A stretch of 64,000 bases of DNA, from NCBI GenBank assembly GCA_002269645.1, contig NIVC01001297.1, forward strand, positions 97,103-161,102. Direction: 5' to 3'. Numbering within the stretch: position 1 is the stretch's first letter; each line of letters begins with the position of its first letter. The notes beneath the pieces are model-generated. The model was not told the DNA's origin, ran no database searches, and was given only the letters and a program-made list of their open reading frames with translations. The position numbers and the translations under genes were made by a program. Origin of the DNA: Macrostomum lignano. Its lineage: Eukaryota. This document shows, in pieces, positions 1 through 64,000 of the stretch.

Positions 1-130
1 TATGGGATTATAATGACGGGTGTATGGGATTCTAATGACGGGTTTATGGGGATTCTAATGACGGGTGTATGGGGATTCTAATGAAGGGTTAAATGGAATT
101 CTAATGACGGGTTGGAGGGTATTCTAATGG
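1..130. repeat. Minisatellite, ~22-23 bp unit (GGGATTCTAATGACGGGTGTAT), in the intron following the RING exon
   Basis: Repeated GGGATTCTAATGAC units; same family as the inverted array starting at ~40570. Confidence 0.85.
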
Positions 131-173
131 CTGAGCTTCAAAGCCGTCAGTATAGGGCAAAGAATACACTTAC

Positions 174-797
174 AATGCTAGACGTGGTTTTCTTGTCCTC
201 TCGCTGCTGCTCCGGCGTGGCAGGCGGTGTAACAGCAGCAACAGAAATCCTACCAGACTGCCGCTTCTTCTGCTTGCTAATCTTTACCGGCGGTGTAGCC
301 GCCGCCTCAGCCGACTCCTGTTCTTCCTCCTTTGTTGTTTCCTCGGCAGTGCAAGCCTCGTCATTACCCGCATCGTCTCGCTTGGCCGCCGCTCCGCGTT
401 TCCTACTAGCAGGGCCAGACAGTTTCTGCAGCTGGGGTATCAGGCTGCGCATTTGTTCGATAGACGAGTGGACTAGCTGGTCTTCTGCACCTTCATCTAG
501 CCGACCGGCCAGACTCCAGACTAGTGACAGAACTTCAGTAAGGGTGTCGGAACTCTGTATAGACTTTGAGCCGCCCCTGACTAAACTTTTGCACTCTGGA
601 CAGTGGAATGCGCCGTTTGGTCGCTTGCTAGACAGACAGGTTGTACAGATTGAGTGGCCGCAGGGCAGCACCTGGGTGGCGGGGCTGTCTGCGGTGCAAC
701 AGTCGCTGCCTGAGCAGCAGGATGTGGCCTGGATTACCGAGCTCAGCGTCTTGCGCAAGTTCCACCATTCAGACAGTGACATTGCTATTGGTGGCAT
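174..797 (-). CDS. Exon encoding a RING-finger-like (C3HC4-type) protein; gene continues off the left edge
   Basis: Motif VLPCGHSICTTC...CPEC preceded by CCSGSDCC; ORF ends at a consensus donor (ATT|GTAAGT, intron starts at 173); ATG at 797 (start uncertain). Confidence 0.7.
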
Positions 798-909
798 AAA
801 GATCAATTGAAATTAATGGATTTATTCTGTATAGAATTTTTATACAATACTATAGGTGAGTGTATTTTAGCTATCCGCGCTCATATAACTAAATCCACAG
901 ATAGACAGC

Positions 910-1491
910 CAGGCGCGTCGCCACTAGGGGGGGGGGGGACAGGGCGGACATGTCCCCCCAGTAAAAGCTCTGGGGGACATGCCAATGCTTTGTCTTCCCC
1001 ACCCCACCTTGTGACTCGTGGTAATCAATAATTTTTCTTCAGGGCGCCAAAATATAGCGCCTTTGGCGCCAAAATGAGTGCCTGCGGCGCTAAAAGGAAT
1101 GCCTACGGCCATACATGCGCAACCTTGGGAATCACCCGGCCGTTTCTATTGGCAAAACATACATGTAAGTCGCTATTGGCTGAGAGCAGTCACGTGACTA
1201 CCATTCCGTCCAATAGCGACTTACATGTGTGTGTTGCCAATAGAAACAGCCGGATGAATCCCAAAGTTGCGCCCAAGCATGCCTACGGCGCCAAAATGAG
1301 TGCCTGCGGCGCTAAAATGAGTGCCTGTGGCGCCAAAATGAGTGCCTGCGGCGCTAAACTGAGTACCTGCGGCGACAAAATGAGCACTGACAACACGATT
1401 CTCAAAAAAATGGAAATGTAGGAATTTAGTCATGAACATGTTGAATTCTTGGCTTTGTCCCCCGACCATAAAATCAATGGCGACGTCCCTG
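910..1491. mobile_element. MITE-like element with an internal 21-bp tandem module (GGCGCCAAAATGAGTGCCTGC)
   Basis: Imperfect 14-bp terminal inverted repeats CAGGCGCGTCGCCA / TGGCGACGTCCCTG; no clear TSD. Confidence 0.55.
1110..1281. mobile_element. hAT-type palindromic MITE nested in the 910-1491 element
   Basis: Left end CATACATGCGCAAC as in the 3464 family; near-palindromic body; 8-bp TSD CCTACGGC (1102-1109, 1282-1289). Confidence 0.75.
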
Positions 1492-2097
1492 TAGTCAGTT
1501 AGACAGGGTTGCGCAACTCGTCCAACACTTCTATGTTAACGTTCATAGAAGTGGCATAAAAATACAGAATTTATGGCATTTAATTTTTAGCTGTCAAAAT
1601 AGCAAATAATACTTTGTACTTTTTATCTCTTGATATATTCTGCTCTCAATCAAATCTCAGCTTTCATTTTATGCTTATGGTCTAATTTTGCTTTTGTAAT
1701 TATTCAAATTATATTTAGACTTCAATTCAAGGATAGAACATGGTTCCATCCAAGATTAAAGTATCTCTTTTGTCATTAGTTAAAAAAGTTGACTATATCA
1801 TTTTTCAATATACTCATTGTTTATACTGTCTATTTACATTTTTGTATACTAGAGTTTTTTCCCATCAAGGCCATGGATAAATGGTATCACAGATTGCTTA
1901 TCTGAAAAATGCCTGTGGTCCCTACCCACCCCAATATTGGGATAGTCTCTATTTCAATTAGATTGGCTATGTGCATTTATTAATATTTACCCTGAATCAA
2001 CTATATTGGTATTAGCTTGAATGCTAAAGGACTATAAAAAATCTTGCCTTGAGAGTTTGGATTTTGTTTTCTTTCATTTTTGGACTTCAGGGACATT

Positions 2098-2098
<1 letters not shown>

Positions 2099-2171
<73 letters not shown>

Positions 2172-2176
2172 ACTCT
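2099..2176. repeat. (CA)n-(CT)n compound microsatellite
   Basis: Directly visible. Confidence 0.95.
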
Positions 2177-3463
2177 CCCTAACAGCATAACTTAGTATGA
2201 AAAGGTAAGCAACCCAATGCTGCTAAGATGTTGTAATTTTAACAATTTCTTGTGTGCCACTGAACTTAGCTAAAAGAGTAGAGTAGTACAAAGCTTTTGA
2301 AAGCTATAGAAAACATTTTATTTGCTGAGTGGGTTTGTCTTGGCTGCCTTTCTAGGCAGAGTATAATATTCATCTTTAATATCAAGAGTGACAAATATGA
2401 GGACATATTTTTAACTCAGTATTAAAAAATCTTGAGATATCACTCACAAGTTCATTTTTTCACTAAGCCTCAATGACCAATGTCTCTTTTTGTCTTGTTA
2501 TTGTTATATAAAAATGATTTGTTAGTTTGCTGGCTTAAAAACTTTTTTCATGCTTTGGTCCTTAAGATAGCAGTCACTACTTTCATAAAAATGTTAATAG
2601 TCTAATTAAAAGCCTATAATCTAAACAAGTTTAAAACAAGTATTGCCATTGAATAAAGACTAGTTTAAACATATTGTACATATAATAATAGACATTTAAT
2701 GTTCTAAAGAAATTGGTAATAATATAAAAAAAAAATAGAAAAAAATATGAATCATTTTAATTTCATTTAAGCTAAAAAGCAATAGGTTTTCCATATGCAT
2801 AGATACAATTTTTTATTTGTTTACAAATTTATTAATTAGTAAAGGATGGACAAGCAGAAATTTTGGTCAGCATGAATTTTTTGAAATTTTCAAAGTCAGG
2901 TATGATTGTGATTGTGAATATGAATTTATATTAATATTAATAGTTATACAATACAAGTACAAGTTATAGGCCTACTCCTGCCAAATTCATGTTAAAATGA
3001 ACACTGTGTTATAACCACAACTTGTATATAATTTTATTTCTAAATTTAGACTTTACAATACATTTTAAAAACAATCTTTTCATTCTCTTTCATTTACTAT
3101 GACAATATGTATTATAAGCTTATAAGTTACAAGTATAGAAAATAACAAAACAAGAAAAGAAACCAATATATATTAGATAATAGATACTCAGTAATGCTGT
3201 CAAGTCAACAAATATAAAATATACTATTGCTTTACTCATTTGTGTTCACATTTTTATTTCAGTAAATCAAATAGAAAAGTTATAATTTAAAAAAAATAAG
3301 CAGAAATCCATGACCTCATAAATACATTTCAAAGAAATCACAATTATGAAAAAATGGCTATAAATTCATAAAATAATATCACAATTATGATCACATCCAA
3401 CCCCTATTAATTTGTTTAGTTTGTTTACTGAAACTAATATTAAAAATTATAAAGCTATATAAC

Positions 3464-3767
3464 CATACATGCGCAACAGTCGGCCGAGTCGGCCGATCTG
3501 GCCGACCGCCGACCAATTTGGCAGCCAACCAAGGAAGTCGCAAAAATGCCCACCCAAAAAAACACAAAGTAGTAGTACTAAGTAGCTGACGAAGCATTTT
3601 GGCCTTATAAGACAGTCATAGTTACTCCTGCCGTTTACCCAAAATTGCATAAATTTTGCTTTCGGGTTTTTTTACATGTAAGTCGCATTTTTGGCCAAAA
3701 ACTACGTCGCATTTTTGTTAAAACTAAGTCGCACGGCCGACCAAATTTTGGAGGTTGCGCATGTATG
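3464..3767. mobile_element. hAT-type MITE, 304 bp
   Basis: Perfect 14-bp TIR CATACATGCGCAAC/GTTGCGCATGTATG; perfect 8-bp TSD TATATAAC; inverted sister copy at 58149-58447. Confidence 0.9.
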
Positions 3768-6700
3768 TATATAACAAAAAATATAAATATAGGCCTACTT
3801 ACAATAATATTATTGTTATTAAATGATATGAAAGATTTCTATGTAGTAGTATATGGACATACCCTTTGGCTTTGGTAATAGCCATTTTGTTTTTAAATAG
3901 TTAATTACTTTATCTTAAGGGATATTGAACCTTAACTTTTATAATTTTCTGCAATGGTTAAGTATTGCTTTATTCAATTTTGTTTATTTATAATTCTAAA
4001 GTTGCAATCTTTTGAATTTATGTTTTCCAATCCAAATCTAATTATATCTTTGCTTTTCTTATAGTTGGCATTTTATGAATAGATTCTCTATAGGTTTATG
4101 GTATATGTGTCTAAATATTTTGGGAAAATTCAAAATGATTTGCACGAAAAAACCATAGGCCTATAATTAGTTTTATTTTTTTCTTACATATGCTAATATT
4201 AATAATCTTTTTAAAGAAATTTTTAAATATGAACAAAACAAATCTAAATATGAACAAAACACAAAATAATTACAACTACAAGCTGATATTTTGAAGCACC
4301 TCCTATCACTAAAATGATTATACTCATGAAATCTTTATTTTTTTTATCAAAAATGAAATGTGTTTATAACAAAAGCAACTTGTAACTGAAACAACTATAT
4401 GTCACCCAGGGTCAGGATCGTGTACTGCTGTACACTGGAACAAAAATTGCTTCTGTAGCTCATGCATGCCAATGTGCCAACGAACTTTTTATTGCATACA
4501 AAAATACGCCAAGATAAAAATAACAAACTACAACTAATATTAAAAGCTTGCAAAATTTTAATATTCAAACAACCTATGTGTTAAAACTAAAAATCTTTTT
4601 ACTAAACTGTAAAGAAGTAGTTCACTTTAACTATTTTGGTTTTACTTTTATTTTCTTGGAAAAGTTAAACCTGGTTTTTTAAATTTAGTTTTCCGTTTTT
4701 TTTGTAACGGGCTGGCTATTCTTTCTGATCAAAACTTAGCTATATTGTAACTATGTACATGGAAACTATGCCAAATGCAAACTCAATCATTTTTGTATGC
4801 TAATTATATAGATTGATTGTTGGGACTCGGAACTTTTGGTCCCACATGCTGGTCTCGGCAATCTTTATATGCCAAGCTGTATGCCAAGAGGGCACACTAG
4901 GCGCCTTTGTATGCCAATGTGTAATCCAGGTCCCTCTGTACGCCAGAAAATTCTGGCGTACATGTATACCATCCAGAGTCTGGTATGTCACCAAAATTTC
5001 TGTCACCAAAACGACTTGTCACTAAAACGATTAGTACCCATATAAATTTGTATAGGCCTTAGTCATAAATGTACCGAGTCTCAAATTTTATCAAGTCTAG
5101 CAACTATGAGTGACTATTGACTAGCCCATATTGCAATTTTACACCCTAAGATTAAAGAATCAAGATTATTAGATTAAAATGTCATGCATATTGCAGGTAC
5201 ATTTCATAGCCAAAATTATACTAAGATCAAGAGAAGGGGGACAAAGACTTTAAATTATCTCCAATGCTAGCACTGGAAGCAATTAGCAAAATACAAAAGC
5301 AGTAAAAAATTGCCTCCCTCCAGGTGGCAGGGGAGCATGTCCCCAGTGTCCCCCCTTTGGTTATATCCTTGGCTGTCAGTGCTCATCTTGTTGATTCTTG
5401 TCTTTCCTCTTGTTTCTTGGTTATGATTTTATATTCAGTCCCTGACAGTCACAAAGAAACACGGCCAAGTATGACTAAAAAATATTGAATACTAAGCTTA
5501 GTTTAACTGGTCAAGTAGAAAGGTACTAGTAAAAAAAGAATTTTACATTTTACATTAAATAATACATCAATAATTTTTTTAAAAATTAAATCTTAAGTCG
5601 AAAAAAGCATCTTAAGGAGTTGAAAGTTAAATTTTGATGAAAAACAAAATGGCAATAGAATATTTTATCAGGAAATAAATACTGCAGTCTCCACGCCAAG
5701 CATGTTTTTATTATTTCAGGTACATTTATTTTTAGCATATGAGCTCGCGCATGCATGCACGCATATAATTTTAAATGTGGCGTTTGTAAAGAATTTGACT
5801 TTAAAACAAAGACTGTTACTTACAATTTTAAAGAGCCGTTTGGATCTACTTTATCAAAGCAAAAAAGGCCAGATAGAAAATACAAGATTATTATTTTAAC
5901 AGTTTACTTCATACCACGATGAACATACGTAATTAATTTTATAGATGGACGTTCTTCAATTGATCAAAGGCCAACTAAGTTCTTAATTACATCTGATCTT
6001 AATTAGTCAACTTTCATCGACTAAGGACACTTTTTCTTTCACTGTACGAGCCTAAAAAAGCAAGGCCGCGGTTGGGTTTGCAACAATTCATTGCATTAGC
6101 TCGTATGAACGTGCTTACAACTGAGAGGCGCAATTTCTTACAACTGAGTGTATGAATATAAAGAATGAACTGTTTAGAGTCGAAAGTAATTAATTGTATG
6201 CCTTACCGCTCTGTTTTTAATACATAAAAACAGGAGATACACTAAATACAATAAAATATAGAGAAAAATCATTGGAAGAAAGTACGTTCCACTGAAGCAA
6301 ATTACTATAAAAGCGTCTACTTGGAGGAAAAAAGCGATGTTCTCCGCTCACTTACTAAAAATACGGGGAGAAATCTTATTAGAAACACGCACACAGTATA
6401 AAACAGCACAACATTAACATGCCTCGCTATCACGACAGATTCGTGACAGAGAGGACCTTGAAATTTTCTTTACTTCTGATCTTTTTTATATTTTTCTAAA
6501 AGTACTATCCACTGCTTGAGCTTTTGTCCTTTTGAAGCTCGAATTGCATGTATATTTGACCCTCATATGCAATCAGTGCATGCATTTTCTGGATTTGTAG
6601 TCTCTATGATTCTAGTAGAACTTAGAAATCGAAGTAAGGGTTAATTGAAATTAATTGTAATTCATATTGATCGGGTAGAATCAAGACAAGACTTTTTGTC

Positions 6701-6809
6701 TAGGCGAATGATTTATTAAGAGATGATTATCCAACTTTATAAATCACTAATAGAGAGACAGCATGCATTACCTTACCTCTATTTAGGTAAGTGATGGCCT
6801 TCTGTGACA

Positions 6810-7210
6810 GCAGAGCAGCTCAGCGATAAACGCGTCTGACTCTCGCGCCACGATCCCTGCTGCAGATCACATTCAGTTGGGGCAATTGTGCACGAAAATT
6901 GGCCTTGGCTTGTTGTGCGCGATTCACACCTATAATGGCCAGCCCCTAAGGCGCAGAGAGTGTACATGACTGACAATTAGAAAGTCAGGGCCGCTGTGCA
7001 CCCTGTGTGAGGGTGTGTACATGAGTGCGTGTCTGCATACAGTACCTGCGGGCGCTTCACGTGCTCAGGAGTCAGCGGAACCGAGGCAGAATTGCCTGAT
7101 CGGAGCTGGTTCTGGGACGCTGTCGCCGAAGGTACGACATTAGCCCGCAGGAAATTTGCTCGAGGGAGGTTATATCCCGCTTTGCCCACAGACATTTGGC
7201 GCTCTAATTA
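6810..7210 (+). mobile_element. Diverged relative of the tRNA-derived SINE family
   Basis: Shares blocks (CCCCTAAGGCGCAG..AGTGTACATG..AGGGCCGCTGTGCAC..TGTGTGAG) with copies at 16855, 37501 and 63247. Confidence 0.55.
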
Positions 7211-7759
7211 CAGTATAACCATTAAGCCCAAGACAGAATTACTAGTGTTTAAACTTGGTATTACCGGTAGATAATAATGTAATCATAATCATCGTTATTA
7301 GCATATAGTGCGCATTTCTGCGATGAGACTGCAGGACAGCTGGAGCAGATCAGGTTACTACTACAGGATAACAACGGAAATTGTGTTTTCATACTCGAGA
7401 TTTGGTCGCAGTTTTTACTAAGGAACTGCGTTCCGCTGATTGACTGAATTGACTGCCAAATTACCTGCAATGGATTGGAGTTTTGTAAAATCTAGCTCTT
7501 TGTGAGTCTGCACGTGTGAATGGAGTTTGAAAAGGTTGGAACTATTTGAGGAACTGCACTATCGAGAAGAAAAAATCAAGGAAATACATCATCCTGAACA
7601 GGCAGTGAAGTCTTTTATGATTTAAACCATGCATAACAATGTAACTGGACAGTTAAATGTCTGCAAGAAAGTTTCATACGGGCCAATGTCATAGACACGT
7701 CCACAAAAATGTTACGCCAGGGTGCCCACAATCCTCCTGCGAGTATCTATTTTACTGGA

Positions 7760-8280
7760 TCATAAAGTTACTGGAACTACAGCAGTACTCGAGCATCAAG
7801 TGACAGGAAATACAGCAGTACTCGAGCATCAAGCGACAGGAAATACAGCAGCACTCGAGCATCAAGTGACTGGAACTACAGCAGTACTCGAGCATCCAGT
7901 GACTGAAACTAAAGCAGCACTCGAGCATCAAGTGACAGGAACTAAAGCAGCACTCGAGCATCAAGCGACAGGAACTACAGCAGCACTCGAGCATCAAGCG
8001 ACAGGAACTACAGCAGTACTCGAGCATCAAGCGACAGGAACTACAGCAGCACTCGAGCATCAAGTGACTGAAACTACAGCAGCACTCCAGCATCATCAAG
8101 TGACTGGAACTACAGCAGCACTCCAGCATCATCAAGTGACTGGAACTACAGCAGCACTCCAGCATCATCAAGTGACTGGAACTACAGCAGCACTCCAGCA
8201 TCATCAAGTGACTGGAACTACAGCAGCACTCCAGCATCATCAAGTGACTGGAACTACAGCAGTACTCGAGCATCAAGTGC
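7760..8280. repeat. Minisatellite, 30/33-bp unit (GTGACTGGAACTACAGCAGCACTC(G/C)AGCAT(CAT)CAA)
   Basis: About 16 near-identical units; ORFs on both strands are repeat by-products. Confidence 0.9.
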
Positions 8281-10821
8281 CTGAAACCTGCGCGAAATCA
8301 TACCACCGTAAAACACACTAAACTATGCAGCAAGTTTTTAGCGTTGAAAAAAATAAAGCTAAAAGCGGAGTCGCGCTGAGTGTAACACAACAGCTGCTAT
8401 AATTAGATTCAGTCCATACATGGTCCTCATGATGGGGTGACTACGAGCTAATTGTTAGTAGACTCATAAAATGCTCCGCCGTCTATCTTGTAAGCATGCG
8501 GCGGCAAGTTTTAAGCGTATAACAGAATTTTTTATGACTGAACAAATTAATCTGCGTAAATTGTTAATTTGTTTTAATTAAGTGGGCAGCAAATTGTAGG
8601 CAGTGGCCCCACCTCAAACTCATTGGTCACTTTGGGGGCGCTGCATGGTGACTATTTTTATTATTTTTATTTTTATTAGACTAGATGCTATATAGATCTC
8701 GCAGTTTTGCCCTAGCCCGTTAGGGGCCAGCAAAAAAGATCGGTGCCAAGGCCCAACATTCCGGGCCATCATATTCCCCAGCCTCTAGCCAGCATCGCGC
8801 CATGAGTCGCTTAATTACCAACCGCAGATTCTACTGCCAAGCAGCTGCCGCCTCCGCCAGTGACGGCTCTCAAACATTGCCATCTGCCAAGCCGCACCTC
8901 GCAGTCTACAGCCACTGCCAGCGCTGACTGTATGGAGCCGTTGGTTAATTGTCAGTTAAATTGAGGGTCCGCCGCGCGTCACGAAACAAAACTGCCTCTC
9001 GGAATAGATGGAGATAGGAGAAGGGGGGAGACTGAGCGTCAATGAGGGAGGGGACACTCCAAAATAGACAGAACTGGACTCAAGTCACAATGGCCCGCAG
9101 AAAATGATGACGATAATCACACGGGAGGAGGGGTGCAGGGGGTTTGGAAGTCAGACCCTGGCCCAGTGATCATCATTCATTACCAGGCGAATGAAATATT
9201 CATTTGGCTGCTCCACCCCGCGCGCGGAGCCTGGATGATGGAGCTGGGGAAGGTAAGAAGCTGCCCCATTCCGAGATCCAACACTAACTAATTAATCGCG
9301 ATGGACTGCTCTCCTGAGTCCCGGCCAAGCCGAACACAAAACGGAACTCTTGCACTGGAAGCTGTTTAGTGTTTTTCAGCTATCTCAACCCCTCTCTGCA
9401 TCGCTGGTTCCCCATATTACCAATTTTGTCACAATTTGATGAAGGAAAGAAGCCCCCCCTCCAACCACCCCCTCTGACAAGTGCGGCAAGTGTGCTCCCC
9501 GATAGTCGTCAAGAGGAGGTCGCATGGCAACTATTATCTGTGGGAGAGGGAGGGTTGGCTACCTGGAGTGTGACTACAGCAGCCTGGTTGGCCCAGCTGG
9601 GACGCAGGCTTAGCGCCTCCCAGCAGTGCCGATTGGGTGCCGGACGAAGAGGGGCTGCGAGGTTGCTGCGGCGGCGATGGGGCAGCAGCGGCTGTCAGCA
9701 TTTATGCTGGCACCGGGGCCCAGCGATGCGGGCACTTCGCCATCTCTTCTCTGTCTCGACCGGAGCATAGGCATCAAGGTTGACTGACAGCAACATTCTT
9801 GAATAGGACGCCTCCCAAACCGCCCTGAGCGTTGGTGTTTAAATTCTACCTGTCATACTTGACACAGGTGAGTTAAGAAAGTTGTTTATGCATTCTATGA
9901 GCTAATGCCTCTTTTGTCTATATTTGTCTTTGTAGTTCCCTTAGCCTAAAAAGCGAGGATGCAAAGCAGTCGTTATACAATAGGCTCTTGGGCAACTCTG
10001 AGTGGGGCGAGTGCATGGGCATGGCTAACTCAGCAGGGTAGCTGGCGCAGCATGCGACGTCCAGATGCGGAGTTGCTAAGCACAGAATAATGAGAGTGAA
10101 AAGGAAGACGCAGGAGTAAATGAAGTGGGAGGGGCCGGCAGAGAAGGGAAAACGAAAAGACAGCTTTGGGATTTGGATTTTTGCAAGTTTTTTCTCATAA
10201 AAACAGGAGCTACCTTTCTACACTATTTTTTTACACGATTGGGCTGCCACTCCTGCCAGGAAGGCTGTTGCCAAGGCTTGGAGCAGCTTCACCTTCTTTC
10301 TCTGAAGAGTAAAACCTCATGTATGGATGAGAGTTATGTCATCGATGCTCCACAATAATCTACTGGATAAAATATTGCCAATTGTATTTGACGCAGCACT
10401 GCGGAGCCAAAAGGAGGAGATCAATTCCAGCTGCGCAATCCGGGTCTAGGCTTGAAAAGGGAGAGACTAAGCACACATTGGATTCAAGCCTATTGAATCC
10501 TAACTTACAATGTGTGACAGGTGGGCAAACATACGTCTAGAAAGGATTTAAGCCATTTTGCAAATGAGGGATCTTAAATAAAACATCAACAGCGACAATT
10601 AGACAGACGCCCGATCGGCCCCCTCTAGGATCAACGGAGCTTCAACCTGCAGACCTCATTTCCCTGTGTTTGTCCCTCTTGATTGTTCTCAATCGGATGA
10701 AAGGGCAATCCTGATGTAGCTAAGGAATTCCTCAGCACACACCATTAGTGGGCAATCGTTCATTCCGACAATGTGAGGACAACAGGCGTCTTGGCGTCTG
10801 CTCAGAAGAATCTTTTCCGAG

Positions 10822-10831
10822 TATATATAAA
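10822..10831 (+). promoter_or_regulatory. Candidate TATA box of the prohormone gene
   Basis: TATATATAAA ~85 bp upstream of ATG 10907; TCAGT (Inr-like or acceptor) at 10867. Confidence 0.45.
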
Positions 10832-10906
10832 TTTCCAACGCTGGCCTCAACTCCATCTGCCAATTTTCAGTCGCAACGAAGGTCGAAGCTGAAACCGCGA
10901 GAAACT

Positions 10907-11695
10907 ATGAACTGCGCACTTCAAGTCTGCCTTCTACTTGGTCTTCTGGTGTCCGTCACCAGCGCGGAGGTAAGTTTGCAACTGATTTGCATTCTTTTCA
11001 GTTCCATTGTGTAGCAAACTTGAACCCTGAAAATGCAGAGGCCGCACCACGAGTACGGCGGAGAGTACCACGCCGCTAAACGGGCCGCCCTTGCCGACTT
11101 CCGCAAGCGCTTCAACGGCTGGTACAACGTCGACGCCGAGGAGCGAGGCCGCGCCGGCCATCACCACCGCCATGGCAAGGGCGAGCATGAGGAGAAGCGC
11201 GCCGCCCTGTCCGACTTTAAGCGCGCCGCTCTGTCCGACTTTAAGCGCGCCGCTCTGGCCGATTTCATGCGCGCCTCGCTTGCCGACTTCAAGCGCGCCG
11301 CCTTAGCCGACTTCAAACGTGCCGCTCTGTCCGACTTCAAACGCGCTGCCCTAGCCGATTTCAAACGCGCCGCCCTAGCCGACTTCAAGCGCGCCGCTCT
11401 GGCCGACTTCAAGCGCTCGCACCACCGCCACTCGGAGGGCCACAAAGGCGCCAAGGGCCACCATGTAAGCTGATTGAATGTTGCCTGCAGAACAACCTTG
11501 ACAGTTGGAACTAGGACCAATAAAGAAACAGCATAACCTTATATTATGTATAATATTGAATAATTATTCGCTGCATGACCACTTCAGCACGCCGGCAAGC
11601 ACCACGGCGAGCACAAACGGCAGCTGTACTGGGACATCTGCACCCGCATGGAGAACGGCGAGGAGAAGTACTACGCCTGCCAGAAGAGCCTCTAA
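10907..11695 (+). CDS. Secreted neuropeptide/prohormone-like precursor, 198 aa (exons 10907-10969, 11039-11464, 11588-11695)
   Basis: Signal peptide MNCALQVCLLLGLLVSVTSA; two phase-0 GT-AG introns; 10 dibasic-flanked AALADF/AALSDF/ASLADF peptides whose DNA copies vary mainly at synonymous sites; C-terminal KR-QLYWDICTRMENGEEKYYACQKSL. Confidence 0.85.
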
Positions 11696-13519
11696 GGAGA
11701 CGAACGGCAGTCACGGAGCGTTTTGAAGACACAAGCCACAAGAAAATCAAATTTGTCCACAACGAATTAGCAACTCACAATTTCTATATCTTACTTTTTT
11801 AAAGGTGCGCATGGTTAATCCAAGATGGTGGAGAGTCCTCCCCGCAAGCTGGGAATATTTTAGAACCTGGCCTAGCTAAAGCTGTTGTCTTTAAAACCAA
11901 ATTACAAACTCTGCAATACAGAACGGACTGAAAATCCAAGACCTTTTACGATGTCAATGCTGTTTGCCGTTTCTTATTTACTCCTTTCGTTTTGATGTGC
12001 AAGCATGCCATTCAGACAAGGGGCAGAAATGAATCATGAAGTCAACCCACCATTGAAAAATAACCTTGACGTGATCCCTGTGTGAAATACTATGTATATG
12101 CGCATGCAAACGCAATAATATTTATATAAAATCCCTATTCAACAGAACAATACCATTTCTATCTAATATTCCGTTGCAAACGCCAATTCATACCCCAGCC
12201 TGAGACAGCAGCCTCCAGGACTATCGGCCTGCCACTATCTTAAGCTCCCAATAATAAAGCAAAATTTCTCAATAAAGCGCCAAAAAGTTGAATAAAAATA
12301 TGAAAAAAACAAGTTTTCCGCAAGCACGAGTGCAAAGTGACCTCTTTGTTAATATTTTCCTTGACTATTATTACATCGCTTTGATATAGAATGGAACCCT
12401 CATTTCTTATGGGAGGCTTATATACCTGGCTGTCAGTCTTCACACAGATAATAACTACCTGCGGCTATGCAGCCCACACCTAATAGGACCTTAATAACGG
12501 ATGCCAAGATGGGAAGCCCAAAACTGCATTGCTGTGATGGATGCACTTTGATCACAAGCCGGGGCCAACCGATCCGAGCTCGTTATGCCGCGGCTTGGGC
12601 TCAGACAATCTAGAATCCAGAATCTGACAGGCTGTTAAAAATCTGTCAATTGATTTTTTGAAAAACAATCTTAATGACCCAAGGGACAATGCAATCACCG
12701 GAATGAGATCACCTCCATGTTCTACAAACAGCGCTGAGGCTAATTCTGCCCATTCCGCTGCCCAACTTTCGTGTAAAAAGTTCCAAACTAATACAGCCAG
12801 AATGAGACAAAACTCCATGACAAGAAGTAAACAAACTCAGCGACCGGAATGAAACGAAACTCCATAACGTCATAACCGAAGATCTGCATACTATAATACA
12901 ACTTCTATATTTATTTATTAGGCACGGGGAGTGGATAAAAATAGAAGCAACGAATGCTTTAGATCAGCTGTGCGACAAGCCATGCGAACACAAGAAGACA
13001 CTGCTGTCTTCATCAAGCATGATCTGGGCAGCTGGGCTACCCACTGATATGTCAGCCATCTGATCTCAAAACATTCATCATTGCATATGATATGTGTGTT
13101 GTCAGGTTGATCGCTCCAGCGAATAATGAGAAAAGGCTAGGCGGTAAATTCATAGGTATTTCTCTCAGAGCAATGGGGAGTGAAGAGATGATTCAATTAG
13201 GGCGGCTGTATGAGTGCCAACGCTAGTAGCCTATTCAGCTGAGTACTGACTAACCACCACAAGCTCCGCTTAACTTAGCAATATAGGAGTCTACAGTAAA
13301 ACATCAGTTAAATTAAAAAGCAGAACTTTTCTAACAGCAGAATAATGTTTTCCAATTGCCAAAAATATAATTTATGTACGCTTCGTATATTCTGGAAAAT
13401 CAGAAGTCATCAGTCATGTTCACAACTGGTCATGAGAAGATTTAACAGTGCCAAAATTATGCATGATATCAAAGTATTAAGCATTACCATTATCATTAGT
13501 ACAACTGCGCCAATACCAC

Positions 13520-14240
13520 ATCTACTCTCTCCTCTACATCTCTACTCTATCTGCATCTACTTCTCTCCTCTATATCTACTCTCTCCTCTACATCTACTCT
13601 CTCCTCTACATCTACTCTCCCATCTACATCTCATCTCTTCTCTGTATCTACTCTTTCCTCTACATCTACTCTCTCCTCTACATCTCTACTCTATCTGCAT
13701 CTACTTCTCTCCTCTATATCTACTCTCTCCTCTACATCTGCTCTCTCCTCTACATCTACTCTCTCATCTACATCTACTCTCCCATCTACATCTCATCTCT
13801 TCTCTGTATCTACTCTTTCCTCTACATCTACTCTCTCATCTATATCTACTCTCCTATCTACATCTTATCTCTTCTCTATATCTTCTCTTTTCTCTACATC
13901 TACTCTCTCATCTATATCTACTCTCCTATCTACATCTCTACTCTATCTGCATCTACTTCTCTCCTCTATATCTACTCTCTCCTCTACATCTACTCTCCCA
14001 TCTACATCTCATCTCTTCTCTGTATCTACTCTTTCCTCTACATCTACTCTCTCATCTATATCTACTCTCCGTTCTACATCTTATCTCTTCTCTATATCTA
14101 CTCTTTCCTCTATATCTACTCTCTCCTCTATATCTACTCTCTCCTCTATATCTACTCTCTCCTCTATTCTATATCTACTCTCTCCTTTACATCTACTCTC
14201 TCCTCTACATATACTCTCTCTTCTACATCCCTACTCTATT
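13520..14240. repeat. CT-rich degenerate minisatellite (TCTACATCTACTCTCTCC-like)
   Basis: Visible tandem units; the 301-aa ORF is a by-product. Confidence 0.9.
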
Positions 14241-14619
14241 TGTTAAATAAAAATGTAAGTACTAGAAAAATGGATAGTCAATTATTAAAAAAGAGAACCT
14301 CAGCAAAAAAGCAAATTGGTGTGCACATGCAGACAACAGAGCTCACCGAAGCGAACTAGCAAAACGCATAGATTTCAAATTAGCAATTGTAATGGAATGA
14401 CTTTAATTAGATAATACTAATGCTAACACGTGACAGTATCATAAACATCAACTACGTAGATTTAATCAACTCTAAAATAGCACTGGACCACTTCATTGCG
14501 TTCAAAATTTAATTAAAAATCCTTGATAGCTACAAATTAAAAAAACAACTGCTACAGTCATTCTAGACAATTGTACTATATACTTACTTATACACACAAA
14601 GACCTTCACCTATTTCACC

Positions 14620-15030
14620 TTCACCTGAAGGCACCTACAGACCCTTCTACAGGAACTTACAGACCGTTCTTCAGGCACTAACAGACCCTTCTAGAGGCAC
14701 CTACAAACCCTTCTTCAGGCACTTACAGACCGTTCTACAGGAACTTACAGATCCTTCTACAGGCACTAACAGACCATTCTACAGGCACTAACAAACACTT
14801 CTACAGGAACTTACAGATCCTTCTACAGGAACTTACAGACCGTTCTACAGGAACTTACAGACCGTTCTACAGGAACTTACAGATCCTTCTACAGACACTT
14901 ACAGACCCTTCTACAGGCACTTACAGACCCTTCTTCAGGCACTAACAGACCCTTCTACAGGCCCTAACAAACACTTCTACAGGAACTTACAGACCCTTCT
15001 ACAGGCACTTACAGACCATTCTACAGGGTT
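14620..15030. repeat. Minisatellite, ~22-bp unit (CTTACAGACCCTTCTACAGGCA), just downstream of the GALT stop
   Basis: Visible tandem units. Confidence 0.9.
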
Positions 15031-15058
15031 AAACAGCCAATCCAGTCAGGTTAGACAG

Positions 15059-15319
<261 letters not shown>

Positions 15320-15334
15320 TTACCGCTGAACTCC

Positions 15335-16020
15335 ACTATCTGGCCCCATCTATCTGGCACTCTATCTGGCACTCTCTATCTGGCACTCTCTATCTGGCAC
15401 TCTCTATCTGGCACTCTCTATCTCGCACTCTCTATCTCGCACTCTCTATCTGGCACTCTCTATCTGGAACTCTCTATCTGGCACTCTCTATCTCGCACTC
15501 TCTATCTCGCACTCTCTATCTGGCACTCTCTATCTGGAACTCTCTATCTGGCACTCTCTATCTCGCACTCTCTATCTGGCACTCTCTATCTGGAACTCTC
15601 TATCTGGAACTCTCTATCTGGAACTCTCTATCTCGCATTCTATATCTGGCACTCTGTATCTGGCACTCTCTATTTGGCACTCTCTATCTGGCACTATCTA
15701 TTTGGCACTATCTATCTGGTACTCTATCTGGCACTCTCTATCTCGCATTCTATATCTGGCACTCTGTATCTGGCACTCTCTATTTGGCACTCTCTATCTG
15801 GCACTATCTATTTGGCACTATCTATCTGGTACTCTATCTGGCACTCTCTATCTGGCACTCTATCTGGCACTCTCTATCTGGCACTCTCTATCTGGCACTC
15901 TCATCTGGCACTCTCTATCTCGCATTCTATATCTGGCACTCTATATTTGGCACGCTCTATCTGGCACTCTCTATCTGGCACACTATATCTGATACTTTAT
16001 CTGCCACTCTCTATCTAACA
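15335..16020. repeat. Minisatellite, 14-bp unit (CTCTCTATCTGGCA), filling GALT intron 3
   Basis: Visible tandem units. Confidence 0.9.
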
Positions 16021-16038
16021 CGCCTCATATTGGCACTA

Positions 16039-16176
<138 letters not shown>

Positions 16177-16341
16177 TTATATAAACTTATAGAAAGTTAC
16201 ATTGGAGGGTGTGGATAGCAAACAGAAGTTAACTTGAATAGGTAGAGGGGGGGCACCCCCAAGACACAGTGAAGTGTAAATAATGAGAAATTGCGGCTGT
16301 ACACCTTGTCAGCCGAGCCTAACAAGCCCTCAGACTCTCAC

Positions 16342-16657
16342 CTGACACCTCTCCGTCATTCAGGTCCGTCAGCCTGAGCACGTGCCGTCGCGGTAGCAGC
16401 ATAGTCTCAAACGGCCAAACAGCCCAAAAAGGCACCACGCAGACCCAGTGCTCGTTTTGGAATACAATTCGTTCATCCCGACGGAGCTCCTGCTGAACAT
16501 AGTCAACCAGCATCGGCCGGTTGCCATTCCTGGCTGCGTAGGCCAACTGATTTGAGTCCTTTTTAGCTGCCTCGGTTGGCAGATAGGCAGTTGACCAGAT
16601 CTGGCAGTGGGGGTGCGGATTCGAGCAGCCCATGACGGCGCCTCGGTTCTCCAGAAT
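16342..16657 (-). CDS. GALT: GALT exon 2
   Basis: [21 protein letters not shown] (HPH active-site motif) ... [19 protein letters not shown]; GACAG| acceptor and CAG|GTGAGA donor. Confidence 0.95.
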
Positions 16658-16714
16658 CTGTCAAGCGGCGGTTTGCGGCTGTTTTTAATGATGCCTTTGA
16701 TGTTTTATTATGCT

Positions 16715-17945
16715 ACCTATCCACTGATTAGAAGTTTTCACACCTCATCTATCCACGGATTAGAAGATTTCACACCTTACCTATCCACTGATTAGAAGTT
16801 TTCACACCTTATCTATCCACTGATTAGAAGATTTCACACCTTATCTATCCACTGCCGCGACCCAGGCTCGATTCCAAGTGCAGCCACATTAATTTGGGGC
16901 TGGATTGGAATCTTGGCTTGGCTCGCTTGTGCAATTAACGGCCTTGAGAGCCAACCCCCCAAGGCGCAGTGAAGTGTACATGCCTAACAATTGATAAAAG
17001 TTAGGGCCGCTGTACACTCCTGTGTGAGTGTGTGCCTGCGTAACGTATCCGCGCGCTTGTATGCCTGCTCAGGAGAGTCGGCGGAATGGGCAGTAATGCC
17101 TCTCGCCGGTTGTGTGCCAATGACGCTTAAATTGCGCCAGGGTGCACACAACCCCCCTGCCTCTAATAAAAAAAATCCACTGATTAGGAGATTTCACACC
17201 TTACCTATCCACTGATTAGAAGTTTTCACACCTTACCTATCCACTGATTAGAAGATTTCACACCTTATCTATCCACTGATTAGAAAATTTCACACCTTAT
17301 TTATCCACTGATTAGAAGATTTCACACCTTATCTATCCACTGATTAGAATATTTCACACCTTACCTATCCACTGATTAGAAGATTTCACACCTTATTTAT
17401 CCACTGATTAGAAGATTTCACACCTTATCTATCCACTGATTAGAATATTTCACACCTTACCTATCCACTGATTAGAAGATTTCACACCTTATCTATCCAC
17501 TGATTAGAAGTTTTCACACCTTATCTATCCACTGATTAGAAGATTTCACACCTTATCTATCCACTGATTAGAAGATTTCACACCTTACCTATCCACTGAT
17601 TAGAAGATTTCACACCTTATCTATCCACTGATTAGAATATTTCACACCTTACCTATTCACTGATTAGAAGTTTTCACACCTTATCTATCCACTGATTAGA
17701 AGTTTTCACACCTTATCTATCCACTGATTAGAAGTTTTCACACCTTATCTATCCACTGATTAGAAGTTTTCACACCTTATCTATCCACTGATTAGAAGTT
17801 TTCACACCTTATCTATCCACTGATTAGAAGTTTTCACACCTTATCTATCCACTGATTAGAAGTTTTCACACCTTATCTATCCACTGATTAGAAGTTTTCA
17901 CACCTTATCTATCCACTGATTAGAAGTTTTCACACCTTATCTATC
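16715..17945. repeat. Minisatellite, 32-bp unit (CACACCTTA(T/C)CTATCCACTGATTAGAAGATTT), interrupted by a SINE
   Basis: About 28 visible units. Confidence 0.92.
16855..17174 (+). mobile_element. tRNA-derived SINE, 5'-truncated (retains B box)
   Basis: GGCTCGATTCC B box; body matches the 63247 copy; AATAAAAAAAA tail; flanking duplication ATCCACTG. Confidence 0.8.
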
Positions 17946-18730
17946 GCATTGATTGGAGGGTTTCACACTTTTATCTGCTTTTTAAAACCGTATCAATCTA
18001 TTTACTGATAATTTTTCCACAAAAAAGCTTTTCATACTTTGAGTACGCAGAATATCCGCAAGAAAGGCGACTTATGTCACACAAGTTGCTACCCATAATT
18101 GCGAAGTAAGTTGCAATTCTTTTTTTAGTACAGTAGAAGACATTTAAACCCGAAAGACTGACAGTTTCAAGTTTGGCTCCCAATTTCTTCTTAATTGTCT
18201 TCTTTCACCCTTCAGATTCTTCCATTTTGAAGCAAGAAGAAGTCACTCGCATGAATTTGCATCCTCAGCATAGCTTTTCAAGAATTTTAGCACCGAATGA
18301 AGCTGAGCACCTGCGACTGGCAAGACAGATTCACACGCAATCCAACTGTCACTGTTGCCAGGGTGGCATATCCTTACTAGTGAATTAAAAGAAGCTACAA
18401 AAACTCTTTCAATCCACGAAAAGGCTTCAAAGTTGCTGCGAGAATAAAAAACTGCTTTTAGAAGAACCCCGAAAAGTGTCCCGAGTGCCGGGGCAAGGCA
18501 ATTGTTCCAAACCATGCTTGGAGCAGGTAAAATTAGTACTGAGGCATCCCCGAGGCCACGGAGCGGAATAAAACGCATTAGCAACAGTTGATAGATGGTA
18601 AAAAACAGCAGAGTGCAACCAGCTAGATTGATGCACCTCGGTAAGGTAAGCCTGACGCAAATAAAAAACCAATCAAGCGTTTTGAGCAAGAGAGCAAGAG
18701 ATCTGCTCAGCATCAATATCATTCCATGCG

Positions 18731-18885
18731 AGTAGTAGAGGATAACACAACTCTGCCGCAGGGAAAGCCACGGAAATTCCGTGGGCCCGGATCAGAAGGG
18801 CGCCTATGTGTTTGCATGGCTCAACTCTGCCGCAGGCAAAGCCATGGGAATTCCGTAGACTCCTAATGAGAGTACATAGGCACCT
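18731..18885 (+). repeat. Left TIR of the Polinton
   Basis: Reverse complement of 34536-34690 with 1 mismatch in the first 139 bp and ~4 over 155 bp. Confidence 0.95.
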
Positions 18886-18952
18886 GTGTTCCATAGGGGT
18901 AGGCCCCCTAATGTGAATACATAGACGCATGTGTTTACATAGGAGATATTTG

Positions 18953-18960
18953 TATATAAA
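18953..18960 (+). promoter_or_regulatory. TATA box upstream of the PC4-like gene
   Basis: TATATAAA ~75 bp before ATG 19035, just inside the left TIR. Confidence 0.55.
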
Positions 18961-19034
18961 CCAGAAAATTTGTTTTCACAAATAATAAAATTTTTGAAAT
19001 TCTCGCTCCGTTACATCGTAATAACTAATTAATA

Positions 19035-19778
19035 ATGGTCGATATTGGAGAAGGCTACAAACTTCAAGTACAAGAGTATGAAGGAGTACAGTTTATTGCG
19101 ATTCGGAAATTTTATCGACATGGCAGCACAGCAAGTTTAAAACCCGGCGTTCCCGGATTTAACCTCAACATCCGACAATGGGAGAAGTTGAAAGAACTGA
19201 AGCGAACTCTCGTGAAGGCGGCCCTAGGCGGGCAACAGAGGATCATCAAACTCGGTTTTGATAAGTTTGTTGAGGTTAAGAACGGCATCATCTGGCTAAG
19301 ACGGCTTCCAGAAGATTGCTGCGAAGAATTTTTGAAGCGAAACACTGTGGCCTTGGCACCAGCTCTGTGGCGAAAACTGTGGGAGCAGGCTGCATGGATC
19401 GACGAGCAGCTGTCTGCCCCACGCCAAATTTCTGATGTGTATGAGCTGGAGTCGGGATCTTCGAGCGAGAGAAACGGTGATGATGATGACAACAGCAACA
19501 AGGACGACACCATGCGGCTTGCGAAGACTGAGGATGAGGGCGTCCAATCAAGCACTCTACGCATCGACGATGAAGTGGTCACATCAACGCCTCTACCGGT
19601 GACAAGTGCTGCAGCTGGCTTTATCCCAAAGCAGGATTCGGATTTGCTGCAGGACCCAGTCTGGTATCGCTTCCGGGCTGAAGCAGCTGCGGTCGAGAAC
19701 GTCAGGAAGCGCAAGCAACCATATCCGCTGCGCAGGCAGAATGCCATGAGACTGCGCCTCAATGAGGATGAGGAGTGA
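19035..19778 (+). CDS. PC4/Sub1-like ssDNA-binding protein (one clear and one degenerate PC4 domain, acidic linker, basic NLS-like tail)
   Basis: VQEYEGVQFIAIRKFY...KPGVPGFNLNIRQWEKLKEL matches the PC4 core (VRDFKGKVLIDIREYW...KPGRKGISLNPEQWSQLKE); second repeat ends ...VALAPALWRKLWE. Confidence 0.75.
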   Translation: MVDIGEGYKLQVQEYEGVQFIAIRKFYRHGSTASLKPGVPGFNLNIRQWEKLKELKRTLVKAALGGQQRIIKLGFDKFVEVKNGIIWLRRLPEDCCEEFLKRNTVALAPALWRKLWEQAAWIDEQLSAPRQISDVYELESGSSSERNGDDDDNSNKDDTMRLAKTEDEGVQSSTLRIDDEVVTSTPLPVTSAAAGFIPKQDSDLLQDPVWYRFRAEAAAVENVRKRKQPYPLRRQNAMRLRLNEDEE

Positions 19779-20035
19779 AGAAGAAGAATAAGAAGTGCTT
19801 TGAAGAACTTTGGTGACTGGTGACATACTTAAATTGGCTCATTTAACAATTTCTATAATTAACATTGCTCATTTATCCAGAAAACTTAATTAAGTCTCTC
19901 CATTTAAGAAAATCATGCAACTTATTGTTTCTTATCCGCTAAAAAATATAAAAGCTTCTTTTCATAAAAAAATTGTTTTCCTTTGTTCTTGTGCTTAAGA
20001 AAAAATTAGACTGTTGACTTTTGTTTCTTGAGAAA

Positions 20036-20165
20036 ATGGAAAAAAATTATTTGCTCCTGGCCAACCAGCTAGTTTTTCAATTTGCCCAACAGCTGCTGCA
20101 TCAAGTTAGAGAAGAGGGTGGGCATAAAAATTGAAAGAGCATTGAACAGTGGCTCAATGAGCAAA
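20036..20165 (+). pseudogene. Frameshifted duplicate of the integrase N-terminus
   Basis: Reads MEKNY/APGQPASFS.../QQLLHQVREEGGHKN*KSIEQWLNEQ versus integrase MEKIYYNPAQPASFSGVSKLLHELKK...KSIGQWLTEQ. Confidence 0.7.
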
Positions 20166-20224
20166 CCGCGAAAAGAACTTAAAAAAAATTGTTTTGCAGG
20201 CTTTCATTCAGCTTGATTTTGATA

Positions 20225-21295
20225 ATGGAAAAGATCTACTACAACCCTGCTCAGCCTGCCAGTTTCTCGGGTGTCTCAAAGCTTCTGCACGAGCTCAAGA
20301 AAACACAGGATAATCGTGAATCTAAAAAGAGCATCGGACAATGGCTGACTGAGCAGCCTGTGTACACACTGCACAAGCAAGCTAGGAGACGCTATCCTAT
20401 GGCACCAATCATTGTTAGGGCTATTGATGATCAGTGGGAACTTGACCTGGTTGAGATGATACCATTTGCAAAATACAATAACGGCTACAAGTATATTCTC
20501 ACATGTATAGATGTCCTCTCTAAATCTGGTTGGGCCAGGCCTCTAAAAAACAAATCAGCTGCGGAAGTCAAGTTCGCATTCGAGAGTATCCTGAGGTGCT
20601 CAAAGCGCCAGCCACGCACAGTCCGCACGGATCAAGGAAAAGAGTTCATCAATACCAATTTTCGGGAGCTCTGTATAAGCAAGGGAATTTTGGCATTCCC
20701 CACTAATAGTGAGCAAAAAGCAGCCATCATAGAGAGGTGGAATAGAACTTTGAAAAACAAAATGTGGCGATATTTCACCCACAAGAGCACTTTGCATTGG
20801 GTTGATGTGTTGCCAAAGCTGGTCAAGTCGTACAACAACACTTACCACAGAAGCATCAAAATGGCACCGACTAGCGTATGCAAAGAGAATGAGACTGAGG
20901 TCTGGATGAACCTTTACAATGGAAGAGCCATTGAGACTGTAAATAAGCCAAAGAAGCCCAAATTCAGTGAAAAGCAGTCAGTGAGAATTTCCAATGCACC
21001 CAGGCTATTCCACAAAGGATACAAGGCCAACTGGAGTGAGGAGGTGTACACTGTAGTATGTAGGGCACCGAAGCACTATCCGTACATGTACAAGATTAGG
21101 GACATAAAGGGTGAGGAGATCCGGGGTCTCTTTCATGAGCATGAGCTGCAGGCGGTGCCGGACTCACAGCGACTGTATGTGATTGAGAAGATTCTGAAAA
21201 CGGAGAAGAGGAAGGGAAAAATTCGCTATCTGGTGAAGTGGGCCGGCTACGACTCGACAGGCTGGGTGGATGAAAAAGACTTAAGAAAGGTTTAG
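20225..21295 (+). CDS. Retroviral-like (rve) integrase with C-terminal chromodomain
   Basis: DDE triad WELDLVEM / RTDQGKEF / IIERWNRTLK; chromodomain VIEKIL...YLVKWAGY; ATG at 20225. Confidence 0.95.
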   Translation: MEKIYYNPAQPASFSGVSKLLHELKKTQDNRESKKSIGQWLTEQPVYTLHKQARRRYPMAPIIVRAIDDQWELDLVEMIPFAKYNNGYKYILTCIDVLSKSGWARPLKNKSAAEVKFAFESILRCSKRQPRTVRTDQGKEFINTNFRELCISKGILAFPTNSEQKAAIIERWNRTLKNKMWRYFTHKSTLHWVDVLPKLVKSYNNTYHRSIKMAPTSVCKENETEVWMNLYNGRAIETVNKPKKPKFSEKQSVRISNAPRLFHKGYKANWSEEVYTVVCRAPKHYPYMYKIRDIKGEEIRGLFHEHELQAVPDSQRLYVIEKILKTEKRKGKIRYLVKWAGYDSTGWVDEKDLRKV

Positions 21296-21314
21296 CTTTT
21301 GCGCATCTCTTCTC

Positions 21315-22142
21315 ATGAGGTTTAACATTATAATGCGAACTATTTTGATTAACAGTGAGCATGCTGAAGGTACTCCTAGTGACTTTAATTTTTACTTGCC
21401 TTCACCTATTTACTTGGATCGAAATGTGGACTATGAGGCAGGTCTGGCTGAAATCCATCTGCCTGCTGCATGGTTCAATGTTGACGAGCCTTACTGCTTC
21501 ACTGTCTCAGATGGAAGAGAGCATGAGGCCCTGGTTCTTCAACCCGGACGCTTTGCTAGAGTGGAGGAGCTGGTGGAGCGTTTGAATCAGCTGCTGGCCA
21601 ACTCTGATTCGCTATTCTTTGATGCAATGAGTGACAGGGAGTCTGAGATGGAGGCTGATGAGTCCGGCCTGATGGGGCGTAGTGGCAACAGGGAATTCGG
21701 TATGAAGTTCGAAATCCGCAACTCACGAACTGTGGTGCACAACAACACTGCGAGAGCAGAGATGTTTCTCCCATCCAGCAAAATTCTGCATTGGCTGGGA
21801 TTTGGAAACCAGGCTGTGAAAATCCAGCCAGGGAGCCGCGTGTCCGAGCACTGCATTGGCTGCCCGCGCACCAGCTTAATCAATGTGCACTGCAGTATCG
21901 TTGAGTCAACTAATTGCAACTTGGGCTCCCTGTTGAGAACAGTTGGAATGAAAGCCGGCATTGAATGGGGCAACTATCAAACAAAAATATTTAAGAAAAC
22001 AATATTCTTCCCGATTCAACGAATCAGTCTTCTTCACAGCATTCGAGTTCAGCTGCGTGACATCTATGGTTGCCCACTGATTGCCCAGACACTCAGCCCT
22101 GTTCTGCTCACAGTTCAGATTCGGGAGAAACGCATTCAATGA
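21315..22142 (+). CDS. Minor capsid (penton, PX-type) protein
   Basis: N-terminal DFNFYLPSPIYL...YEAGLAEIHLPAAWFNV and C-terminal IRVQLRDIYG motifs typical of Polinton pentons; position before MCP. Confidence 0.75.
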   Translation: MRFNIIMRTILINSEHAEGTPSDFNFYLPSPIYLDRNVDYEAGLAEIHLPAAWFNVDEPYCFTVSDGREHEALVLQPGRFARVEELVERLNQLLANSDSLFFDAMSDRESEMEADESGLMGRSGNREFGMKFEIRNSRTVVHNNTARAEMFLPSSKILHWLGFGNQAVKIQPGSRVSEHCIGCPRTSLINVHCSIVESTNCNLGSLLRTVGMKAGIEWGNYQTKIFKKTIFFPIQRISLLHSIRVQLRDIYGCPLIAQTLSPVLLTVQIREKRIQ

Positions 22143-22528
22143 ACTACCAGCAGCTGATCCAGCAATATTCGGGGGTGAGGACAGGACACGAAAAGCCTGC
22201 ACTCTATGGCTGTGGGAGCTTTCCGGGGATCATGACATACCAGCCTCCGCCAGCGGCTACATCATCATTCTCAACGCATAGCAATGTCAGGCGCAAAAGA
22301 AATACTGAAGCAAGTCCGAAACGATTGAAGAAGAAGAAGTACACCCGAAAGGCAACTGGTAGAGATCGCACCAATAAGAGGTGCAATGAAAGAAATCCGA
22401 GCAAGGCTAGTAGGAAAAAGCTTAAGAATAGGAAGACGAAAGCAAAGAAGAATGCAGCAGGCGGAGGAAAGCGAAAGCGAAAAGTCAGCAAGAAAACTGT
22501 GAAACGCGTGCTCGACTCTCTGTCATAG
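22139..22528 (+). CDS. Small, highly basic putative virion core/DNA-condensing protein (129 aa)
   Basis: K/R-rich C-terminal two-thirds; ATG overlaps the upstream stop (ATGA); lies between penton and MCP. Confidence 0.6.
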   Translation: MNYQQLIQQYSGVRTGHEKPALYGCGSFPGIMTYQPPPAATSSFSTHSNVRRKRNTEASPKRLKKKKYTRKATGRDRTNKRCNERNPSKASRKKLKNRKTKAKKNAAGGGKRKRKVSKKTVKRVLDSLS

Positions 22529-22530
22529 AC

Positions 22531-23814
22531 ATGGCTTACGGATTCAATCCCAGACTTGATTTATTTAAGACGCCTGTTCTACAAACCTGCATTGAAAAAG
22601 CTACTTATGTTGATATTCACCCAGTAAATTCCATTACTGCAAACTCCCCCATTGAATTTGACTGCCACCAATCTGCCGATGAATACACTGATTTGCTTAA
22701 TTCTTTTCTTTATATTCGCTGCCGCCTTGTGAGACTGGATGGGGGTTTGCTGAGGGAGGATGTTCGAGATGGAGATGGCATCATCACCGAGCGCAGAGAC
22801 AGTGACGTGCACCCAGAAAACTTTGTTTTGTCTACAGCCTTCTCAGATGTAATTGTGAGCATTAACCAGCGAGTGGTATCTGGTGGAGACCAGCTCTATC
22901 CCTACCATGCGTACTTCAAAGCACTAATGAGCTCATCTGATGCCCAGCAACTAAAACTTTACCCTGCTGGCTTCCTGGAGCCGAACTCGGCAGCTGAAAA
23001 GCACACGGAGAGCCACAGGGAATCCCGATGGATGGAGTATGCGGGACCGCTCTTCAGCGATGTTTTCCAATGCCCAGTGTTTCTGCTAAACAATCTGCAC
23101 TTGCACATCAAACTGGTGCCCAGCGATGGGGCCTTTGCCATCAGAAGCCCGAATGCAAACAACGCGGCATACCGCATGGAAATCTCTCACTGCATTTTGC
23201 ATCTTCGCCGAGTCAAAGTGGTGCCCCACATCAGCCTGGCCCACGAGCAGGGGTTGACAAACCAAAATGCACTGTATCCCATCGAGCGAACTGAAATGCA
23301 GAACTTCATCCTACCCCAGGGCATTCAATCTAAAAACATTGAAGGATTCACTCATGGAAAATTGCCGAAGTTCATCATGCTGGCCTTCGTGAGCCACCGT
23401 GCATTCAACGGTCATCATCACGCGAGCCCGTTCCAGTTCCAGAGCTTCAACCTTAGCCAGTTGGCTCTAAAGAAAGGTGGGGAAACCGTGTGTCACGGTG
23501 CCTTCACACCTGAAAACAATTCCTTTGTAAGAGAATACTTACACTACCTGAAAAGCTGTCAATCTGCAAGCCACACGAACTCGGTTCCGTGGATCCCTTA
23601 CCAGCTCTTCTCCAACAACAGCACGGTGTTTGCATTCGATCTCACACCAGAGGGAGCGGCTCTGTGGTACGGACAGAAGGAGGGCAACCTGCGGTTGGAG
23701 ATTCGCTTCCGACAGGCTCTGGACGAAACGGTGTCCCTGATCGCTCTGTGCCTGTATGACTCGCTGATTGAGGTCACCAAGCACCGGGAGCTTTTGCTGG
23801 ACTATTCCTCTTAA
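22531..23814 (+). CDS. Major capsid protein (double jelly-roll, PY-type)
   Basis: LQTCIEKATYVDIHPVNSITANSPIEF...YTDLLNSFLYI; 427 aa; C-terminal GNLRLEIRF. Confidence 0.9.
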   Translation: MAYGFNPRLDLFKTPVLQTCIEKATYVDIHPVNSITANSPIEFDCHQSADEYTDLLNSFLYIRCRLVRLDGGLLREDVRDGDGIITERRDSDVHPENFVLSTAFSDVIVSINQRVVSGGDQLYPYHAYFKALMSSSDAQQLKLYPAGFLEPNSAAEKHTESHRESRWMEYAGPLFSDVFQCPVFLLNNLHLHIKLVPSDGAFAIRSPNANNAAYRMEISHCILHLRRVKVVPHISLAHEQGLTNQNALYPIERTEMQNFILPQGIQSKNIEGFTHGKLPKFIMLAFVSHRAFNGHHHASPFQFQSFNLSQLALKKGGETVCHGAFTPENNSFVREYLHYLKSCQSASHTNSVPWIPYQLFSNNSTVFAFDLTPEGAALWYGQKEGNLRLEIRFRQALDETVSLIALCLYDSLIEVTKHRELLLDYSS

Positions 23815-23819
23815 CTGGC

Positions 23820-24329
23820 ATGGAAGCAATTCAACTACTCCATCTCGCCAGAAAATTTTTGTCTTGCCGAAAATTCTTCATCATTACTTTACATTCACGC
23901 TATAAAAATGTATTGTCTTTGAGTCTAAAAAGAAAATATCGATCAATTCCCTTTGAAAACAAGTTTGTGTTTATCCTACTACAGCACAATGGCTCATTTG
24001 GTCATTGGGTGGTGTGCTATGCTGGGCAAGGAAATTGCATTGAGCTGTTCAACTCCCTCGGCTGGGAACCTGAAATTTTATCTGTGGTTTATAATTTGTT
24101 TCGAGAGATTAAAACAACTGGCTTTTATCTCCGAAGCAATATAAACAGATTTCAATGTGCTAACTCTAATAAATGCGGAGTGTTTTGCATCTATTTTGCT
24201 TATCAAAAGTTGCTGATCAATCGGTCATTTGAGGGTATTTTAAAGAGTTTGCACTCTAATGAAAAAAATCATTTGAATGATAGAATCTTACAGAGGTTTG
24301 AAGCCAACTTAAGAAAAAGATGTCCGTGA
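23820..24329 (+). CDS. Adenain-like cysteine maturation protease
   Basis: GHWV, LFNSLG, QCANSNKCGVFCIYF (His, Asn in place of Asp, Gln, Cys). Confidence 0.85.
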   Translation: MEAIQLLHLARKFLSCRKFFIITLHSRYKNVLSLSLKRKYRSIPFENKFVFILLQHNGSFGHWVVCYAGQGNCIELFNSLGWEPEILSVVYNLFREIKTTGFYLRSNINRFQCANSNKCGVFCIYFAYQKLLINRSFEGILKSLHSNEKNHLNDRILQRFEANLRKRCP

Positions 24330-24358
24330 TTTTCTAGAACTATATTTATGCATTAGAC

Positions 24359-25006
24359 ATGGGAGAAAAGCGAGTTTGCTACGATATCCGCCTCAGGCAG
24401 GGAAGCTGCATGATTGTCTGCGGGCCCACCAATGCAGGAAAAACAACCTTTGTCAAACACCTGATCCAGTACAGAGACGTCATGTTTGATGTGAAGCCTG
24501 GCAGAGTTCTGTGGTACTATGGGATCTCACAGGCAGGCCATGCAGAACTGAGCAGCCTAGGTGTGCAGCTGCGCCAGGGATTCCCCACCAACATCGAGGC
24601 AGCACTTAGGCCCAATGACCTGGTTGTTTTCGATGACTTAATAGAGGAAACTTCAAATTCTGCTTCAATGCGAAATTTTTTCACAGGAATCGCACATCAC
24701 TTGCCGTGCTTTTTGGTGATGCTGACTCAGAATATATTTTTCAAGGGAAAAGAGTCGCGAACAATGAGCTTGAATGTAATGTACTTAGCTATCTTGAAAA
24801 ACCCCCGAGACCAGCTGCAGATTGCAGCACTGGGCAGGCAGTGCTTTACAGAGAAGCCCGGCTTTCTGCTGTCAGTGTTCAAGCACGTGACCGCGCAGAA
24901 CAGGGGAGCCTACCTGTTCCTAGACTTTCACCCATCAACTCCCGATGAGCTGCGAGTGCGGGCCAGAATTTTGCCCAACCAGCGACCCCATCTTGTATTT
25001 GCTTAA
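24359..25006 (+). CDS. A32/FtsK-like genome-packaging ATPase
   Basis: Walker A GPTNAGKT, Walker B LVVFDD, HH...LTQN motif. Confidence 0.92.
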   Translation: MGEKRVCYDIRLRQGSCMIVCGPTNAGKTTFVKHLIQYRDVMFDVKPGRVLWYYGISQAGHAELSSLGVQLRQGFPTNIEAALRPNDLVVFDDLIEETSNSASMRNFFTGIAHHLPCFLVMLTQNIFFKGKESRTMSLNVMYLAILKNPRDQLQIAALGRQCFTEKPGFLLSVFKHVTAQNRGAYLFLDFHPSTPDELRVRARILPNQRPHLVFA

Positions 25007-25048
25007 GAAAGTGAAGCTTGTTTTTTATCGGCTATTGTTTTCATCGCT

Positions 25049-25387
25049 ATGGAAGTGCTTGATTCACATGCAAGTCTTTTTGCGGTTCTTGCGTCACCTA
25101 AATATACCGTGCGCTTCAAGCAGCTGTTGATAAAAAATTGTCCAAAAGAAGTGCGTTATTTTCTTGTTGAGGCCTGTCATAATCTCTTACAAAACAATTT
25201 ATCGTTTTCGATCGATGAAAAAGCTGTTCTTGCAAAGTCAAAAGAGATAATTCGAAAAATTACTCAGCAGAGAAGAAAGATAGACTTGTTAAAGGCTGGC
25301 TTCATCAAAATACTCCCGATTCTGCTTAAGCTGGTCAAGAAAAAGAAGCAAAATGAACAAATTTTCAGAAATGGTTCTGATTTCTAA
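25049..25387 (+). CDS. Conserved small Polinton protein (PW-like) with amphipathic basic C-terminus
   Basis: EACHNLLQNN...KEIIRKI...LLKAGFIKILPILLKL resembles the conserved Polinton protein ending in GGFL. Confidence 0.55.
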   Translation: MEVLDSHASLFAVLASPKYTVRFKQLLIKNCPKEVRYFLVEACHNLLQNNLSFSIDEKAVLAKSKEIIRKITQQRRKIDLLKAGFIKILPILLKLVKKKKQNEQIFRNGSDF

Positions 25388-26045
25388 AGCAGAGTATGAG
25401 ATGTTAGTGCAGAATTTGAAGCCAAATGAGACTAGCACTGACGCTGACTTGAAGCAGGCTCAGAAGAAATGCGATGATATCTTGTATGCCGAGGATTATC
25501 CAGAAGATGTGAAAACCGCCATGTATCAAAGTGCAATGCAAAGTTTGCTGGCCAAGCGCAAGCACGCTGGAAAAGAAGGATCACGAAATACTGAAGCCAA
25601 GTTGATGAAAATAGAGACACCCCAGATGAACACCTGGGAAGAGAAGATCAGCAAGTCGGTGCCACAGAAATTCAAAACCAGGGCTCGCAGTCTATGGACG
25701 ATCCTGTCCACCAATCCAGAGCTGATTGGAGTTTGTGAAAACGGAGAGGTGGAAATCGCAGGCACGTCAATCCCTTCCTCAAACATACTGGACTTGATTC
25801 AGCACGCAGTGAGGGATTCGTCATGTGAGCGTGAACCAGTTGGGTGGAACGAGTTCATCGATTTGCTGCAGCAGAAAAAGCTTAATGTTCCGCTTTCCGC
25901 TATTGGTAAATCAGTTAAGAAGAAAATGGCAACCAGCAGAGGGGGTGAACTGGAGAAAGAACAGGAGAGTCTAGTCAAGGGGTACGGGAGCAACACAGCC
26001 TGGCTGAAACTGCCTGGCAGAAAAGTATATAAGAAGGTGGACTGA
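25353..26045 (+). CDS. Conserved Polinton protein (PZ-like); may start at ATG 25371
   Basis: GEVEIAGTSIPSSNILDLI...PVGWNEF...LNVPLSAIG motif. Confidence 0.7.
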   Translation: MNKFSEMVLISKAEYEMLVQNLKPNETSTDADLKQAQKKCDDILYAEDYPEDVKTAMYQSAMQSLLAKRKHAGKEGSRNTEAKLMKIETPQMNTWEEKISKSVPQKFKTRARSLWTILSTNPELIGVCENGEVEIAGTSIPSSNILDLIQHAVRDSSCEREPVGWNEFIDLLQQKKLNVPLSAIGKSVKKKMATSRGGELEKEQESLVKGYGSNTAWLKLPGRKVYKKVD

Positions 26046-26073
26046 CTCCGAAATTTCGAGGGAAAGCTGCATC

Positions 26074-26925
26074 ATGAACTACATTGACTTCCAAGGATTC
26101 CCGTGCAACAGCACAAGCAAAAACTTTGTTGTGAAGGAGTTGGCAGTTGTTCAAGTCAGAGCGGGAAGCTACCGAATTGCTCACCATGTGTACGCACCTC
26201 CGTATCCATGGGAGAGAGTCTCACCTGACATGCGAGTTTGCTACAGACAGCTATCAAAGAGTCTGCACCAGTTTAAGTGGAATGATGGAACCCGTCCGTA
26301 CATGGAACTGGCGGAAGACATTCTGAGGATTGCCAGTGGTCCGATCTGGACAAATGGGGAAAGGAAGTCTATTTTCCTGACTGAGCTGCTTGGTAGACAG
26401 GTTTATAACCTAGAAGATTTGGGAGCACCCTCGACTGAAGATTCAGATACTGGCTGTGCAGTGAGAAATTCGTTGCTGCACTACAGTTGGCTTAAGCCAA
26501 AGTTCTGCATCAACTTAAGAAGCGAGCAGTGTCCGTGGCACACGAGCAGTAAAGTTGGCAGAAGCAGATTTGGTGAAGAAGTTGACGATCGAAATGAGCC
26601 CACCAGCTACAGCCCTAAGAGTGAGCAATCTGGTTGGCGGAGTAGATCTGAGGCTGGATGGTGGCAGGGGCGCTCAGCTACCTCTACGGGAACTGGCTCT
26701 CAGCATGGCTCATGTGATCTACCGGCCCGTCTGGCCCCGGGTGCTCATCAAGCGGATGCGAAGTCCCAGAGTGACTCTGCTACTCTACCCTACTGGGCAA
26801 CTGAGCATCTGCGGTGCCAAGACCCACGCAGACGCCAAAAGGGCTGCCCGTCGCTTCGTGGCTATGCTGCATCGGAGAGTGCCAGCTCAACTGCTGCCTC
26901 CTCAAGCCATTTGTGTTCGGATTAA
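26074..26925 (+). CDS. DnaQ/DEDD-like nuclease-fold protein (about first 160 aa) with a low-complexity tail overlapping the TBP gene
   Basis: IDFQGF...FVVKELAVV...APPYPW...KWNDG...VYNLEDLG...CPWH pattern, as seen in Polinton accessory exonuclease-like genes. Confidence 0.6.
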   Translation: MNYIDFQGFPCNSTSKNFVVKELAVVQVRAGSYRIAHHVYAPPYPWERVSPDMRVCYRQLSKSLHQFKWNDGTRPYMELAEDILRIASGPIWTNGERKSIFLTELLGRQVYNLEDLGAPSTEDSDTGCAVRNSLLHYSWLKPKFCINLRSEQCPWHTSSKVGRSRFGEEVDDRNEPTSYSPKSEQSGWRSRSEAGWWQGRSATSTGTGSQHGSCDLPARLAPGAHQADAKSQSDSATLPYWATEHLRCQDPRRRQKGCPSLRGYAASESASSTAASSSHLCSD

Positions 26926-27184
26926 AACTATTACTGCTCATGGTAAATTTAACTTCTGCAATGCTTTGTCCCTCACAAATCTTGCTGCCTCTGGCATACT
27001 GTCTTACGCTGAGTATGAGCCCGAGTCGTTCTCTGCTCTAATTTATACATTACGTTATTGTAAATGCTTGTTATTTCATACTGGTTCTTTTGTTCTTAGT
27101 GGAGCAAAATCTATGAGCATGTTGCGCTTCGACCTTTCTACGTTACATAGTTTAATCAGCCAGTTTATCACCTATCAAAAATAA
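26594..27184 (+). CDS. TATA-binding protein (TBP) homolog, 196 aa core domain only
   Basis: Both TBP repeats align: VSNLVG...LYPTGQLSICGAK...AARRF and YEPESFSALIY...LLFHTGSFVLSGAK; first ATG at 26594 (the ORF-track start is a TTG). Confidence 0.9.
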   Translation: MSPPATALRVSNLVGGVDLRLDGGRGAQLPLRELALSMAHVIYRPVWPRVLIKRMRSPRVTLLLYPTGQLSICGAKTHADAKRAARRFVAMLHRRVPAQLLPPQAICVRIKTITAHGKFNFCNALSLTNLAASGILSYAEYEPESFSALIYTLRYCKCLLFHTGSFVLSGAKSMSMLRFDLSTLHSLISQFITYQK

Positions 27185-27914
27185 ACAAAAAGTGTGTTCC
27201 GTTTGTTCTTGAATGTTTGCGTAAATTCATTACGGAAAACCGCATCTTTAAATTATTTATTTTTATTTTAAAAAATAAGTTTTAACTAAAAAATTAAAGG
27301 TGAAATGAGCATAGAATAATTGAAAACTGGGAGCTAAAACGCGTAATCAGATCTCTCCCCTCACAAAAACAGAAAAAGGGCATAGAACCCATTCCAAAAA
27401 GGTTCTGCCAAAAGCGAAATTGCTTAGATTGATACACGTGAATGAAGAAATTAATTAATCAAACTCGACTGACACTCATACATGTAACTGGACCGCAAAA
27501 TTACAAGATAGAGGCAAGAAATTTCAACAAAAGCAATGCAAAGAAATGTTTTAGCATCATGTTAAAAAATTAATAAATGAACATAAAACTCAGCAATAAA
27601 AATTTCAATACATTAAATTTACTGACTTTGCAATTTAATATTACGAGTAGAAATCGTGCAGTTACAAGGTACTGAAATAAAATTACTAATAAATTAATAG
27701 CTAGCATTAAGACTTCAGACAAAAAGTTCAAAAAGACACTAAAATTACGGTGAAACAGGGGAGGCAAATTGCTGCAACTTCTTCTATCTGAGATAGCAAA
27801 ATTGAGACAGCATATAATTTAAACGGATAAAGGCGAGTATATGTTTGAAGAAACCAAAGACTAAATATTCAGAATAAAATGTGTAGAGGCCGTGTGATAA
27901 AAAGTTATACTCAG

Positions 27915-30900
27915 TCACTTATTAAATTCGTAGTCTTCTTCCCGTCGCCGCTTTCGGGAGGCTGTAGCATTCACGTGCTGTTGCAGCTGCGACGACTCCG
28001 GATGAAGAAGTTGAAAATGGCCAAACGGGAGACTGTAGTTCGGTGCAAGCCAAGCGCGCTTGTCCTCCCAAATGCTTAAGGCACACTTTCGCTGCTGCAG
28101 CGTGAATAGCCTGTGTTGGATGCTAGCGATCCTGTGGATGATGACGGACATGCTACTCAGATCATTGAAGACTCTCAAGTAATCACTATGCGCAATCTCC
28201 TTCTTGACAACACATCCTTGAATGCCTTTGGCTTTTTTCTTTTCAGCAGTTGCAGTGCTAGCGAGAAAGGAATACAGCTTTGGTCTCAAAAGCAACCATT
28301 CGAGATAGCGAGCTCCAGCTCCTTCGTCCTTGATGCAACCGAGGCGAGCTTTCAATTCATTTGAGAACAGCGGGTGCTCAGGTGAATAGTTGGAAGTGTC
28401 AAGGAGTTTCTTTGCTTTTAGCAGTGGAAGAACTTCCGACTGCACATCCATATTCTGAATGCAAAGAAAGAGCGAGTCGGTGTCTCCACCACAGAGCCGA
28501 ACACGGGCACCCTCTTGCTCAAGCCAAGGCTTCAATTTGTCGTAGAATAACTCGTACATGATTAGCTTCGAATAGTCAAGAACACACTGGCCAATAAAAA
28601 TCGGACGATCAAGCTTGACCTTAGTCTTCTGGAATTCAATTATGCTCAGTGAGTCGGTAATTATGATAAAGTTCTTAATGGATGGTTTTGAAGCCAGCAC
28701 CTTTGCTTTTGCAGTGTTGGTGCAAATCCGAATGTCACGTCGCTTACGCACGTTTTCCATTGTTTTTCCGAAGAGCGCATTGTTTTTTAGTTTGTAGTAG
28801 TCTTTCTCGAAGCTGTTTGTCGCAGCAGCTCTTTTCACGCTGTTCATGTTAACATAGTCAGCAAATATCGGCTCCTGTTTGTACTCAATCATTCGATTAA
28901 TTCGTTTGATTTTCATTCCATGGCTCAAGTAGAATGCCAAGATAGCCGAATGAAGCACATAACTCTGCTTGTCATGGCAGGTGAGCAGAAGTTTTTCTGC
29001 CGAACGATAGGCTGCTTTGTCTCCAGTAATCTGCCTCCAAAGCTGTTGCATGTAGGCAGGAAATTCTTTGAATTTTGGTGCTTCTTTTTCTGGTGCAAAA
29101 GGCAAATCTTCAGTGGTGGAATGTATCTCTGCTGGATATAGAAGATCGACATCGAGCAGATAAGCAATTGGATCTGAGATTTTGAGCCCTCGGATACGAT
29201 CCTCGGTCCACAGCTGTAGCTCATCTTCGGAAAGCCAGCGAAATCCATTTGCAGGTAAGTTCATGGTAAGAGCTTGACCGTAAAGGTTGTTAGCATCTAC
29301 TGCTAGAAGCTCGGTAGGAACAGCTTGATCAGCGCCCTCGTCGTGACAGTCATCATCATCATCATCATTGTCATTGCAGATAGTCTGATTGTCAGCTGCT
29401 TCCAAATTTTTTCTAATATCTGGAGAGTTGGCTGACACTCTGTGTATGTTCACAAATGACATGCCACCGCGAATACCGCGCTCGAATGTTGCATACATTT
29501 GCGAATCCGTAATCAGCTCGATTCTGGATTTGAGAGACTTCAGTGCTGAAGCAAAAGATAATCCCGGGGTTGAAACGAAATGCACCGGATCAAGGCCATC
29601 ATCACGAAGGCTGAGCTTGCGAAAATTTTCAAAGACATCGGCGAGCTGCCGAATGTCAAGCTCAAGGTAGCATAGCATGTACTCTTTCAGCGTTTTAACT
29701 TGGAATTCATGCCATGCTTTCTGTGCATGCCTGTAATCCTCATCACTGCAGTGGCTTTTAGTCAGAACGTTGTAGAATTGTTCTTTACTTGGCAGCTCGG
29801 TATCCTCAAGGACATTTGAATTAGTTAAGTAGTCGTACGGAAAAGTGCATTTTCTGAATAAAACTTCTGGAGACAACAGTGGAAACTTACTTTTTAGCAG
29901 GCTAGTGATGGTGCACTCTTCTTCTGGCAGGTTCTTGATCAGCTGAGCCAAGCTGGCGTTGAGAAATTGGTTAGAATCAATGAATTGAATGGTAAAGAAC
30001 AATGGCTTAGTCTTTCCTCCCCTCTCGTACTCATCGATTTTGAAGTCAACTTTCATTGAAACAAACTGCTCAGGATTCTGTGGAATAACCGAAATCCTCC
30101 ATCCATCCATGAGATCCAAAGCCGTTGACATAATGAGATGAAGGTCATAGCCTTTTAGATTGTGGAAAACCACAGGAAGAAAGCGCCTTTTTAGACGAGC
30201 CTGCATGTTGCACTGAGCACAGGCTGCACCTCGGAATTCGCCACTGAGGTGATCATGATCCCAGTGCTTTCCGCTTTCACTATCAAAGCCGCTTCCGCAG
30301 TAGTGACACGATATAGCGTCGCGGAAGCGTTGCTTTGCAGCCTCCGTTCTAATAGCCGTCTGATGACTGAACTCCGTGTTCCAGCCATAAACCTCTCGAG
30401 CTAGCTGTTCAAGGGACTGCAAGAAGTCAGAAACACACTTTTTCGGATTTTCACTCACAAATATGTTAACATCATTGTCGACTCCTATAGGTGATAACCC
30501 TGTGAGGCCTGCTCGGTGCACCACCAAGTAACCAGCAGCAACGGCAACATGCTCTGTCAGCTTTACAGTGCTCGAACCAGCTTCAGTCTGCTGCCCTGTG
30601 TGAGGTGCATTCAATGCCTCGAAGTCGGCGTACACAATGAATGGTGGGCTGATTGTCTTTTCCCACGCCGTAAACCGAAGTACATTGTGATCTTCATCCG
30701 GAAGTTCTTCCTGAACAAAAATCCCACCAGGCTCACAGATATCTTCACAGTGCTCATCGAACGCCTTGCTAGTGTGAAATGACAGCAGACATCGCTCACA
30801 CCACTTTCGCTGGTACAGGTGGGCTTTACTGTTCAGCAATCTGTTGATGTTCGAGACAGCACACCAATGACCACCAGCTGAGTTCTCGTTCGTGGATGGT

Positions 30901-31748
30901 GGAAGAAACATCAGCAGGACAACTGTTCGTCCTCTCATGGTAGCTGCGCTTGGCTGTCGGAGGACTTCAGCAGCTTCATTCTCCCAGGTGAAAACAGTGA
31001 AGCAAAGGGTTGGATTTAATTCCTCGACAGCAGACAGATCGTACAAATTGATCGGCAGACTCAGTCCCGTAATGTTAATCTCATCTAGCCATTCGGTGTA
31101 CGAGGATTCTCGTTGAGCTGACTTCTTAATACGGCAGTGATCTTTGTGAAGAAAGGCAAGGCACGCGTAAACAAAGCAATTTTCACCGCTGCTAGGAGGA
31201 GAAATGACGGCCTTCTTTTGAAAAAGCGCAGTCGGCAAACTAAACCCAGCCGCATGCCCCGAATAGTAGGGAGTTCGAACAGCGAGGGCAGAGCAAAGGT
31301 CGAAGAAATTTATTTTGTCAATGGCCCATCCACTGCCATTAGCGTTGTACACGTCTACTCTCTGCTCTAACTCTGCAAATTGCTGCCTCCACCAGTCATC
31401 AAATTCCTGCACATCAACCAGCATACAAAGATTTGTACTCATCCATTTGTTTTCAACATTGACTGCTTCTGCTGCCTGCACCCGAATCATGCGCACGTTT
31501 AGCTTAATTTGTGCTCTTAGCGAACAGTTGTCAAAGGAGTCAAGACGAACTTCGAGATACTGCAGAACCGCATGTTTGACCAGGTCTAGAAACTCGAATG
31601 GATCAATGTCAGCTGTTGGGGCGAAGCGATGAATCTGCAGTACATCATCGTGGGCACTGTTCACCAAGGAGATAACACATGAAGACCCTAAAAATAAAAT
31701 CGAGAGATAAGATAGTGAAAATTGAGAAACATAAACTGAGAGTCTCAT
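27915..31748 (-). CDS. Protein-primed family B DNA polymerase (pPolB) with endonuclease-VII-like Zn insertion
   Basis: VYADFE, CHYC...DHDHLSGEFRGAACAQCN, FHNLKGYD, FIDS, DANNLYG, KLKNNALFGK, GDTDS; 1277 aa uninterrupted; true 5' end may be spliced (see findings). Confidence 0.95.
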   Translation of the reverse strand: MRLSVYVSQFSLSYLSILFLGSSCVISLVNSAHDDVLQIHRFAPTADIDPFEFLDLVKHAVLQYLEVRLDSFDNCSLRAQIKLNVRMIRVQAAEAVNVENKWMSTNLCMLVDVQEFDDWWRQQFAELEQRVDVYNANGSGWAIDKINFFDLCSALAVRTPYYSGHAAGFSLPTALFQKKAVISPPSSGENCFVYACLAFLHKDHCRIKKSAQRESSYTEWLDEINITGLSLPINLYDLSAVEELNPTLCFTVFTWENEAAEVLRQPSAATMRGRTVVLLMFLPPSTNENSAGGHWCAVSNINRLLNSKAHLYQRKWCERCLLSFHTSKAFDEHCEDICEPGGIFVQEELPDEDHNVLRFTAWEKTISPPFIVYADFEALNAPHTGQQTEAGSSTVKLTEHVAVAAGYLVVHRAGLTGLSPIGVDNDVNIFVSENPKKCVSDFLQSLEQLAREVYGWNTEFSHQTAIRTEAAKQRFRDAISCHYCGSGFDSESGKHWDHDHLSGEFRGAACAQCNMQARLKRRFLPVVFHNLKGYDLHLIMSTALDLMDGWRISVIPQNPEQFVSMKVDFKIDEYERGGKTKPLFFTIQFIDSNQFLNASLAQLIKNLPEEECTITSLLKSKFPLLSPEVLFRKCTFPYDYLTNSNVLEDTELPSKEQFYNVLTKSHCSDEDYRHAQKAWHEFQVKTLKEYMLCYLELDIRQLADVFENFRKLSLRDDGLDPVHFVSTPGLSFASALKSLKSRIELITDSQMYATFERGIRGGMSFVNIHRVSANSPDIRKNLEAADNQTICNDNDDDDDDCHDEGADQAVPTELLAVDANNLYGQALTMNLPANGFRWLSEDELQLWTEDRIRGLKISDPIAYLLDVDLLYPAEIHSTTEDLPFAPEKEAPKFKEFPAYMQQLWRQITGDKAAYRSAEKLLLTCHDKQSYVLHSAILAFYLSHGMKIKRINRMIEYKQEPIFADYVNMNSVKRAAATNSFEKDYYKLKNNALFGKTMENVRKRRDIRICTNTAKAKVLASKPSIKNFIIITDSLSIIEFQKTKVKLDRPIFIGQCVLDYSKLIMYELFYDKLKPWLEQEGARVRLCGGDTDSLFLCIQNMDVQSEVLPLLKAKKLLDTSNYSPEHPLFSNELKARLGCIKDEGAGARYLEWLLLRPKLYSFLASTATAEKKKAKGIQGCVVKKEIAHSDYLRVFNDLSSMSVIIHRIASIQHRLFTLQQRKCALSIWEDKRAWLAPNYSLPFGHFQLLHPESSQLQQHVNATASRKRRREEDYEFNK

Positions 31749-31854
31749 GATTGCTTATAAATCCAGCTCAATTAGCTACTGTATTCATAATAATCGATGT
31801 CTGTATTCAGAATCGAGGAGGGTGTTTTTGGATGTATACAATCGATATAGGTGT

Positions 31855-32025
31855 GCAGAGGTGTGCGAAGTCGAGGTGGGGTGTCCAGAGTCGAGGAAGG
31901 GATGTGCAGAGTCGAGGTGGGGTGTCCGGAGTCGAGGAAGGGATGTGCAGAGTCGAGGAGGGGGTGTGCGGAGTCGAGGACGGGGGTGTGCAGAGTCAGG
32001 GTTGGTGTACGGACTCGGGGTGGGC
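31855..32025. repeat. Short G-rich tandem array inside the Polinton ((GT)GCAGAGTCGAGG(T/A)GG.. ~20 bp x7)
   Basis: Visible repeats of GAGTCGAGG. Confidence 0.8.
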
Positions 32026-32961
32026 GGGTGTTATTACGTATTAATTAAAACTGAATTAGTTACACATTTCGAGTTGAAGGTTTAAAATTTTTCCACTTCA
32101 AATATTGGTAAGAAAATAATTGATTTTTACATTAACAGAGTTGCAAAACTCACCTGCTCCTTCACCTTCTCCTCGCCTAGAACATGTAGGATCCTGCATG
32201 TTGCGACTGCCGGCTGCCAGGCAATGCTGATGCAGATTTGTCTGCTTCCAGCTTCGAATTGATCAATTTTAAGGCCAATGGCAATGCTTAGCTTAAAAAG
32301 GAATAATTAAGAAAAATGCAAAGTAGAGATCGAACCTAGTTAAGATGCTCTTATTCTATTCGCGATATTGAGACTTAACAACGAGCACCAAGCTATAGAA
32401 AAGCAGCCCGCTGATAGTAAAAACCTCAAAATCAAAACTAATAGTCGAGTAATGCGAATAGGTTGCCATGATGCGATAGCTTTTAGCATCAAATCCACCG
32501 ATACGAGTTGATTTGCTATTTTACTGTCTAGTTTGCGTTTTTTCTAAAAATAATTCAATGTTTATTATGAGAAAAAACAATGCAAAAACAACGTGTATTT
32601 GGTATAAACGGCTTTGTAGCAAGAAAATAATTTAGAAGAAGAAACTTTTATTTCGCATTAAATTACAAAATTTTTGCATAGAAAGCAGTATAATTCATTA
32701 TAAGCTACCATGTAAATTCTTGCTCTCCTAATAACTAAATATGAAAACAACCAAAGAGCCTCCAGCTTGATAAACTGCTTAGCCCAGCCCAACGAGATAA
32801 ATCACAGGTGACATGCACTGAAAAAATTAATTTAATTTAAGCAGTTTTTAACTTCTTTTAGAGCTCCTCCCCTTATCAAAAGTCCACTCATTTTTGTAGA
32901 ACTTTTGTGTGCGCTAAAAATTGGTTTCCCTTGCCAACAAAATACTCCAGGCTAAAGCAAA

Positions 32962-33999
32962 TTAAGAGTTACTCAAGCGAATACGGATCCCCCCTACAAA
33001 GTCAATTGAGTACTCGCCCACAACGCTACTCGGTAGGACGAATTGAAGGCAAACTGACGGTGCACCCATCGGTTCAGCGGTTTGGACGCCTGCTGATTGT
33101 TGAACCACCGGTGGGGTAGCATGAGGTTCGACTCCTGCTGATTGTGGAAACTCTGGTACCACCGGTGGGGTAGCATGAGGTTCGACTCCTGCTGATTGTT
33201 GAAACTCTGGTACCACCAGTGGGGTAGCATGAGGTTCGAAATCTCGTAGGAGATCAGACAGGCTGGCATCCGCCATCATTCCAGCCATATTTTTTCCAGC
33301 GACTGGAACAGCCCTGTGCGGTGGCTGCTGCTCGACCGTGGCTTTTTCGTTCGTCTCCCCCGGCTCCAACTCGTGCTCCTCAAAGAAAGCCGTGTCCAAT
33401 TCTGGCGGAGCAACAAAATCAGCGGCAGCAGCATCATCGTCATAGCGATTTACCGGTGTCTGAAGACTGAGAGCACCAGCCGCTGGAACGTCAATGCTGG
33501 CAGCTTGATGGTCAATGCCAGCAGGTCCAGGAGCAGCAGCTGGATAGTCGACGCTGGCAGGTCCAGGAAGGCCGGCAACATCAGCTGGATGCTGATCTGC
33601 AGCAGCAAGTGCAGCGGAAATCAAATCAAAAGTACATGTAGTTGAAATTATTGCAGATTGATTTCGCACACCTTGAATCGTCTGGCTCAGGGCGCTGACC
33701 GGGGCTCGATGACGCTCGATCATATTGAGTTGCTCCTGGCGGTGGGCGGCCTCCAGTACAGTAAAGCGGGCTCGTTCGATGCTATCAGGCGAGCTCCAAT
33801 TAATGATGGTGTGATTTTTATGGGCCCGAACTTGGCGGCGCACATTGAACAGCTCAGTTGTCTGGCACTCGTGGCAAAGCAACCAGCGACTTATAATGCA
33901 GCTGTCTTTTTTGTTATGGAGCTTTAACCCACCGAGCTCACAGGAATTGCAGCTGATGCACACCTCGTGCACGTAGGATGGACACCGAGATTTATTCAT
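32962..33999 (-). CDS. Polinton accessory protein: Cys/His-rich N-terminus with LxCxE match, acidic/Pro-Ala-rich middle, ~3x 18-aa repeats
   Basis: 345-aa ORF with ATG, upstream TATA box and acceptor-like TTTCTCATAG; function unknown. Confidence 0.7.
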   Translation of the reverse strand: MNKSRCPSYVHEVCISCNSCELGGLKLHNKKDSCIISRWLLCHECQTTELFNVRRQVRAHKNHTIINWSSPDSIERARFTVLEAAHRQEQLNMIERHRAPVSALSQTIQGVRNQSAIISTTCTFDLISAALAAADQHPADVAGLPGPASVDYPAAAPGPAGIDHQAASIDVPAAGALSLQTPVNRYDDDAAAADFVAPPELDTAFFEEHELEPGETNEKATVEQQPPHRAVPVAGKNMAGMMADASLSDLLRDFEPHATPLVVPEFQQSAGVEPHATPPVVPEFPQSAGVEPHATPPVVQQSAGVQTAEPMGAPSVCLQFVLPSSVVGEYSIDFVGGIRIRLSNS

Positions 34000-34077
34000 T
34001 ATTTAGAATTTATCTATGAGAAATTTAGTTTTGAATAAAATTTAAATTTAAACTTCTCATATACACATATTTAGCCT

Positions 34078-34085
34078 CTTATATA
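34078..34085 (-). promoter_or_regulatory. TATA box upstream of the 345-aa ORF
   Basis: TATATAAG on the minus strand ~80 bp before ATG 33999. Confidence 0.5.
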
Positions 34086-34535
34086 CCCACTTCAACCAAA
34101 TCTGTGTTAATAAAAACATAGCTGCTATGTTTTCAGCTTTGCTATGTTTACAGTCAGCCACCCAATGTCCAATGATTTCATCAGCGCATCCAGGTATTGA
34201 GCCCTTGTTAAATTCCCACACGCCCAGCTAAATTCTTTTGAATACGCCGCCAACTTTACCCCACCCAGTCGAGGGTGGCAATAAAACTGATAACTGAGCA
34301 CTCTCTCCTTTCAGCAACAAAGCCGCCGCCGCCGGCAGCTCCCAGACAGCGGGAGAGAGGCTTGGCTACCACTATTTTTGTTTACAGAAGTTTGTTATTA
34401 CCGATAAAATTATACAATAAAGTATTAGTATAATACTGAATACAATAAAATACCGCTGATATTTGCCAATCGTTCAACACAATTTCTAGAGATTCCCCTA
34501 GCTCGCCTCTGTGCATACTTGCGGATTCCCCCATG

Positions 34536-34690
34536 AGGCGCCAATGTACTTTCATTAGGAGTCTACGGAATTCCCATGGCTTTGCCTGCGGCAGAGTTGA
34601 GCTATGCAAACACATAGGCGCCCTTCTGATCCGGGCCCACGGAATTTCCGTGGCTTTCCCTGCGGCAGAGTTGTGTTATCCTCTACTACT
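34536..34690 (-). repeat. Right TIR of the Polinton
   Basis: See left TIR. Confidence 0.95.
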
Positions 34691-35399
34691 CATGCGCCAC
34701 TGTTCCAAGCTGGTGATCAGGACGCCATACAGGGCGTAGACTTGCCCCCCCCCCCCCAGAATGGGCTGGCAAAAGCATATGGCACCCCGTGAAACTGGCG
34801 CTCACTCAAATAAAACTGCGCTTCCCTAAGTGCAGTGGCGCCTCCTGAAGTGTAATGGCAGGCCTTAGCAACTGAAATAAGGCTGCGGTAACGAATTTCA
34901 GGTGTTGTGCTGCTGACTATGGTAAATTTTATTACTGAATAATACAAAGCACATGCAGAGGGTTCAAGAATAAAAGTACACAAAGACTTGACAGCAACTC
35001 TTAGCAGCTGTAGGGCAAAGTGGGAGTTACAATAGCAGCATTTGGAAAGCTGGGAAACAGGTGACTTGCAACACCCTAAAGGAGCCAGAAAGGAATTAAG
35101 AGAGACAAGTTGTCAGAAAGATAGGGATAGGCGAGAGAAAGAGATGCAGGCAATAGCCATAATAAACGGATGAATGAGTTTGCGAAGAAATTCGCGTCAA
35201 TGAAAGAGATGGGGTGGATAATATGAGAGGCAGCAGCTATAAGTACAAATATGTCATTACGTAGAAAGTCGGTACATTTTCCTACGGATCTATTAGGAAA
35301 CTTGAGACACAAGCCTTGAGCTTTATCAGCTAAGGAGAACATCCTCAGTACCTAAAAGCACACCACTCCACAGCCCCAACCACTCCGCAGCACAGGAGA

Positions 35400-35880
35400 A
35401 ACCACCTCCAATACTCGCCTAACCAATCACCCAACACCCCACGACACCCACCACCCCACGGGATCCACCCCACGGCATCCACCACTCCACGGCATCCACC
35501 ACCCCACGGCACACACCACACCACGGCACACACCACCCCACGGCACTCACCACCCCACGGCATCCACACCCCACAGCACACACCACCCCACGGCACTCAC
35601 CACCCCACAAAACCCACCACCCCACGGCATCCACCACCCCACGGCATCCACCACCCCACGGCACACACCACACCACGGCACTCACCACCCCACAACACCC
35701 ACCACCCTACGGCATCCACACCCCACAGCACACACCACCCCACGGCACCAACCACCCCACGGAACCCACCACCCCACGGAACCCACCTCCCCACGGCACA
35801 CACCAAACTAAAACACCACCACCCCACGGCACCCACCACCCCACAAAACACACCACACCACGGCACACTCACCCCACTCA
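35400..35880. repeat. C-rich minisatellite (CACCACCCCACGGCA-like)
   Basis: Visible tandem units. Confidence 0.9.
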
Positions 35881-36239
35881 AAATACTCTCCCTACAGCAA
35901 TATTTTAGACAGTAGTAGTTGTGAAAGATTTTTGCGTTGTAAAGCTGAGAAATATTTTTGATTAATTTCTGAGGTTGTCACATGCACATGTAGCTCGCAC
36001 GACAGATACTAATTTGATGCAAGACAGGCGGGACTTTGATAATACCAAATTGACTGCCGCTTCCAATCCCCTTATCTAAAACTTTCATCGCATGTCAGAT
36101 GAATTGGACAACTGAAGAAGAGCGTTACGCAAAAAATGAACAGCAACGGCTTAACTTTTTGGGGAGGGCGGATTGGGATTGAGAAATACAACGAGAGAGA
36201 CATGGAAAATGCAGTAGTTAGTTATTTTTATCGATAGTT

Positions 36240-36580
<341 letters not shown>

Positions 36581-37249
36581 CTGTACGAGCGAATGAATTC
36601 ACAAAAATTTCCAAAATTAGAAGCGAGAAGATAACTGACTCGTTCAGAGTCGTAAATTTAGTCAATTTGCAGCTCAAAACCGGAGTCAAAAAGCCGCTTT
36701 GAAAAACCAATTAAGAGTGAGGCAGCAAAGCGAAGCGGATTAGACATTGCGCAGAGTCTGACATACGGGTGCGGACACTACCTTAGAGGTAATGGCCAAG
36801 TGGCGACCACCGGTGGTTATGGCGGACTAGAGCAGGGTTACCTGCCCTAAACTGAAACCCGCAAGCTGGACAATAAACAGAAATAATTAATTGCTCAGGC
36901 CATAAAGGATTGCACAGGCGGCCAGCAACCCCCCCCCCCTCCCCAAATGCGTGGATATCATGCATAGCCTGCCCCAGGCTTGAAACAACACAGAAGCACG
37001 CGGTGCTGGGAACCCATAAAACTGGGTTTTTTATCTCCCCTCTCTCTGTCTCTCCCCACTGAGGCGAGGACCCGCCTCTATCGGATACTGAAACACTTGG
37101 ATCACTGCTATAGATAAACAACTTTGATTTCAACTACAACTTCAACTTACCGTTAAAATTTCAAATTGAAATCAGCCGCATGTGGCACCACCTTCAGCCA
37201 TGAGGGTAGACAGATGCCCATTGTGACATTCTCACATTCTTTCCTATCT

Positions 37250-38200
37250 CAGCTGTGATTCTCTAGCCTCATCTAAGATGTGATTCTCTACCCTCATCTC
37301 ACCTGTGATTCTCTAGCCTCATCTCACCTGTGATTCTCTACCCTCATCTCACCTGTGATTCTCTACCCTCATCTCAGCTGTGATTCTCTACCCTCATCTC
37401 ACCTGTGATTCTCTACCCTCATCTCACCTGTGATTCTCTACCCTAATCTCAGCTGTGATTCTACAGCCTCATCTCAGATGTGATTCTCTAGCCTCATCTC
37501 TTAAGGGCAAATGCAGTCACATTAATTTGGGGCTGAATTGGAATCTCGGCTTGGCTCTGCTCGTGCAATTAACGGCCTTGAGAGCCGACCCCCCAAGGCG
37601 CAGTGAAGTGTACATGCCTAACGATAATATAAAGTTAGGGCCGCTGTACACTCCCTGTGTGAGTGTGTGCCTACGTACGTATCCGCGCGCTTGTATGCCT
37701 GCTCAGGGGAGTCGGCGGAATGGGCAGTAATGCCTCTCGCCGGTTGTGTGCCTATGTCGCTTAAAGTGCGCCAGGGTGCACACAACCCCTCTGCCTCTAA
37801 TAAAAAATAAAAGCCTCATCTCAGCTGTGATTCTCTACCCTAATCTCAGCTGTGATTCTATAGCCTCATCTAAGATGTGATTCTCTAGCCTCATCTCACC
37901 TGTGATTCTCTAGCCTCATCTCACCTGTGATTCTCTACCCTAATCTCAGCTGCGATTCTATAGCCTCATCTAAGATGTGATTCTCTACCCTCATCTCACC
38001 TGTGATTCTCTACCCTCATCTCACCTGTGATTCTCTACCCTCATCTCTGCTGTGATTCTCTACCCTCATCTCACCTATGATTCTCTACCCTCATCTCACC
38101 TATGATTCTCTACCCTCATCTCACCTGTGATTCTCTACCCTCATCTCACCTCTGATTCTCTACCCTCATCTCACCTGTGATTCTCTACCCTCATCAATCT
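37250..38200. repeat. Minisatellite, 25-bp unit (CTCATCTCACCTGTGATTCTCTACC), interrupted by a SINE
   Basis: Visible tandem units on both sides of 37501-37811. Confidence 0.9.
37501..37811 (+). mobile_element. tRNA-derived SINE, 5'-truncated
   Basis: Body matches the 16855 and 63247 copies; A-rich tail; flanking duplication AGCCTCATCTC. Confidence 0.8.
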
Positions 38201-38964
38201 CTGATTCTTCATCATACTCTATTTTACCTGTACGTATTCCAGTTTCCCTTACCCCAAATCTATCTCACCGTCTACTTAGCTTACACCCCGCTATCATGAT
38301 AACAATCTTAGCACACAGCAGCTCAAAACAAATCTCTACATAGTACATAAATGAACACAAGCGCCAGACCCAATAACACACCACTCGACCCAATTAACTT
38401 AGCCAGGGTCAAAACAGGGACTCGTCAGAAATCAACGCTCGCATTCGGTACTAATCACCATGGCAACTAATTCAGAGTGGTGTGAGCGGGCTAACAAAAA
38501 GCTCCCCTTTTGGCAATAACACAAGAAGCCTCCATGATTGCTCATCAATCTTAGTAACGCACTCAGCTCAGGTGCCGCCTATAGTTCACAATGGAAATAT
38601 AGAGCTTTCTGATGACACTCTTCCCTAATTGGGATATTTGCCTCTAATCAAAACCAATCCCAGTCATCGGTCTCTTAGAAGGGTGTCAAAATTGACAGAC
38701 CATTTCATACAGCTAGGCAATGATTTTCTGTAAACAAAGGACACATTTGATTGAATTAGCTGGGCCTTGCACTGCCCCATTGTTATCCCATTGGAATACT
38801 GGATATTTTATTGACTTATTGTATTGAAAATGCACCGATATTTGGTAGGTTAAGTTGAAATTATACTACTTAAGATAAGCGTGTGCTACTACTGACGAGA
38901 AGAATATTAAAGCTAAAGAGCTGAACAGAAAATATAAAATGACAAAACTAATTACACTTAAGAT

Positions 38965-39925
38965 GCGCCTGGAGTCTCAGACCTACACACAGACACACCT
39001 GAAGTCTCAGACCTACACACAGACACATCTGGAGTCTCAGAGCTACTCACAGACACACTGGGAGTCTCAGAGCTACTCACAGACACACTGGGAGTCTCAG
39101 AGCTACTCACAGACACACTGGGAGTCTCAGAGCTACTCACAGACACACTGGGAGTCTCAGAGCTACTCACAGACACACCTGAAGTCTCAGAGCTACACAC
39201 AGACACATCTGGAGTCTCAGAGCTACTCACCGACACACCTGGAGTCTCAGAGCTACTCACAGACACACTGGGAGTCTCAGAGCTACTCACAGACACACTG
39301 GGAGTCTCAGAGCTACTCACAGACACACTGGGAGTCTCAGAGCTACTCACAGACACACTGGGAGTCTCAGAGCTACTCACAGACACACCTGAAGTCTCAG
39401 AGCTACACACAGACACATCTGGAGTCTCAGAGCTACTCACCGACACACCTGGAGTCTCAGAGCTACTCACAGACACACTGGGAGTCTCAGAGCTACTCAC
39501 AGACACACTGGGAGTCTCAGAGCTACTCACAGACACACTGGGAGTCTCAGAGCTACTCACAGACACACTGGGAGTCTCAGAGCTACTCACAGACACACTG
39601 GGAGTCTCAGAGCTACTCACAGACACACTGGGAGTCTCAGAGCTACTCACAGACACACTGGGAGTCTCAGAGCTACTCACAGACACACTGGGAGTCTCAG
39701 AGCTACTCACAGACACACTGGGAGTCTCAGAGCTACTCACAGACACACTGGGAGTCTCAGAGCTACTCACAGACACACTGGGAGTCTCAGAGCTACTCAC
39801 AGACACACCTGAAGTCTCAGAGCTACTCACAGACACATCTGGAGTCTCAGAGCTACTCACAGACACACCTGAAGTCTCAGAGCTACTCACAGACACATCT
39901 GGAGTCTCAGAGCTACTCACAGGAA
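38965..39925. repeat. Minisatellite, 30-bp unit (GGAGTCTCAGAGCTACTCACAGACACACTG), near the start of GALT intron 1
   Basis: About 32 nearly identical units; ORFs on both strands are by-products. Confidence 0.92.
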
Positions 39926-39999
39926 CAACGGCTTCCAAATCCCACACCAGGTGTCTCAGGTCCCCAAAGCCTCAAACCAGGTGTGACTCAGCCACCAAC

Positions 40000-40497
40000 C
40001 TGCACCCAGTCGTAGTCCGCCGCCAGCTCGGTCAAGGCCGCCATCCAGGCCCTGATAACCTGTTCAGTATCGGCTTTAGGCAGCCTGGCCAGGGTGACGT
40101 CACTGCGCGGATGATAGCACATCACCTGGCAGCGGCCGCGCGCCTGCGACATGCGAAACAAACCGCTGCCGCAGTCACTGTCAGCGTCGGCTCCATCAGC
40201 GGAGGGCAGCAGAGGCGGCGGAGGCGCCGGTGTGTCCGGCATGAGCGCGGGGAAATCGTTATCGAACAGGTAGGTGCCGGTGTAGTTGGGATTAACGGCG
40301 CCACTGGAACGAGTGGCGCCCGGGCACAGCGGATTAGCATGCGAACTGACTGAAGACTCGGACGGGCCGGCTTCGCGTCGTTCGGTCTGGCCTTGCCAGG
40401 GCCGCTTGGCCCGGTGCGGCGACACCAGCACCCAGTCGCCTGTCAGCGGGTTGAACCGCCTGTGCGGATGGTCCTCCGGCTTGAATTGCGGATGCAT
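40000..40497 (-). CDS. GALT: GALT exon 1 (start at ATG 40497; in-frame upstream ATG at 40572 possible)
   Basis: HPHRRFNPLTGDWVLVSPHRAKRPWQGQ...NPLCPGATR...FDNDFPAL...CYHPRSD...YDWVQ|GTTGGT donor, phase 0 matching exon 2. Confidence 0.93.
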
Positions 40498-40569
40498 GAA
40501 TTGATTGGCAGCGTTGATATGCAGTGTCAGTGTCTTGGTCCCAGGGCAGTCTTCATCAGAGTCCCAGTC

Positions 40570-41915
40570 CATTAGAATCCCAGTTCAGGCTAGATTGCAA
40601 TCCGTTAACCCGCCATTAGAATCCAAGTTAAGCCATTAATTAGAATTCCACACCAGCCTCCGTTAGAATCCCACTTCAGCCTCCAAAAGAATCCCATTCA
40701 GCACCCATTATAATTCCACACCAGCCTCGATTAGAATTCCACACCAGCCTTCATTAGAATTCCACACCAGCCTTCATTAGAATTCCACACCAGCCTCGAT
40801 TAGAATTCCACCTCAGCCTCCAAAAGAATCCCATTCAGCACCTATTGAAATCCACCTCAGCCTCCAAAAGAATCCCATTCAGCACCTATTGAAATCCACC
40901 TCAGCCTCCAAAAGTATCCCATTCAGCTCCTATTGGAATCCACCTCAGCCTCCAAAAGTATCCCATTCAGCACCTATTGAAATCCACCTCAGCCTCCAAA
41001 AGAATCCCATTCAGCACCTATTGAAATCCACCTCAGCCTCCAAAAGAATCCCATTCAGCACCTATTGGAATCCACCTCAGCCTCCAAAAGTATCCCATTC
41101 AGCATCTATTGAAATCCACCTCAGCCTCCAAAAGAATCCCATTCAGCACCTATTGAAATCCACCTCAGCCTCCAAAAGTATCCCATTCAGCACCTATTGG
41201 AATCCACCTCAGCCTCCAAAAGTATCCCATTCAGCATCTATTGAAATCCACCTCAGCCTCCAAAAGTATCCCATTCAGCATCTATTGGAATCCACCTCAG
41301 CCTCCAAAAGAATCCCATTCAGCACCTATTGAAATCCACCTCAGCCTCCAAAAGTATCCCATTCAGCACCTATTGAAATCCACCTCAGCCTCCAATAGTA
41401 TCCCATTCAGCACCTATTGGAATCCACCTCAGCCTCCAAAAGTATCCCATTCAGCATCTATTGGAATCCACCTCAGCCTCCAAAAGTATCCCATTCAGCT
41501 TCTATTGGAATCCACCTCAGCCTCCAAAAGAATCCCATTCAGCATCTATTGGAATCCACCTCAGCCTCCAAAAGTATCCCATTTAGCACCTATTGGAATC
41601 CACCTCAGCCTCCAATAGTATCCCATTCAGCACCTATTGGAATCCACCTCAGCCTCCAATAGTATCCCACTCAGCACCTATTGAAATCCACCTCAGCCTC
41701 CAAAAGTATCCCATTCAGCTTCTATTGGAATCCACCTCAGCCTCCAAAAGAATCCCATTCAGCATCTATTGGAATCCACCTCAGCCTCCAAAAGAATCCC
41801 ATTCAGCACCTATTGGAATCCACCTCAGCCTCCAAAAGAATCCCATTCAGCATCTATTGGAATCCACCTCAGCCTCCAAAAGTATCCCATTCAGCACCTA
41901 TTGGAATCCACCTCA
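40570..41915. repeat. Compound minisatellite (CATTAGAATTCC units grading into a 44-bp unit)
   Basis: Visible; 44-bp period gives 44-aa-period ORFs. Confidence 0.9.
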
Positions 41916-43244
41916 ACCCAGTCCGTGGTTCGATTTCGAGCGCAGCCGCATTAGTTATCAATTCACGCTGGAAGATGGACTTAAAAGGCTACGAGATCTA
42001 GGCTAAGGACAGACAATCCCCGAGAAACAGAGCAAGAAAATTACCAAATGACAGGTTCTAAAATAGCTAGAAAATAAGCTCGTAACACAAAGCATGCAGT
42101 TTCGGAATTGAATAAAAACACAATCAAATCAATGACAAAAGATCGAGGCCCGCATTTATTTTTTAAAATCTAAAATTGTACTTCCTGTCTACAACAAAAG
42201 AAAAGCTGAGAAATGAGTTGCAATAAAATACAAACCATGGGCACAGAGGGGGTGGGAAAAATCACTTCTTACAGATCAATGGAAGCTAGCCTAATGCTGA
42301 ATGCTCTCGGGCGGATAGGTGAATTTCTTCTACAAGAAGAGAAGAACCAAGCAGATTGAAAACTAATATACAAATTTTAAAAAATAAATACGTTTTAATT
42401 TAAACGAATCTGCACCGAATATTATATACTACTACTACTATACTACTACTACTTAGTAGCGGGCTAATCAAAAAACACAATATGTTAGCGCAATTTTCTT
42501 TTTATAATTATAAAAAACTACGCAATACAAATTACCCGTAAAGAAAGTTAAGCCAAATAGTAGTATGTAATTTGATAATGAGTTATGAGTTTTAATAAAT
42601 GATGACTAATTTTATTGCTTATTAAAAGTACACAACACTCGTACTCTTTGGGTTTCTAGACACTAAATCGATCGATAAAAAATTCTGTGTAATGAAAAGG
42701 CCACACACACTTATAGGACACAGTGTTATGCATAAGCATTACCTACTAGTATAAAGAGAAATATCAACATTTGTTACTAGCAGTAGCATGATAAGTAGCA
42801 GATGTTTTGGCCTACAACTCATCACTAATTGGCAAGCATTCTCGGAAAAATCTGTGTCAAAACCGATGCTCACTCACAACTAGATAGCATATTTTTTAAA
42901 AAATAAATGAAATATGGGCGATAACTGCTACTGCAAATGAGTAGGATGATAAGCTTCTGTAGTATTTCATCACATAAAGGCGAATCTGATAGTTAATATT
43001 TTATTTATAAAGCCACAGTAAAACCAGTGGATTATAACAAGTTTCATACTTGTGATGGATTATTAACGTCAGTGGAATAGGATCATTCCAAGGTAACTAC
43101 TTCATGTAGTATGTCTACTAACACTCTAGACAGCTCTGTATTATTCGATAAATAAATATTTGCAACGCATTCTTGCCTATATATTTAATGGGATATTTTT
43201 AATGCCAGTCTACAAGATGGGATAAATAATGATGAACTAAAACT

Positions 43245-43715
43245 GAGGATCTGGGAGGCTGTCCCAGCAACTGAGGATCTGGGAAGCTGGCCCAGCAACT
43301 GAGGATCTGGGAGGCTGGCCCAGTAACTGAGGATCTGGGAGGCTGGCCCTAGCAACTGAAGATCTGGGAGGCTGGCCCAGCAAGTGAGGATCTGGGAGGC
43401 AGGCCCAGCAACTGAGGATCTGGGAGGCTGGCCCTAGCAACTGAAGATCTGGGAGGCTGGCCCAGCAACTGAGGATCTGGGAGGCTGGCCCAGTAACTGA
43501 GGATCTGGGAGGCTGGCCCAGTAACTGAGGATCTGGGAGACTGGCCCAGTAATTGAGGATCTGGGAGGCTGGCCCAGCAACTGAGGATCGGGGAGGTTGG
43601 CCCTAGCAACTGAGGATCTGGGAGGCTGGCCTTAGCAACTGAGGATCTGGGAGGCTGGCCCTAGCAGCTGAGGATCTGGGAGGCTGGCCCTAGCAACTGA
43701 GGATCTGGAAGGCTG
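43245..43715. repeat. Minisatellite, 28-bp unit (GAGGATCTGGGAGGCTGGCCCAGCAACT)
   Basis: Visible tandem units. Confidence 0.9.
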
Positions 43716-43884
43716 AAGTAATTAAGTGAGCAAAGTTATGAGTAGACTGTTGTACAACACTCAACAAAAAAGACATTTTACAAACAGACATAACACAACA
43801 AAACAGACAAGCCAATAACGGGATCAGTTTAGTGAGCAGTTCAAGCAAGCCAGGCTAGCAGAGGCAGCACGAAGCCAATGGCGC

Positions 43885-44097
43885 TCACTTGCCGCCTTGC
43901 TGGTCGCTAAACATTGGCGTTCTTCTCAGCAGCCACTGCACCAGATCGAATGTTGCAAACGCGATGCCGTTAGCGATTGGCCCTTTGACGAAGTTCATTG
44001 ACAAGCCTTTGTATAGGCCGTGCACAATTCCCTCGTGCTGGTAGGTGAGCCGCAGGCAGTGCCAGATGCCTTTGGTATACTCAGGATGGCCAGTCAC
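43885..44097 (-). CDS. SLC25A42: Mitochondrial CoA carrier, exon 2 (last)
   Basis: VTGHPEY...[26 protein letters not shown]; acceptor TAACAG|. Confidence 0.9.
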
Positions 44098-44169
44098 CTG
44101 TTAATAGAAGTTATTATAATGCTAGAATAAGTCGCGAAGACCACACTTGTGAATTCAGTTAAATGAGCT

Positions 44170-44580
44170 TAGCTGATTGAATCCATACAGCGGGTAAGGG
44201 GGCGGATCCATGCAGTGGGTAAGGGGGCGGATCCATACAGCGGGTAAGGGAGCGGATCCATGCAGCGGGTAAGGGGGTGGATCCATACAGCGGGTAAGGG
44301 GGCGGATCCATGCAGCGGGTAAGGGGGCGGATCCATGCAGTGGGTAAGGGGGTGGATCCATACAGCGGGTAAGGGGGCGGATCCATACAGCGGGTAAGGG
44401 GGCGGATCCATACAGCGGGTAAGGGGGTGGATCCATACAGCGGGTAAGGGGGTGGATCCATACAGCGGGTGAGGGGGCGGATCCATGTAGTGGGAAAGGG
44501 GGCGGATCCATGCAGCGGATAAGGGGGCGAATACATACAGCGGGTAAGGGGGCGGATCCATACAGCGGGTAAGGGGACGA
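44170..44580. repeat. Minisatellite, 25-bp unit (GGATCCATACAGCGGGTAAGGGGGC), in the SLC25A42 intron
   Basis: Visible tandem units. Confidence 0.9.
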
Positions 44581-44614
44581 ATGAGTAAAAAGCGGATCAG
44601 GGGGCTGATTCTTC

Positions 44615-44876
44615 TATTAGAGAAAGGGGGTTGTGTGCACCCTGGCGCACTTTAAGCGACATTGTCACGCAACCGGCGAGAGGCATTACTACCCATTCCG
44701 CCGACTCCCCTGAGCAGGCACACAAGCGCACGGATAGGACCGCAGTCATACGCACAGGCACACACTCACACAGGAGTGTACAGCGGCCCTAACTTTATTT
44801 ATCGTTAGGCATGTAAACTTCACTGTGCCTTGGGGGTCTGGCCCTCAAGGGCGTTAATTGCACGAGCTACGGCCCC
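44615..44876 (-). mobile_element. SINE copy with internal deletion of the tRNA head
   Basis: Minus strand reads GGGGCCGTAGC joined directly to TCGTGCAATTAAC, followed by the full body and CTCTAATA tail. Confidence 0.75.
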
Positions 44877-45001
44877 ACTGGAGTGGCGGATGGTGGTCAA
44901 TTGCTGTGCGCGTCAGTAAAGAGCGGATCAGGGGGGGGGGGGCGGGGGTGAAGTGTAGCAGACAAATCGCAGACAGAAATTCTCGCCTCCCCGATGCCCA
45001 C

Positions 45002-45829
45002 CTGAGCGGTCTGCATCCGCCGCCGGACAATGTCCAACGGGTAGCTGCTAGTCTGGCCGAACAGGCCGGCCACTCCGCCGAACACGAACCTGGGCAGGGT
45101 GCCGGGGTCCTGTCCGGTCTGCCGTCTGTACCGCCGTTTCAAAGTCTCGTAGGTGTAAAACGAGGTGCCAGCGTAGGGCAGGGAGCCGGCTAAGGCCGGT
45201 GAGAAGCCGCGATAGAGCGCCAGAGCGCCCTCTTGACGCCAGATGCAGCGCAGAGCGTGGCCCAGATTCCTATAAGTATTAGACTTGGTGACCGCCATGC
45301 GAGCCCTGGCCATGTCCAGCGGGTAGGTGCAAGTGACGGAGGTCACACCGGCCAGGCTGCCGGACACGAACCGGCGCCAGTGGGCGGACTCAAATCGACC
45401 GCCGTCGACGTGAAGCAGCCGTTTGTACTGCTCGTGAGAGGCGAACTGAACAGACGAATAGGGCACAATCCTGGCCAGGGTGGCTGTGTTGCCGCGCCAC
45501 AATCTCAGCAGGCCTTCGCTTCTGTAGGAGTCGCGCAGGAAGGCTAGACAGGCGCGCAAATTAAACCGGGTCTCGTGCGTCTGGAACCAGATCTTTGTCC
45601 GGTCTAGCGGCGCTATGGTGGTCTTGGCCGTGGCCCCGGCCACTGCGCCGGCCAGGAAGGAGGAAGTGAAAGCGCGAGAATGACTCAGGCCGCTAGATGT
45701 ACCGGCCGATGACGAGGAGGCTGGGGCGGGCGGATTGCTGGTGTCGGCGCCGGTCAGTGCGACGGCGCCAGCAGCGGGAGCGCCACCGCCGGCTGCTGAC
45801 GGGCCGGAAAAGGCCACAGACTCTGTCAT
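45002..45829 (-). CDS. SLC25A42: Mitochondrial CoA carrier, exon 1
   Basis: Carrier signatures PLDRTKI, PLDMARAR, PLDIVRRRMQ; GLLRLWRGNTATLARIVPY; donor CAG|GTGGGC, phase 0; total 346 aa. Confidence 0.92.
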
Positions 45830-45974
45830 GTGACCGGAAGTAGCTTTAGCATACGAGCGCGGAACTTATTCGCATGCGATTAATAATACGAAAAAGGATT
45901 AGTTCATGCACTACCGATATGTATCGATTAAATAAAAACGAGTTTGACATATATAAAAAAATTAATAAGGAGCC

Positions 45975-46385
45975 GATGGTAGGGGCGGATCAGTAAACAG
46001 CGGATGACAGGGTGGGGCGGATCAGTAAAGAGCGGATGATAGGGGCGGATCAGTAAAGAGCGGATGATAGGGGCGGATCAGTAAACAGCGGATGACAGGG
46101 TGGGGCGGATCAGTAAAGAGCGGATAATAGGGGCGGATCAGTAAAGAGTGGATAATAGGGGCGGATCAGTAAAGAGCGGATAATAGGGGCGGATCAGTAA
46201 AGAGCGGATAATAGGGGCGGATCAGTTAAGAGTGGATAATAGGGGCGGATCAGTAAAGAGCGATGTTGGGGCGGATCAGTAAAGAGCGATGTTGGGGCGG
46301 ATCAGTAAAGAGCGATGTTGGGGCGGATCAGTAAAGAGCGATGTTGGGGCGGATCAGTAAACAGCGGATGATAGGGGCGGATAAG
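45975..46385. repeat. Minisatellite (GGGGCGGATCAGTAAAGAGCGGAT..) upstream of SLC25A42
   Basis: Visible tandem units. Confidence 0.88.
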
Positions 46386-47764
46386 AGCTGATGATGAAAG
46401 ACACTAGAGACAGAAGTTAAGATGGATGGGTCAGACATTAAGAAGTCGGCGGAATGCTCACTGTTACAGCAAAATCAACTAAAAATGCTCAGAATAAAGG
46501 CACGACAATTTTCACTAATAGAACAGAAAGGCAGTGATAAATAGGAAGGTAGAAAAGCTAAAGCTCCTCCACTCGCTCCTCCCATCCTACATCTTTTGAG
46601 TAGCTAAATTTAGCCAACCGACTGCGTCAGCATCAAGCTGCTCAAGGGAGGATTAAAGCGTGCAGCACTGTCTAGTGCTCACTGACTGTATCAGCTGGCC
46701 TATTTCACCGCTACAAATCTAAATGCCATCTACACATACGAATGCAATGCTTCCTGACTGACTGTTTACTAAAACACAAGAGTGCACAACGATTAATTGA
46801 AAGATTTATAATATTTTAGATTTATTAGAATACATACAAGCATACTAATGATAGGTTTGCGGTATTGCTACAGGTAAAGCAGCTTACTATAGTGTCATAT
46901 AAATGAAAGCAGAAGACTCCACAGCTTGCGCTTTTGATTCAATTGGTCAATAGATATACACAATATTAACAGGTAAGCAGGCGGTGACACGGACACAAAG
47001 ATTTCATATATTACAAGTACAAAACTACAAAGTACAAATTGACAAATATAGGCAGACGTCAGGTCAAGCGGAGGAGCCAACAAATACCTGTATATCCAGC
47101 AGACAGGCTAACCGGAATCGGCAATTTCAAATTCCCCAAAAATTCAATTATCTCTACTAAATCCTACATAATCTACATTTGCTGCCTATGCATTCAACAT
47201 ACTGAATATAAACCCAGCTTCTTTATCTCTAAAAGTATCTCAGCTTGCTAGTCCTTACAATCCTAATTATAAGGGAGCCGAGGCATAAAGCAGACAATTA
47301 TATTTATAACAAGGGAATGTTAAAGGAACTTGACTTACTCAAACTAAAACGAGGACAACTCAAAAACGCTGCAGCATTCAAGACTGAGGATAAATGGACA
47401 AAATTAATATCACCATTGTTATTATTATTATTATCATAATTATTATCATATTCCGAGTACAGTAAACTCAGACACACTGGTTTCTTTAAAGAAAGGAAAG
47501 CTATAGCCATATGAAAATACTACTTTGAATTGCTTAGGAACAGGTCGCATACTACGTAAGCTATACACTGACTATAATTAAATTACGCATATTAACAAAT
47601 ATATGAGTTCATATACTAATTAGCAAAAGCGCAAATAATACATACAGTACACGGGCCAGCTTACATATAATCCTTAGCATTATTTGCAGCATCAATAAGC
47701 AAAATAAGCCTTTCAAAGCATTTCTGTTAAAAATAATTAACACTTTTTCGCAAGTTGATGCTCT

Positions 47765-48740
47765 GTGAATTAGGGTGAGATTAGAGACCCATTGTCTGTG
47801 ACATTAGGGATGAGATTAGAGACCCATTTTCTGTGACATTAGGGATGAGATTAGAGACCCATTGTCTGTGACATTAGGGGTGAGATTAGAGACCCATTGT
47901 CTGTGACATTAGGGATGAGATTAGAGACCCATTTTCTGTGACATTAGGGATGAGATTAGAGACCCATTTTCTGTGACATTAGGGATGAGATTAGAGACCC
48001 ATTGTCTGTGACATTAGGGGTGAGATTAGAGACCCATTTTCTGTGACATTAGGGATGAGATTAGAGACCCATTTTCTGTGACATTAGGGATGAGATTAGA
48101 GACCCATTGTCTGTGACATTAGGGGTGAGATTAGAGACCCATTTTCTGTGGCATTAGGGGTGAGACTAGAGACCCATTTTGTGACACCAGGGGTGAGATT
48201 AGAGACCCATTTTCTGTGGCATTAGGGGTGAGATTAGAGACCCATTTTCTGTGACATTAGGGATGAGATTAGAGACCCATTGTCTGTGACATTAGGGGTG
48301 AGATTAGAGACCCATTTTCTGTGACATTAGGGATGAGATTAGAGACCCATTTTCTGTGACATTAGGGATGAGATTAGAGACCCATTGTCTGTGACATTAG
48401 GGGTGAGATTAGAGACCCATTTTCTGTGGCATTAGGGGTGAGACTAGAGACCCATTTTGTGACACCAGGGGTGAGATTAGAGACCCATTTTCTGTGGCAT
48501 TAGGGGTGAGATTAGAGACCCATTTTCTGTGGCATTAGGGGTGAGACTAGAGACCCATTTTGTGACACCAGGGGTGAGATTAGAGACCCATTTTCTGTGG
48601 CATTAGGGGTGAGATTAGAGACCCATTTTCTGTGACATTAGGGGTGAGACTAGAGACCCATTTTCTGTGAAATTAGGGGTGAGATTAGAGACCCATTTTC
48701 TGTGACATTAGGGGAGATAAGAGACCGATTTTGTGACACC
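47765..48740. repeat. Minisatellite, ~35-bp unit (TGTGACATTAGGG(A/G)TGAGATTAGAGACCCATTTTC)
   Basis: Visible tandem units. Confidence 0.92.
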
Positions 48741-49650
48741 AGAAATAAGATTAGAGACGAATATTCTGCGATCTTAAGATGATATTAAATGACGGTACCC
48801 AACACGGTAAAAGATTGGTTTTTTAAAGCTAAAAAAGTAGCTCTATTCGAATCTTCATAATGTTAAATGATCAAACGAGGAAAAGAAAGAGCAGGGCACC
48901 CGCCTAAGCATGCCTAAATATCTAGTAGAACAATGTACAGATTATCTTGTTCCCTCGCCATATACTAACTCTCTCTCACCGGCTAATCCCTAAAGTGGTT
49001 TATAAACAATGCATCAAGTGCCAGTATTACTATACAAACAAGTTTACAAGACAGGGATATGAAAAGTTTATTCCAATACAACATAGGAAAATAGTTACTA
49101 ACCAAGAATGATAGAAAAAAGATTCTTGAAAAAAAAATTTGTTTAAATCTTTTCAGCTGTCAGAAGCAAAAATTCAAATTGGAGTACAATTAATGAACAG
49201 TGTTAGGCCTGGGAAGGTGCTGGCTGGACTCAAATTGGAAAACCTGCACGGGCACGCAAAAGTGAGTGGAAATAGAGAAAGAAAAGGAGACAGGGCAGAT
49301 CCAGCAAGCAGGTAAACAGCATAGATAACAGGGCGCACTCAGATAATAAAAGTATGTGCTGACTAGGGCTTGAATTTATTTAGCCAACACAGGCTTTTAT
49401 TTGGCTTTGGTAAAGCTCCTCAAGTCTTTAGCGACTAGCTATTCTCGGTCAGGTCAGGGGTATACAGTGTCATAATCTTCACCTTTAAAGTATGTCTTAT
49501 TATATTTTCTAAGGACCCAATATCCCACACCCGCGGTCACCATCATCGAACCGTTGTACACCCTGTGTGAGCGTCTGGTGAACAGGCCAATAGAGAATAT
49601 CGTTGGGAAGGGGGTTCAGTTAAACGCTCTTCAAGACTTAAGTGAGATTC

Positions 49651-49939
49651 TCAACTGCTATTGCTGGTCGGGCTGTCGCTATTGTTGTCGGACTCAACGG
49701 CGGAGGCTTCGGCAACTGGCCGGAGGGCGTCCAGCTCCGAGTACAAGAAGCTGCGCAGCCGTTCTAGGTACTGAGGAAACATTTCAATATCGTTGTGGCC
49801 AGCGCCCACAACCCACAGCGGGTCCACTGGCTTTGGCAAGCGTTCGTAGATTGTCAGGCCGTGAGCGAAGTCAATCACTTCATCGTCTGTGCCGTGGATC
49901 ACTAGGCAGGGCGACTGGATCCGAGGCGCCTTCTCGATG
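49651..49939 (-). CDS. ABHD17: Alpha/beta-hydrolase ABHD17 (depalmitoylase), exon 3
   Basis: [11 protein letters not shown] (catalytic Asp) and GAGHND (catalytic His); phase-2 acceptor GAGCAG|C. Confidence 0.93.
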
Positions 49940-50009
49940 CTGCTCAAATGGTTATTGTTATAGCGGCTGGGTTGCAGACAGCGGGCACAGGTGGTCAGAG
50001 TTAGGTTCG

Positions 50010-50515
50010 TTCACCATGTCTAATCACTGCTCATTCACCATGTCTAATCACTGCTCATTCACCATGTCTAATCACTGCTCATTCACCATGTCTGATCACT
50101 GCTCATTCACCATGTCTGATCACTGCTCATTCACCATGTCTAATCACTGCTCATTCACCATGTCTGATCACTGCTCATTCACCATGTCTAATCACTGCTC
50201 ATTCACCATGTCTAATCACTGCTCATTCACCATGTCTGATCACTGCTCATTCACCATGTCTAATCACTGCTCATTCACCATGTCTAATCACTGCTCATTC
50301 ACCATGTCTGATCACTGCTCATTCACCATGTCTAATCACTGCTCATTCATCATGTCTGATCACTGCTCATTCACCATGTCTAATCACTGCTCATTCACCA
50401 TGTCTAATCACTGCTCATTCATCATGTCTGATCACTGCTCATTCACCATGTCTAATCACTGCTCATTCACCATGTCTAATCACTGCTCATTCATCATGTC
50501 TAATCACTGCTCATT
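50010..50515. repeat. Minisatellite, 24-bp unit (CACCATGTCTAATCACTGCTCATT), ABHD17 intron 2
   Basis: Visible tandem units. Confidence 0.9.
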
Positions 50516-50559
50516 CACAATTTTCACTTCAATCACTTCTCATTCACTATTTACAATCC

Positions 50560-51105
50560 GGTCACTGCTCACTCGCAATGATCAATCACACTGCTCACTC
50601 GCAATGATCAATCAAACTGCTCACTCGCAATGATCAATCACACTGCTCACTCACAATGATCAATCACACTGCTCACTCACAATGATCAATCACACTGCTC
50701 ACTCACAATGATCAATCACACTGCTCAATCACAATGATTAATCACACTGCTCACTCACAATGATCAATCACACTGCTCACTCACAATGATCAATCACACT
50801 GCTCACTCACAATGATCAATCACACTGCTTACTCACAATGATCAATCACACTGCTCACTCACAATGATCAATCACATTGCTCACTCACAATGATCAATCA
50901 CACTGCTCACTCGCAATGATCAATCACACTGCTCACTCGCAATGATAAAACCAGACTGCTCACTCACAATGATCAATCACACTGCTCACTCGCAATGATC
51001 AATCAAACTGCTCACTCGCAATGATCAATCACACTGCTCACTCACAATGATCAATCACACTGCTCACTCACAATGATCAAATCACACTGCTCACTCACAA
51101 TCAGC
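50560..51105. repeat. Minisatellite, 26-bp unit (CACTGCTCACTCACAATGATCAATCA), abutting the ABHD17 exon 2 donor
   Basis: Visible tandem units. Confidence 0.9.
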
Positions 51106-51112
51106 CACTCAC

Positions 51113-51558
51113 TTAGGAAACGGATCGAAGAACCAGGTTCGCTGAGTCTCTGGAAAGGCAACCCGCATGCCGGACATTAGCGGGCTGTGCAATATAACTC
51201 CGGCCACTTTATACCGGGCAGCCAAGTCAACAGTTGGCACAGTGCCAATGGACTGGCCGTACAATATAATACTCTCGGGCTGCAGTTTGTACCGGGTGAG
51301 CAGCTGGTTCCAGGCGCACTCCATATCGGCGTACAGATTCTTTTCCAGCGGCCGGCCAGTGCTGGCGCCGTAGCCGGAATAATCGTAGCCGAACACATTG
51401 ACATTGAGCCGACGGCCCAAGCCAATAAAGAAGCTGCTCATCTGGCCCAGATCGACTGCGTTGCCGTGTGAGAATAGCAGGGTGAATCGGGAGCGAGGAT
51501 TCACTTTGGCCATCATGCAGGCGATGTTGTTGCCGCGAGCGGTCGGGGCCAGGAATAC
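51113..51558 (-). CDS. ABHD17: ABHD17 exon 2
   Basis: [14 protein letters not shown]...YDYSGYG...KNLYAD...YGQSIGT (catalytic Ser); ACGCAG| acceptor and AA|GTGAGT donor. Confidence 0.95.
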
Positions 51559-51644
51559 CTGCGTTGTGTTCAGTCATGGGTGAGGGCAACAGTAGTACAG
51601 CATGCACTTTAGGCGTTGCTATTTAAAATTTGTTAGACACGATC

Positions 51645-52110
51645 AATAAAGCTATCTGTCAGACAGTAAAAATACCTGTTAGACAATAAAGCTACCTGTT
51701 AGATAATAAAGCTACCTGTCAGACAATAAAGCTACCTGTTAGTTAGACAATAAAGCTACCTGTTAGACAATAAAGCTACCTGTTAGATAATAAAGCTACC
51801 TGTCAGACAATAAAGCTACCTGTTAGTTAGACAATAAAGCTACCTGTTAGACAATAAAGCTACCTGTTAGACAATAAAGCTACCTGTTAGACAATAAAGC
51901 TACCTGTTAGACAATAAAGCTACCTGTTAGACAATAAAGCTACCTGTTAGACCATAAAGCTACCTGTTAGACAATAAAGCTACCTGTCAGACAATAAAGC
52001 TACCTGTCAGACAATAAAGCTACTTGTTAGACAATAAAGCTACCTGTTAGACAATAAAGCTACCTGTTAGACCATAAAGCTACCTGTTAGACCATAAAGC
52101 TACCTGTTAG
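51645..52110. repeat. Minisatellite, 20-bp unit (ACAATAAAGCTACCTGTTAG), ABHD17 intron 1
   Basis: Visible tandem units. Confidence 0.9.
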
Positions 52111-52136
52111 ATAGCTCAGCAAAACGAGCCGCTCAC

Positions 52137-52328
52137 CTCTAGGCTAGCCTTATCAGGATCGCTAAACTGAAACTCAGCCCGTTCGCTGAGGTGCAGCCGC
52201 AGGTCAGGCGAGTCGCCGTCAGCAATAATTGAATAGGTGGGCTCCGGCGGCAGGAAGGCCAGCTTAGCCGCGATGCGGGAAGGCAGCGGAGGCCAGCAGA
52301 ACAGGCGGAACAGATCGGCGCAAGACAT
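52137..52328 (-). CDS. ABHD17: ABHD17 exon 1
   Basis: MSCADLFRLFCWPPLPSRIAAKLAFLPPEPTY...LHLSERAE; donor GAG|GTGAGC; total 308 aa. Confidence 0.92.
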
Positions 52329-52533
52329 GACAACAAATTCTGGCGGCAAGTCGAAATTGGGAAAACTGCGCCCAACTGATATTTTTTAAATTTTAAATGC
52401 CGGTTATTAGTGAACGCACAGGAACGCTCGGGGTCTCTGACTAACTGACGCTGACCGCCAGGTGCAAGGAGCGAAGATCGAACTGTAATAATTTTAGACA
52501 GGCGGGATGTCAACAGATTAAACTTATTAAGAT

Positions 52534-53055
52534 CATAGGCGTACGAACGTTTTAAAAAGTGGGGGGGGGCAGGTTCAGTGACGGATTTAGGGGGGGGGGG
52601 GCAGGTTCAGTGACGGATTTAGGGGGGGGGGCGCACAAGGCGCACGTCCTTGTCGAGTTAGATTTTTTTATATGGAAAATGCACATTATCATGTACCGAT
52701 TATTTTCAGAATCCATCTTGTCAGCACTCATTTGATAAAGCGCCGTAGGCACTCATTTTAGCGCCGCAGGCACCCATTTTTGCACCGCCGGCACTCATTT
52801 TAGCACCGCCGGCACTCATTTTAGCTCCACAGGCACTCATTTTAGCGCCACAGGCACGCATTTTAGCGCCGCAGGCACTAAAATGTTTTGTCGCCCTGCA
52901 GCAAAATGCATTCATGCAAAGCAGCAAAAACCAAAAATAAGCAAGAAGTCTACATTTTACATTTAAAATGTGGAGGGGAGATACCATTACTGGCCCCCAT
53001 TTTAAAAAGTGGGGGGCCATGGCCCCACTGCCCCCCCCCCGTTCCTACGCCTATG
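52534..53055. mobile_element. MITE with CATAGGCGTA(C/G)GAAC TIRs and the same 21-bp internal module as 910-1491 (inverted)
   Basis: 15-bp TIR with 1 mismatch; flanked by AT on both sides (possible 2-bp TSD). Confidence 0.75.
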
Positions 53056-54038
53056 ATTAATATTATCCTTCTAGCTGAATGCAACATAGTTTTCCACGCA
53101 AATGTGACATACATGATTGGATGCCTAATATGAGAAATGTTGAAAAAAACAAAGAAAAATTATTTTTGGTTCTTCACAAGGTCATTTTGTTCTTCTAATA
53201 TACTTTAATGATGATATTATTAAAAATAATATATATCCAAGTGTTGGGTTTCAACCTTTTGGTTTCCAAAGAATAGGAATGTATCTAAACATCAATAGGG
53301 CCCTATGCTTATATTGAAGAATATTAGGTATATAACTAGCAACCAGCGCCCCCCTGTTGGGGAGCCCAGCAGTCCCTTGTAAGCCTTGACATGTCAGCAA
53401 TTCCCCTCCACAAGCCTTAACATATCAACTTCCCCCTTGACATCTCAGCGATGCCCCCCATAAGCCTTGAAATCTTAAAAAATCTGTCAACCTTCTAACC
53501 CTAACCCTAGCTCTAACCCTTACCCTAAAGCATTGACATTTCAGTAATTCTCACCAAGAGTCATTATAGCACTACAGCATTATAGCGATTCCCTGCAAGC
53601 CTCGACATCGTAGGGATTCCCAAATGAATCTCTCAACTTCGACATGACGCTTCTTTTATTTTTACATGACGCTTTTTGTATAAACGACCCCCGTGAGGGG
53701 CCAACAAATATTAATGTAAAAAAGTTTTGAATAAACTACATGTAGCTTCTGACTTTAGCCTTGACATCTCAGTTATTCCCCCATGAGCCTTGACATCTCA
53801 GCTATTCCCCGTAAGCTTTGACATCAATAGTATTCGCCCCAAGATTCACAGCACACAGTTTCATGTGAAGTTTTTTACATGACACTTCTTTTATGTCTGA
53901 CATGACACTTCTTTTATGTCTGACATGACGCTTCTTTTGTCAAGGCTTTATTATACTTTTGAATAAACTACATATTTAAACTACAGCTTCTCTTTGCAAT
54001 AACCTCAACAATCTCTTGTGAGTCTTGACACCTCAGCT

Positions 54039-56477
54039 TTGCATGCACTTGTGTTTGATCCATCTGCTAAGAATTTAGTCTATTTAGTCTATGGTTGAAA
54101 CCATATATATGATAATTGGTGCAAGCTCAAGAAGAGCCTCTGCCCTTCTTTTATTCTTGAGCAAATAACGTTATACGCCCGCTGGCATCTTCACGTCAAG
54201 CAACTGATCTCGTGTCTGTTTCTACGGTGTCCCAAACAAAACATGGCGACGAGGATGGGATTTGAGCGTCTTTGAGCGTCTTGAGCGCAGGGATAACATA
54301 CCCAGTCAAGAATCCTCCAATTGTTCCAGTTCTAAAGCAGGAGGGATCTGCCAGACCCATTCGCTTATGTGGAGATTATTCTCTCACCTTGAATCGCATC
54401 ATTGATGCCGACAAGTACAAGTGCCAGAGCCGAAAGACAAGGACCAACTGCGTAGCGTATTGTGCACCTTCAGACATTATGGCGTGTTCTGCAAAAATTT
54501 CTCACTGATTGCACGGCCTCTGTACACACTTCTGAAGAAAGGAGTACACTGGTGTTGGAAGAATGAGCATTCAGCTGCATTTGAGAATCTGAGGACCATG
54601 ATTGCCGGAGGAGCCATTACAGCGTACGACATGAGGAAGCCGTTGTACTTAACATGTGACGCCTCGAAGGATGGCTTGGGCTACGTCCTGTCCCATGACA
54701 GAGCACAAAGGCAAGTGGTTTGGCTCGGTAGTCGGGTACTGACTCCAGCTGAAAGCAACTACGCAAACATCGAGAGGGAGGCATTGGCTATTGTGGAAGG
54801 CGTAAAATATTTCCACCAATTTCTCACTGGCCGCAAGTTCACCATCGTCTCAGACCATCGTCCGCTCCAATTCATATTCAATCAGAACAAAGTGTCAGAG
54901 AGTGTCCGCTAGACTGCAACGTTGGGCACTCCTGCTGCGAGCGTATGACTACGAGATTGTCTATGCCAAGGGTGACACTATGCATGCCGTGGACACATTG
55001 TCAAGACTTCCACTAGCAGGACAGCAAAAGGGTGCGAGGATCAACCTGCTTGATGTTAATGCACTGGATGGATTCTGGAATTCAGAGCAACTGTTGAATC
55101 GAATCGCACGTACCAACGACTCCAAACTGAATCTGCTCAAGACGTACATACAAAAGGAATGGCCTTCCTACATTCCGTCAACAATGTTGCCCTATTCTCG
55201 AGGAAAATGGGAATACTAGCTTAAGGACCGAGATCCTACAAATGCTGCACGAAGATCATCCCAGGATTGTGAGAATGCTACGCCTAGCACGGCAATACTT
55301 CTGGTGGCCCGAGATAGACGCACAAGTTAATGCGTTCGTACAACGATGTGTACAATGTCAGCTTCACGCCAGAAAGAGAGTCAATGCTAACTTGTTCTCG
55401 TGGTCGGACGCGCAGAATTTCTTTGAAAGAGTTCACGTTGATATTGCAACATTTAAAGGTCGCAGACTTCCGGTTAATGTCGACGCCTTTTCAAAATGGG
55501 TCGACGTCCAACATGTGAACTCAATGACGGCTTCATCAATTGTTGCCAAACATTCAAGTACACTGGATTACCGAAGTCCATAGTCACGGATAACTGTGGA
55601 TCGTTCGTTGCTGAGGAGTTCTCCAAGTTTCTGAAAGACAATGGTGTCGAACGCGTCTGCACACCCCCAGGACACCATCAGTCCAATGACCAGGTCGAGA
55701 AGGTCATAGAAGAACTGAAGTTTTATCTGCGTAAGATGAAAGCCAACGCGGACCTCTCTGCCTTAGATCGGCACATTGCGGGATTTTGTCTCTTCCAGAA
55801 CACTACACCTCATTGCAACGGATCAATACCAGCTCTACTGATCTTTCAGCAGTTGCCAAGGACACGTTTGTCCGCCACTTGCACTGAGTGGTCGAGGCCA
55901 AGTCAGCAGCCAACTCCCGTGTTCATTTGAGTGGAGCACAAGGAGGAGCGTTTCCCTACTGAGCTGAAGTTTGCCGTTGGTTCTAATACATTTAGGGAGG
56001 CACAGGGCAGACTCGTTCATTGGTCAGACATTCAAGCTTATACGGACCAGCTACTGGTGGCTGATTCGAAGCCCCAGATTCAAAACTTACAGAGGTCAAT
56101 CCAGCCCTCAGTGAGACCGTCACTACACCACCCAATACCACCAGTCAGATCCAGTTAGGACCATTGCCATCCGGCGCCCAAGAACTCCATTGGAGTGTAC
56201 GGGTTAGTCGACCACCTGATCGGCTTGTCTACAAGTGATTCTTTACAATGCATGACAGTCTTCTTTTGGCATTGGTGGGGTGTTACATATTTGCATGCAC
56301 TTGTGTTTGATCCATCTGCTAAGAATTTAGTCTATGGTTGAAACCATATATATGATAATTGGTGCCAGCTCAAGAAGAGCCTCTACCCTTCTTTTATTCT
56401 TGAGAAAATAGCCTGCTGGCATCTTCACGTCAAGCAATGGATCTCGTGTCTATTTCTATGGTGTCCCAAACAAAACA
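54039..56477 (+). mobile_element. Internally deleted Ty3/Gypsy (Mag-like) LTR retrotransposon
   Basis: LTRs 54039-54243 (first ~10 bp missing) and 56281-56477 (TG...CA); PBS TGGCGACGAGGATGGGATT at 54244; flanking AGCT duplication. Confidence 0.88.
54290..55930 (+). pseudogene. Disrupted pol: RT start, RT core deleted, RNase H, integrase
   Basis: PIVPVLK...IRLCGDY; CDASKDGLG...IEREALAIV...SDHRPL; LHEDH...WWP...CVQC; ERVHVD; IVTDN; several frameshifts and stops; no gag, protease or YxDD. Confidence 0.85.
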
Positions 56478-58148
56478 AGCTATTCCCCTCGCAAGTCTTG
56501 ACATCTCAGCAATGCCCCCCATAAACCTTGCAATCTGAAAAATCCCCTGTCAACCTTGAAAACTAAACTGTAACCTGAAACCCAAACCTGATATAAACCT
56601 AACCCTAAAGCCATGACATATTAGCAATTCTTCTCCCCTAAGCCTTGACATTTTAGTGATTCCTCCCCAAGAATCACAGCACTATAGCAATTCCCTCCAA
56701 GCCTTGACATTGTAGCAATTCCCAAATGAATCTTTTAACTTCGAAATGACTCTTATTTTATGTCTACATAATGCTTCTTTTCTTTTTTACATTACACTTC
56801 TTCTATCAGCGCCCACCCCCTATGGTGAGCCAACAAAGAATGTAAAAAAAAATTAAGTAAACTGCATTTAGCTTCTGACTTTTGCCTTGACATCTCAGAA
56901 ATCCATATGAATATTAATAGTCCACTTTGAAACAAATGATAGTTACTACAATAATATTTTTTTGATATGCTACAAAAGAGAAATATAAAAGAACTATTAG
57001 GAAAGACAGACAAGACATAAATTGCTAAAATATATACTTGCACACTTTAACAAAAATTGAATTTGATCTATGTTTAATCGATCTATTATAATTATTAGGT
57101 GGGCCAGATACTAAGGAACACTTTGGGATTGCATGTATAAAATTAAAAATATTTTTAATACAATTTACAAAACTTATATTGGCATATAAATAGTACCTTT
57201 AACTTTTAAGACCCTTTTTAGATTGTATATTATATTAGAATTGAAATGCATATCATCTAAATCATTAATTTTTATATTTACATGTTGTAATTGCAATTTT
57301 ATGGCTTTTTGAGTGATTTTTGAAAAAGAAAGATTTTTTGAGTAGATTTAAACAACTTTCAAGCTTTAATTTAAACAAAAAATGCTATAAAACCTATATA
57401 TATAATATAGGAGATGATGCTATAAATGGCCATTAGTGTGGACAATGTTTAGTGCAGATAGGCCCCTAGTAGTACAGGCAGAGTCTAGCTCTAGCACACT
57501 AGCACAATCTGGTATAGGAAAGGGGATGTCTAGCACAATTCAGACCTTGGCTGCAATAAAGCTTATGATTTGTGGAAAAATCAATTAGATTTTTTTAAAA
57601 GGTAATTTAGACCAATATTGACTTAGTAAGCTAGCATTGCATTATAAATTGCAGAACCTTATGGGAGAATATTTAATTTTATCTGCTTATTAAGCTCCTT
57701 TTCAATAAAGCACAAATGATTCCCATGGCTCCTTTTCTAAGTATAATATGAGCAATAATATGCCATTTATAATGTTCTATGAACTATATGAACCATGGTA
57801 TATAGTCTTAGTACTTCTAAATATACTTTAAATACTAAAGGGAATTCAGACTTGGCAACCACTTAGTGGTCTACTAAAGGCAATGAGTGAAATAAATGGA
57901 CTATATTTATACTGAACTATATAAGAAGCTGAAATAAAAGGAGTGTCCAAAAATATTGATATTTTTTCTCATATTGCTTTATTGCAAACTTGAAAATCAA
58001 TGAATTTGGTGTCATTGGATAGCAAAAAGTATTAGCTTCAATATGTCAAAAAATCATCCTAATGTTGTTTTTTAAAGTTATCACTGTCTTTTTGAGCCAG
58101 GATAGCCTAGGCCTATAGACTTACAAAACTATATCTATTCAACCCTGT

Positions 58149-58447
58149 CATATATGCGCAACCCCCAAATTTTGGTCAGCCGTGCGACTTAGTTTTAACA
58201 AAAATGCGATGTACTTTTTGGCCAAAAATGCAACTTATATGTAAAAAAAACCCTAGAACAAAATTAACGCAACTTTGGGTAAACGGCAGGAGTAACTATA
58301 ACTGTCTTATTAAGCAAAAATTCCTTATCAGCTACTTAGTACTACTACTTGGGTGTTTTTTTAGGTGGGCATTTTTGCGACTTCTTTGGTTGGCCACCAA
58401 ATTGGTCAGCCAGATCGGCCAACTCGGCCGACTGTTGCACATGTATG
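58149..58447. mobile_element. hAT-type MITE, inverted copy of 3464-3767
   Basis: TIRs CATATATGCGCAAC/GTTGCACATGTATG; perfect 8-bp TSD AACCCTGT. Confidence 0.9.
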
Positions 58448-61400
58448 AACCCTGTTGAGTATATATATGCCTTATGAATTCATGAAGCTAGCTAAAAATA
58501 CATCAATAAATGCAAATCAACAAAATGAGGGTAACATTTTATAAGCATATGAGAGATGCTATTTTGTCTATGATAAAATTTGTGGCCACGTCTTTTTTGT
58601 ACTATAAGCTTGTTTTTTTCTTCTTTTATTAGCAACCAATAGTTACAAACATGCACTCAAAACAAGGGTAGCAACATGCAATTAACATATTATAGCATTA
58701 GAAAAAGTGGATAGGCAATTTATCATTATCTATGTAATATACATAGAGCCAAAGCAATAAGTTGTATAATGGTAAGCCTATATTATCAAAAAACTCAACA
58801 AGGTCAACTAGGCCCAATATAATTTTTTGTAAGTCTATAGGCCATCTAAGCTTAAATAGAAAAAGGTAACTTTTTAAAGCAGTATATATTGATCATTTTT
58901 ACATTAAAGTTGATATTTTTTATTTTTGTACACTTTGTCAAAAACATGTCAAATGTCAAAAACAATGCAGAAACAATAGTAAATTGTAAATATAGGTTGA
59001 ATATTTAGTCTTTTTTATTATGCATTAGACCTAGGCTAACTATGACATTGTCAATTTAAGTAGCCCCACCAAGGGCTGTTTTGATATAAGGTACCAATCT
59101 ATAATATTATAGTTTCATTTTCTCATGTCTGCTTAAAGTAGTGCCCAAAGAATTTTAATCAGCTGCGTACATCTGTAAAGCTTGCATTCAGCATGTGATC
59201 GATAATTTCTACTTCTGTTTTTCTAGCTGGCCAATGGAAAAGCTACGCATTAATTATACTAAGTTCTCCTTGCACGCCCACCCTAGCCTACTCTTTATCA
59301 GTTCTGTCTGGCCATGCACTCTGGGTTATTCTTAGATCCTGACTTTGTGTCCCCACCTATAGACCCTTGCCACCTGGCACTCTTGTTTGGTTGCCTTCTC
59401 TTCTTGCCTTATTATGCCACAGCCCTAGGCCACACCTTTGCCATTCTCAGTCATGCCACTTCTACTACCTAAGCTATCTAACTCATTGTTGTATAGCCAC
59501 CAATGCATTCGTTATGAATCCAACTTGTATTTTGACCTGTCTCTGTTGGCAATAAACAATAAACCAAGTCTGCAGCCATTGATCGCATTAACATTAACTG
59601 ATATTGCTATTGCTATTGCCAAGTGCTACTGCTACAAAATTGCCTCTGCAGTATTCATTTGCCTTTGCTGATTATTCTCTAGGCTGCCACTTTATTACAT
59701 TACACTAGTCACTAACCATTTCATTTTTGAATTATCTAATTTTGACCATATTTGATAATGCTTAATAATCTTGAATCAACCAGGATCTATATCCTATTTG
59801 TCTACTAGAAAAGTCATATTCTTTGCCAGAAGTGGTTTAGTCTTGCATACAAAAAATGCTTCTTCAGATAACATGGCATGGGTTCTATTCTAAGCCTATG
59901 GTAATGGCTTACTGTCATATATTCTTTTCATTTTGTTGAAATCAATAATCAACATGCAAGATCTGTGTTATAACTATTTTATTAAATTATTCTTCAAAAC
60001 TACACCATCCAAAAGAAACATTAAACGATAGATCAAATTAGAACCTTTTGTATAGGCCTACCCAACCACTGCAAAACAATTCTGAAAGTGGAAGGATGCA
60101 CTAATTGACTTAACTCGTTTTTTAACTGAGTCAGCTCTGATCCGTCTCTGTAGATAACAAATTGACAAACTTTAAAGCATGCCAATTGGCTAGAAAATGA
60201 AGTGTTCTATCTTCAAAATATATGATAAAAGTGTAAAATGATGAGGTTGTAACATGACATGACAAAGTGTCTAAAAACCATATTTTCTCTGATCCGTCTC
60301 TGTACAGGCGTAAGATTATCACAAAAACGAAGGTTTTTAATAGCTTATAATTTTTCCCTGCTACAAACAAGTATCTGGATTTAAAAACTAAGACTAAAAT
60401 CTACCTTCGACACAATGGCCGATTCTTAATTTAATTGCCGCATCAATTTAGTAAATTGAACATTAAAATTCTACAAAACTCATGACAAATAGCGAGTTCA
60501 GAATTTCTTTTAATAAAAGCAAAGCTTTTTTCTCTTACTTATTATACTTTTCTCTAATACATACTTTCTTTTCTTGTAACATGTACGCTGCTTTTGTTAT
60601 AACTTTTTTGTTTGCTAGTGATTCATAGACCGTCAGACCTTGGGGCCAAAGACTTTAAGCATGAATCAACAACTGAATTAATCCATGGGACCTTCCTTCA
60701 AAAAAGGTCACAAAGATCTCAAAAACCACGCAAACCTTATAAGCATACTAAATGACAGCTGTTTGTGGCTTTAGATTAATTATTTAAGGGTACTGTAACG
60801 ATATTTATACTTTTTAGAACAATTGATTATGGCAATACAAATGCAACTACGTAGAAGTAAATATCAAGGAACGGTGTCATTCTGACCGGCAAGTACCATA
60901 ATAATATCTCGACCTTTTATAGTAGCCCTGGCCTTTGGGTTACCACCAGCTGCTTGGCTGAATTGCTGCATCGAGGACACTATACTGCTGCATGTATAGA
61001 TGTCCTAACTTGCTCCCGTTAACCGGCAAAGTGTGTGTTTGACGGTATGAAACCTACTTACCAAAAAACGACTTATGTACGGATCGTCTACTAATTAATT
61101 ACATGCAAGTCAATGTACATTTTCATTGCTCATCATGTACATGAAGGTTTTTTATAGCTGGCTGTCCACTGCACGACTTATGTACGAGCGCACATGCAAG
61201 AACAACTTAATTGATAAAGAATTAAGTACTTCTTTTATGTCGACCTGTTGCACATTTACATGTAAATAGACGCAATATTTAACAGTCCTAGCTGACGAAG
61301 CCAGATGAAAATTGAAAGCCCATACAGCCAGCTAAATCTTTTTCGATAGACATTTCATGCAAAGTAGGAAATAAATGGCAATTCGAGCATTACACATTTC

Positions 61401-61759
61401 TCATGACAAGATACGCATAAAATAATAGAGATGACTTTAAATACCCAGGAAGCACCAGACCCTGCGATATGTGAGCGTGTGTAATCATACAGTTCGTGTA
61501 TAAGGAATGCGACTGATGCGACAGCAAATTGATAAGATAAAAATATTGGTTTTGTAGATCAAAGAACCTCTGCATGCACAATTATACGTGTAGATAAATT
61601 GATAATCCGATAATCCGATATGACGACTTAGGTAAAGCTAATGGCGAATGATATAGGAGAAGTAAGAATCGACGGAAAATGAAATTAAAAGTAAGCTATC
61701 AAGATAGAGACTCAGTAGGGAATACTAAGACAGCAGGTTCGTCATCAAATTAGGCGCTA

Positions 61760-62029
61760 TTAGTGCCGCTTTGTCTCTAGCAGATTCCGATAAAAGTACA
61801 CGGCTGCGCAGAAGCGCAATTTTGCATCGAGTAGCGCCAAATCTGACTCGCTGTGCAGGCCGGAATTGAGAGCGGCGTCCAGCGTGTCCCTCACCGCCGG
61901 CCAGGGCGCGCCGCGACGCAACTGACAGTCAGCCAGTTGGCACCAGAGTCTGACGGAGTAGGGGCAGCAGCTCAGAGCACGGCGGTACCAGGCCAACAGA
62001 CTGTTGTAGGGCATCCGGTTGGTTACTTC
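61760..62029 (-). CDS. HAT-repeat exon resembling SART3/Prp24
   Basis: WYRRALSCCPYSVRLW...VRDTLDAALNSG resembles SART3 HNRAIRNCPWTVALW...VTFEKALNAG; acceptor GATCAG|GAA, phase 0; runs into TAA with no clear donor. Confidence 0.55.
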   Translation of the reverse strand, partial: EVTNRMPYNSLLAWYRRALSCCPYSVRLWCQLADCQLRRGAPWPAVRDTLDAALNSGLHSESDLALLDAKLRFCAAVYFYRNLLETKRH

Positions 62030-62129
62030 CTGATCGATCGAAATGTTCCAACGACATTTCGTAGTTTACATGTACTGTATTGTCGAGTAAAATTACTCTC
62101 TAGAAGAAGTTTGTAGGCCTTGTCAACCA

Positions 62130-62435
62130 AAGGGTTGGTGGGTCAATCCAACCAAGTAGTAGGCCAACTCAACCGAATGGTGGGTCAATCCAACCAAGTA
62201 GTAGGTCAACTCAACCGAATGGTGGGTCAATCCAACCAAGTAGTAGGTCAACTCAACCGAATAGTGGGTCAACCCAATCGAATAGTGGGTCAACCCAATC
62301 GAATAGTGGGTCAACCCAATCGAATAATGGGTCAACCCAACCGAGTGGTGGGTCAACCCAACTTAGTGGTGGGTCAACCGAACCGAGTGGTGGGTCAACC
62401 CAACCCGTGGTGGGTCAACCCAATCGAGTGGTAGT
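62130..62435. repeat. Minisatellite, 21-bp unit (GTGGGTCAACCCAATCGAATA)
   Basis: Visible tandem units in the putative intron between the SART3-like exons. Confidence 0.88.
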
Positions 62436-62633
62436 CTTTTCGGTGAGAGTATTCGGTCAAACCTAAGGAGTGCTGGGTCCAACCAAAGAGTTATGGGTCA
62501 TTTTAATCGAGTGATGTTCTACCCAAGGTGTTATGTGGCTACGCAGGGAGTGTTTGGGTCAGCCCGGAAGAGTGGTCGGGTCAGCCTGAGGAGAGCTGGA
62601 TCACACATGGGCTTTGAAGCAAGCAGGTCTCAC

Positions 62634-62727
62634 CAGCTGGATGAGCGCGTCAGCCCAGACACCGCTGGGCAGGGAGTGACTCCTGCAGTCATTATCAAGT
62701 TCGAGTTGGTTGCAACTCATGTCTCCA
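62634..62727 (-). CDS. Preceding SART3-like exon (5' boundary 62727 or 62682)
   Basis: SHSLPSGVWADALIQL|GTGAGA joins in phase 0 to EVTNRMPY, continuing the HAT repeat (cf. NCLVPDLWIRYSQYLDRQL). Confidence 0.45.
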
Positions 62728-63246
62728 CTGGCGAATCACAAGATTTCTGCGAGTGTGAAATCATTGATTTGGGAATTTAGTTCAAGAATGTTGCAATGTT
62801 AGCATGAGCGAGATGATTTTATTTGCTTTAAAATCACTATACAGTATACAGGCATTGAACAGTTGAGCTTAGCTAAGTTGAGACTTGCGCCCAGTGAGGA
62901 TTTACCACAGACAAGTCTCGGCAGACGAGTCTGGATCGTGCCCCCCGCTGACTTTGCACTGAATCAATGGGCTTTTGGCCATAGACATTATCTGCGAGCG
63001 GGCTGTCGTGTGTTTCAACCTAGCTTCAACACGCATAGCCCACGGATGAAGGATGAAAGAACATCACAGATTGCTCATCTGTGAAATGTCTATGGCCCAG
63101 AGCCATCCCCAATCTTGGATAGTTAGTCTCCCTCTTCAATTTGATAGGCTGAGTGAGTCTATAAATACTTAAGTCTTCCGCGGAAATCACTTTAGATTTC
63201 CCTCGCGTTTAAGCTGAGGACAATAAAGTTGAAGCGGGTAAAGTAA

Positions 63247-63742
63247 GGGGGCCGTAGCCCAGTGGTCTAGTACGGCGTCTGATGTGCCAGCAGAGGCTCG
63301 ATTCCCAGTGCAGTCCAAATAAACTTAGGGCTAAATTGGAATCTCGACTTGGCTCTGCTCGTGCAGTTAACGCCAACCCATTGAGGGCCAACCCCCAAAG
63401 CACAGTGAAGTGTACATGCCTAATTAATGATAAATAAAGTTAGGGCCGCTGTACACTCCTGTGTGAATGTGTGCTTGTGCGTATGACTGCGTACGTATCC
63501 GCGCGCTTGTGTGCCTGCTTTAACAAACCAGAAATTTCACAAAGTCGAATAGTCTCCTATCTCTCCTGTGTATTTCGAAACTGTGAAGCTTTTGGTTGAT
63601 GAGATTTCGGGTTTGTGAAATTTCAGGTCTGTCAAATTTCGGGTCTGTGAAACGACCCCCAGTAATGCCTCTCGCCGGTTGTGTGACCATGTCGCTTGAA
63701 GTGCGCCAGGGTGCATAGAACCCCCTCTCTCTAAAAAAAAAA
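63247..63742 (+). mobile_element. Full-length tRNA-derived SINE with a ~140-bp internal insertion/replacement
   Basis: A box TAGCCCAGTGG and B box GGCTCGATTCC (63295-63305); body shared with the other copies; poly-A tail; foreign GAAATTTC(A/G)GGTCTGT repeats at ~63520-63655. Confidence 0.85.
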
Positions 63743-64000
63743 TGTGTGCCATGCGTGGTTAATAAGTAAACTAATCTTTAATCTTCGTTAACGAAAAGCT
63801 GCTCTGCCTCCCATTGTAAAAACGGTGGGTACGTTGTCTATAATAAAAAGGTCAAAAAGCACTAGAAAAATTAAATCCTTACCCAGACGAAATTCTTGAA
63901 TCGTCAAGCTACGACGAAATTTAAAATCGAAGGCGCAATTCTATCTTAATAACTGGTGGGTGCAAACTGTTGATAAGCTGCAGGGACTGACGAACTGTAG

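Follow-up and report, generated by a model that had tools for sequence, protein, structure and literature searches.

A Polinton-encoded TATA-binding protein and a candidate TATA-variant promoter box in its gene cassette

Organization of the element

The window, that is, the whole 64,000-nucleotide stretch of DNA analysed here, contains a complete Polinton of 15,960 bp that holds the gene for a TATA-binding protein (TBP). The element is bounded by terminal inverted repeats (TIRs) at 18731–18885 (plus strand, starting AGTAGTAG) and 34536–34690 (minus strand, ending CTACTACT), which measure 156 nt, are 97% complementary and give the element the ends AGTAGT...ACTACT. The 6-bp target-site duplication (TSD) CATGCG is identical at both flanks (18725–18730 and 34691–34696), and other copies carry different 6-bp TSDs. 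The TBP gene is multicopy; besides the family of the window (family 1), it is retained in a second Polinton family of differing layout (family 2), whose major capsid protein (MCP) and ATPase are about 40% identical, and a third, more distant Polinton lineage carries a TBP-like gene of its own.

The first plus-strand gene (19035–19778) encodes a 247-aa PC4/p15-domain protein, a putative co-activator or single-stranded-DNA-binding protein (Pfam PF02229, E 4.8e-7, above the cut-off; the family-2 homolog reaches 24.1 bits against a cut-off of 25). It is followed on the same strand by a retroviral-type integrase with a chromodomain (20225–21295, 356 aa; Pfam rve E 2e-12, Chromo E 2e-5), a putative minor capsid protein (21315–22142, 275 aa) that is conserved in other families, lacks a library match and is labelled by position and size, a small Lys/Arg-rich protein from the ORF list that may be a core protein (22139–22528, 129 aa), and a putative MCP (22531–23814, 427 aa) with homologs 29–98% identical in other elements. 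Searches for the capsid double and single jelly-rolls in Pfam, PHROG and PDB returned no match, so that both capsid labels are putative and derive from size, order and conservation. The next two genes encode an adenain-like maturation protease (23820–24329, 169 aa; Pfam Peptidase_C5 E 0.003) and an A32-like packaging ATPase with a Walker A motif (24359–25006, 215 aa; Pfam Pox_A32 E 0.011); their motifs and position fit the Polinton roles, with both Pfam scores under the cut-off. Three conserved open reading frames, namely ORF112 (25049–25387, 112 aa; a 110-aa ORF occupies the equivalent position in family 2), ORF230 (25353–26045, 230 aa) and ORF283 (26074–26925), precede the TBP gene (26594–27184), whose stop codon is overlapped by an AATAAA (27180–27185, plus strand), the candidate poly(A) signal of the cassette.

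The minus strand carries ORF345 (32962–33999; ORF list and library search) and a putative protein-primed family B polymerase, pPolB (27915–31748). The window's own pPolB protein matches Pfam Endonuclease_7 only, with neither PF03175 in Pfam nor a PDB sequence, and the assignment is indirect, through the 42–53% identical copy on C754, which matches PF03175 at E 3.6e-18. TIRs, a 6-bp TSD, pPolB and integrase, together with genes for a putative ATPase, protease and capsid proteins, are common to the element and Polintons/Mavericks/adintoviruses (PMC8502044), and on the basis of its TIRs, TSD, integrase and pPolB we assign the element to the Polintons/Mavericks.

ORF283 consists of a conserved domain of about 170 aa and a 110-codon tail lying over TBP lobe 1. 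The overlap spans 332 nt and the first 110 TBP codons, with ORF283 in the -1 frame relative to TBP, and its conservation locks ORF283 to the TBP gene. The tail has pN 0.2 against pS 0.07, which indicates that it is unconserved as protein and that only the open frame is kept; a conserved function of the tail was considered and found unsupported on these values. ORF283 has no match in Pfam, PHROG or PDB, and its model has a pLDDT of 35; it may resemble a DnaQ-like exonuclease.

Fold, DNA-contacting residues and copies of the element TBP

An earlier note on this DNA had described an intact, intronless ORF of 196 aa at 26594–27184 (plus strand) as a TBP and as the last plus-strand gene of the cassette inside a Polinton, and both descriptions hold. 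Pfam TBP matches two segments of the protein (E 4.8e-26; 90.8 bits, with the cut-off at 22.9), and at E<=0.001 the protein has matches to 35 TBP sequences of solved structure. The AlphaFold model has a mean pLDDT of 95 and a pTM of 0.86; in Foldseek, all of the best 44 ranks among the matches listed are TBP chains (best TMq 0.82, rmsd 1.7). According to both, the whole 196-aa protein corresponds to the TBP core. It thus shares with the cellular TBP family (PF00352; eukaryotic TBP, TRF2/TBPL1, archaeal TBP) the two-lobe saddle, at TMq 0.82, but differs in having almost no N-terminal extension, in being multicopy in a mobile element and in forming its own clade.

Residues were mapped by aligning the element TBP to the canonical TBP of the same genome, and yeast numbering is used below. 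All residues named in the earlier note are as it described: the element protein retains Asn69 (N12), the stirrup glutamates Glu186 and Glu188 (E142 and E144), Phe190 (F146), Phe207 (F161) and both GAK motifs, whereas it differs from cellular TBP at Phe99 (P48, preceded by W47), Phe116 (Y65), Asn159 (T112) and Arg196 (T152). Five further changes were found beyond those named before, V161 to T114, V203 to K157, V122 to S71, T124 to C73 and K120 to Q69. Of the four intercalating phenylalanines, therefore, F190 and F207 are retained, while F116 is Tyr and F99 is Pro. The replacement of F99 and F116 argues against canonical TATA specificity, not against membership of the TBP family; a Phe-to-Tyr change at the position of F116 affects TATA binding, according to passages of PMC7221094.

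These changes recur. Tyr at F116 is found in 13/13 element proteins and in 1/34 others, and Thr or Ser occupies N159 and V161 in the seven element rows shown and in 10/10 family-1/2-type rows. The DNA face (T61, L63, Y65, K111, T112, K157 and F161) is invariant in 8/8 aligned proteins, as is the TFIIB stirrup E142/P143/E144/F146, with E-P-E-x-F present in 10/10 family-1/2-type proteins. By this alignment, the DNA-contacting residues are altered in a common fashion across the element TBP clade. The basic helix 2 that had also been pointed out is present in family 1, but the helix is acidic in family 2 and so is not a feature of the clade. TBP and TFIIB are a textbook pair. The stirrup glutamates contact TFIIB, as stated in an excerpt of PMC7221094.

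Across copies, dN/dS, estimated on 10 of 32 distinct coding sequences, is not near 1: lobe 1 gives 0.05–0.28 in 36/36 family-1 pairs, and lobe 2 gives 0.07–0.36 in the 27 of 36 family-1 pairs that are not saturated. Multicopy insertions with different TSDs, together with purifying selection, rule out an artefact, a pseudogene or a single insertion. On profile, model and codon evidence, the gene encodes a true TBP under purifying selection. FastTree phylogenies of 44 and 47 sequences place the element proteins on long branches in a clade of their own (SH 0.99 and 0.96), apart from host TBP and TRF2. Among named relatives, the closest comes from Macrostomum lignano. The element TBP is 28% identical to the TBP core of the genome that carries the element; given this low identity and the separate long-branch clade, a recent capture of host TBP or TRF is rejected.

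Among viral TBPs, nucleocytovirus homologs and poxviral VITF-3 have the fold in common (BFVD matches, best E 2.6e-11), and the family-2 TBP loses the N-lobe regulatory surface, as viral TBPs do in the account given in part of PMC7221094. Sections of the same source report that nucleocytoviruses often carry a TFIIB gene of their own and that their stirrups have diverged, whereas the element has no TFIIB match and a host-type stirrup; Pfam TFIIB returned only 15 exon-like matches on 7 contigs. The element TBP model is nearer cellular TBP (TMq 0.8) than most viral TBPs (0.35–0.75).

Wider searches gave the following picture. Scans of viral_contigs with the TBP alignment, P0168, P0165, MCP and ATPase yielded no match; one metagenome scan yielded 48 loci, and in every case (48/48) the score against the window's TBP is lower than that against host TBP, with no element gene beside any of the loci. 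The relatives P0003-5, P0007, P0045, P0164 and P0165 lie on short contigs that lack gene context, and the compact TBPs P0167, P0168, P0148 and P0030 may be element-borne. A PF04665 search gave no further ATPase family. A TBP-less Polinton of the same capsid type, sought as a negative control, was not found, and the C4619-type Polinton was rejected for this role because it carries a TBP-like gene.

Distribution of the YWTAAGAA box

A motif scan placed the octamer YWTAAGAA on the sense strand, at most 160 nt upstream, of 7/10 cassette genes in the window (P 3e-5). Specifically, boxes lie 35 nt upstream of the putative minor capsid gene (21280–21287), 149 nt upstream of the small basic gene (21990–21997; equal offset in 5/5 family-1 elements), 110 nt upstream of the putative MCP gene (22421–22428; 107 nt in family 2, none in L045 and L046), 51 nt upstream of the ATPase gene (24308–24315), 47 nt upstream of ORF112 across the ATPase stop codon (25002–25009), 46 nt upstream of ORF283 (26028–26035; in 43/47 copies, and overlapping a canonical TATATAAG in the window's subfamily) and 80 nt upstream of the TBP ATG (26514–26521; CTTAAGAA in 44/44 family-1 copies and TATAAAAG in 3/3 family-2 copies), all on the plus strand. 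There are two more plus-strand boxes, an intergenic TTTAAGAA at 19903–19910 and one upstream of the integrase gene at 19994–20001. The latter is separated from the integrase ATG by 231 nt, which include a decayed copy of the 5' end of that gene; in four other subfamilies the distance is 39–47 nt. The protease gene and ORF230 have no upstream box, ORF230 having only the relaxed form CTTAAGCT 28 nt upstream. The spacing from box to ATG ranges from 12 to 231 nt.

In six element cassettes, 44 boxes are sense and 1 is antisense, and the cassettes contain about 1.0 box per kb, as against 0.079 per kb and strand over 133 kb of flanking sequence. None was found in the 7.5-kb pPolB arm or in the TIRs. 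The box was first spotted by eye and then tested mostly on the same elements, and because five of the six elements belong to one family the observations are not independent. Synonymous shuffling gives 1.4 expected boxes against 6 observed (P 3e-4) and, in family 2, 0.6 against 3 (P 0.002), from which it follows that protein sequence does not explain the boxes; they occur in three different reading frames, across a stop codon and between genes. In the entire window, the frequency of the box does not exceed that in shuffles (12 vs 14.4). An AT-rich pPolB element with no TBP match shows no strand bias (5 vs 5).

The two terminal genes have a canonical TATA instead of the box: TATATAAA lies 82 nt upstream of the PC4 gene (18953–18960, plus strand) and TATATAAG 86 nt upstream of ORF345 (34078–34085, minus strand), both with a presumptive promoter function. 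Family 2 has a canonical TATA at PC4, pPolB and the TBP gene; within 100 nt of the window's pPolB none was found.

A proposed early-to-late switch and its alternatives

The sequence data suggest that the element activates its own late genes via host RNA polymerase. The reading that we favour, and hold to be probable, is that the element TBP reads YWTAAGAA and recruits host TFIIB and Pol II for late genes, like herpesvirus vTBP, so that the element would encode its own promoter-recognition factor as an early-to-late switch. In a first step, host TBP would transcribe the TIR-proximal genes with a canonical TATA, PC4 and ORF345, and in family 2 PC4, pPolB and the TBP gene; the presumed ORF283 promoter in the window's subfamily contains the overlapping canonical TATA. 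The altered element TBP would then bind YWTAAGAA, which stands once, on the sense strand, before the majority of the integrase, capsid and packaging genes, and the unchanged acidic stirrup of the protein would recruit host TFIIB and hence Pol II. Since the family-1 TBP gene carries the box itself, positive feedback would result. A redirection of host Pol II to element promoters, which the earlier note had proposed, thereby gains a candidate target in the box, the redirection itself staying conditional. Yeast TBP L114F reportedly reads TATAAG, and it is on this work that a possible link between the N-lobe changes and the G at box position 6 rests.

A close likeness is to KSHV ORF24 and its TATTWAA box, likewise a viral TBP-like protein with a TATA-variant box before structural genes, the pairing in the element being putative. 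According to parts of PMC12529657 and PMC6541308, the beta/gammaherpesvirus vTBP uses host Pol II at TATTWAA late promoters; ORF24 has further domains and functions as part of a complex of six viral proteins; it pre-assembles with Pol II and, in the model given in PMC12529657, is incompatible with TFIIB. The element protein, in contrast, consists of nothing but a 196-aa core, in which the TFIIB stirrup is preserved, and its box is YWTAAGAA. By these features, the element is not a member of the ORF24-type system and is only analogous to it. If true, our reading would carry the use of viral TBPs for late genes beyond herpesviruses and giant viruses to elements of 16 kb and would provide natural TBP variants of changed specificity, useful for TATA recognition.

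The question addressed is how integrated animal Polintons activate capsid genes, with or without a helper virus; Maverick virions had not been observed, as stated in a portion of PMC8097293. A TBP with a matching box would be a specific mechanism that needs no helper and that a single small protein and a site of 8 nt suffice to test. The host is apparently a flatworm for which transgenesis tools exist (PMC5730564, in part). A TBP label is present in one adintovirus figure legend, and in the legend only, in the text consulted of Starrett et al. 2021 (PMC8502044); the searched supplement of that paper gave no match. TBP and TATA terms had no match within PMC10748475, PMC11071308, PMC11131425, PMC11296320, PMC11071296 and 10.64898/2026.06.19.733378, nor had TATA within PMC8097293. 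The literature searched contains no promoter box or TBP mechanism for Polintons, and figures, bioRxiv supplements, Repbase Reports and subscription journals may hold earlier mentions; within that scope, the YWTAAGAA box and its predicted pairing with the element TBP are new here.

It is unlikely, but deserves the most attention among the alternatives, that the box is a real promoter element read by host TBP or by ORF283, ORF230, ORF112 or ORF345, with the element TBP as a helper or shield, for example against Mot1, NC2 or TAF1. The form TATAAGAA is one base from canonical and overlaps the canonical TATA before ORF283, so host TBP may read some sites; several conserved ORFs lack an assigned function, and ORF283 is tied to TBP by the overlap. 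However, CTTAAGAA, the commonest form, has three mismatches to TATAWAWR, the changes in TBP are fixed throughout the clade and affect residues that contact DNA, and the third lineage pairs a different TBP with a different box.

That the element TBP is a poor DNA binder and a dominant-negative decoy, titrating host TFIIB and TFIIA and damping host transcription or antiviral responses, is improbable. The loss of F99, the Tyr at F116, where such a change affects TATA binding (PMC7221094, in part), and the retained stirrup would suit a decoy, but the DNA face is kept in an altered rather than decayed state, with its seven residues invariant in 8/8, the box is left unexplained, family 2 has acidic residues in place of the basic patch of helix 2, and a general inhibitor would also strike the element's own Pol II genes. 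The dominant-negative effect on host transcription that had been raised earlier is not supported.

We give marginally less credence still to TAAG as a late initiator for a helper-virus RNA polymerase, with the element TBP doing something else. Baculovirus and nudivirus late promoters use TAAG, and TAAG is the invariant core in all three lineages. Related Polinton-like viruses reportedly have promoter motifs in common with helper giant viruses. Against this stand a TBP of the element's own with a Pol II-type stirrup, canonical TATA at the terminal genes, AATAAA at the cassette end and a typical box-to-ATG distance of 35–60 nt that suits a TATA position; no helper virus was seen. Least plausible of all is a role of TBP and PC4 in replication or packaging, in which they would bend the termini and bind single strands, with the box as a packaging or structural signal: PC4 folds do bind single-stranded DNA and the PC4 gene is TIR-proximal like pPolB in both families, but neither the TIRs nor the pPolB arm contains any of the boxes, which are strand-specific and precede start codons at one per gene.

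Beyond the switch that we favour for this element, a broader reading is offered tentatively, at somewhat less than even chances: several distant animal Polinton lineages may run a self-contained early/late programme, each with a TBP of new specificity and a TATA-variant box that evolved along with it (YWTAAGAA; TATAAGC in the third lineage), Tyr116 marking the G at position 6 and host TFIIB being recruited, while lobe recombination would shuffle the TFIIB-facing halves among polymerase arms and the lobe reading the box 3' half would stay with its capsid cassette. If so, no smaller viral take-over of Pol II initiation would be known, and the lineages would form a natural series in which TBP–promoter pairs are orthogonal. 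The third lineage has its own TATAAG motif, 11 times sense and 0 times antisense as defined after the fact, and the stirrup of its TBP-like protein is degenerate, reading D-A-E-x-F.

The Polinton and its TATA-binding protein

The Polinton occupies 18731–34690 (15,960 bp) and has AGTAGT...ACTACT ends, 156-nt TIRs (97%) and a CATGCG TSD. The plus strand carries, in order, a PC4-domain gene, integrase-chromo, a putative mCP, a small basic protein, a putative MCP, protease, ATPase, ORF112, ORF230, ORF283 and the TATA-binding protein (TBP), followed on the minus strand by pPolB and then ORF345. For MCP and mCP we infer the capsid labels, which no library match confirms. An Endonuclease VII-like domain lies within pPolB (27915–31748, minus strand; residues 478–516), and a second, decayed copy of the 5′ end of the integrase gene (20036–20100), also present in the copy on contig C1113, lies between a TATA-variant box, YWTAAGAA, and the intact integrase start. 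Minus-strand matches to galactose-1-phosphate uridylyltransferase (GALT) at 16319–16633 and 39988–40572 each continue the other, and the entire Polinton therefore seems to be inserted in an intron of host GALT. Very dense minisatellite arrays occur in host introns within window positions 1–18700 and 34700–64000; a RING-finger ORF (147–797), an ABHD17-like hydrolase exon (51109–51516) and, by eye, a mitochondrial-carrier-like ORF (44897–45829, minus strand) and retroelement fragments (54598–55930) were also located.

The TBP gene (26594–27184) is an intact ORF of 196 aa without introns. Two stretches of the protein match Pfam TBP (E 4.8e-26), and it matches 35 solved TBP sequences. The predicted model (pLDDT 95) superposes on TBP with TMq 0.82 and rmsd 1.7, while viral TBP models match it more poorly. 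The TBP gene reported in the earlier note is thus real: the protein belongs to the TBP family, and its element is a Polinton. As demonstrated by renumbering against P0157, this genome's own canonical TBP, the retained and substituted residues listed in that note all hold, and the DNA face bears the additional changes V161T, V203K, V122S, T124C and K120Q (yeast numbering). Tyr at position 116 is fixed in the element proteins (13/13 vs 1/34 others). The E-P-E-x-F stirrup is invariant in family 1, the type of the window, and in family 2, and reads D-A-E-x-F in a third lineage; the basic patch of helix 2 is acidic in family 2. The closest named protein (83%) is from Macrostomum lignano, which points to this species or a near relative as the host.

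Ancestry, copies and selection

The element TBP shares 28% identity with the core of host TBP. Ten family-1/2-type TBPs, of which seven come from other assemblies or from public records, group in a single clade that excludes host TBP and TRF2 (SH 0.99; 0.96 once the third lineage is added). Both results speak against a recent capture of a host TBP or TRF. The branches are long and do not settle where the clade joins the tree at depth; we therefore claim no more than that the gene was not captured recently from this host. Host TBP (L034, 3710–4366) and a TRF2-like gene (L035, 3342–4514) each appear as one uninterrupted ORF, with three matching places each in the genome. Five compact TBPs of 168–190 aa from other assemblies, with Thr/Met at N159 (P0167, P0168, P0148, P0030, P0012), are placed close to the element clade, although weakly supported there, and may derive from Polintons of other hosts.

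The genome holds at least 151 matches to the element TBP (150 of 227 candidates scored), which are not to be equated with independent insertions. Near full length without a stop are 94 of the 150 listed matches, and ten among those scored are identical at the protein level; 6-bp TSDs differ among the copies checked. The Nei-Gojobori method was applied to 10 of the 32 distinct coding sequences, nine from family 1 and one from family 2: dN/dS was 0.05–0.28 over codons 1–110 in all 36 family-1 pairs, and 0.07–0.36 past codon 110 in the 27 of 36 that are non-saturated; the gene is under purifying selection.

Family 2, about 40% identical to family 1 in MCP and ATPase and 35–38% in TBP, also carries PC4 and keeps the order of the cassette, with the pPolB and PC4 ends swapped. 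In both families that bear a TBP, the PC4-domain gene adjoins a TIR. A PC4-like ORF, its resemblance judged by eye only, lies next to a different pPolB element; PC4-domain or similar-looking ORFs are at window 19035–19778, L031 3364–3801 and L133 8279–8776 of the joined C173 stretch. A remote Polinton on contig C4619 (MCP 29%) was rejected as a TBP-less control: its left arm carries a TBP-like gene (E 1.6e-4 against the element-TBP profile; 67 matches in the genome). Two relatives of this gene pass the Pfam cut-off, which the C4619 gene itself does not, and the profile of this third lineage matches that of families 1 and 2 at 93.9% probability. The third-lineage genes lie in Polinton left arms (L143 2315–2932; L155; L156) and adjoin a deoxynucleoside kinase gene and pPolB. 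The expected start lacks an ATG, and a 3′-splice-like TTTTCAG stands just upstream, so the gene may be spliced.

The YWTAAGAA box and its possible reader

The box was found by reading the sequence upstream of start codons. Of 12 matches in the window, a count not above shuffles (14.4), nine fall inside the cassette, and every one of these is sense. In six cassettes, five from family 1 and one from family 2, the box occurs 44 times sense and once antisense; its density there is about 1.0 per kb, compared with 0.079 per kb on each strand of 133 kb of flanking sequence. The box lies within 160 nt upstream of 7 of 10 window genes (P 3e-5; this and the other box P values overstate independence, because testing was in part circular and the elements are related), and the 7.5-kb pPolB arm has zero matches. 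Under synonymous shuffling 1.4 boxes are expected where 6 were observed (P 3e-4); for family 2 the expected and observed figures are 0.6 and 3 (P 0.002). The positions cover three reading frames, one stop codon and intergenic DNA. Before TBP, CTTAAGAA stands at 65–83 nt in 44/44 family-1 copies, and a canonical TATAAAAG at 53 nt in 3/3 family-2 copies. PC4 and ORF345 in the window, and PC4 and pPolB in family 2, have a canonical TATA and no box; window pPolB has neither within 100 nt upstream, the protease gene has no box upstream, and ORF230 has a relaxed form only. In the third lineage TATAAG occurs 11 times sense and never antisense, and 7 of 9 late-type genes are preceded by a related pattern that was selected post hoc (P 2e-4). 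An AT-rich pPolB element lacking any TBP match gave 5 sense and 5 antisense.

Aligned to TATAWAWR, the box has G fixed at position 6. TBP's N-terminal lobe contacts TATA positions 5–8, and yeast TBP L114F reportedly gains TATAAG. According to one study (PMC7221094), Phe-to-Tyr at the most conserved DNA-contacting TBP position affects TATA binding, TFIIB is contacted by the two glutamates of the stirrup, and in many viral TBPs this site has diverged and a TFIIB of the virus's own is encoded alongside; the element stirrup, in contrast, is host-like. Pfam TFIIB gave only 15 exon-like matches in the genome, on 7 contigs.

The simplest reading of the TBP and the box, and probably the correct one, is an early/late transcription switch. 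The terminal genes, plus the TBP gene in family 2, would be started early by host TBP; the box would be read late by the element TBP, which would bring host TFIIB and Pol II to the integrase, capsid and packaging genes. Fold, selection, fixed substitutions and the position of the box are established by the data; DNA binding, the bringing in of TFIIB and the timing we infer. The earlier note's interpretation is partly right: its redirection of host Pol II to element promoters is favoured in this form, while a recent host capture is not. The box could also be a real promoter element with a reader other than the element TBP, which we think unlikely. Doubtful to a greater degree is that the element TBP is a decoy, and slightly more so that the box is a helper-virus initiator; a role in replication is the least credible.

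By analogy, an element TBP acting in such a switch would most likely work like the herpesvirus vTBP system, without being a member of it; the accessible parts of PMC12529657 and PMC6541308 present the pairing of a viral TBP with a variant box in KSHV as established. In coral polintoviruses, capsid genes cluster apart in expression (PMC11131425, accessible text), which fits a transcription programme. TBP is listed in the Fig. 5 legend of Starrett et al. 2021 (PMC8502044), with no discussion in the accessible text, and the accessible preprint has the same label. In the Polinton literature searched, which excluded figures, closed supplements and subscription journals, neither a TBP nor a promoter box of Polintons was described, and the papers searched made no mention of PC4. 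Separately, an AT-rich pPolB family (L119–L123, L135–L136; contigs C2322, C925, C506) has no match to the window capsid genes or TBP; our impression is that several of its genes have TATAAAA or AAAATAGA near the ATG, a placement resembling cytoplasmic or helper-dependent viruses.

Mosaicism and overlap at TBP lobe 1

Against the loci L036, L039 and L050, pS is 0.02–0.17 from mCP to TBP lobe 1, and 0.61–0.87 in integrase, TBP lobe 2 and pPolB, with the break at about codons 110–120 of TBP (about 26920–26960). This contrast indicates that lobe 1 moves together with the capsid cassette, and lobe 2 together with the polymerase arm. The elements are mosaics, in which a unit of capsid cassette and lobe 1 has recombined with several divergent arms made up of lobe 2 and pPolB, and the integrase is swapped too; the break between the lobes may simply mark the end of homology.

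Additionally, ORF283 overlaps lobe 1 in the −1 frame (26594–26925), by 323–335 nt in 42 of 43 listed family-1 copies and by 206 nt in the remaining one; in family 2, two of three copies overlap by 389 nt. Codon-final T is avoided where a stop would arise (0/17 vs 26/73 elsewhere, p 0.002; family 2, 0/12 vs 28/94, p 0.03). Past the overlap, the window copy has no codon-final T bias, and the ORF283 tail is not conserved in sequence at the protein level. A frame kept open to its late stop could keep nested transcripts from being degraded, or it could couple expression. In several copies (including L014 and P0010) a frameshift fuses the ORF283 and TBP frames.
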